A stretch of 60,678 nucleotides of DNA, filler included, from Platydemus manokwari (taxonomy: Eukaryota), in the NCBI GenBank assembly GCA_037951405.1. It is 5 parts of 5 records of this genome, joined end to end, with 100 filler letters (N's around TTAATTAATTAA, not from the genome) between each part and the next. Parts side by side here need not be neighbours in the genome. Positions count along the whole stretch, not along the records: positions 29,164 to 50,318 come from JBBMOY011422533.1; 4 more parts are not named here. The stretch is one strand, 5' to 3'. Under the pieces are notes generated by a model, which saw only the letters and a list, made by a program, of their open reading frames with translations, was not told where the DNA came from and did no database searches. How positions within the stretch are numbered: position 1 is the stretch's first letter; the number at the start of each line of letters is the position of its first letter. A program made the translations under genes and the position numbers. Shown here one piece after another: positions 1 through 60,678 of the stretch.

Positions 1-400
1 AGAAAAGGAAAACGATTTTGTACATTGGAACAACTGTTTTAGTACTTTAAACATTTATATACCTACACAACCATACATGCATAGCAATCAACCAATGACG
101 TCTAACTTAAATGGAACATGAAAATTAGGAAAAAGTACCTAGCCACACAGTAACACACTCATAAGGATTGACCAATCGTGAGTGCACAAGAATAAAATAA
201 TTTAATAGAAACTTGGAAAATTAAAGATCAAGACAAAATGTGATACAAACGTGATGCAAAAAATTACACACAAATCTCGAGTATAAATACCTAGGTAAAG
301 ATCTGAAACTGGCAATTGGAAGCAAAGTTTTACTTTGTAATTTTGGAGGTTTTTGCGAGTTTAAGAGGCTCTTGTATCGTACTCATTACTACGTGTTAGC
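1..400 (+). mobile_element. LTR fragment, same family as the LTR at 24664-25289
   Basis: ggattgaccaatc...aaagatc...caaaatgtgataca...cacac...gtataaata...aaact...ttggaag aligns by eye with the reverse complement of ~24780-24960; CCAAT followed by TATA as in U3. Boundaries approximate. Confidence 0.55.
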
Positions 401-1922
401 GAAAATGCAGATTGCAATCTTCGAATTTTCTGGACTTAACAATATTTTAAATCACCAAAGTTATATCATGCGCTAGTAGTAAAAATATTATTGATAATTC
501 CAAAAGAACGCATATTAAGTGAAGCACATAAATCAAGCATAATAATTTTAAAGTTTTGATTACGCACGAAGTTATACTAGACCTCTTTCAAGGGAATTAT
601 CAAACCAGTAAACATAAATGATATTTAATTCAAAAATCAGGAAATTCATGCATTTATAATAAGAATACAATGCTGTTTGTTCTCGAATCAACCCTTATTT
701 GTTTTTAACTAATTAAGTAATTATTATAATGGCTGTTTATCAAAAATTTGTTAATTAATCTTTGTTAGGCGACGGTAGATACCCAAATCTAGTTTTAAAG
801 CTATATTATTATACAGTATTTGAGAAGCAAAATTCAAGTCATTGTTTGCGATCAAATAAATGATAAGCAGACGGCAAATGATGATAAGAGGAGGAAATTA
901 ATTTTATCGATTGATAATGATTGTTTAAAATATTCGTTATCCTAAATTGAATATTATTGAATTTTTACTGTCTGAATGATAAGGATTTCTATTCACACAA
1001 CACTGGCTAAAATAAAATCCTAAAAACAGATGTGCAACGACACATTGATTTATTAAACTTTAATGATGTTGAACAATACATGTGTTCCAGTAAAAACCCC
1101 AGTTACTATAATCAGAAATCTTAGACATTTTATTAATGTCATTGCTGGAATAATCAGTGATATAAATCAATAATAAAATTTTATCATTTATCGATACCCC
1201 GATGTTAATTCAAAATACTTCTCATTAACTTTTACTGTTTTGGATTTTAGTTGCTTAAACTGTTGATTGACTTTTGGTAATTGCTAATGTAATTTAATTG
1301 TTCTTCTACTTAAATTAATAGTTGGTAATGACAAGTGTTTTTTGTTTGGTGATTTTTCTCATCTCACTAATTACAATTAGATCAACAGGATATCTTTGAA
1401 CGTTGCTATGAATCCTACTTTTGTCATTTTTAATTTATCATTTAGTAAGTGATTTATAATTTAATGATTTATCATCACACAGTTGATTTTTTAATTGGGG
1501 TTTATTTTCACATTTTATCCCTAACCATAATGGTATTTTTACTATTAATATATTCCATTGATGGATTCATTATTTAATCTGTCAGTAATACATTTTAGGT
1601 CAGCATGACAATCGTACGATATGTAAGGTTTGTTGTGTAGAGAGGAGTAAGAAGTTTTATTGAAAGCTCATGTTAAGAAACTTTCACTTATTCAAATTAT
1701 TATACCAACCAGAAATTCGAAGTCGGAGTACAATAATTATCTGATAGATTTCACATACATGATTAGTTGAGATATACAATAAATCAAGGATGTGTATCCT
1801 TAAATACAGAATTACAAAAGTGAAGTGTATTTCTAATTTATTTTTTCTATCCTGAAATTTATTAGAAAACATGAAAAATGGTGGCACCTGGCACCACCAC
1901 ACGCATTAAGAATTATCATTAT

Positions 1923-1954
<32 letters not shown>

Positions 1955-2700
1955 TTGTGTGTATATACATGGATTTTGTTGCTTAAAGGGCGTTAATAAA
2001 CTCAAAAGTGTGTTCGCGATAATTAATTTATGTATGTAGTTTTTAGTCAATAAACACAACACATGTGCAAATTAGCTTATAAAATATTTTTTTAATATCA
2101 AATTACAAATTTGTCACGCAGGTTGACTCATACGCAATCAAGTTTGGAATAAGTATAAATTTTATTACCAAAAACATTAATAAAATGGTAATGTTTCGTT
2201 TCTAATAAAGTCATTGTATGTATGATTGTGCGCAATTTAAATTATCAATTCAAATCGTTAAAATTTATTCTTTGAATTGCCAGTTATAGAAGATATTATC
2301 GTTTTTCGTCGAGTTATATAGTCGTCAACTTTGTACCAGACAACCAATAGGAAAAATGTATTGTTTTTCGCTACTTTGTATCGTTATTCTAAACTTTTAA
2401 ATTATTAACATTAAATTATTAATAATTTTAATATTTAAAATTCTTATTTAACTAAGCTTCAAATTCTCAATCAATTTTTTTATTATTATTTATTTTATCA
2501 TAATCATTTTTCTATTAATTCTCTTTATAAATAATCATATATAATTTATAATCGTAGCTTATACATATAAGATAATCTAGTTTATTTCTGAATTTACTAA
2601 TTATTTACTAATCATTTTATCATTATCCACATTTAAAATTATTATAGGATAATGATTGAGTCATTCCTCAGCTATAGAGCTTCTTAGCATCAGTTTATAG

Positions 2701-4790
2701 CAGTGGTTCCCTACCTTTTTTTAAATCGAGGCACATTATTGAGCTCTTTAAATTTTCTAGGCACACTTATCACAAAAAATATATATCTTCTAGACTTTTT
2801 GTAATGAAATAATATAAAACAGAGAAGATCATATAAGGAGAATTTTTATTCACATAAATACAACATATCCTGTGTTTAGTACAGATTATGGAATAATAAT
2901 GATGAATGTCAGTGGGACAGTTGTGCATGGTGCTTCTCTACCAATGCTCTAATTTGTGGGCAAATGTAAGAAAGACATACTCTTTACGCTTCTTCAATGT
3001 TTTTAAGTCTTTCACTTTTTTTATTTTTAATGTTGCTTAAGTAAGAAAATAGGTACATAGGTACAAAGTTGAGAATTGCAGTTAGACATTGATGGTTTTT
3101 TTTACTAAGAGTGGAATACTCTTTCATAACAGAAATCAAAAAGGGGGTCAATAGTAGTTGTGCGCTCTTCAATTGGAGTCCCCCATCACTGAAAATACTT
3201 GCTAGTTTTTCCTCTTTACATAATTCAAAATTGGGAAGATTAAAGATCGATAAATCTGGAAAAGGATTCCGAATGCTATACATATCGAGGAGAAATATTC
3301 TTCAATTTTATTTTCCAAAATCGTTAAATGTTCAGTAATAATGAGAATCATCCCAGTAGCACAAGTTTTGTAACTGATGGAAACATATCCAAATCGTTTA
3401 CTTTCATTCGTTTCTTCCATATTACATTTTTTTTCTTAAAAATAACTAATTTATCTTTTGATGCAAGAATATTTTCATTTCTGCCCGCATATTGATATCC
3501 AGACTATTGAGATTTTTAAATATTTCACTTAAGATATTTTGGACATCCACAATTCATTTTAAAGGAATTTACAAAATATATCAAGCTTTTTATTTTTAGA
3601 AAAAATGAAAAATTCATTCTAAAGCTCATTTATGAGAGATAGCACCTTTCCTTTCAATAACCATATTATGTATGTGTGCAATAGTAAACAAACACAATAA
3701 GAATCCTTATCCTTGCACAGCAACTCAAAAATTCTGGATTTCAACGGTCGAATTTTTTGAAATTTATCATTTCGATCACTTGATTCAACTCCTCTTTTAG
3801 TTCATTTTATGTTATCTTTGAAACTACAACTTCTCTGAGTAAAAAACAATGAGTTTTCACGATGTTAGTATTCTGTTTTTCCATTATAGATTCAAAACCT
3901 TTAACGGAACCAACCATTGATGGTGCTCCAACCGTACATATTCCCACACATAAATACCAGGATAAGCCATATTTTTCGAACCATATTGTGAATTCTTTCA
4001 AAAATATATTGTCCTTTTGTAGTTGTGAATTACTATTTGTAGCATAGAAATTGATTAATTATGGCATCTTCATCGGTGACACTTATAAATGCAATAAACT
4101 GTGCATAGTTGCTGATGTCAGTGGATTCATAGATTTGGAGAGCAAAGAAACTATTTCGAAATTTAGATAATACACTTTCCTAAATATTATCGTATAAGCC
4201 AAGAACCCTTCTCTGGATTGTATTGTTTGAAATGGAGATCCTGCTAATTTCTTGTTCAGTCTTGTCATCAAGGATAATTTCCACTATCCTTTTGCATGTT
4301 GAAAGGATCACCTATTCTGTAAGAAAATGATATTTCGATTTAAGAGCAATAATTTCTGCCACCTCACATGAAGCCAATTGAGCTTCTTCGGACACAGTTA
4401 CTGTTTTCTTAAATAATTGACTTTGTACTGCATTTGATTCTAACAATCGTTGGAAATAATCGACAATTTTAGTTTGAAGATTAGTATGATTTGTAGTAAG
4501 ATGACTTTTTAAGTCAAGTCAAGTAATTATAAACCATTACATACTTTTAGAACACGGAACCTCGAGCTTCAGAACAGAAGTTCGTTTCAAGTAAAGAAAT
4601 TGTACAATAAGTGTCGAGGCATGTCATACCAATAAGTCGAACGCTTGCACGCAGACAATTGCTTCTGCTGTGGAGAATGCTGAGATCACAGATGTCAGTG
4701 CCCCTTGAGGCACAAATGTTTAATATATGAATAAGAAAGCCATCATTTCAGATTTTCCCATTTAATTCGAGGTATCAGGCACAAAGTAGA
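2701..4790 (-). mobile_element. Decayed hAT (Buster/Charlie, ZBED5-like) DNA transposon
   Basis: TIR-like cagtggttcc at 2701 with ggcaca subterminal repeats. Minus-strand fragments: LQIYESTDISNYAQ (~4081-4140, LDESTD motif), CVGICTVGAPSMVG...GF...THCFLLRE (3807-4001) and the hAT dimerisation region (2984-3283). Many stops and frameshifts; second TIR not seen. Confidence 0.85.
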
Positions 4791-4799
4791 AGATAGAAA

Positions 4800-6710
4800 T
4801 TTATCTGAACAGGACAAGGTTGAGTAGAAATTTGATCCAATCGAAGCCCCAGTGATGCGCGAATTAAAAGACTAAAAAACAACAACTCCGTTACATATAT
4901 TTATTCGGTTGGGTTGAATCAATAGATAACAAGAAAATTTGAAATATAACCAGATGCATAACAAGGGCAGCACCAGAGTGTGGAGTAAAGTGATGATCAA
5001 ATGATATAAAGTAGAGATGTTGTTGGATTCATGAGCATCTAACAAAGTGATGAGACAGAGCTTTTGAAAGAAAGTGAGAAACCCAAAATTACAGGATGCC
5101 TTGATTTTGTTTAGTGGAATGTTTTCAACTGGTGCCGAATGCCAACTGGCCACAATCGATTCATCACAATGAAATAACAAATACACAAATGAAGAAATAT
5201 GAAAATACGCTCTGGAAACGGTTAAGACTGGTACCACGGGTAGAATAGGAAGACTCATCAAGGAATACGGAAAAATAATCATGGATTCGATATTGGATCT
5301 ATGTAGAACCAACTGAGTTGGTTACGATATTAAAATTACAGGAAAATTTCGTTTCCCTAAGGCTGTTTGGTGGATGGTAAATATTTCTCCTCGATAGATT
5401 TAAGGCAGGCTTATTACCAAGTCGAATTCAGTTAGATTTTCCAAGATTGCACGGCCTTAGCACAAAAACCAACCAGTACTGTTTCAACAAACTCCCATTT
5501 GGACTATCTACAGCACCAGTAACTTTTCAAATACTAATGCATAAGCTGTTGGATGAATTAATCTTTAAGGGCGTTGTGATATATTTGGATGATGGGCTAT
5601 TGGAAATCGCGTTCAGACGAATACAAGAATAATGAATCCAGAGCAATGTAAGCTAATCAAAGATGATGTGAGGTTTTTAGGCCACATGGTCAGTGCCAAG
5701 GGCATACATACTATTTGCGAAAAAATCGAACAGATAAAAGATATCCCAGTACCACAGTGTATGACTAAACTGCAATCATTTTTAGAGCTGATTTTCTATT
5801 ACAGGCGATTCATCAAGGACTATGCTGCAATAGCCGTTCCACGGCGAGTAGAGATAAGGAATCATAATGGTCAGAATCGTGTCAAACAAGTTATTTAAAG
5901 AAAAATTCGAAAATCTGGGACGCACCAATTTTAGATTATCCAAAAGAAAATAGGATTTTCACTGGATACAGACACGAGTTTTAGTGCAATCGGGGTTGTT
6001 GTATGCCAAGTTACTGAAGAAGGAACAGAAGCCATTGTCTACGGATCTCGATTTCTGAGTAGTCATAAGAAAAGATCCGATGTTACCAGGAAGAAACTAC
6101 TGACTACTCAATTTCAAACATGGATAGCGGCTCTGTCAGATTACGATTTCTATTTAAAACACAGAAAAGGAGATGCAGATGAATTATCTAGGATCAAAGA
6201 TGCACTATGTTCCCAGTACTAGGCGATACATAATGCAGAGAATGTAGGAAGCACAATATAAAGATGACAAAATAGTGGAGTTGCTTAGATTTCTAAATGG
6301 TAAAACAATTCTAACTAGCGCGGAATTCTGGCTCGAAATGTTTAACATTATTAAAAAGATACTGAAATAACGTATTGTCTGTGCAAAAGTCAATCAAAAA
6401 TTAAGTGCAAATCCAGAACTAAGAAGTTTCTGTTCTCTCGGTTAGGCATCAAGTTTCAAGAGCAAATTGTAGTGGGCTTTGCTCAAATTAACGCGGTGCA
6501 TATCTGGAAGTCATTATCGACAGAGCCTTACTGATACATCTAAGTAAGACGAAAAAGCATTCTTCCAGAACATCTTGAACTCGTGGATTTATTGTTTTGG
6601 AAAGCCAAAGTCGTTCTAACTGATAACGGGAAACAATTTGAAGGTAAAACTATGAGAGAGGCATGTTCAAAATTGGGAATCAAACAGGAATTCAATTTAC
6701 CATATCAAGA
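4800..6710 (+). mobile_element. Decayed Ty3/Gypsy pol fragment (RT-RNaseH-integrase)
   Basis: LPFGLSTAPVTFQ...IYLDD (5447-5632), FLGHMVS...YYRRFIKDYA (5632-5898), RNase H LDTDTSFSAIG (~5960), integrase VLTDNGKQF (~6610). Heavily frameshifted and internally deleted. Confidence 0.9.
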
Positions 6711-7109
6711 GATTATTTATTTGTATATATACATAATTCTTCCTCAGGTTTAAAAATTCATTATCTTCTGAGGACTAATGTTTTACATTATCATTAGTAA
6801 ATCTGTTATTCGCTGAGAAATAACATCAGCGATGAGATACTACACTGATTAGATGCTTAGAAAACTTGTAAATGTTTTGTAGATATAATAGTTCTAAATT
6901 TATGATTATGATTTTTAATCCAGATTTTCATATTCATGATGGTAAAATTACAAAATGCGTTGGATCGACATCCTTTACTTGAAGTAATTATTTCTAAAAC
7001 TCACTATTGGAACTCCTATAACATTAATTTAAATTATGAAATTACTTAATAAATCTTTAAAATTAAATTTATTCTAAATATCCTACGCTCTATTAAACTA
7101 TTTTCTTGT

Positions 7110-7270
7110 TGACCAGCAGTGAAAGAGGACAGATGGCCACCAAACAAATTATATGAGGAATGGATCAAGGAGAAAACTGGTCTAGAATTTCAGCCACTGG
7201 CGGTGATAAAAGTCATGGAGAAGATAAACATCACTGCATAACATCTCACAATACACTACAATAAATACTC
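7110..7270 (+). mobile_element. Possible 3' end of an RTE-like LINE
   Basis: Reads ...EEWIKEKTGL..., resembling the W.D.IK..TG C-terminus of RTE ORF2. Short and weak. Confidence 0.3.
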
Positions 7271-9615
7271 GATAACGCATAAAAGGAACATTTATGCCTA
7301 GAATAAAAACATGTTGAAATTTATGGAGCAATGTTAGAAAGTGATTATATAGTACAATTAACGGGTAATGTGGGAGACATTGAATTGGTGTTAAGAAACT
7401 TCTGATAATTTAAACAGTAATGTGAGCTTTGCAAACAACAAATCCAAAAGTGTTAAATCAGTTAAGAGAAAAATTAAAGAAAGAAATGACTAAAGCCAAT
7501 AAGTTTATTCAATAAAATAAATATTGATTGAAGTAGGATATTGGTGAATCCGACACAGAATAAACACTGTAGCAATGCCCAAAGTGTAGATGTATAAATA
7601 TATAAAATGTATAATCTAAAAAAACACTTAATATTTTTGGTGCCTATGCCTATAATTGTCAAGTCATGTACAATTAAAAACTACGCTTTTGCTAGTTATG
7701 AAACAATTTTTATATGGATATTATACTCAAAATCTATCATTAATAATTACCTGAATTTTAAGTAATAAATCAATAAACATAAATCATTAAAAATATTTCA
7801 ATAAATATATCAGTATAGATAATATAAAAATAAATTATTATTCTTCTCTGATTTTTCAAATAAAATATTTTAATAATATTGGGATAAAAAATTATTATAT
7901 AGTCAAATTTTAACAGACAATATTGTAGATACATAATATAAAATAATCATTTGATAATTTTTATCTCCTTTATACCAATTTTAAATTGAAATGTTTTGTC
8001 TAATAATAAATATTTTTTATTGTAATGTTATTTTTAAAACAAGATGTAAATGCCTATTTTGATAATTGATGGTTTAAAAGAATATCTATTAAGTTCAGGT
8101 ACATGTCGTACTTACATGCATGCTGTTTCATTAAGAGACAGAACGAGAAAGAAAAAATTGACTCGCATGTATACAAAAAAGGTTGAAAAATATTGAAAAA
8201 TAAATCAAAATCGTCGAATAAATTCTGATACTAAAGATATAAAATTGATTATTTTTAGCATACATTTTTATAAAATCAACATTGTGTTGATAAAAATGCG
8301 AAATATTGTACAAAATTCATGAAATAAATATTTTAAAAATATATTTAAATGACTAATTTGAAAACAATGTTCGTTTTCGCTTAAGAAATTTATAAACTGA
8401 AATCAACCTAATTTTCATTATTACCAAATTTCCAAAATTAACTTAGATTAAGAAAAGGGTTTTTTTTACATAAAATCATTTGAGTGTACTTCTAAAAAAA
8501 TACACTTTACTTAATTATATTCATTAAAAATGTTTTGAACTTTTTATTGAAGTACCTAAAAGGAATTTTAATTCTTTGAAAGAAAAACATTAAATAAACA
8601 AAAGCTTTAAAATTAAAAAATTAATTTACAAAATTAAAAAACATATAGAAATCTAGAGATTAAAATAAGAACATTCTTTAAAATTTTTATTTTGCCCACA
8701 TTCAACATCTTATCTAGAATGCTATCAAGTAAACTCCATGATTAATCAAACATCCCAAAGTGTTAAAAATTTCAAAAACAAAACTAATTAAAAAAAAATA
8801 TTATTACATAAAACTTGTTGATATCAGAATTTCTTCTTATTTCCACCCAAAGCCATAGTAATAAACCCAGAGATAAAAATTACAAAAACTATTTCTTTAT
8901 TTTTAATTGACGATGGCTAAGACCAGATCAATCATTTATAATTTTTATTTTAGGTTTCATAGATACTTCCAAACTTCGGTTATCAATATGTCAATGTTAA
9001 TCATTCCATTTCTTTTATCAATCCCGGAATGATTTGAAACCATAGTAATGAAAAACAAAGCTCTTAATCATACACTTTTGTTCTAAAATTAAATTTTCGA
9101 ATAAAAATAAATTTTTGCATGAAATCTGAGAAAAATATATGTGAAATTAAATTATAAAAAGATTTTATATATAAAAATTCGTTATAATGAAATCGGATCA
9201 AAGAAACCATTTTCATAATTTAGGCCAATAATTTTAATTAAAACTGTTTGGCTTAAACTATAAAATGAGCTTCTTGTTATTTTTGTTTTAGCATTTTGAT
9301 TATCTAATTTTAGTAATAATTTTTATAATTAGAAGTTTATTTAGTATTTTTTTACTTTTCAGATAATTTATAAAAAATAAAAATTGAGATCTATTTTTGA
9401 GATAATTATTTTGCAGCCATTGATTCTGACACGCAGAGCTACTCTAAGTAATTTTGGAAAGTATTGCAGTAAAGCTAACTTTAACATAACTATCAACACC
9501 TTATATGGATGCAAAAATGCTTGTGATTTTCATTTAATTCAGAAAAATTTGAACATGCTTTGATAATGTCATATTATAAATTAATCTCTTATTATTTTCA
9601 TTGTTTATATAGAAT

Positions 9616-9715
9616 NNNNNNNNNNNNNNNNNNNNNNNNNNNNNNNNNNNNNNNNNNNNTTAATTAATTAANNNNNNNNNNNNNNNNNNNNNNNNNNNNN
9701 NNNNNNNNNNNNNNN
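9616..9715. other. Scaffold gap with artificial linker
   Basis: 44 N + TTAATTAATTAA (stop codons in all six frames) + 44 N. Confidence 0.98.
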
Positions 9716-12499
9716 ACCTGTTTTTGTGCGGTAGATAGGGACCGCAGAGACCTGATATGAAATTATTCTACATGATTACCGTCCTATTAATTTATTTTAA
9801 ACCACATTATTTAAAAAATATAATGAATCTGATAATAATATTATGAAATGAAAATTATAGAAGTATAGAAGTAATTCTTGAGATTAGTGTCTAAATAAAG
9901 AATCCTGCGAAAACACATGTATCATCTTTTGATTAAACGTTCATAGCTTTGAAAACATTGTAACTATTTGAAATTTTCTTCATTAATTTAATTCAAGATC
10001 AGTCCTAATAAATCTTTCGATCAATTTATTGCGAGAAACATTTTTCTTTTTTCATAAATATCGGTCAAATATTTCCATTAAGGTTTGAATAATATGGAAT
10101 AATAAGTGACACACGGGGTTTAATCAACCATCTGAGAGTTCTTAATATTTTCATTGGGTGAACTGTTGGTGTCGATATTAATATTACCATTTTATGATGA
10201 TTGTCTTCTCTTATTCATCCTACAAACTGCAATCCCACATGCTCTCTTCAACACTTAATTCGACACTAAAATCGGTGTACCTTTATTGTGCTCGTTCAAC
10301 TCAACTAATTTAGTCTAATCTCTCCCGTTTTATTGCATCAAAAATATATATATTTACATGAACTATACTAGTGAGAATTGTTTGCGCTTACATCACCATG
10401 GAAACATACATTTATTCAATTTAAAAATTACACGTTTTAAAATAATAAAATAATTATAAAAGTATTACAAAAATTATTTATAATTACATTTTAAACTTAC
10501 TCTGAGAAATTTTGTTTAAAATTATCAACAAACCGTAATAGTAATTGACGATTTTTAAAATTCGAGTTATAGTTTTTATGTCATTATCAAATGTGTAAAT
10601 TTTAGCGTTAATGGATTAATTATAAAAGAATTTAGCTTTTAATTTATCTGTTTGATTAATTTGCATTTACAAATTACTCAATCATTTTCGGTAGTGGAAA
10701 AATTATTTTACATATTATATATTTGATTTTTTTGTAACTCATTTTCATTAGCCTTTGATAGTTAATTTTTCATTTACGATTTATTAAGAGAGCGCGTTGA
10801 TTTTAAAATTGCTAAACATTGTCTGTATAAATGTGTGCCTTTTAATGATCATTTCGTAGCTAGAAATGAAAGAAAAATAAAAAATAATAATGAAAAAAAA
10901 ATATAAATTAAAGAAAAATTTGATAACAAATAATTATCATCCTTATCAAAATATCAAAAATAGATTAAACACCATTATTAGTCCGTCATATTATAGGGGA
11001 AATTTCATTAATTAATAAATCAATAAATTCCCCAAAGCTTTCCGGAATTTACGGCTACTTCAGTGATCGATTAGTAAAGTTTGATTAATATTAATCATGG
11101 AGGATTATTTATTGGGATAATAAAAGAGATGAGTGACAGATAGTCGTTTATTTTTCTATCGAAAGATAATGTCGACGATAAAGTGATAAAATATTCCATT
11201 GTTAAAGGTCGACTCACAAGCATGATTCTTTTGTTTCATGTTGCCACCAAACCAGCTGATCCTGCCTAAAGGCTTCAATAAATAAATGATCCGCCTCGTA
11301 CGTTGAAAAACAAAAGGAAATAATTTATGAAAGCGATGAAATTATCTGAATACTTAAACGATTAGCTACGACTGTATTACGATAATTAATAATTTAATTT
11401 GTCGAATTAAATTGTCAGATTAATTGTGAGCGTGTGTTGTTTTAATCAATAAAATTCTGTATAAAAAGAAACAGAAACTGCAATTCAGATAAAAATGTTG
11501 TAAATATAAATGGTGTTTCGTAATTTCTGTTTTTCTTATCAAATAGAATTTTTATTGGAATTTATCTTTTTCAATCAAAAAACGAAAAATTATTTTGAAA
11601 ATTTGAAATTGTTTTTGTCAAACGATGATGATCAAATGCGTTCTGCTTAGCTGTTGTTTGCAAATGTGAGACATGTTCGCAACTGATCACAAATCAAAAT
11701 AATCTCGCTATTATTTTAAAACTGGAGATGATACTATTTAAAGCATTGAAACAAATTATAAACAAATAGTCAGCATTAAAAAAAATTTTAAAATTAAAAA
11801 ATAAATAAAAAACTTATCAAGAATTTTCAATTTATTAATTTATTTTCAAATAAATTTTCATTAATCAATTTGTCGTGTTCTCGTTTTTTTATCAATGTTT
11901 GAAATAAAAGTCCGAGTTACCGTGCAATATTACGGGAAAATATATCTGAATTCTATTAATGCGTTAAGATGATTTTTCATTGGATTGATGAACGTGTAAA
12001 TGAATGTAGAAAATAAGCAGTTTAAGTAAAAGTAAAAAATAACGAAACATAAAGAAAAATAAAAATATTAATAAAAGAAACTTGAATTGTATAAATAAAA
12101 TAAAAATACAAAAATAAGTGATAATCATTACAGAAAATGAAAGGCTAGAAATAAAATATTTTTACTGTGATAATATATGTTTTATTAGAATATTTTTCAC
12201 GCATAAAATAATGTTTAAAATTTAAAATTCCAAAATAACAATTGCTTGATAGTAAAAAGATTGAAAAACAGGAACCTCGACCTTATAATATCTGGTCGTG
12301 TTCAATTAAAGGCATAAATGAAGGGCAGCACATGTTAGCCGCTACTGTTTTAAAATCTACACATTAAATGCGAACTGAAAAGTCAAGACACCACGAATCT
12401 ATTTAAAGAAATAAATGTAATTTTATATAAATATGATTTTATAGTAAATGGGAATTAAATAAGAATTACAATTTTAATTCATATAAAATTTAATCCATT

Positions 12500-13010
12500 A
12501 GAAAAATCTCACAGCACATAAAATTCAACCAGACGAATTTGCTAAGATAAGCATTACGTCTTCATTTCGAGTAGTGCGCTTTGCAAGTATTTTGGTTGAA
12601 TTAGTAGTGAGCTGACTGACACTGTAAGGCGACCATGTCTGATACTAGAGGAGTTTATGTTGGTATGCAGAAATAGTATCTATGCTTGTATTAAAATAAA
12701 ATTTGGTGTTGTTTTGTTTGGATTTGTTTTTTGTTGATTATCTCTTGGTTAAGCTTAATTAAGCTCGAATTTATCATTGGCCTTAATGGGCTTCAACAAT
12801 GGGTATTGAAGACCTCCTGAATGGAAAAGATATTAACACTCTAAAGTTTTATGCAAGCTAACTTCAAGTTACTCAGCGTATGCATATTAGATATTTAAGC
12901 TTCATGATGATAGGGCTAGCTGGTATACTGATAATTTGTTCTATAATTTTAGTATTGATCAATTGATGCTATTTTACTACTCACTGTAACTATGGTAAAT
13001 TCAGAAGTAA
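12500..13010 (+). mobile_element. Possible LTR followed by a degenerate tRNA-Leu-like PBS
   Basis: Higher-GC block with AATAAA and a GT-rich tract, ending ...tgtaacta|tggtaaattcagaagt, which resembles the PBS TGGTGTCAGAAGT. Confidence 0.3.
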
Positions 13011-16000
13011 CAAGGCAATTTTATAAATTTTTATTTAGGAAACAAAATGGTAACAAAATCCGAAAAATGTAACAGAAACAAATATTTCCCAATGCTCAGC
13101 GCATTGCGAAAGCGAATCACTGAAATTAATCCAAAAGCAGACGGAGAAGAGGCCAGCAGTAAAAGAGGTGTTAATTACGCCAATTAAAATTAATTATTGG
13201 TTAAATGATCATGAAAAACTATATAAAAGTAAATAGCTCTGAAAAATATATAAATAAATCCGTCCGAATGCTTAGTCGAAATAATATATCCGTTGAACGT
13301 CGTCGGTGAATAAATGTGGTAACTCTGATTGTTCTGTTGAAAAATGTGATTTGAAATTATTATCCAGATCAAGATCGTGTGTCTAAACAGCGCTTTAAAA
13401 TCGTATGTTGTGATCTGCCAAGGGGTGCGTATTTATACTGATTCAATGTTGCGAACACCGGTGTGTCTTCGGACTTTTATCAATTATTTTTATGAATTGT
13501 TCTTTATTAGCTTGTGATTTTTCATTGTTTTTTTTGTATATTTTTATATTCAATTTACATTATGACCTTTTCTTCTCTGTACTATAATTATTTATATTTC
13601 TTTTATTATTATTTATTATATCTATTGAATTCTATTTTTTATTTTCAATTGATATTTTATTCACATTTCCGAATTAACTCTTTTGGCCTCTTTCTCCTTG
13701 TAACATCATTAACGAACATAATTGCCAGATATCATTTAATAAAACAACAACAATAAATCACCAAATAATTACTGACTATCAACAATAAAACAACTAATTG
13801 TCAAATATGTAAATCATTGTATATGAATTCTTCACACATTATCCTTCATTATTTAAATTCAGAAATCAATTTTTTGTCATCAATTCAGTCTTCCGGCTTA
13901 TTGACTTCTCTGCTTGTTCTTAAAATCCTCAATATCTATAGTCACGGTACAGTATACATGTACAACCCCAAGTGGAATCCCAACACTTGCATTTTCAAAC
14001 CAAGGTCAGGACAGTGTCCTCGTTTGAAAATCTTAACATGGTTATTTAAATCAGGTTTGTACCATGTGTGATAAAATATTTGTAAGTGTCATATATAGAG
14101 TAATGAGTCAGATTTAGGAATAATGAGAAAGTTAAGTTTGAATTTCTTTCAAACTTAGTAGGAAGTCGAGAATTCAAATATATTACATGAAAATGTATTT
14201 AATTTTTTTTCAGAATCTTTCTGAGGAATCAAATATATCTGAATCGAAAAATCAAAAATTATTCGATCGATCTGTTTTATTTTCTTTATTATTTATTCTT
14301 ATAATATCCATAAAAATTAAATGCTATGCCCCATATTTTATCAGTGCTATTTTGAATTCTGTGGAAAAATTTCCTCTTTAAACTACTTGCGTGACAAGAC
14401 TGCTAAAGACTCTCGTTAAACAAATATTTCTCATTGCTAAGGTGAATTATGAAATGTGTTTATGCTATCCATCGGTGAAAAATTATGTTTCGATGTTTAC
14501 GGTTGGAAGATTTCTTTACGATTTGCTAGTCCAGGTGCGAAAAGAAGCAGACTTTTTTTCAGTTGAAAAAATATCTTTTTATTTATTTAATTGAAAGAAA
14601 ATTTTGTTTTAATCTTCTCCAGGAAATTAAAAATTAACATTTCATAAAATATTAAGTTTATCAAAATTCTAACACGTTCGATAATTGGTTGAATGTATGA
14701 CAAAAGTAAAACAAAAAATACCATTTTCAATAAAATTTGAAAAAAGAATTTCTTCACTGTACAGAATTCGATTTTTTTCACGATTATCTACGGATTCAAG
14801 GAAGTTTCAAAGATGTACCATTAAAGTCGTCATTATTTTTTTTTACCTTTAAATTGCATAATTATATTATAATTTATTCAAATTAATTTTATTATTAAAT
14901 GATGTGATTTTATTGATATTCAGAGAGAGAAAAAGTGAAATTTGATGGTACAATTAAAATAAATTTTATTTATTTTTTTATCGAGGAAATTTCTTGAATA
15001 AACCATTTTCTTTAATTTCTACTAAAAATGTTCCGCCAGAATAAATAAATATTTTGATTAATTTTTTTTTACAAATTAAGAAACAAATATCGACGTGAAC
15101 GATTTCGAAATCATCTGAGAAATTGTAAACATTCTGGAAATGTCAAAAGGATGAGGAAATTGTAAATTAGCATTAGAATTGCGTATGAAAAATAATGGTA
15201 TTATATGTCGATATAATACTGGCTGATGAGCAAATCGAGATGGAATTTATATATTGATATCGGGATATTGTGTGTGAATTCTTCTAATCTGATATTTTTC
15301 TGAATATATGATCAAATTAATTTATTTTAATTTACATTCAAAGTGCCTAAAGACAGTATTTTTATTACTGATTAGTTTTATTATTATCTTTTCCCTTTTT
15401 GTTTTCTCATTTTCGTTTTCTTAATTTAAATTTTCTTAAAATTTAAAAATCCATCGATCGGATGGGTATCGCGGAGGTAGCAGGTAAATTTATCTTTTAA
15501 AATATTTTGAAATTTTTATAAAATCCTATTTTATTTTTCATATCGCTATTGCTTACCACAAGTAAGTCTGAAATTTGCAATCAAATGAGTCTATTCTTGG
15601 CATTTAATTTGAGAATATAAAATTTCAAATCTCTCTCCCACTCACATTCAGCATCTGAACGAATTGAACAATCTGTAAATTTATTGGCTGTAAATATATA
15701 GTTTTTTTGAATTGATTTCATATTTATTTTTATGTTGTTTTATTGACGAAGTTATTATTTCAAAATCGATCTACGTCGAATTATTAAAGTCAATACTATA
15801 AGCGATATTTAAGAAATTTCAAATTTGTTAACCTCATTCTCCCATTTCGTCAATCGAGCACGTAAATCCTCATTATAATTAGATTGCATTTTATTTGTGT
15901 TCCGTTCGTGATTTAAACAAATGATAAAATGGGAATACTTTTTAAAGTTGCTTTTTACCATTGAATTAAACAAACCCACAAATGCAGAACTGTAGATTTA

Positions 16001-16599
16001 AGTGATAATTATTGGATCAAAGGATCAATAGAATTTCAACGAATTCAGATCACTTTTTATTGTGTAAGTAAATGTGTAAGTATTGCATATTATTGAAGGT
16101 GTGAGATGCCTTTCTTAAAGCAACTAGATCCAGGTTCTTCTAAACTTTCTTCTTCTTTATTCTTCTCATTATTTTCAACGATTTTTACACCTTTAATCCT
16201 ATATTCTTAATTATTAATTTTAAAAAATACAGCTTGGATATTGTTACCTCTAACCACCGCCTAATATATTTACAGAGTAGTTTGTTAAAATAAATGGCTA
16301 AAATGGCTACTTTTAATATCTAAGAGCGATGACAGGTGGCCAAATTTTCGTAAGTTAACTTTAGGATTCCGCCAATACGATATTCTATATTCATAAATTA
16401 GAAAGTACGAATGAAAAGGATAGAGATTTTGGTGTTGAGTGAGAATGAGAGTTCTCGCAATAATGGAAAACAAGTCGAGATGGTGTAAGAAGATAAATAA
16501 CGTGTAAATAACTTTATCCGTGGACAAAACTTTCTATCTTAGAACAAAAATGAATTAAATGAGCCAAGCAACTTATTTACACGAAAATCTGAAAATCTG

Positions 16600-18050
16600 A
16601 GATGAGAGGAACAAGAGAGTCTAATAATAAAATACCATGTGTTGGCTTGATAAAAATTAATAAAGGTCATTCAGGAATTCAATGTCTAATCAATATTTAC
16701 TTTTTAAAATACATCAAGCCTGCCTATCTGATGTCAAAGCCACAATGTTTCAATAATCCCAACAGAATCGATTGTTTTCCTTAAATCCTCGTCTTATAAA
16801 CTCGTCCTGGCCGCTTTTGTTGTGTATTCTGTTTCAGCACCCAATTAGCATTTGGTTTGGTAATTATTTGCAATTACAGATCTCGATTCCTCAACGTCAT
16901 TTTCAACTATTTAATATCTGCTGCCTCAGTTTCGAAAAACAATAAATCATCTATAGATAACCGACTTTCATTATCAAAACTTTTAAGCCTCGTAAATATG
17001 TTTAGGAACATTTGCAGGTAAGTTGATTTGGTACTCCTTTTATGTGAATTGTTTATTGTGGTATTCTTAAATAAATACTTTAGATGTTTGATTGGGCCAC
17101 AGTCTTAGTTAATTTAATTATTCAGCTTTAGCTTTATTCAAATCGATTTTTTAGAGTTCTTTATCAGGCATAACCATTTTTATATGGACATTAAACAAGA
17201 GACACTAAATCAGTTCCAAGAACAAATCATGTTCGAAATACTGGACAACAAATCAGGGTTCTTCAGCTTGTTATCAATACTTCAATTAATGGGATTAATT
17301 TTTAGAGTTCCGCTGCTTTCAAAAGGATCTGAATATCTCATTAGTAAAACAACCGAAGTTGGTGAATGCACTCAATTAAAACTAAATAATAGAGTTGTTC
17401 ATTTGGGAATTCGAGTAGTGTTATAGATATATCATTATTTGGATTGGCCAAAGTTGTGGAATGTGATGTCTTCATGCAGTCGAGAAGATATGTTGTTCTT
17501 CGGGTTTTCTTACAATTTACAGTGTAATGTGATTTGTTTTACTGTATCACTGGATATTTGAAATATTTATAATAATTGAGATCCAATAAACAAGTTTTGC
17601 TTAGAGTTATAGATCTTCCACCCGAGAATATTCATATCTCAAAGAGTACCATTAAGAGGTTAGTGATATGATTTGTGCATAACTAGAGCAATTATCGATT
17701 AAAGTTCAAGAAAAATGATTAACGAAATAAATAATATGAAATACTAAAATAGCTCATGATTTCTGTAAAATCGAGTTAATGACCGATTCCAATGAGACAT
17801 GATATTGAATGTGGAACATCGATGATGTGATTTGATGTTTTATCTTATAAATAATTCAATAAACCGAGACAATTGAAAGTAATTGAGAGATCACCCTAAA
17901 AGAGGAATAATAAAATATTGATTAAACTTTTTGTAAATTATTGAGAATCAAATAGGTTAAGATGTGGATTCCACGTGTTAAATAAATCGCAGAAAGAATA
18001 ATCTATACAATATCCTGTAAAACGAGTTCAAATTAATTTCATTTCGAATA
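16600..18050 (-). mobile_element. Decayed Penelope-like element (RT + GIY-YIG)
   Basis: Minus-strand remnants in PLE order: PL.GTL.D (~17650, GSPLSG.LA-like), NNIS.LD (~17490), KNGY (~17175), KGV..QLTCKCS.TY (~17040-17000, start of GIY-YIG). No intact ORF. Confidence 0.6.
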
Positions 18051-18087
18051 AATCAAGGGATAAAATATTTTTGAAAATTAAATTATA

Positions 18088-18649
18088 TTACCATGGTTTT
18101 CCTTTTATAAGTGGTATTCCGAATATAAGAGGTAGCATGTTTCTTTGCTTGTAAAAAAATAAGCGGCCCTCCTCAGAACCCGCATATTCGTTGTCCGAGA
18201 TGTCATTTGACTTGGTTCTTGTCCTCGATAGTAATATAGTTTTCCCTTGGTGTAATTGCCATTGCTGATGTGCGGATTTGATGTTTGACCGTATCCAATC
18301 GTAACGTATTTTCTCCGATATGTCTTTTTGAAGCCAACTTTGCGTAGAATGATCTAGGTATCCGAATTCCAAGTGCCAAGAACGCCAATTATGAACGTAT
18401 AGAGCTCAACAGTCCAGCCTGGCCTGACTTTCTTTATTTCTTTTCGGAGATCATCGTACTTTGCTAAGTTGACTTCATCTGCATTTTTTATTAGTCGTTC
18501 CTCGTCCATACGGCATTTCACATCGACTAGAAAAATAGAGGTTGTTCGGTTACTTGTAGATCAACTCGCTGCTTTGATCCTGTGAATTGACAGGATTTCT
18601 CAACAAAAACATCATTTTCGGTGTGATTGTTAATATAGTTTGATAGTAA
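18088..18649 (-). mobile_element. 3' end of a non-LTR retrotransposon with restriction-like (REL) endonuclease (NeSL/R5/R2-type)
   Basis: Minus-strand translation VFVEKSCQFTGSKQRVDLQV / FLVDVKC.MDEERLIKNADEVNLAKYDDL...VELYTFIIGVLGTW matches the R(P)D...D...K..KY...G..G.W REL signature. Truncated by the gap. Confidence 0.75.
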
Positions 18650-18749
18650 NNNNNNNNNNNNNNNNNNNNNNNNNNNNNNNNNNNNNNNNNNNNTTAATTA
18701 ATTAANNNNNNNNNNNNNNNNNNNNNNNNNNNNNNNNNNNNNNNNNNNN
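18650..18749. other. Scaffold gap with artificial linker
   Basis: Same N/TTAATTAATTAA/N structure. Confidence 0.98.
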
Positions 18750-19820
18750 CTTATCGCCGAACCATATATTTAAATTTTAATTACAAATATAGAAATATTT
18801 AGAATAAATAAACAAGTTCGAATGAATTAAATGTTTAATAATAAATAGATAAAAATTTACCAAAATGTTGAAAATTAGACAATAATAAATGAATAAAAAC
18901 TATATTCAATAAAAATTTTGTTATACATTATCTTTTAAGATCAATAGTTTTTATCAGGTTTCCAAATATATTATTTAGAGAAAGCGTTTTGTGAGCTTTA
19001 TTGTGATAAACTTTTATGAGTTTGAAGAAACGATTAACAAATAATCATTTGAATGAATGTAAATGTTTAATGTAATATAATGATTTCTCTCTATTCTACT
19101 AAATATAACTGAACATATGATAGTAATTTTTACTATAATCATTTGTATTTTATTTTAATTTAATAATTAAATAAATTTTGATAATTTTATTATAATACTT
19201 ATTAATTGTTTCTAATGATGAATTTTTATTTTATGATTTACTGTGGATATTTTTATTGAAAAATTAAATTTTGTTTCTATATTATTAAAACATTTCTTTA
19301 CTTATTGTTTATAATTATGTTTTCTGCTCAAATGGCTTGAATTGTTCCCACAACATTTCTAACAGCAAATTTTATCACATCTTTAATAATAAATAATACA
19401 GAGTACTTTCGAAAATAACTCTTCATTGACTTCCTTTTCCTCCATAGTTGTGTAGCAATAGATCATAATAAAATTTTTTAGCAACATTAAATGTAGAATA
19501 ACAAATAATATGTATTATAAGTATTATAAATGGCATTGATATCAGGCTTTATCAAGGCCTTATAACCAGTAAAATAAAATCATCAAATTTTGAAGTTAAT
19601 TTGATAAAATTATCGCTTTAACCAATATTTTTAGTTATTTTGACATATATATTTGAAATAACCAAAATCATATAAACTCTGATGAATAAAATAAATATAT
19701 CAAAGCACAGTGATCGCATTTATTAATAACAGAACAAAAAAGAAGGAAAATCAAAGAATAAAACGTTTAGATTTTTATGTATATATTGGATACTTTGAAT
19801 TACTTCTTTCCAGATAATTT

Positions 19821-27579
<7,759 letters not shown>

Positions 27580-27725
27580 CTCGAGCGATTCTTTCACCAC
27601 AATGGTACCGTTGTCGTATTGTTGAATATTTAAAATATATTTTTATATATTTTGCCTTGATTTTTTATTCATGTTATCGTGATGTGATTTGAGAATTTGT
27701 CTTCTATCATTGTGAGCCGTGGCTA

Positions 27726-27763
27726 TTTTATACAACACGCATTGGAAAAGAGTTGATGAGTCA
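27726..27763 (-). promoter_or_regulatory. Putative PRDM14 core promoter: AP-1 site, CCAAT box, TATA box
   Basis: Minus strand TGACTCA (27763-27757), CCAAT (27745-27741), TATAAAA (27732-27726), ~150 nt upstream of the ATG at 27579. Confidence 0.5.
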
Positions 27764-29063
27764 CGACGCAAATTTTTATTTAACTACAATTTCTCAAATA
27801 AATTGATATCTAAACAAATATAATTTTAAATTTAATAAAATTTCAATTCATTATAAATCCGAACATTCTTTCCTCTATAAAATCTTTGATTTTCTCTGAA
27901 TTCTTAATTATCCCCGCAGAAAAATTTCTAGATATTTATCTATATAAAAGTTTCTATATCTTCTCCACTCCATACCTTCCCTACATCTTCATATCTTCAC
28001 TTTTTCTTCTCTAAATTTTCTATACAGCTTCACTATATCTTCTTTACATCCTTTCTATATATTCTCTATATCTTCTTCCTCCTTTTATATACTTACATGC
28101 AATAGACTTTCTCAGAATCGAATCCAACTGTACGATCACTAAGTATTTTAAAAAACATGCATTGAAAACGAGCTGAAAAGTCAGGACACCAAATTGTATA
28201 TTTCAATGTAATTTTATAAACAAATCGGCAATCATGCACTGCCATCTCATCATCTTGTTTGTATAAAAAGTTTATTGTTAAAAATAATAATTCAATAATC
28301 AGTTGCTAACAGTATCAAATCGATTAACAACGCTGCACCCGACGAATCTCATTATAAGTTATAATTTATAGTTTAATATTATTTGCATAGCATAGTTATT
28401 AACGCCGCTCCAATAATCTTCAAATTATCGTTTAAGAGTCGAGACGAAACTAGATCAAAACGTGGGGCACAACATTAGAACTCATTGACACTGATTAAGA
28501 TGTTAGTACATCCAACCCATTGCATGATATAAAGTGAAAAATACTGATAAATAAATCCATGATTCTCAAATTCGTAAACACAGGCCTTACTTGAGTTAAG
28601 GTTTAGTTTGAAAATAGAAAAGTTATATATCGGTTTTCTCATAATATTATCGATTATTTATTCTAAAAAATATTATAGAAATATAATAAATTTCTCAATA
28701 AAAAGAAAACTTGAAAAATATCAAGAAATATAATAAATCGAAATAAATCAATATAAAAATCGAATTTATTCCTTTTATTGAATATTATTTCCATGAGAGC
28801 TTTTCCAGTAAACACTGTCATTCTATTAAAAACAGATACAATACAAGTACAGACCTCAATCAATTCTATAAGATACCTGTGTCTTATCTTATCATTATAC
28901 TCTCAATTGATTGATGGATATTTCATTACATGCAAAAGATTCACAATGATAACGATTAACCAATTATTGGGTTATTATCTAAATATTGATTGGTTATTTC
29001 ACATGTGTAATATTGGAATATAAAATAAGAATATTAATAATAATAATAATAATAACAATAATT

Positions 29064-29163
29064 NNNNNNNNNNNNNNNNNNNNNNNNNNNNNNNNNNNNN
29101 NNNNNNNTTAATTAATTAANNNNNNNNNNNNNNNNNNNNNNNNNNNNNNNNNNNNNNNNNNNN
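29064..29163. other. Scaffold gap with artificial linker
   Basis: Same N/TTAATTAATTAA/N structure. Confidence 0.98.
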
Positions 29164-29244
29164 AATTAATAAATGATAACAATTAAATTTATTCATTGAA
29201 ATACAAATTTTAACTCATTTTTGTAAAAGCCGGAATCATAATAA

Positions 29245-30591
29245 TACACCTAATATATTTCACGTTGTCGAAATAGAAGACTATACAGTGGATTTACGGC
29301 AATATGAAGGAACATTCGACATACACACTAAAGTTTGACGCAATAACCCACTTGTAACTCAACGCACAATAACTGCAAAATGGGTGGAGCAGTTTTAGTA
29401 TATCGAGCCAAAGTTACTGCGGAGTAGCATTCTTAAAGAGAACCAGCTTTACACCTATAAACGGAACAGCATGGGAAGACATACGGAAAAACGCCACAAA
29501 ATCACAAAAACACGATTGGATGGAAAGCTCGAGGAAGAAAGTAGTAAGAAAAGACTTACTAGAATCGTATTAATGTCGGTACAGCGATCTGATGCAGTTC
29601 AGCTAATCAGGGGAGCATCTAGAGATAAATGTGGAGTACTAATGTATGTAACGAACTATAAAGGCATCTATCTGAGTCAAAAAATCGCTAGAGATGCTGC
29701 CAATATTCATCAAGGCGATATCAAAATTTTGAGCTACTTAAATAACAAGATAGATTATCTCTACCATAATCTCCAGCTACAACTCACAGAAATCTACCAG
29801 GAAACGATACACAATAACTATAAAAGGGACAATGAAATCGTATGAAATAGTATGACATCTGCTTTAGCAAATCCCAATTTGATAAGGCCAGTTATCATGG
29901 AAAATGGTAGATACTGTAGAATAAGTGGCGAAGCTTTATATACATAAGAATGTGAAGCAATTCAAGTAACGGTAGCTCAAAGCATCGAATGCACAAGAGA
30001 ACTAGCGCTTCATTACGAAAACAAAAAGAGAGATATACGCACGTATTATTGAGAGAGGGGATGCCACACCGGCCAGTGGAGTGTAACCCATTCATATCTC
30101 CACTATACCAAATCGAAAGCAAATGGGTAACCATACCTGATCGACGACTTCCAAGAAACTATGACTAATTATTCACAGTAGATCATTTTAAGAAGGCAGC
30201 TTAGCACGTATGGGGACATTTCGCAGCTTTCGGGACATTAATTGCAAGCTGTACAGGAATCTATTTAATACCAATAATAATCAAAGTAGTTCATCAACTG
30301 ATAGCTACCTTCCACTTATTTCAAGTTTATGGAGTGTCATCAGAACTATTATTTGGATCATGCCCAAAATGTGCAAATCATGTATTACATAAACATTATA
30401 GAGAAGAGATTCAACTCGTTCTAAAACTCATCATTCAGAAGCATCAACTAGTAAGGGAAACACCACCCGAATGGTTACAAGGCTACTTTTCTCCTAGGTG
30501 TACTACGCCGAAAAACTCACCGTATAATTCCGATAATGAATCCGCATTTAATTCTGACGCAAAAGTAGTTTACAAACCAATTCGAACATAA
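29245..30591 (+). pseudogene. Chuvirus-G / herpes gB-like (class III) viral fusion glycoprotein, C-terminal half
   Basis: CGVLMYVTNYKGIYL...SYLNNKIDYLYH...LTEIYQE (ORF 29471-29845). Reading through stops: GRYCRISGEALYT*ECEAIQVTVAQSIECTRELAL / VECNPFISPLYQIESKW. Membrane region HVWGHFAAFGTLIASCTGIYLIPIIIKVVHQLIATFHLFQVYGVSSELLFG (~30205-30357). Cys spacing and the W..F..FG...K......YG.S pattern match chuvirus-type glycoproteins as recalled; no search was run. Confidence 0.8.
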
Positions 30592-30789
30592 GCACAACAA
30601 TCGAGGCTCACTAGAAAAATGTATAAGTTATTAGACCAAATGGACAAGGCTACAACATCCTAAGCCGAACCTATTACAAATAAAACGATGACTACTTATC
30701 CACTCGAGGAATTAAAGAAATTTGAAGAAGAAATCGTGGAAATTGACACCACGATGCAATGACAAAATCAAAATGGTTACAACCGAACG

Positions 30790-33700
30790 ACATTATATGG
30801 TTAACGAAGAAAAGGCATCTCAAAAATTGATACAAATACGAGTCAATCGACATATTGCTTTAGCACTAGTGGACACTGGCGTTGATTTCACTTTAATACA
30901 TCCGAGTATTCTTAACATATACTAACTACAAGGAATCGAAGAAACAAACATGACAATCACAGGCATCAACGGAAGTACCTTACCACTAATGGGAACGTTA
31001 AACTGTAAACTCCATTTATGTGGTCAAACAATAACAGTCTCTGTTAGAGTTTCTAAACTCTGTCTATATGACTGTGTAATAGGAAAAGACGTACTACGAC
31101 AGTTGAAAGGCATTATGTATGAATATATCACAGGATCACTCTTGAAAATAACTCGCAAGAAACGAAACAAAAGGGGAAAGTGTACCTGGCAAATGAAGAA
31201 ATTATTCCACCACGCACGGACGTCGTATGTTTTTCACAACCAGATACTGCAGACGATATTGAACTTTTATTCGAACCAAATACCCCATTCATGGAACAAA
31301 CTAGCATGCCGCTCAGTGCATGTATTGCAATAGTTAAAAACGGACAAATACCTGTACGCATAGCTAATATAACGAAAGAATCACTGAAAATATATGCAGA
31401 TACCAGATTAGGACAATTATCTGAGTATATTCTTGAGTCCCAAGAAAAACTTTTCCAAAATTATACAGGCCATTACAACCACAAAGCACGGACATTCTCT
31501 CGCAACAATGCCACCAATTGACACAACTACTGAATAAAAATGCCGAAGACTTTGTCAAACATGAACATGATTTAAGCAAATGCAATTTCATACAACATCG
31601 AATCGAATTAAATGATCCTCAGCCTATTTTCCAACGAGCATATCGCACAGATATAGCAATGGAATTCGAAATACAAGAAAAAGAAGGCACACTGCTCATG
31701 TGCATAGATTACCGAAAGGTCAATGAACAGACCAGGAAAGATAATTACCTACATCCACTCATTGACAAAATGGTGAATCGGGTGAGGGGAGCAAATATAT
31801 TTTCTACACTGAATCTCCAGACAAGGTATAACAATATTGAAATGTATGAGGATTCGATACTAATTACAGTCTTCACTGATGAGAAAGGGTTGTACGAATA
31901 CACAGTTATACTATTTTGACTCACCGGAGCCCCGGTAATTTTTCAACGTGCTATGAATATTATGTTAATAGATACACACCACGCCATGGTGTACGTTGAT
32001 GATGTTACCGTTTTCTCTAATAGTTTCGATGGACATATTCGAGATATAGAAGAAGTGCTGAAGAAAGTTTGCGAGACTTGTATCAAATTGAAGCCTACAA
32101 AATGTGAGTGGGAGAAAAAGGAAGTTAATTATTTAGGGCACATTATATCCGGATAAAGAGTCAAACCGGATAGAGCATATATTGCAAAAGTCGAATTGTA
32201 TTCCAAACCCAAAACGCTGCAAGTGGTTACGCCAATTGAGGAGTCCTAGGTCAAGTGAACAACAATGGGAACGAATATGCCATAGCATAAGTAAGCAGAG
32301 ACCTTAAGAGTTACCAAAAGAACTATACTGTTATTGAATAAGCGGCGTTAGCAATAGTCTACGTAGTAGAGCGGTTTTGAACTATTATCTACGGTCACAA
32401 GATACATGTGTTAACCGATCATAGATCAGTGGCTCTTAGAACATGGCGATACAGCGTCTCGATTAATTAGATGGGCGCTTGAACTTCAGGAATACAATAT
32501 AAAGATTTGCTAGTGAAGAGGCAAAACAGATGGGAACGCAGACGCATTATCCCGAGCAGATCCCACTAATTATGAAATAGATAATGATAATGTAATGCGG
32601 TCCATTCCTTGGGACAGAATGCAGATATTAGTCAATTACAAAAGGAAGATGAGGAAATAAGGAAATATTTGATGGACATAGATGATCTCTCACCAAGCTG
32701 GAGAAATTGCTAAATGATTGATAACCAAATTCCGAGTCCCTCATGGACAAACTTTATTCAAAAATAAAGGGATCAAATTGTACTTGAAGGCGATATTTTA
32801 AAATAGAAGACGCGGTCAGGCACACCATAATCGTACCACAATCGCTACAAAATACCTTGCTACTCCAGTATCATGATGGCACCTTAGTGGGCCACTTATC
32901 TGCAAGGAAAACGCATTTGCGGCTAAGACAGAAATATTTCTGGAGAAATATGAAAGTATATATAAAGAATTGGTGTGCATCTTGTAAAGTCTGCCAAACC
33001 CGTAGAAATACGGGACAAAAAGATAAAGTGCCTCTAAAGCCTATGCCACTGCCAAGTTCACCAATGAAAACCGTAGCAATTGATTTAATCGCTCCATTGC
33101 TTCTAACGAAAAATGGTAATAAATACATTTCGATCCTCTGTGATTACCTAACCAGGTGGCCGGAAGCATATGCAATTCCAGATCGAACGGCTAATACTGT
33201 GGCCGAATATTTGTCGAAGAAATAGTATACCGTTACGGTGCTCCAACGAAATTACTCAAGGACCGATGTACAGAATTTTTCAATAGTACATTGGATAAAA
33301 TTAATCGTATTTTTAAAATAACAAAGCTTAATACTTCACCATACCACCCTCAAACCGACGGGTTGGTCGAGAGATTCAACGGTACTCTCACAAACATGTT
33401 AACATCCTGCACAAGCACAGGCCAAACAGATTGGGATGTTCACATCTCATCTTGTCTATTAGCATATCGAACTTCTGAGCAATCCAGTACGGGCTATACA
33501 CCATTTTATTTAATGTATTTACCGCATAGTCACATGCCTGTAGACATTACAATTTACTCACAGTTACATGGACGAGGAAGACTATGTAGTAGTCATGAAG
33601 GAACGATTAACCATCGCATGGCATAAGGCAAATCTAAACGTCCGTTATAGACAAGAACAAATGAAAGACACATAAGATACAAATAAAAAGGATCATACTC

Positions 33701-33990
33701 TACGAATAGGCGATAAAGTCATGCTTGAAAGCAAAGCATGCAAAAAGGGAATCTCGCTCGAATTAAGTCGACCTTTCAAGGGCCCTTACATTATCGAGTG
33801 AGCTAGAACACTAACTTTGTAATTAGACCAGATGGTAAAACATCTACGGAGCCAATATCGGTACGTGCTACGAAGAGACTAAAAACAAGCAATGACCTCG
33901 ACAACAGATAATACAACAAGGAAATTATCAGGTAAAAACAAGTAGAAAACAATGCCTGACAGCTATGGGGACATCAATACCCTTTAAGCT
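30790..33990 (+). pseudogene. Ty3/Gypsy pol pseudogene: PR - dUTPase-like - RT - RNase H - integrase
   Basis: ALVDTG and CVIGKD (PR); IPPRT...IPVRIAN...RLGQL (dUTPase-like, 31180-31430); MCIDYRKVN and VYVDD (RT); KNYTVIE...VLTDH (RH); HD...GH...CASCKVC, AIDLI, YHPQTDGLVERFN, GPY (IN). The RT-RH-IN order identifies Gypsy. Confidence 0.95.
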
Positions 33991-33995
33991 TACAA

Positions 33996-35000
33996 ATGTT
34001 TACACTAACACTAATTTGTATTCTTACATTAGCCAACGCTCAAATAGAGACACGTTTACCAATTATCCGACCTATGTTTACATACAATTGGGGAAGTTTT
34101 TGGGTAAGCATAATTGCTCATTAAGACCCTTCACAATTTTATAGTGTAGCGTTAATACGAAATTACCTTTGCCTAAAGACAGCGCAATTTACTCATCAAC
34201 ATGTATCATACAATTAATTTTATATCGACATGTTAAATACCCGAAACTCGACAGTTACATAATAACTGAGCATGATAATATTAGTATACAAACATTACCG
34301 TTTGAGAAAACATAGCATATATTTTACAATGATAGTATCATACGCATAACAAAGGAACCTAGTAACCACAATAGAATTATAGGATCAATAGCCGATGGAA
34401 CTGAATTGGATTTATTTGTTTTAATGAGTGGAATTCAAACCCAATACGAACATAGACGAAGAAACCTAGAGTTAAAGTTACAAATCAAGGACACTATGCA
34501 CCACAAGCAGACACCCAAACATTGAGTCAAACAAAATTAACTACAAATCGTACTACTAAAATAAATATACACGCGAAATGGAAGATTGAAGCAGTACCAT
34601 GATCATTTTCATCGGTTCGTGCTTCATCTTTCAATCTATTTTCCAACCAATTGTTGTACTGATATTATGCAAAATTAAATGAACTAGAACTTATTTTCCT
34701 AATTAACGATATCGAAACTATCCACCTCCGTATCAAATGACTGACCTAATTTTTCTCTTTATAGATATGAAGCTACAGCAGTGTAGACCTAAAATGAGTA
34801 TCCGTATTTATAAATCATTATCTATATTATATAGTAAACAAACATTATCTCTACTATCTTCCTGGCATGCCATAATAATACTCTCAAATATTATTCCACT
34901 ATGCCTATTAATCATTTCCATAGTAGATAAAAGATCCTATATCTTATTACGCTATGCCAAAAGCGAGCAACCAATTCCGATTATCAGTTCCTACGATTAA
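33996..35000 (+). pseudogene. Unknown post-integrase membrane/glycoprotein ORF (ORF3)
   Basis: Signal-peptide-like MFTLTLICILTLANA|Q at 33996; NST/NDS sequons; hydrophobic segments MIIFIGSCFIFQSIFQPIVVLILC (~34600) and HAIIILSNIIPLCLLIISIV (~34870). Interrupted by stops. Confidence 0.5.
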
Positions 35001-35029
35001 GAACCGATCCTCACAATTTCAGCATCTTA

Positions 35030-36343
35030 ATGACAAAAGAAGCAGCAATTTCAAATCGATCTATCTAATTAATTAAAGTTCGGGAGTAGAGGTCCTGGCG
35101 TAACCACAGAACTAAACATTGATGAACCCGGCAAGCATGCAATCAGCAAAATCTTTCATTATACTCGACGTGCTCACACCAAAGAGAGAATCTATCTTTA
35201 TACCACGGATACGCTCGTAACGGCTTACATCGCAGGCGTGCAAGAACCGTTACGGTTAGATAAAAACACGGTCTTAGATATTCAACAATGTGATAAACGC
35301 TTATATCACGGGCATATCGAATGTCCACAGGTACCCACAACTTTAGTAATGGAAATAGGTTAAGATGATATTTTCAATATCCTCAGCACAGCCCACGAGG
35401 AATATGATTACAGAGCTACCCTAGCTGATATCAGCAAATATTTATCATTCACAAGAGCCGACATGAGACTGGAAGACATCAGAAAAAGACTTTTATTTAT
35501 TGCAATTCGAACAGTAACGACGGCACCATACCTTCAATCCCGAGAAATTATGTATGGCACTGGCAAAAACGAGTTTCTGAAGCAGACATCATCCACCAAT
35601 GAGATGAAGTGTCCTGCATAAAACAAGTTAATCAACTTGAAGACAAACATATTTTAGTTGGCTTCAAAGTAGCGGATATGTTAGACACATTAAAAATCCC
35701 GTCCCTGCGTCTTCTAGGTATTAGAGACCTTGCAAGAGCAAAGTGTTTGGAGAATTACGGCGTAGCACAAGCCAGCCAGCTAAAATTCTCAAAAATCCTT
35801 CGAAAAGTTATACCGAATTTCAAACATGGAAAACTACACGAACTTAAAACTACAAAGATGCCCGAGGAAATTTGAGCCATTTACCTACAAATCGAAGATC
35901 AATAGAGAGATCGCTTACCACCTAAAGAAACAATAACAATCAGAACACAGACAAACCTATACCCATAAGCACGGAAATTATCCCAAAATTAGTAGAAGCA
36001 TACAAAGAGCCTAGCGCACCACCAATGGAGGTGGAACAAATTCATCTTATTGACACACAGTCACAAGTCACTGCCAGTGACCATCCACATCAACACAACG
36101 AATCCCTAAATTTCTTAATGTCGACATCGATGCAGAAGAACCACCCAATTTGCCAAAACATATATATGAAGCAATTACATATGAGCACATGACAGTCATT
36201 CAATACACATGCGAGGGGACCTTTGAAACTACGAGATTACAATTCAGAAATAGACACTGGAAGTCAGGAAACCCAAGAAACCCAAACGAATGGACGATGA
36301 CGTCGAAGACAAACCGAAACTAATGATCGACCTTGACGAATGA
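35030..36343 (+). pseudogene. Unknown soluble ORF (ORF4), possibly SGNH/GDSL-esterase-like, with a PSAP motif
   Basis: Long near-open frame 35073-35620 (one stop), continuing by frameshift into ORF 35609-35875 and an acidic/Pro-rich tail with EPSAPP at 36007-36024. Confidence 0.45.
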
Positions 36344-36623
36344 GGCTCAACCAATACAACATACTATCGAACATTTGATATCTATATCCAATTATGTGGC
36401 ATTTTAAAACATTTTATACGTGACAGTTCTATCAGATTGTGTGACGTTTTATGATATTTTATTGGTAAACAGTACTTGACATTATATTATTTTATTCATG
36501 TAATATTTTATTATGGTGATTGACATCGTTGACTATGAACTCTCTATCATTTTTATGAACGTATATTGTAATTATATTGTATTAGATCCTAAGTACCTTG
36601 TCTGCATCTTATACGTATATCTT

Positions 36624-36700
36624 ATTTTCGAGGTCGAAAATCTTTAAGGAGGGGGAGATAATGTGGAATCCTACCTTACCTGAGACATTAAAATAAAACA
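36624..36700 (+). other. Pre-PPT hairpin, polypurine tract and start of a truncated 3' LTR
   Basis: attttcgaggtcgaaaat hairpin, AAGGAGGGGGAGA (36646-36658), TGTGGAATCC at 36662, then AT-rich host-like DNA. Confidence 0.8.
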
Positions 36701-37330
36701 TATGAACAAATATATACAAGAATAAAAAAATTTAAAAAAACATTAAAAATTTAAATTTAAAAAAATTTTACTTCTGACAGAAAAAATAAAACAAATAGAA
36801 TTCAAAATTTTTTAAAAAATTATTAAAAATAAATAAAACAAAATTTTGTTTATCTATAACAAATTCTTTTGTTTAAACGAAATCAAGGTCAACCAGATAG
36901 GACCCAAGGTCAAAAGAAGAAAACATATTCAAATATATTTCAGATACATTACCTTATGAATTAAATGATTACTTCTTTAAAAAATTTCGTCTGAATATAT
37001 AATCAGAAAATATCTAATTCTAAGAACTTTGAAGTAAATAAAAAGGTTAAAAGGATCCAATTTAGATATAACATTTAATGGTAAAACAATCACTATTATA
37101 GAAAAAAACGTAATTAAATCTCTATATAACATTTGTGTTATTAATTTTATGCTGCCAATAGTTTTAAAATGAATCCAAAAGAATTTTTGAAACTTGTACA
37201 AATAATTATAATAAATATTCGATTGCTATAAATTAGATTTTATTGGGTTTTCACTCATAACGCGTCCATTATATTGTTTTGCATTTTTAATTGGTATCAC
37301 AACATGTCCACATTTTTATTTTTAATTAAG

Positions 37331-39057
37331 TGCTTTTGATTCTTGTGGTTTTGAACATGTTTTTGTGGGTGAATTGAAAGATAACAAGATAATCGGTTTA
37401 CACAATTGGATACAAATTTATCTACAAGAAAAAGCTGGAAATATTGATTATAAAGGATTTTTAGATATTGGAACGGTTAGTTCTCGATATTAAATATTAA
37501 TAAGATTATGCCAACATTGAAAATGTATTATGTTAAGTTTAGAATATTTGTTTAAAACAAAGATGATTTATCGATCTGTTTAATTGATCATTAAGATTCT
37601 ATTAATTTGCATAAACCTTGTAATTGTATTGTTGAAACAGATTTTTCAATTTTCCTTTACTTGTAAAATATGTTTTATCAAATATCTATTTTTTAGCAGA
37701 AAGATTCCAAATTAATAAACCCAAAATATATTTAAAAAGCATGGAAAAAGAAATGAACAAAATCGATTATCGATTAAGATTTCTAATAATGCAATGATAT
37801 TTTATCAAGAATGATCAAGAAAAGTACACAATCTAATGAGTACCATTTAAGTTGAAAAATATGTGAACACTATTGAGCTTGTTGAATAATTTTCAGAAAA
37901 TTAAGAATTCTCATTGAAAAACGAGAATTTCCTGAACTGAAAAATGTCTGAAGATTGAAACAAAAAAGTTCTTTAGCTAAAAGTAAGAAAAAGTAAATTT
38001 AAATAGTTTTATAAAAGAAATATGGAAGAAATTGTGGTCAATGAAATTATGGAAAGTAAGCCGAATAGATACCCAATGATATTAAGAATAGCTTCTTGAA
38101 TGAGCTTTGTTAAAAGAATGAAAAATTTGAACACAACAACACATTTAAATCGAAAATATAAGTTGAATAAACACACAAACGCAAATCTAGCTCCACTAAT
38201 TTTGATTTGGAGAAAGTGACGAAAAATTAAGTCAAAAATCACTTATTAACGCCCAATAGGCATTTTAAAAAATTTAAATCATTGCAGTAATAAACATTGT
38301 TGTGAGGAAATTTTAAATGAACAAATTGAATAATAATTTAATACAAACATTAAATATGTTGTTTCGATAAAATATATTTTGAGATTTTGTTGAATTGTTA
38401 AAAGTTTTACTGAATTATTAAAATTTGTTACTAAATTATTAAAAGTTAATATTGCTTGATTAAGATTAGCAGGACCTTTAATTCTGGAAATGGGTTTAAA
38501 AATTATGCGATTTATTAATAAATAAATAAGTTAAGAAAATGGTGATAATGACTTCTTTTGTTGAACCCTCAAATTTAAGCAAAGTAGCTACTACTAACCA
38601 ACATGTTTATATTTTTTACTATGAAAGAACTTTGCATTATTCGAATCCAAATGCGAATACACAAAATTGATATAAATGCTTTAACTTACCATATTTCTCT
38701 AAGTAGTAATATTCTCTGCTAGAAATTTAATTATATTAATGATAAATTTTATTGATTTGATATTTGATTTTTAACTTAATTAATATTTTGAAAATTTATA
38801 CTTTTATTAAGTCAAACGAACCCGATTCTCCCAGAATAATTACCATACAATTCACTTGGAAAGATGGCAGTTTGAAAGCAATGGGTAGTTCATTTGTCGG
38901 TACATCTCCGGAGTTTGAGATGGCTTTGTTTACCGCTTTATATTTCTGCGATGTAGAAAATGAATCCAATTATCAAATTGATAAATATCGTCTTAATCTA
39001 GTTCATTATAAAATGGGTGATCAAGTAGGAACTGCTTACATTGAGGGATTGGATTAG
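37331..39057 (+). CDS. ENDOU: EndoU/XendoU uridylate-specific endoribonuclease, paralog A (last two exons only)
   Basis: Exons 37331-37475 ([12 protein letters not shown]...[18 protein letters not shown]) and 38812-39057 ([26 protein letters not shown]...VGTAY). His-His-Lys triad intact; GT-AG sites. Confidence 0.9.
38450..38600 (+). repeat. Dispersed repeat, copy 2 (see 21860-22020)
   Basis: Shared blocks as listed for copy 1. Confidence 0.7.
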
Positions 39058-39347
39058 GGTTATTTATCTGTTGACATTAATGAAAGAATTTTTAAAGAAT
39101 TTGGTTAATTTTTTGCAAATTTGAATTTAGTTTTTAATTCAATTACTAGTTTCATGATTTAGTAATAAATGTTACATTTGGGCCTTATTGCTTTTATTTC
39201 TTATTCTGTTTGATGGCTTCAGATCTAGGATCACCGTTGTCTTAATCAGTCTCAATGAGTTTCTGGTTAAGGAATCAGGTGCAAAATAAATAATTAATAA
39301 AAATATTCTTTTGGTGAACATTACAATGAAAAATAAATTTTTAAGCA

Positions 39348-39351
<4 letters not shown>

Positions 39352-39379
<28 letters not shown>
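39352..39379. repeat. (TA)n microsatellite
   Basis: Direct observation. Confidence 0.9.
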
Positions 39380-39382
<3 letters not shown>

Positions 39383-40544
39383 GTAGTGCATTAACTATAA
39401 ATATTCTGCATAAAAACTACATGTCAACAAATGTACGAAGTGATTCCGATGTAAAACTGTTATGCCCTAAAGTAGTTTTATCAAACGGTGCTAAAAAAAC
39501 ATACTAGTTCAACTCTCGTATTAAAAAAATCTAAGATAAATGTGCAGTTTAGATAGTTGGCAAATATTCAACTCGAACTTCTCTGGTGTGATTAAAACGA
39601 TTAATCCTCTTGTGTACAAAATCATAAAATAATATTTGATAAACTGAGTGATTCAATCATATGATTGTTTCAAGGGTTTACAATTTACGATCCGATTAAG
39701 TAATTTCTGATTGAGTAACTTGTGTCTCCAAATTTTTGTCACTGATTTTTGTGCCGAATAGTTATTCTTTTTGGGTTATTGTTAATTTTTTCCAATGTTA
39801 TTTACTCTATTTGATTTTTTGTTAAATAGGTTTATTTATCCCATTTGTATTCGTTATTATGTCACTACTTGTGTTTCCATTATAATTTTATAACAACAAA
39901 TGGTTACACTAGTTTTGCTATGACAACACAAGTTTCCAATGAATTTTTCATTTTCCGCTAAAATATATAGCTACCTGATTCGACAAAAATATGTTTATTA
40001 ACATTTCAAAATGCATTTTAGTTCATATTTATTTATGCATGGATCATTTTTATTTCAATCTCGATATTTTCTAATGCGGGAAATTATTTTATTTTCTCGT
40101 TAACACTTCGTATTGTATTCTATAACATATTCATTGAATGGTTTTATTTTTATTTATGTTTTTCTTTATTTTTCAGTGTAAATTATTGTTTTCACTACGG
40201 ACATAACAATCTGCCATCAAATATTATCATCAATCACCAATCATCAATTATCATATATGTGAGATACTTTAAATGAATTAAATTTTTAATCCAAATTTAA
40301 TTCAAACTTAATTCTAATTTTATATAAAATCATATTTACATAAAATTAAATTTATTTGTTTAAATAATTGTATTTAAGTAGATTTTTTGTGTCTTGACTT
40401 TAATGTTCGTTTTTAATGTGTAGTTTTTAAAATAGTAGCGGTTAACAATATATATGGTCTAGTAAATCATTGAAAAAATCTCACACCATTTTCACGATAT
40501 ATTTTTAAATGTTTATTTAAAAATACAGAAATGATTAAACACAA

Positions 40545-43500
40545 TTAATCCCAACACTTAATGTATGAGGATTTAATTTTGTTTGGTATTTTGTAACAAT
40601 ATAAACTAAGATTATAAACAGCCATCTTAAATCGATCATTTGAGTTAACATTACAATAGAAAAGAGCTGTGTAAAATGCAATTTCAAATTCCGGTGACGT
40701 TCCAACGAATGAGCTTCCTTTTGGTTTGGATTGACCATCTTTCCAAGTGAATTTTATTGTGATTACTCGAGGATTATCGGATTCTTCGGACTGAAAATTA
40801 AATAAATCACTCATTAAATAATACTTACACATGTTCAGAATGTAAATATTTTTTAAAAGATTTTGTAAGAAATGAAAAGTTTTAAATTTATTCTCCAGAA
40901 AATCTAAGCTAACAAGATACTAAGATAATTGGTGAGTTATTTGGCAAAACAAATCCAAGTCAAACAGGTAAAATGGGTTACAAATTCTATTAGATAGATC
41001 ACGAGAAAGTAGTTTTCTGATAAAAAATATAAGCTAGTAAATCTTCAATCATGCATTCGGTGGACAACCCCCATGCTAGAAGAAGAGGAAACTAATCTTC
41101 AACAATTAGCCAAACTGAGATATCCTCATACAAATTATATTAAACGAAAATCTATGAAAATTATACCAATGTAACTTGATGAAGCCCTAATCTACTAGAG
41201 AAATTTCTCAAAACATTAATATCAAAATTAAATTATTTATTACTGAGAAATCGCCAAAGGAGTTTAAAGATCATCTGATAAAAATGTGAAAGTTTAAAGA
41301 AAAATAAAGAAAACAACATGGAAAAATTAAAATACAAATTTACAAGAGCAATTTAAAATTGGAAACAAATATTATATCAAAGAATAAATAAATAAATTAC
41401 TGTTCCTAAATCAAAAAATCCCTTATAATCGATATTGCCATTTTTTTCTTGAAGATATATTTGAATCCAATTATGTAATCCGATAATTTGACCATCTTTT
41501 AACTCGCCGACAAAAACATGTTCAAAACCACACGAATCAAGTACACTATATATGATAAATGTTATTTCATATATAAATACAATAGACGAAAATTATGCTC
41601 AATTCTATGAAGGCAATGAAGTACATAGATTTTTAATAAAAAGATATACTTTAATATTATGTAACCAAACATATTGCTGGGATGAACCATATGTGTTTAT
41701 TCAAAATAATTATAGTAAATATTGTTTATCAACATTTATAAATATATGAATTCAATCTAGCTTTTTAGTCTTGTAAGTTAATCAAAGATTCATTTAGAGA
41801 TTTTAGATACGTATTCGCTTATAGAATATGTGCATAAATTCGTGCGGTTATATTTGTCGTAAAGAAAACACACCGATTTCTTGTTATAACTGATTTGAGT
41901 TATATTCATTCATCTGCATTATTGATTTAAATTATTTTAGACTAACTTTCACTTTTATTACTCTCATTAAAATGAATTGTGACATAGATATAAATGAACA
42001 TTTCCGGCATCTACTCCTTATTGTTTTAATCAACATTTAAACAATCTTTCTGGTTTCGCATTTCAAAACGAAGAATTAATAACAAGGTGGATTGAAGAAT
42101 TTTTCGTCCAAAAACCGCCAAGCTTCTTCAAACGTGGTATTGACAAACCACTGATTGAGACTGAGATATTTGTTTTTTCTAATAATTTCATAAGTTCATG
42201 TTATTATCTGGAATTTTTTGCATGGATTTTATTCTTGATCAGTATGCATTTTTCATAAGTGTAAAAAAACCGCACGAACTTATACACCAACCCAATATTT
42301 TGAAATGATCTGAATATCTCTTACTTTCCACGCTTGTACATTTCAAACCAAATTTTCTTCAACTCCTTTTTGAAATGATTTCTGATCGGAGATACCATTT
42401 GATGATCGGACAAGAATTTATGAAGAATTTTCATTACTCTTGTGTCCAATATTGCATTGAGAAAGTCATCATGTTCTCTACTTTCTTCATTTGTAATAAA
42501 ATCAGGAATTCCAATTTGCATTTCATAATTATCGAGCAATTTCCGAAATACTAAACAAATAATGATAAATCAGATAGGAGTTTTTTGACAAATAAAATCC
42601 TTCACTATATGAGTAATTATCGGATTGAGAATAAACATTGATATTTATCATGGAAGTGTAAATTATAATGTCACTTTTAATTTATTTTAATTTAATTATA
42701 TTTAACGGTAATTATATTTAATGCCCACTTGGCTAAGATGCAAGCAAACATATAATGAAATGATGTTCTATGTTCCAGTCAATTGATAAGTTGTATTCTA
42801 TATAATATTATGAAGTAGCCCAAGCATTTACATAGTGGAGTATAAAGGACTATCACAAAAACATCTCATTTTTAAAAAACCCATTTAAATTTGAATAGAT
42901 ACATACACATTTTCATGCACTCACTTTGACCAATCAGAAAAAAGGGGAATTTTAAATATTTAAATTGAACATACACAAAAAGTTGTTTAATATTCAATCA
43001 TTTGATGATTGAATTCCGGTTTAATTGATAAAACAGTGGAAGGCAAGGACAATGTGAGTAATCTATTCAGAGATTAAATCAAAGTTGCACACAGAGCACT
43101 CGAGGTCTCATGATATTGAGAACCACTGTAGTGGATTTGGGCAATGTAAGGAATCTCAAAAATGTCGTATCTCAAGAAGATGGACTGAAAACAACCAATG
43201 AAAGATTAATTTTGCAACGCTTCACAGCATAGTTCGAGTTCCAAATGAAAATGAGAAACTAAGAAAGAAGTTTCAGGTGAAAATAATTCATAAAATTTAT
43301 TTAGCTTTAGAAATCAAGGAACAGACTATGATAATTTTTTGCCTCAATAAAGGAAAAATAGAAAAGAAAAAACAAAAATAGAATCGATACCTATATAGAA
43401 GAAAGCAGCAAACGAAACTTTTATACAACTATATAACGCAAAACGAGGAGTGTTTATCAAGAGGCAGACCATGCACGCATTTCCATCAGCCACTCAATTA

Positions 43501-46500
43501 TATTTAACCAGAGAATTATAAATTTTTTATTTACCCGAGAAGACGATTTCAATAATTCACTTGGAGAAACTTACCAGAAATTATGAGAGGCATACGAAAT
43601 TAGAACTTCACTGGAACAGCTAGAAATTGTCAGTCAAAATAAACATTTGCAAATAGACTTTCCAGAGGAGGGACAATATTTTACAGTGGAAACCTTAATG
43701 GTGGTAAGAATTAACCAGAAATGAATATCCAATAAATGAGGAAATGACTGAAGAATTAAAAAGTAAAAAAACATTTTTAACTTCTTAGGAACCGTGAAGG
43801 AAAGGAGGAGATGGACAACAATTGACAAGCGATGTGGATATTAGCAATTAAAATAATTAGAATTAGTGTGCAAACAAACTGTAAATAATCGCAGAATCAA
43901 AATAAAATACTGCCTCCAAGTCGACAATGACGATTGATGACTAAATTATGTCGACTTCGATTTATAATTAAAATAATTATGATAGATCAATAAAAATTCA
44001 AGAATTCTAAGCTTTAAAATTCACCAGTAGAACTGTCACTCGTCTTTCACACATCTCTATAACCTCTATACAAACAAAAAGTATTGTGAGTCTGTCAGTT
44101 CAAAGTCTGTATTTATTTGATGCTAGTGTTAAACATTTTATAAAATATACTTTGTAAATTTATATCTATTTATATCTATTTATATCTATTTCAGTATATG
44201 ACTTTGTCTATGTTTTGTACAAATTTAAAGAATTTTTTCTGATGTCTCCTTTCTATATTATAGTCAATATTCACTTACCCATTGTAAGCTTTACTATTAA
44301 ATAAAGCACAAAGTGTAAACTAACTGAAAAGGCTTATATTTATCTACACTTATTTAAAAAATATTATTTATATAAAATCTTTAAATTTCAATTCATTTTA
44401 GAATCATTACATCAATTGCAAGAAAAAGTGGGTGTCAAGATTACTGATATACAACATATATAAACATTACAATATACAATATGGATACAAAAGATCATAA
44501 TACTGTTTGATACACATAATTTAAACATAATAACCAATATAGATATATAGATAGATAACAAGTTCAATTCAAAGCAAAAGCTATGTCCATATATCCTATG
44601 GAACTCAGCATTTATCCAAACAAATGATTGATGTTCTAGAACTCAATCATGATTCATTTATTAAGTCTTAAATAATTGATTAATTGTAAAAATTGAGAAA
44701 GAACATAATTTATAAGACTGGATATTCATCAGAATAAATGAAATAATTTTCAAATTAATCTTGTAAAAACTTATTGAAAAATTAAATATTATTTTATTTA
44801 TTTTTCTTTAAGTATATTAATAAAAATTTTATAATAATCGATAAGATCGTGGTAGTATTAGACATCTGACCGTTCTGAGTTATAATTGATTATGTAAGTA
44901 TCAGGGTTTTGCAGATCATAATATAACCTTTAATATTTGAATATGATAGCAGCGGTATCAAATCATTCAACAACAAATCGATCGATCAACATTTTCATCA
45001 TTTATTCTCATATTGCACCTTATAGAAACCTAATTAACTTTCAATAATATTCATTTTAGAAAAGTTTTTATAATCAATTGACTCTTAAAATAAATCCTAA
45101 TATCACCTTAAGCCTAAATTAATCTTGATGGATCCCATCGTGATCACCTCAAATTATTTCAAATTTTATCTGAAACTGTTGTCCAATTTCATATTCGATT
45201 CAGAACCAAATAAAGCATCAAATGAATCAATTTCGAAACCCATCCTAATAAAATGACTTTTAATTATAAAATATTGTTTATACTTATTTATTATATTATA
45301 CTTATTTATCCGACTTTATGCTATACTACAACATATACTACATCGAAACATCTATCTATATGATACTTATCTCATTGTATTAATTTTATATAATCAACCC
45401 AATTATTTAATCTGAACAACAATCTGTGCTAGTTCTTTGTATTGTCTGTGTCAGTATTATGTAATATTTTTAGTTCATTAAAAACTTGTATCTGATTTTA
45501 ACCTTTATATTTTGTTTAAATATGAGTGCCTTAAATTATTTAGCTAAAATATGAAGTTATAAAATAAATAATAACGATAATAATGTAGAAATTGATCTCT
45601 TAATAAAATAACGAAAAAAGAAACCAAATTGAAATAAAGTCACCCGAATCCAAATCAAGTAAAGAAAATCGAAAATATTTCAACCCAAATAACTGAAAAT
45701 AAATGCAAATGAAAATCAAGATGACAGTAAGAGCTTGAAAAGTGCGATTGGGTTTGAAAGAAATTGATGAAAAATTAAATGTCGTGGCTTAGTAATCGTT
45801 ACTCGAATTATCAAGTTTAGCAGAAATTTTCAAATTGAATAACGGGTGAAATATTCCCAACTCGAATAAATAAAACCGAGCTGCACATCTTAAAATTTCG
45901 TATAGATGAATTATTGCAATGAAAAACAGCAGGTTGAAAATAAAGTATTGAAATATTACACCACTAGTGTAATATTATTTATTATTTATTCGAATGATTT
46001 CACTCTAATTTTAGTTATTTAAAACATCGTTAACAATTATTAAGTCAGATTTTAATATCATTTTCCATTTGTACCAAATTGCCATATATGGACGAATTTG
46101 AGACACAAATAATTAAAATCACCACCTTCGAATAACATGTGACTATAAAATCCAAAACACAACATATTTTGAATAAAATGATCATTTAAAGTGAAGTTTT
46201 TTTTTATAAGTCGATATTTATAAATGTATTGATTCGATTTGTAATCCTTAGCAAGAGGTCACTAGATTTTCAATCCTTTAAATTAGAGCTTGAATTTTTG
46301 ATGGCGATTTTTTTAAAATAGCATTTTAAATATTTTTATAGATTATAAAATAATAATAAATTATTATATGATGTGATAAGGTTAATGATTAATACAATAT
46401 AGTCTTTATAAAAGCCAATCAATATTACATCTGTAGGTAGGTCGAGAAAATATTCGATTCTCATCGAACATTTTGAACAACGTCTCATGTGCTGAATCGT

Positions 46501-46678
46501 CAGTGGTATCAAATTTTTTTATTCTTCCTAAAATAGATGGAGATTCAAATGAAATTATTTTATTGATTTTTCAACCTTGCATATTCAGTAGATAATCCTT
46601 TCCAGGAGTACACATGTTTTCATCAGCTTTCCATAATTGATTCAACAAGTTTTCCAATTCAGTTTTTGAAGGAGACAT
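40545..46678 (-). CDS. ENDOU: EndoU/XendoU endoribonuclease, paralog B (complete, 272 aa)
   Basis: Exons 46576-46678, 46429-46527, 42325-42550, 41401-41545, 40545-40790 (819 nt, phases consistent). LWKADEN...[50 protein letters not shown]. Confidence 0.93.
40900..41230 (+). mobile_element. Possible Penelope-like 3' remnant with a degenerate hammerhead-like motif
   Basis: QTGK and EEEETN..L..LE fragments reminiscent of GIY-YIG, followed by cttgatgaagccctaatctactagagaaatttctcaa. Confidence 0.3.
41820..42297 (+). mobile_element. Internally deleted mariner element
   Basis: Right TIR aaaaccgcacgaacttatacaccaacccaata; degenerate left TIR tgcataaattcgtgcggtt; transposase C-terminus [21 protein letters not shown]. 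Confidence 0.8.
43050..43870 (+). mobile_element. Decayed LINE fragment (CR1/L2/Jockey-like EN-RT linker)
   Basis: A-rich coding-like block with [13 protein letters not shown] at ~43810. Weak. Confidence 0.35.
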
Positions 46679-48339
46679 TTCTATAATGCCAAAGCTATTT
46701 CTGTTTTGAGTGCGATTCCGTTAGAAATGGATTATGTAATTGAAAAGTGAAATTTAAACAAAAATATTAATAAATAATATTAATATTTATTTTGAAATTT
46801 GTTTAATTATTTGATTACCTATGATAATAATTCACTGTAAATAAAATTTTGCAAAAATTTTAACAAAAAATGAAAATGTATCTTGAATGTAGAAGATCTT
46901 GTAGAATATCAAATAATAAACGGAACTTGCACAATGATCTCGACCCCCATTCCATCTATAATAATTTGATATTTACGATTAATCTGAGAATCACAGAAGT
47001 ACAATTGTAGAAAGATTAGAAGTGATTCACCAACAGGATGAAAACCACTTTTTCAGTTGAAAAATAGACATGGAAGCCCACAGACCAGAGGGTTTATGAT
47101 TGAATAATATTCGACAAAAAATTAGATGAAACATCACTAACCAGATGGAAAGGACAAAAGAATTCTCGGAAAGATGAGAGACGAATCTTAATAAATGAGA
47201 CCACTCACTTTTTGTACATGATACTTTTTGAACTGCATCTGAAGTATGTCTAAATAGCTTTGTTGTATTTCTCAAGTTATTGTGTTAAACATTTTAATTA
47301 GTGTGAGAATATTAAAATTGGATTATATTTTTACAAATTTAATTTTGTATAAAATTTAAATTTATATGAAGTTTCATTTCGTATAGAATTTAATTTTATT
47401 TAAAATTAGATGTATTGGTTTAGATAATTGTATTTGAATACAGTTTATTATTGTCGTGTCTGTTCAGTTCGTTTTCGAGGCGTGTTTATAAAAAAAAGTA
47501 GCGGCTTACAATTAGTACAAATAAAAAATTATGAAAAAAATAAACATTTTTATAAATGCAGTAATCATAGTTAGAGCAGCCAAACAAATAAACTATGATA
47601 AATAAAACATATAAAGTAACATTTCGTTAAATAAATAATGTCAAAAATATACGAAATAAATAATTACAACTTTTAATTAAGATAAAAAACCTTTAATCAA
47701 AATCTTATCACGTGTTTTATCAAAGTTCTAATACCGTTAGAATTAGGTTTTTTTATCCGGTTACTTAAAATAATAAGATATTGGAAATAACCGAAGTTAA
47801 ACAAACCACTCATCAGCATAATCTGAGGATTATGTAATAGTTTAAATATTTGGAGATGATTAAATATAAATAAAATAATTTGTTATCCTGTGAAAAATAA
47901 AAATTATGAAAAAAAACAAATTTGGAAAAGTTTATATAATACTGAAACTCATTTCAAAGAAACTTAGCTAATAGAAACCATGAAAAGTATCTTCATTAAA
48001 AAAAATTACTGACAGCAACTATGAAAGAAATTGCATTGAAACTGAATCTATAATCAAAGGATATTTTAAAAAAAATATTTTTTCTCTAGGCAAAAATCTT
48101 GATGGAGTCGACTATAAATAACATTGGCTAGTCATATTGTAAAATATGTAATCAAGTATTTAAACTTCATAAGGTCTATCTGGTGATCAACCGACTCACC
48201 GAATTTCCTAGACTTACATTAAGAAACGTTCAAAGTGTGTAAGCATTGATAATCAATTATAAAAGCTTTTATTTTATTTCTTATGAGTCTTTATCGATAA
48301 ATCATGATTCGTGTTGACTTACAAGAATAATTCTAGCCA

Positions 48340-49141
48340 TAAATGGGCCGACAAAAAAGTTTAGTTTTTATCAGTATGAAAATATCTGAAGATTAAAGTT
48401 AAAAATTTCTAGGCAGATATTTCTTGGGTAAATTTTCTAAGGTAGATCATTAACAAGACGGGAAAGTCCAAGATTTAAATTTAAATTAATCGATTAAAGT
48501 TGGTTATATGATTTAGCTTGAAAGATGAAGGAAAAGTGATGCGATATACATTTCTTCATTGCAACTTTAACACGAAACAACTTTTCGGGTACCGAAATCC
48601 ATCGCTTTCTTATCGAAAGTTTAGGAGTAAAGAACGTCTTCAGCCTTCGGAGAGTACAACAGATATTTAAAGAGTTTTTAGGAGAAAACCGAACACTTTT
48701 TGAGCGAAAATAGCTTTCAAAAAGACCAAGAACGAGCATTCCAGAAGGGAATGACATTATTGTGAGCAAAAAATTAAGCTGTACAGCCATTCCAAGAGTC
48801 ACTGACATTAAAGAAACGAAAGTTCGCCGCACATTGAAACAAGAACTTCAAAAGCAGTCACTTTACGGAAGATGGATTCCTCACATTTTGACGGATAATA
48901 AGAAGAGAATTAGAGTCACTTGCGGTCAAGAAATATATACCGGCCTACTCACCCGACACAAACCTCATGGATTGCTTTATCTTCAGGAATTACGAGTGCA
49001 ACTGACGTGGAAAAAACTTCTGTAATTCACGATTTTCGCCAATATTTGGAGTCAACATCGGAAGCCAAGCTCACAAGCGAGTTTCAAAATTTTACACGTC
49101 ACATCCAGAGTGTCATTGAAGCTGATGGAGACTATACCTAA
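48340..49141 (+). mobile_element. Internally deleted mariner/Tc1 transposase pseudogene
   Basis: TIR-like gggccgacaaaaaagttt; N-terminal HTH (EIHRFL...SLRRVQQIFKEF...RPRT); RWIPHILT (WVPHEL motif); C-terminus VIEADGDY. Catalytic DD(34)D region deleted. Confidence 0.8.
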
Positions 49142-49564
49142 GGTCTGTTATGGTTGGCTAACATTTTTAGTATGATTGCGCATGCAATTTTCACAAATAA
49201 ATGTGTTAGATTTGTTTTATTTATTATTTTTTTAGATTTTGTTGAGATTTCATCGACGTAGAAAAACGGAATTTTTTTGCCGATCCCGATATATAACACT
49301 AACCTATAGTAATAGTTTGAATCTAATATATTAGCAATTAGTATTTGGCCAACCAAGATATTGTAACTGAATCAGAGGATATTATTATATAAAGCAATTC
49401 TTTATGAATCCACAATTCAACAAAATGGAATAATTTACATTGAATTTTAGAAAGGAAAATGTAATATTGACAGCTAAGCAGAAAAACGTCAAGTTTTAAC
49501 ATCAAAAACAAATATTGTAAATAAATTGTAGCTTTAATCCTTTCTTTCGTCTGCATGGACTATT

Positions 49565-50013
49565 TGTAGGACGGGTCTCAAAAACAGCCAAAATGTGCAC
49601 ATGGAAAAGGGAAAACCCTTAAGGGTTGACACACAGAGATTCAGTTAACCCACGTGCCAAGGTCAATCAGATTCTATTTAATATCAATTCGTATTTAGAA
49701 ATTAATAATAAATGGTAACAAACACTGATATTCTTCTATGGCATGAGAGATGTAAGAAAAATTACTAACATATCCATGTACGACCAAAATCAGCATCATA
49801 CGTACAGGTACAATAGGTCTATAAAAGAGGCTAGATTCCGTGTGCATCTGCCAGTCTTTTTGATACGTAAAATCCATTCTGTTCTTTGACTTTTGTGTGA
49901 TTTTTCTGACAGCCAATCTTTTTGGTTGTCTTCTGTTCTGTATTCGACTTTTTGGTGCTAATTCCGTCTTGAGTGATAATTTACTATTGTGTTGTAATAC
50001 GATTTTAATTACA
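49565..50013 (+). mobile_element. Probable solo LTR
   Basis: TGTAGG...TTACA ends, CTATAAAAG TATA box at ~49819, T-rich U5-like part; CTATT on both flanks (TSD-like, 1-nt offset). Confidence 0.55.
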
Positions 50014-50318
50014 TCTATTTTCGAAACAAACTTGTGATTATGTAGTTTACATTATATAATTTATTGTTAATTAATAGTCAAGATATTATGTGCTGCTATT
50101 TCATAAAATACAATTTTAAAACGAATGAACAATAACATTTAGCCAAAACATTTGAACAAACTATTTAAAGATTTTTTATTTATTTTATTGGGTCTATAAC
50201 TTAATAACCGGAATTTGACACCAGATGTAAACACTTGTGTGTGTGTTGTAGCAAATCATTAACATACACGTCATTTTGAAGCTCTATTCATAAGCTATCA
50301 AAATCAGTCAACATTGTT

Positions 50319-50418
50319 NNNNNNNNNNNNNNNNNNNNNNNNNNNNNNNNNNNNNNNNNNNNTTAATTAATTAANNNNNNNNNNNNNNNNNNNNNNNNNN
50401 NNNNNNNNNNNNNNNNNN
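50319..50418. other. Scaffold gap with artificial linker
   Basis: Same N/TTAATTAATTAA/N structure. Confidence 0.98.
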
Positions 50419-50793
50419 ATTTGTTTAAATACTATATATTTGTACAATCTTTTGAATTAATAAATATTAATATTTACTAATCTTTATCACAAATTTAATA
50501 ACATGTATTTTTCTTGTTGACTTCTAAATATCGTTTTCAATACACATTTATAAAAATCGTAGAAGCTAATAAGTATTAAACAATAACAATTATATATTTT
50601 TGTCAATTATACATTATTTCTTTTATAAAATTTTACTGAAGTAGTGATCAATTAGATTAAAAACGATAAAAAACTAAGTTGCAAATAATTCATAAGATAA
50701 TCGCTAAAAAATAATTTTTAATGATAAAATTGACTGCAAATTTACAATGAAAGGAGAATCACAAAAGAAAGTTATAAGATCTAGTGTCAAATA

Positions 50794-53700
50794 TTAGGAA
50801 CACAATTTAGCAAAGCATTCCGTACAATAAGGCAGGTTTTTACTCTCTTTAAAAGTACACTTTGCAAGGCTCTTTAAACAATAACTACAGGTGAAACACT
50901 GTACGTGATACTTCTTCCCCAATGCATTTACCAAGCTGGTAGTAATTGGTAATTTGCACACTCCACAAATCTTTCCCATTTTGACATGGTAGTGCTGAAC
51001 ACAATATGGTTCTCCATCTATCTCATGGAAATTGTACGTTTCAAATGGCTGTTGACAATCCTAAATTCGGAAGTTAATTTATTCGAATAAAATCAAAATA
51101 TTTTAAAAATTATTTTCATAAAATTACTATATTTAGTAACATTTAGAATTTTTGTAAACTTCGAATTTCAAGATACTTATTGTAAATTAATTTTCAAAAC
51201 AATTTGCCTTATAAAGTCAATGATATTAAAGATATGACTGCCAAAGACATGATTATAGAAAAATAATCAGTTCTATTAAATATTAATTTGTAGGGCAAAT
51301 AATTCTCAAGAAAATTTTAAATATAAATTATCCCTCCATCTATTTCAACTAATTGGTTTTATTTTTTTTCTGAAAAACTTTTAGAAAATCATTAGCTACT
51401 TGATTAAATAACTTAAAAAACAATTAGTTAGGCAGCAGTCAAATCGTTTTGTTTCTTTGCATATTTCCATTAATTTCATAAAGATAAAAGCATCAACGAA
51501 AGGAACATAATAGTTATATATATATATCCAAAGGAGTGGCAATCAAATTATAAGTATTATCATATAATTTCTCAGTAAGATCGTTTATTTGTAATATTAA
51601 GGCACCTAACATAAAATCAGAGCTCATGATAAACATAAAAATTATGCTGTTCCACTTAGTCATCTGTAAGCGGAAATTTAGAGCACTGAATCAGAAAATG
51701 AGAATGGCGCGTTAAATATATAGACATAATATATGCATTAAAATTTATATCATAAAAGATATTTCACTATACCGTGCAAACGAAACATTGATCATGCCAT
51801 TTCTGACCCATTGCACTTAAAAATGTAGAAGTGATAGGATTTTTGCAACCGGCGCAACGCGATCCAAAGAGGTCGAAATAACATTCACTAAATACATGAG
51901 CCAATGAAATGTTAACTGTGATTATTGAAACTTACGAACAGTACGGTTTATGTAGATGTTCATGAAATCCGACTTCATCAAAAGGAGCTTGACATGATGT
52001 ACAGAAAAAATGCTCCGGATGCCAATGTTGGTCAAGAGCTGTTAAAGAAGTCTACAAATAACAAAAGAGTTATTATATGGAATTTTCCATATATATACAT
52101 ACATATATATATATATATTTCCATGCTATGTGAACTAAATTCTTTATATTAAATAAAATATATGAGAGTTTATTAAAATAAAAAAAATTAATTGGCTGAA
52201 AACATTAATAATATTTCAAGGTTAAAATAATATCTTTCAATAATATCAATAATGAAAGGCCAAGATAATAAATCATGCCAGACCAATAAAAATATTAAAC
52301 TAATAAAATAATCATAAAATTTCTGAACTTCGTGGGAAATCATACAATTACTTTCGAGAACAAGGAATGTAATTGAAACAATTGATATCTTCACTTACAA
52401 TATCAAATAACCAAAATACTGTCAGAATGATTCATGATAATGGATATAAATATGCTATTTAGTGCAAATCTCGAACGAAAACGAAGACCAATTGAATTCA
52501 AGTGAAACTGACCTAACGAATTGTGATAAGGTTGTAATCGCTACCAGTGAATATATACCGGGATTGTGTCGATTGGAAACTGGGAATTGAATGATCTTAA
52601 AAAGTGTGATCTTATAGATCTAACAATTGACACAGATGCAATTATATTTAAAATATTTGTTCATATAATTGCATTGTAATTGAGGAAACTGTTCTCGAGT
52701 TTCACTCTCCTTCATATTTTGATAAATTATTGAACGAAATTAGCGTATCAAATAGGTGTTTATAAAATAAAGTGTAAAAGAGATAAATACCGGAAATGTA
52801 TCGTCGATCGAATTATTTAATTGGTTAAGTCCTGAAATTTATATCGAATTCATAAGCTGGGTTAATGCACAGTTATAATCAATATACAGAAACTACACAA
52901 CACACGCACACGCACACACACATATATATACATAGCAAATAATTCTCGTAATATAAATAAATAAAATTTTATTATAATATTCATATCATAAACAAATTTA
53001 ATGTGAAAATTCTTTTAGTAACCGATTTGAATAAAGGCAATTTTAATGACATTGCCTAAAGACAAAATCATGGGATACATTTCCAATCAAATTATAATTG
53101 GAATTACATTTCAAATCAATCCATCAGATAATAATAATTGGGAAAAATATCCCATCAAAAGCTTTGATCTCAACTTAACCGACTCAAATAAAATCGAAAT
53201 GTTTTACTATTTTATACTTTATTTTATTGATTTTTATAAATAAATATATTCAATATTAAATTATCAAAAATAATAATTAATAAATAAATTACAATCAATA
53301 CAAAATATCGATTTTATCCGTTAAAAAAAATATTTCAATCTCGCGAAGACGGGAAAGCATTTGATAGGATCACGATAGTACAAATTTAGATAAACAATTA
53401 CAATAATAGAGCTTTAATGAATGGATTGTTTGGAGAGTTTTGCAGTGGACAAGGAAATACACAATACTCAGTCACATGAACACATCAATCTAAAATATAA
53501 TAATGCAATCTATTATTCTAATTTTCAAAATTTAACTCAATACAACGGACAATAGATTAGTTATTTTTGTTTTTTGTTGATGTGTAATCGATGTTGTCAG
53601 GGAAATATCAATGGAAATCAAGTCTAAACGCTCAAATTTCATTTTTCCAATTTGATAGAAAATTCCGAAAAAATCAAAATATTTTTCGATTCATTTCATC

Positions 53701-56700
53701 AAATCTGAAAGCCACCAAATCTATACGAATTCCTTTCATTTGGTGTGTTGTTAATGTGTTCGATACAAGTGTCATCATCATAAACGAATTGATATATAGA
53801 TTGTTTACGAGTGCAAAAATTCATAAGATAAATAAGAATAAAATTTGATTGTATCAAGTGATAGAGTGTTCCATCGATCAAGCCGCCACATAACCTCCAA
53901 TTAATGAATCACACTCATCACACTGCTTCAATTTCTGAGACAATTACATTATTTTTGGCTCAAATGAATCTTCTGACATTGGATACTTGACATCAAATAT
54001 GATTTTCGATCTATTTTTCATATCGAAATCTATTTATCCAGACAATTATCGATCGACATTGCCCAAGTTTTTCCGTGAATCGAGTAAGATTCATTAAAGA
54101 ATTTCGTGATGATTTTCAAACATTGATAAAACAAATAAATCATTAATTTAATCAAGTTATCTACGATCAATTCATATTTCTTACTGAAAAAAATAGTGCA
54201 TTCATGAATTATTAAGTTTACTTAACATATTTCTTAAATATCGATTTAAAAAAAAAAAATTTATTCCATGGTAACAGTGGTGAAAGAGTCTTGAAATTTA
54301 CCATTTTACCAATAATGGTGACTGGGCGTCATTGGATGATTTGACTATTAAATGCATAGCCACCGCCACACCGCCGCCCTCCCCCCAATACAGTTGGCAC
54401 CAATTGTCTGGGCGATGATTCCAAAAGTTATTCGATTTTTATAATTTGTAATTCAATAATCCACCCCCCCAGAATTTTGCTGCTCCAATTTCATTTTATG
54501 GGAAATTGTTTTGAGAAATATTAACTGACATCACAATATCATATTATAAACCAATCGATTCAGAAACGATGGATTACACATGACAATTAATCTGGAAAGA
54601 AATTCTCTTATAAAATTTATCATCGAACAAAAGTATCCCGAAATCGTAATTTGTTTAGCCATGAAAAATGTCCATTTTGCCACTGACAAATTAGAATATA
54701 ATCGATTCAGAGATGAATAAATACAGCATTCAGTTTAATTATTAATTCAATCAAATCAGATTTGATAGAAAAAATCAATAATAATTATAGTATAGTTGGC
54801 ATAACACCGAAGGCGTGTGTTAGTAAATCTAATCATAATTGATGTTAACATGCTATTGATACATCTTAGAGAATTGAAAACTAACATCAAGTATTGGCTC
54901 TCCACAATATGCACATTTGTCGGTAAATAAATTGATATGGCACATTTCACAGTAGGGCTGTTGATTATCCACATAATACACCGCTGATTCCAAAAGCATT
55001 TCGCAGCCGTAACAAATGAAATGTTGCTGATGCCAGTAACCATTGAGTGCAGCAATACTCTGAAAAAAAAATCAAAAATTCAAATCACTATTTTTCACCT
55101 TGACATCTGTAGGCAAGTAACAAAAACTCGATCTACAATTTCTGGAAAATGTACACCCAAAATTTTCGTTGGAACGCGTGTGTGTGTGTTTTGTGTGGAA
55201 AGATTTTACATTGGTGATCAAATGCAATTGAAGGAATTTATGCACTTCTCCTATGTGGGTTGTTATGTTAATTGGTGATGAGAGAGTGAATGAAATGATT
55301 TGACAAATTGGTTATGATAACAACAGTATCAATCGAAAGATTATCGATATTTAACAGATTCCAATAAAAATTTAATCTTTCAGTTCCAGTTATTGGAAAA
55401 ATCGATAAATCATATGTTCAACATCGATTAAATCGTGCCAGAGCAAGTTAAAATTTCAACAATTGTTGATGAGATATGATTGATTTCAATCAATTCATTT
55501 CAATGTGTCTATGACAGATCGATATATAAATAATGTTTCACTAACATTTTCAAATATGGCCTCATTGCACAACATACATAGCGGTATCGATGATGATTTG
55601 TCATCGACAGTTTTTTGGAGTAGTGTTTTTTCATCTGACTTTTCTGTCAATCGTGAATTAATACTGCTGGGGCTGGAGTTGTTTTGTAAATTATAGCTGT
55701 ACAGATAATCTGGGCCTATGCTGCCTCCATTTTCGTCGTATAAATTGGAACTTGAGGTTTGGTTAAGCTGTGAAAGCGATATTTTTATGAAGATATCATT
55801 AAAAGTAAACAATATAATATTTAATAAAACATTACCGTTGCCAAGACTCTATCCATTCGTATTTTTTAATATCGATAATTTTAGAATGAAAAATTAAAAA
55901 AAAAACAACTCTGAATTCACATATAAAAACTCATGTATCCTTGTTTATTTTTGTGACCGTAGGTATTCTATTCAAATTCCAAGTGACTAGTAGCTACAAA
56001 AAAGACAAAATGACATTTACAACCAAAACTGCTGATATTTCCGTCATAGCCTACAGGTAACATTAAGATTTTATTACACACAATCTCTTTGAGATTCTTA
56101 TAGATTTGATTTGCACACTGACACACTAGAATTATGAGAATTTATTGATTGAAACATCGACAATTCTACCAAAAAGTACAATGATAATCGACTGGATTCT
56201 GTTACAAACTCCAGCAGTAAGCAAAACCTGGAAATTTTCCAAAACTTACCGCTGGAACGCGTTGATTATGACTGCATTTGGGTTCCATTAATTTTAATTA
56301 TGAAACATAAATCCAATTCATAATAGGATTAATAAAATAATCATGAAACTGAAACACAAAAAGATACTAAAGTACAGGAAAATAAATCTCGGGAAATGGC
56401 TATATAAGGAAAATTTATAAAAAACGAAAATTAAATTTTGTTTTGAGAATATTCAAGTTGATGGCTTTCATTATTTTCTGACATCAATTGGAACTACAGG
56501 ATAGGACCCCCTCAACGTGTGGGGAAAATAATTTATTTATTCCATTTGGAAGAAACATTCATATAGATCAATAGTTCATTGCACAAGGCAGCTCTTAACA
56601 GAATGAGTTCATTTTAAATCGAACACGATAATAACGAATAGGAAAGTACTAAAAAATCCTTTTAAAAATGGACTACCCTCATAACATTAACATTTCATTT

Positions 56701-59495
56701 TATTCAAACCAGCTTCTGCAGAATTAATTTCAAGTTTAAATCCATAAAGCATTATTTACTACAATTTTTTGAGGGCTTGAAATATTTTCAGAATTCATGC
56801 TAACAGGCCGGAAATCAACCAATAAGAAAATAATATTGATTTTCCTATATAACTGACACACAGTAAATAATGAAGCCATTCATAGGTAAGGTTCTTTTAT
56901 TAGAGATGACGTAAAAATATCACTGAATTCAACAGATATATGGCTTAATCGGCAATATAGTCTTCATTATTTCAATTTTAGGAAAAGTTTATTGAAAACT
57001 TTTAATTCCGCTCAACACAGATGAGTGTTGTTTTGACGTTGAATATTCTTTGAGTGTTTCCCTTATACCTGAAATGGTAAGAGGGTTTCGAATATATATT
57101 GGTGATATTTGAAGAGACTCTGATTATACCGATTTCAAACCGACTGGATTATATGAGTTATGTGTCCAGTGTTTCCAAATTTCTTGGATAATTCAAGTCT
57201 ATAGATTATCCAAGTATAGGTCTCTGTTAAATGAGCAGAAAATCAAATTGTAGATGGCAACCAGCTGAATTATATCTTCCAAGAAAAGAAAATGCATAGA
57301 ATAATCCTTCTCCAATCAGCAATTTAATTCTAACCTCATTGAACATAATATTTTTGTGGAACATAACAATTTCTATGAATTTATGGAATCTAAATTGAGT
57401 ATCTTATATCAATATTGATAGATTCTCACAGCTAAATCATCAGCATAGACAGTAAAATCGATATTGATGTCATTGTTATAATGCTTTGATAAGTCAAATT
57501 ATTGTCATGATAAGAGTGTTTGTTAAATCTCAAAAAATGATTTCATTTGTGGGTTAATATTAACTGATGCTTGAACTCATGGCCCAAGTAAAAGCGAGGG
57601 TTTATCTGGATACCTACATCAGGTGAATTGTATCTCCAAAACGGTATTCTACTCGGGAATTTGAAATGGTTGTTATAAACATGCTATTAGTAACCTGTTC
57701 AAAGAAAGTCATTAACAGAGAAATCGATACACAGTAACAGATAATTGTGTAAATCATCATCTAAATCTTTACAAAATTTCTCAATCTGAATTCAACAGAC
57801 TGCTTGACAACAATAACATCAATATTTCATATCGATTGTATATCAAAGCATCCGCTTTATTGGCTTGAAGTACACACTAATAAAAGAACTCGTTAAATTC
57901 AGGAAAATTCAAATGACCAAAGGAGAATGCAATAAATATTGGATTGAATTATTATTTCGATTCTTTTCAATTTTACAGAATAGTGCGTCACATTGGCAGT
58001 ACAATGAATCACAGTAGAGATTAATCGGTGAATATACCAGTTGTGAATATATTGTTGATGGAATGACAAATTCTGTAAAACAATGTTGTGCGTATGTATA
58101 CAAATATTATGCACACGCACACACCCACACACACATACCAATGAAAATGATTTTCGCAGCATAAATCTGACACTTTTTAACAACTACATTATCGATAGAT
58201 AAAATCACAGAATTGAAATCAGGTGTTTCAAATAAATTAATCGAACTTATTCTGCTCGTATTGATAATATCGATAAAATTTCATTAAAATTTGCCAGACA
58301 AATATCGATTTATTTATCACTAATAATGATAAACATTGTTAATCAGTAAATAACAACGAGAATGCCAACTAATATCACTAAATGCAGATCGGAATCAGTG
58401 TTGCAAACAATTGACAAATCAATAATATTTTTAAATCAATGTATTTATAAATGAAATGTGACCAGATCGATAAGGAAATTGATGTAAAAATCATAAACTG
58501 GTAAATATCCCGATCTATATCTCCAGGAAAATAATATCGATCGACGTTTATAAATATGTATTCATTCCAATTATTATCGATTTTATAATTTTGGTTATAT
58601 CTTGATACAACTCTAATGATGGTGATAGCAAAAACCAGTCTGTTCTGATTTTTGATAAAATAATTTTTAAATAAAATAATTTTGTTTAAATTAAGCGAAT
58701 TAAATAATTATTAAATAGCTAATAGAGCACTTTTAGACTTACAGAAAGGACAATAAACGATGAAAAATATCAATAAATGTTAATTGTTATCTATTCAATA
58801 ATAATTAATTGTGATTAATTACCTTATATTGACTGAGAGAAGTCAACAAATGATCCAAATCTTGAGTTACTCGAGCTGCATCGGATTTATTGCTTGTGAA
58901 GCTGTTAGAATTCGACAAAGATCGTTTCTTTTTCCAATTATTACTATCACTATCAACATGATGTTTAATTTCGTCAACGAAACCGTAAACAAACCTTTTC
59001 AAAAGAGTTGCATCTTCAATCAAGGAGTTATCTAAATAAAGAAAAAATATTTAAATCGTGTGAAACAATCACTAAGCACACACGCACACACACTAGCCTA
59101 AACAACATAAAATCCAAAAGTTCGCCGGAGACGTAGTGCTCGTCAACGAATTACTCGAATTTTTAAACAGAAAAATCATGAAAACCAAAATTATGTAATC
59201 GGAAAAAGTACACAACGTGCCATAAACTCACATAATATGTACCAAACACAGAAGTTGAGAGTGAAAATCATTGATTTAATGATAAATTTTTGAAATAAAA
59301 CAAAACTTATTGATTATAATTATCTCAATCCTCACCTTCAGCCAAGCAAGACAAAATCTCATTCTGTGGCCTATCCAATAAATCAATAAGGCGATTAATT
59401 TCCAAAATATTCGTCTTTAAACCGTTATTTTCAATCATTTGTGGCTTCTGAATCAATTCTACCAACACAGAACTATTATAAGCTCCTTGAATCAT
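50794..59495 (-). CDS. Paxillin/leupaxin/TGFB1I1-family adaptor (LD motif + four LIM domains, ~420 aa)
   Basis: Exons 59336-59495 (tentative), 58823-59031, 55546-55767, 54886-55059, 51936-52051, 51773-51887, 50794-51060; phases consistent. LD motif LDHLLTSL. Four LIMs starting CMLC, CAYC (WHPEHFFC), CAGC and CGVC, ending PYCTECFAKL. Confidence 0.88.
56450..57800 (-). mobile_element. Decayed LINE RT fragment (L1/Tx1-like) in a paxillin intron
   Basis: Minus-strand FTVYADDLAV at ~57430-57455 within a long coding-like, stop-ridden block. Confidence 0.5.
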
Positions 59496-60527
59496 TAATA
59501 TCTCTATCCTTGGGATTCGTTGTTATCAAACGGATATAAATGAAGAATAATAATTATTGGAAAAACTTTATTGAATTATGAATTTGAAAATGTGCGATTT
59601 TTTATTACTAACCGTTAAATATTTAAACAAACACAAAAACCATAAAAATTTCTAATGAAAATCTTTATCATTGATTTAAATAGACTGAAGCTAAAACATT
59701 AATATAAAAGTCATGAAAATAACCGATAAATACCTACGATTTATTTTTTGTGGAAATTAGATAAGAATGAATGACTATCGGAAAATTGCATTTTTTCACC
59801 TGATGTAATCTAGCTATTAAAATTAAATAACTTGAATTAAAAATAAAATATCTGTGATGGTGAGACCATTACAAATTTAAAGCAATTTAAAAGCTTCATA
59901 AAAACACTAAAATTCGTTCAAAATGCCAATTAAAACGATTACTTAACTATCGACCAATGTCAAATATAGCTCAGATACTTATAAGATGAATTGTATAACA
60001 ATTACAACATAATGGAGAAGGATGAAATGTTGAATAAACTCAAATAAAAGCTTTTAAAAGAATCGTCTTTTTCTTTAAAATCGGCCATCATTCTTTAATA
60101 TTTTAAAATAATAATAATAAACAAAATATTAATTAATTTGAATTTTTTATCAAAAAATTAAAATCAATACTTATTGATAATGAAAGATATGTTAAAATGA
60201 ATAACCATGTATCCTCATTGACCGCACTTTTATTTTACAAAGATAGATTACAAGTAAAAATCATATATGAGTTAATTCTTTCTCCCGTTGACTTTCTAGA
60301 ACGACTATAAGTGTGCACCAAAAGCCAATTAAAAATCGATAAATTATTTTAACTCCTTTAGAGACTCCTTTAGGTGGAATCAATATCAGACGGAATGGAT
60401 ATTGCAATTAACAACTTTCCCCTATTAAACTACTGTATATCAATGGGAATTATTATATTTATAAATTTACCACTACTAGAATGGTGAACCGCTGTATTAC
60501 AGTTAAATATCCCTCATCGATGTGATT

Positions 60528-60678
60528 TATACGATCTGGTAAATCATAAAATCATTATTATTGGGTCTTTAACTTAAAGAAAATCTTGTACAATTCTGTT
60601 TTCCAAAGTAATGTCCATCGGAAGTTACAACATTTCCCCATCTTTCGGGCAATTTGTGGATGCCATCCCAAAAAAACC
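60528..60678 (-). mobile_element. 3' end of a Mos1-like mariner
   Basis: Minus-strand FWDGIHKLPERWGNVVTSDGHYF is the mariner transposase C-terminus; the element runs off the window. Confidence 0.85.

Follow-up and report, generated by a model that had tools for sequence, protein, structure and literature searches.

Does a viral fusogen gene standing directly in front of a retroelement protease reflect the native architecture of an enveloped retrovirus-like element, or an accident that joined two elements? The question is raised by a copy on the + strand of the window, the 60,678-nucleotide stretch of DNA analysed here, for which the initial annotation proposed an undescribed lineage with a (gag)-env-pol-X-Y organisation. 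The window is AT-rich animal DNA (21-39% GC per kb) with four assembly gaps, and the element stands out in it as an A-rich, higher-GC block at ~29,210-36,700, in which env through to the polypurine tract (PPT) spans 7.4 kb. We consider it very probable that this is a broken, 5'-incomplete gag-env-pol Ty3/gypsy retrovirus-like element, likely of a planarian Burro-like group, whose intact relatives encode a one-frame polyprotein ending in a second membrane protein.

Domains were called from single-frame readings with X at stops. The order along the + strand is fusogen ectodomain-TM, protease (PR), reverse transcriptase (RT), RNase H (RH), integrase (IN) Zn finger and integrase core, and PR-RT-RH-IN is the pol order of Ty3/gypsy (Metaviridae) elements. 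Two pieces of env matched PF24664 (Monjiviricetes_fusion) with E values of 3e-15 and 7e-11, both above the cut-off. The env profile matched no solved fusogen by sequence, so that the class III label comes from Pfam and the literature. A word-index protein search with the env piece returned nothing. Neither gag, PPT nor LTR lies between the env TM and the protease in the window, and env precedes pol by less than 2 kb, as in GAG-ENV-POL gB-type errantiviruses; domain search and translation thus confirm that the fusogen sits directly upstream of PR. The spacer between PR and RT has no Pfam match. Its profile, built from four sequences, gave five PDB matches, all of them dUTPases with weak E values (0.67-1.6). 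The order first read from this DNA stands for the fusogen, PR, RT, RH and IN, is weakly supported for the dUTPase-like spacer, and comes down to a stub for the LTR.

Table 1. Features of the element and their positions in the window.
Feature	Position	Strand	Basis or remark
Assembly gap (N run with spacer)	29064..29163	.	5' part of the element (5' LTR, gag, env start) in or beyond the gap, or deleted
Class III gB/chuvirus-type fusogen (env), partial ectodomain and TM (~30230-30300)	29213..30420	+	PF24664; tblastn to relatives
env cytoplasmic tail and linker to protease	30421..30790	+	Translation; spacing as in relatives
Aspartyl protease	30791..31147	+	Pfam RVP, E 3e-7; relatives
dUTPase-like spacer	31165..31476	+	Matches the same spacer in relatives; weak PDB matches, to dUTPases only
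Reverse transcriptase, broken	31488..32228	+	RVT_1, E 1e-20
RNase H, broken; connection region shortened by a deletion	32201..32615	+	RT_RNaseH, E 6e-16
Integrase (Zn finger, core, GPY-type C-terminal part), in three frames	32794..33800	+	Zn finger, E 2e-20
ORF3	33984..35000	+	Hydropathy; layout shared with all eight long relatives
ORF4, homologous to the ISG20/REX4-type DEDDh exonuclease ORF of relatives	35031..36340 (ends approximate)	+	Profile, hhalign
PPT-like purine run	36646-36658	+	Sequence
3' LTR stub, TG start	36663..36700	+	GC drops to 12% from 36701

The env piece of the window, used as query in a full HMMER search, gave 146 matches; 20 of these, picked for length or score, were scanned. 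The protease follows env in the same protein in 11 of these 20 fusogen homologs; five extend into RT-RH, four into IN, and four bear gag marks before env. In none of the 20 does pol precede env, and one is a false match. Env and pol also form one protein in each of the cluster mates P0152 (3003 aa) and P0154 (4844 aa). A metagenome scan yielded four further loci, three of them with a single env-PR-RT-RH-IN ORF (L001, 3703 aa; L002, at least 3426 aa; L004, 2693 aa) and the fourth, L003, with a gag-type ORF, the locus itself ending in env; locus scans of viral contigs and of prokaryote genomes gave nothing. CCHC knuckles occur upstream of env in L001 and L004, and in L001, L004 and P0049 env lies in frame between gag and pol as part of one polyprotein. 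From the env TM to the protease motif we counted ~206 codons in the window and 117-211 aa in 15 of the 16 natural relatives measured, the sixteenth having been missed by the motif pattern. Judged by these comparisons of sequence, the env-protease junction is native and gag belongs upstream of env. Many relatives have this junction uninterrupted and in one frame, and the initial annotation's own counter-case, a junction unique to this locus, is largely refuted. Uninterrupted relatives show both the proposed layout and the suggested Env-Pol polyprotein, the latter as single env-pol ORFs; the copy in the window is broken. It also changes frame between the env tail and PR, and a programmed frameshift at that point was rejected, the relatives being in frame there.

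Several relatives have further features. P0013 is a complete gag-env-pol polyprotein filed under a Flavobacteriaceae MAG and is most likely a mis-binned animal contig. P0091 combines a gB-type fusogen with an N-terminal C-type lectin domain (E 7e-4), possibly a fused attachment module. Protease-like motifs number 1 to 7 per polyprotein in P0154, P0006, P0007 and P0009; the seven of P0154 include two past integrase, and Pfam marks up to six stretches.

The copy in the window is dead, broken and 5'-incomplete, and encodes no working product. It carries 24 stops, spread over 13 homolog-matched segments, and nine or more frame changes, and has lost internal stretches of env and of the RT-RNase H connection; env by itself is interrupted by stops, one frame change and its deletion. 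The domain order of the initial annotation survives, but no member of it forms an open reading frame. Homology to env begins 50-80 nt past the gap, well within the ectodomain. Since the 5' end of the element adjoins this gap, the window lacks the N-terminal portion of env as well as any gag, and queries with gag-bearing relatives gave no gag match anywhere in it, including upstream of env. The gag sought 5' of the glycoprotein is thus present before env in relatives, but not here, where the 5' end lies at the gap. At the other end, only ~26-40 nt separate the PPT-like run from AT-rich DNA, and this LTR-like DNA has no second copy within the window. With AT-rich sequence setting in after no more than ~40 nt and no partner copy, this DNA qualifies only as an LTR stub; a full 3' LTR was rejected, and of the 3' end first annotated the PPT-like run and this TG-starting stub remain.

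The env and the integrase of the window are both nearest to L001, L002, P0152, P0007 and P0154 (63-66% for the integrase core), and both are more distant from L004, P0049 and P0024. Tree building started from 18 relatives, and a relative was retained in a given tree only if it matched the piece concerned. The integrase tree places the window in a 100/99 group comprising 7 of its 10 rows. In the env and RT trees the window falls on long branches without a supported place. The RT and IN phylogenies proposed at the outset thus gave a grouping with relatives for IN, but not for RT.

The gag-env-pol layout is already published and is not new. Burro/GYPSM1 elements of planarians were described in 2019 with an in-frame env between gag and pol and a dUTPase-like domain between PR and RT (PMC6431247, which cites Grohme 2018 and Jurka 2007), and GAG-ENV-POL gB-type errantiviruses have been catalogued in Nematoda, Bryozoa and Platyhelminthes (PMC13524379, which cites Sacco et al. 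2022); the suggestion of an undescribed lineage is thereby overturned. In the available text of the Burro study, the Burro Gag carries CCHC knuckles with ubiquitin-like and BCL2 domains, a mononegavirus-like env stands before PR, and the elements include ankyrin repeats, a 4873-aa ORF1, accessory ORFs and an internal region of up to 25 kb; they gather many host-modulating domains, and Dugesia japonica is reported to hold decaying fragments broken by stops and frameshifts (PMC6431247). The window element resembles Burro/GYPSM1 of dugesiid planarians in its env before pol, its mononegavirus-like fusogen and, weakly, its dUTPase-like spacer between PR and RT. Unlike Burro, its visible part is compact, with one protease and no ankyrin, the 5' part being at the gap. 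Given this compactness we file it as Burro-like, and not under Burro1-4 or Burro proper. Among the relatives, ankyrin occurs in P0154, Bcl-2 in P0011 and ubiquitin-like domains in L001 and L003. In the visible part of the window element, from which the region before env is missing, we found no BCL2, ubiquitin-like, MATH, BIR or ankyrin domain.

Smed_errantivirus_1-6 (Platyhelminthes C1a) are listed with 1-215 copies in S. mediterranea in the available part of the catalogue (PMC13524379). They share with the window a gB-type env before pol and, by eye, env motifs: long motifs recur in the six S. mediterranea C1a env rows, with 10/14 and 10/11 residues of two motifs in Smed_errantivirus_4. Those elements are given there as intact, whereas the window copy is dead. 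The C1a group is defined by cysteine bridges in domains I-II; the window lacks the larger part of domain I, and the likeness to C1a of flatworms is one seen by eye. A two-motif search of the accessible supplements of PMC13524379 gave no matching RT sequence. Env after integrase, as in BEL/Pao elements with a chuvirus G and in insect gag-pol-env errantiviruses, is not the order in the window.

Two other origins have to be weighed against the Burro-like one. A deletion, nesting or mis-assembly could have fused two elements, bringing the 3' env of a gag-pol-env element up against the pol of a different one, as the decay of the copy, its internal deletions, its frame change between env tail and PR and its position beside an assembly gap might suggest; yet the junction and its spacing recur, open and in frame, in many relatives, env and pol of the window point to the same relatives, and the layout is published. 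An accidental junction is largely refuted, and we give it almost no weight. The element might instead be of the nematode NERV type, or belong to another GAG-ENV-POL clade of a non-planarian host. NERV, attributed to Sacco et al. in 2022 (doi 10.1099/jgv.0.001739), reportedly has a continuous gag-env-pro-pol ORF with extra ORFs, its accessory ORFs being said to encode a small hypothetical protein or an Upf1-like helicase. AT-rich genomes, which would suit this origin, are also common among nematodes. NERV-type elements have an identical gene order in the part of the catalogue available (PMC13524379), and the window element is like NERV in placing env before pol in a metavirus-like element. The nematode env rows, however, form a different sequence group: the 10 nematode C1 and 10 bryozoan rows compared differ by eye from the window env in length and motifs and hold nothing comparable to its motifs, which the six S. 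mediterranea rows share, and the relatives carry Burro-type domains. For a dugesiid planarian host, >70% A/T is stated in the accessible text of PMC11410931, and the AT-rich window agrees. We regard a NERV-type or other non-planarian origin as improbable, if less so than an accidental junction, and retain the planarian Burro-like assignment, the host being probably a planarian.

Downstream of integrase the initial annotation saw two extra ORFs. Hydropathy of ORF3 shows a signal-peptide-like stretch (33984-34034) and a TM segment (34872-34922), 296 codons apart, and by eye the signal is in the same frame as the apparent integrase C-tail. The integrase C-tail profile did not match ORF3 of the window, and continuity from pol to ORF3 was not confirmed. 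The relatives are informative here: all eight that are long enough past integrase (L001, L002, L004, P0007, P0013, P0024, P0152 and P0154, not all independent) have a post-integrase signal-like stretch followed after ~240-400 residues by a TM, in frame with Pol. The integrase GPY motif and the signal are 79-109 aa apart in five of the eight and ~68 codons apart in the window; signal and TM are separated by 238-347 residues in seven of the eight. ORF3 is thus probably the end of the polyprotein and not a separate ORF. ORF4 is an accessory gene, its homolog being a separate ORF in two relatives. From position and layout we infer that ORF3 is the counterpart of the second type I membrane protein of the relatives. 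Tail profiles of the relatives gave no sequence match to it, and folding a piece of ORF3 as a single sequence was uninformative (pLDDT 39). Between two proteases of L002 (residues ~1585-1770) there is a third signal-like and TM pair, possibly a third membrane protein, and P0154 has one such signal/TM-like segment at 2095.

The second protein of the relatives was modelled for L001. Its tail, folded from three sequences (mean pLDDT 56.5, ~75 in the domains), forms two beta-sandwiches in the model, resembling fibronectin-III (FN3) pairs (Foldseek E 3e-7; Z 9.7, rmsd 2.1 Å over 80 residues). The protein is thus predicted, in L001, to consist of two FN3 domains on a Thr-rich stalk. The Atlas fn3 lead for this protein scored 0.88, i.e. 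under 0.9, Pfam fn3 matched none of the relatives' tails, and a word-index protein search with the post-integrase protein returned nothing. Homologs of the L001 protein are found in P0152 (33%, E 3e-62) and L002 (22%, E 2e-12); the tails of P0007, P0013 and P0154 have only a short motif in common, those of L004 and P0024 look unrelated in sequence, and the relatives' tails as a whole are strongly divergent. Most likely the second protein serves in attachment or as a mimic of a host receptor. That it is an attachment factor for the gB-type fusogen is a tentative proposal, and an immune decoy is the main rival to it. On that competing account the core of the element is as described here, ORF3 is a membrane gene of unrelated origin, captured separately, and the relatives carry the FN3 protein as an immune decoy or passenger and not as entry machinery. 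The account is favoured by the lack of similarity between ORF3 and the relatives' tails, by the divergence of those tails, by the matches of the L001 FN3 pairs to cytokine receptors as well, and by the habit of Burro elements of gathering host-modulating domains (PMC6431247, text available). The distances from GPY to signal and from signal to TM, however, show that the position and size of the second protein are conserved, and rapid divergence would also be expected of a receptor-binding protein. We take the decoy-or-passenger account to be a substantial possibility, short of an even chance, and continue with the second protein as a candidate attachment factor.

With regard to ORF4, the only two loci with enough DNA downstream of the polyprotein (L001 and L002) both have a separate ORF there, of 462 or 496 codons, with an RNase_T match. 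The profile of these ORFs matched ISG20L2 (E 2e-13) and ISG20 (1e-10) in the PDB, and acidic and His residues stand at the DEDDh positions by eye. Against the 408 six-frame pieces of the window, the profile made one match, at 35543-35911 (E 7e-8; next best 0.56), with a weak match in the stretch ahead of it (E 0.005); hhalign of ORF4 against the relatives' exonuclease gave 92.6%. The catalytic acidic residues are not recognisable in ORF4 of the window, owing either to decay or to an inactive derivative in the lineage. A word-index protein search with the first half of ORF4 found nothing, and the Atlas returned only unnamed clusters for the ORF4 piece. The earlier idea that ORF4 might hold gag was rejected: ORF4 is exonuclease-like, and the gag of the relatives precedes env. 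Beside the exonuclease ORF lie short coiled-coil-looking ORFs (L001:11375-12043, L002:12229-12666), which have no Pfam match and no match in the window.

The window element and its relatives are like the bdelloid Juno/Vesta LTR elements, described as gag-pol-ORF3 with a DEDDy (RNase D-like) exonuclease and a dUTPase in the available text of PMC5408684, in having a DEDD-family exonuclease ORF behind pol and a dUTPase(-like) domain. Unlike that of Juno/Vesta, the relatives' enzyme is DEDDh, ISG20/REX4-like, and lies in an env-bearing element. The Burro text available (PMC6431247) names neither a post-integrase membrane protein nor an exonuclease, whereas two of the relatives here carry both, and the words fibronectin, exonuclease, dUTPase and polyprotein do not occur in the text of PMC13524379. 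In the literature searched, neither the FN3 protein nor a DEDDh ORF was found reported for elements of this kind, although Sacco 2022, Grohme 2018, Repbase entries or figures may describe them.

The relatives, with one ORF, signal-like and TM segments around env and a second such pair past integrase, suggest how these products might be made. The polyprotein would be threaded twice through the ER membrane, and cuts by signal peptidase and by the viral protease would separate Gag, fusogen and second type I protein from one another, a scheme drawn from established signal-peptidase and retroviral-protease processing. Gag would be released ahead of the first signal; the fusogen would stay membrane-anchored and, up to protease cleavage, would bear Pol at its cytoplasmic tail; and the second signal would place the last module on the surface. 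Gag, Env and Pol could thereby be delivered 1:1 without splicing, frameshifting or a spliced env message. Enveloped particles might then move between cells, helped by the second type I protein to attach to them, while the ISG20-like 3'-5' exonuclease from the separate downstream ORF may trim RNA of viral or silencing origin, or side products of reverse transcription. Put together, flatworm-type gag-env-pol retroviruses might enter cells with two glycoproteins, a gB-type fusogen in mid-polyprotein and a C-terminal FN3 attachment protein, the exonuclease acting as a counter-defence against RNA silencing; we offer this combined model as speculative, and rather doubtful as a whole.

With the layout in print and the copy a fossil, the locus itself adds little, and the 3' modules, the second membrane protein and the exonuclease, matter more. 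How gB-type errantiviruses enter cells is unknown according to the text available, given that herpes gB needs partner glycoproteins (PMC13524379), and the membrane protein at the polyprotein end of the eight long relatives is a candidate partner for a gB-type fusogen. If so, the pair would parallel, in a retroelement, herpesvirus gB with gD/gH, and would offer a possible explanation of how errantiviruses that have gB only enter cells. The exonuclease captures known from rotifer elements are DEDDy, a range that an ISG20-like DEDDh enzyme would widen. Burro elements in planarians are abundant, expressed and open to RNAi, and BURRO1 is PIWI-controlled (PMC8532177, in the part available); with BURRO1 expressed and so controlled, these ideas are testable in relatives.

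The window contains other features besides this element. At 5340-6710 (+) lie RT, RNase H and integrase pieces of another Ty3/gypsy pol, heavily decayed and unrelated to this one, and at 20896-21252 (-) a PR/SET-domain (PRDM-like) exon. Two EndoU (XendoU) gene copies, facing each other, are located directly behind the element at ~37329-39057 (+) and 40545-41547 (-).

Follow-up and report, generated by a model that had tools for sequence, protein, structure and literature searches.

A decayed gB-type envelope gene ahead of a broken gypsy-type pol: probable remnant of a GAG-ENV-POL retroelement in a flatworm genome

For the Ty3/gypsy elements of flatworms, nematodes and bryozoans, the main text of Chary & Hayashi (eLife 2026, PMC13524379) describes only an HSV/gB-type ENV, carried in GAG-ENV-POL order, and this glycoprotein resembles chuvirus G. 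A chuvirus-G-like glycoprotein family is also carried by BEL/Pao elements according to the same text, and its supplement holds nine flatworm elements, six of them from Schmidtea mediterranea. The Burro/GYPSM1 elements, as described in the text of Arkhipova & Yushenova (2019, PMC6431247), are giant LTR retrotransposons of dugesiid planarians; in Burro an env with matches to mononegavirus fusion proteins lies in frame between gag and pol, a dUTPase-like domain sits between the protease (PR) and the reverse transcriptase (RT), and decaying copies are found in Dugesia japonica. An env placed before pol and encoding a gB-type glycoprotein is already published for flatworms, and the locus described here adds one dead copy.

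The window analysed here is a stretch of 60,678 nucleotides, filler included, from Platydemus manokwari (assembly GCA_037951405.1), in which five parts of the genome are joined by runs of N. The runs at 9615–9723, 18649–18757, 29063–29171 and 50318–50426 contain an identical short spacer; they are a joining artefact, and a reading as a biological repeat was rejected. The base composition is AT-rich, with 21–33% GC in most 1-kb bins; between ~30 and ~36 kb there is a block richer in GC and in A. On the plus strand lies what is in all likelihood the remnant of a Ty3/gypsy LTR retroelement, dead and lacking its 5' end, of the Burro-like type with the order GAG-ENV-POL. The host is likely to be a planarian, on the indirect grounds that the closest env with a name comes from S. 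mediterranea and that the base composition is AT-rich. The copy has the following features.

~29220–30420, plus strand: decayed HSV-gB/chuvirus-G-type env (class III fusogen), from Pfam PF24664, the frame map, tblastn with relatives and fold searches
~30211–30340, plus strand: membrane-proximal block and transmembrane (TM) segment of env, from the C-terminal PF24664 match and the motif
30421–30775, plus strand: env tail or linker reaching the protease, interrupted by stops and a frame change, from translation and tblastn with relatives
30776–31120, plus strand: aspartic protease with ALVDTG and one stop (Pfam RVP, E = 1.5e-7)
31165–31476, plus strand: conserved spacer domain between PR and RT (18–35% identity to the same region of relatives P0005, P0011, P0017, P0146 and P0148)
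31488–32228, plus strand: reverse transcriptase with YVDD, two stops and an internal loss relative to the relatives (Pfam RVT_1, E = 7.7e-21)
32201–32561, plus strand: RNase H (RH), broken by stops and frame changes (Pfam RT_RNaseH, E = 1.1e-17)
32794–33800, plus strand: integrase (IN) in three frames, with an H2C2 zinc finger, a core and a block that we take to be GPY/F-like (Integrase_H2C2, E = 1.1e-19; rve_3, E = 1e-4)
33996–36350, plus strand: decayed accessory coding region after the integrase, ~2.3 kb, from translation
36646–36663, plus strand: polypurine-tract-like run followed by TG, read directly; probable start of the 3' LTR

With stops read as X, the plus-strand segment 29195–30046 matched positions 244–408 of the PF24664 profile (Monjiviricetes_fusion) with an E-value of 4.3e-15 and 55.1 bits, and the segment 30052–30771 matched positions 534–608 with an E-value of 4.7e-10 and 38.5 bits, both in excess of the curated cut-off of 27 bits. 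The second match aligns at ~30190–30410 and includes the W..F..FG block together with a hydrophobic run that corresponds to the C-terminal membrane anchor. When a profile of 10 close relatives was run against six-frame chunks of the window, three chunks matched, every one of them in the env region and none elsewhere in the parts of the window scanned. The env remnant is real homology, far above chance level. The original prediction, made from the sequence alone, had named three motifs in this region, and all of them were located: YLNNKIDYLY at ~29735–29764, GE...C..I.V......C..EL at ~29927–30004, and the W..F..FG ... K ... YG.S block beginning at 30211, with spacings that the prediction had given loosely. 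It had placed the gene at 29245–30591, of which the part up to ~30420 lies within the homologous region and 30420–30591 is tail or linker.

Decay by stops and frameshifts, also predicted, is evident both in env and in the adjacent pol. The homologous frames of env contain five internal stops, and the profile of 10 relatives, which aligns from ~29250 to ~30420, switches frame four times (near 29340, 29405, 29545 and 30035). Near 30150 about 67 codons have been lost without a change of frame, which takes the alignment from profile position 464 directly to 532; tblastn with relatives shows this jump too. The first ~160 profile positions, corresponding to the N-terminal part, are missing where env adjoins the N gap at 29064–29163, and of the near-invariant cysteine columns several survive, whereas at least one does not. 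Among the sequencing runs listed, one contains the stretch, possibly the source sample, and none is of RNA. This copy of env is unable to make a working protein, and all of the pol domains downstream of it are broken too.

The fold was assessed on an AlphaFold2 model of the X-read env core, computed with a 93-row alignment. The model has a pLDDT of 76 and a central helix of 38 residues, values that depend on the alignment of relatives and, with the query partly out of frame, reflect the family more than the copy at hand. A search of BFVD gave 14 matches at E ≤ 1e-3, the best at 6e-7; 13 of them carry names, and every named one is a negative-strand RNA virus glycoprotein, in most cases chu-like. 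Foldseek against the PDB gave no match at E ≤ 1e-3 (best 8.9e-3); herpesvirus gB accounts for 37 of the 38 rows among the matches listed, and the remaining row is baculovirus GP64. With VIA-align, four gB chains came out on top with Z-scores of 5.6–7.0 over ~200 aligned residues, the best of which is below the distinctive level of the tool, and ranks 1–8 are solely gB or rabies G. The top rows in all three structure libraries are gB or chu-like G, in keeping with a gB-like fold that has a PH-like domain, a long central helix and a crown. The predicted chuvirus/gB-like class III fusogen is borne out by matches of both sorts, to the PF24664 profile and to fold neighbours in BFVD, PDB and VIA, and the methods agree on class III for the modelled fold, although the scores are modest.

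A phmmer search with the env glycoprotein (G) against 1.84 billion representative proteins returned 142 matches at E ≤ 1e-3, 22 of them at ≤ 1e-10, and 20 were picked by rank or length for a domain scan (relatives are referred to by P numbers). PF24664 is present in 19 of these; P0032 is a false match. A protease follows G within one open reading frame in 10 of the 20, five of which also have RT and RNase H, and G follows the integrase in none of the 20. Gag-type domains precede G in P0019, P0006 and P0038, and a weak Bcl-2 match was found among the scanned relatives. The cluster members P0146 and P0148 are complete G-PR-RT-RH-IN polyproteins, the latter with ankyrin repeats, and in the intact P0005, P0146 and P0148 G has a hydrophobic segment on either side, placed as a signal and an anchor would be. 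One phmmer match has DUF5641 before G; DUF5641 and Peptidase_A17 are markers of BEL/Pao elements. A word-indexed homolog search with a piece of G among longer proteins found nothing in 932 candidates, and a search of viral contigs for relatives of P0003 gave 12 pattern matches, none of them confirmed. Two properties of the relatives were observed in passing. P0005, P0006, P0012, P0019 and P0148 have two to six aspartic-protease DTG motifs per polyprotein, some after the integrase, an unusual duplication. The record P0011 (HBK71150.1) is a retroelement polyprotein with complete env and pol; it is annotated as a hypothetical protein from a Flavobacteriaceae MAG and probably stems from a contaminating animal contig.

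The pol region reads, in order, RVP, RVT_1, RT_RNaseH, Integrase_H2C2 and rve_3 in Pfam, a gypsy-type PR-RT-RH-IN arrangement with env positioned upstream, a placement that the original prediction had not given. The spacer domain at 31165–31476 had no Pfam match at E ≤ 0.05. No gag or LTR was recognised between env and protease (30421–30775), and a gag remnant or zinc knuckle there was rejected as a candidate, none being recognised by translation or Pfam. Upstream of the N gap at 29064–29163 the window gave no match to gag or env. No LTR pair was found in the window, the stretch at 36646–36663 having no second copy there. The accessory region begins at 33996 with what resembles a signal peptide, is hydrophobic near 34620 and again near 34870, and holds an almost uninterrupted frame at 34980–35618 and further coding-like pieces up to 36350, including a PSAPP motif near 36010 that we take to resemble a late-domain motif; over 33996–36350 there was no Pfam family, no homolog among 508 candidates and no PDB sequence match. 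Another decayed gypsy remnant, more distant and comprising RT, RNase H and integrase, lies at 5367–6708 on the plus strand.

Other parts of the window hold features of different kinds, host genes of the EndoU and LIM families among them. Two EndoU (XendoU) paralogues face each other at ~37329–39057 on the plus strand and ~40545–42569 on the minus strand, with exons 37329–37482 and 41394–41547 that are 81% complementary. A LIM-domain exon at 50794–51060 on the minus strand, which is presumably paxillin-like and perhaps goes with 55495–55848 on the same strand, has two relatives at 72–74%. The segment 48714–49141 on the plus strand looks to us like a mariner-type transposase remnant; a Pfam scan of it found nothing.

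By tblastn the window is colinear with the polyproteins of the relatives from G through IN. The RT is 41–45% identical to those of P0005, P0011, P0017, P0146 and P0148 and 34–39% identical to those of P0022 and P0046. For the IN core the identities are 61–65% to P0005, P0146 and P0148, 49% to P0011 and 49–50% to P0022 and P0046, and the G of P0022 and P0046 is also more distant from the window G. The membrane block of env lies 219 codons from the protease, a distance that is 130–390 codons in the relatives in which the motif was found, 10 out of 12. Phylogeny, which the original prediction had proposed as a check, gave a concordant placement. In a G-core tree computed by a quick method with midpoint rooting (126 rows, 170 columns, after 20 of 146 core matches shorter than 125 residues were dropped), the window falls among the rows with G before protease and is separated, by a split with SH-aLRT 99, from DUF5641-linked G and from named chuvirus G, the latter being a single row on a long branch.

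The window G was also compared with rows of the PMC13524379 supplement, in cells searched to 400 characters, where short window env motifs were found only in S. mediterranea (Smed) rows. A count by eye over four chosen gap-free stretches, which covered two of the six Smed elements, gave 49 of 96 residues identical to Smed_errantivirus_4 and 41 of 96 to Smed_errantivirus_1. Because G and pol share their closest relatives, and because G resembles the published planarian errantivirus ENV, the sequence comparisons support an env inherited within a known lineage rather than newly captured. The original prediction had left the choice between independent capture and ancient inheritance in a Gypsy lineage; it is inheritance in an old lineage that these comparisons favour.

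It is improbable that the order of the genes is an accident of tandem elements, in which a deletion joined the env at the 3' end of one gag-pol-env element to the pol of the next. The N gap does hide the 5' side, and between env and protease there is a stop and the reading frame changes, but env followed by protease is found inside single reading frames in half of the scanned relatives, G and pol indicate the same relatives, and no LTR remnant was recognised at the junction. Still less probable, and largely refuted, is that a glycoprotein was captured independently and recently from a chuvirus (Jingchuvirales), or that an endogenous chuvirus element came to lie beside a gypsy element by chance. 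The best named structural neighbours are indeed glycoproteins of chu-like viruses, and chuvirus G integrations adjoining gypsy fragments are reported for arthropods (PMC10084718). The nearest relatives of the window G, however, are retroelement polyproteins or unlabelled fragments with E-values from 1e-28 to 1e-13, whereas the one named chuvirus G reaches only 8e-8; the tree separates the two, the spacing between env and protease agrees with that of the relatives, and the flanking frames scanned contain no nucleoprotein or L-protein Pfam family. A stand-alone chuvirus integration was likewise rejected. That the copy is a BEL/Pao element of the Anakin type whose env is chuvirus-like has next to no likelihood, since for all that this superfamily carries a chuvirus-like glycoprotein family and one match has DUF5641 ahead of G, the pol profile is gypsy-type as had been predicted, no DUF5641 or Peptidase_A17 was found in the window frames scanned, DUF5641-linked G is on the opposite side of the tree, and env precedes pol here whereas it follows pol in the BEL/Pao type.

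Taking the locus as a dead GAG-ENV-POL gypsy copy, its active form, to judge from intact relatives, would have made a single long polyprotein. Its gag and accessory parts would lie in the cytosol, an internal signal peptide would send the gB-type ectodomain into the ER, and a transmembrane anchor would bring the chain back to the cytosol, with PR-RT-RH-IN to follow; cleavage by signal peptidase and by the protease of the element would separate the products. As a trimer, the class III glycoprotein would then cover particles as they bud and make them fuse with cells nearby. By this analogy with the relatives we infer the polyprotein processing and particle fusion, as well as a gag and a 5' LTR that are missing from the copy in the window.

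In four intact relatives the same polyprotein continues past the integrase (P0005 ~2486–2745, P0011 ~2259–2565, P0146 ~2592–2905 and P0148 ~4363–4730). A hydrophobic segment resembling a signal peptide is joined there by the motif C..L.P.T.Y and another hydrophobic segment, and the tail is rich in proline. The motif occurs in these four of 11 proteins checked, and P0022, likewise full length, is without it. For two of the four modules the atlas returned fibronectin-III clusters at 0.92, with recognition values of 1560 and 1905 that are below the 2300 mark. Pfam fn3 was not found in the four modules, pairwise similarity among them was not significant (best E 0.027), and the structure prediction for P0145 has a pLDDT of 30.7. 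The window region to compare is 33996–34700 on the plus strand, which has the position and the hydrophobic outline of the module; a profile of the four modules run against the window ranked this region first at a non-significant E of 0.31, and a shorter unit profile ranked it second at 0.86, also non-significant. Herpesviruses have separate binding and fusion proteins. As a tentative and rather unlikely reading, the module of the relatives might be a second surface protein, with a signal peptide, a fibronectin-type-III-like ectodomain and a TM segment, that acts as putative attachment partner of the gB-type fusogen, and 33996–34700 may be its remnant. If so, the elements, having an attachment protein of their own next to the fusogen, would resemble complex enveloped viruses, and the protein would offer a handle on the cells entered. 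No published description of the module was found in a literature search or by keywords in the main text of PMC13524379; the figures and supplements of that paper or the original Burro description may have it.

Compared with described systems, the window shares with the Platyhelminthes GAG-ENV-POL errantiviruses, as presented in PMC13524379, a Ty3/gypsy pol and a gB-type env before it, and Smed_errantivirus_4 (cysteine configuration C1a) is especially close, the likeness lying in env domains I–II. It differs from them in being dead and 5'-truncated, so that it would fail the intactness filter used in that paper, and in having ~2.3 kb of unassigned coding sequence after the integrase; the words fibronectin, FN3, accessory and polyprotein do not occur in the main text. 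With Burro/GYPSM1, as described in the text of PMC6431247, it has in common an env before pol and an additional domain that separates PR from RT, and its relatives carry ankyrin and Bcl-2-like domains; the spacer at 31165–31476 sits at the place of the dUTPase-like domain of Burro, a likeness of position only. The env-pol fusion of Burro is in frame, whereas stops and a frame change separate env from protease in the window, and the giant size, LTRs, gag and MATH/BIR/BCL2 domains of Burro are beyond what a truncated copy can show. The G of chuviruses (Jingchuvirales) and the env of mosquito BEL/Pao elements of the Anakin type (PMC7642597, PMC10084718) belong to the same PF24664 family and have the same class III fold as the window env. 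They are nonetheless distant from the window env (named chuvirus G at E ≥ 8e-8) and on another branch of the tree, and the Anakin-type elements are of another superfamily with another gene order. The window copy fits the published view of a gB-type env inherited together with a gypsy pol.
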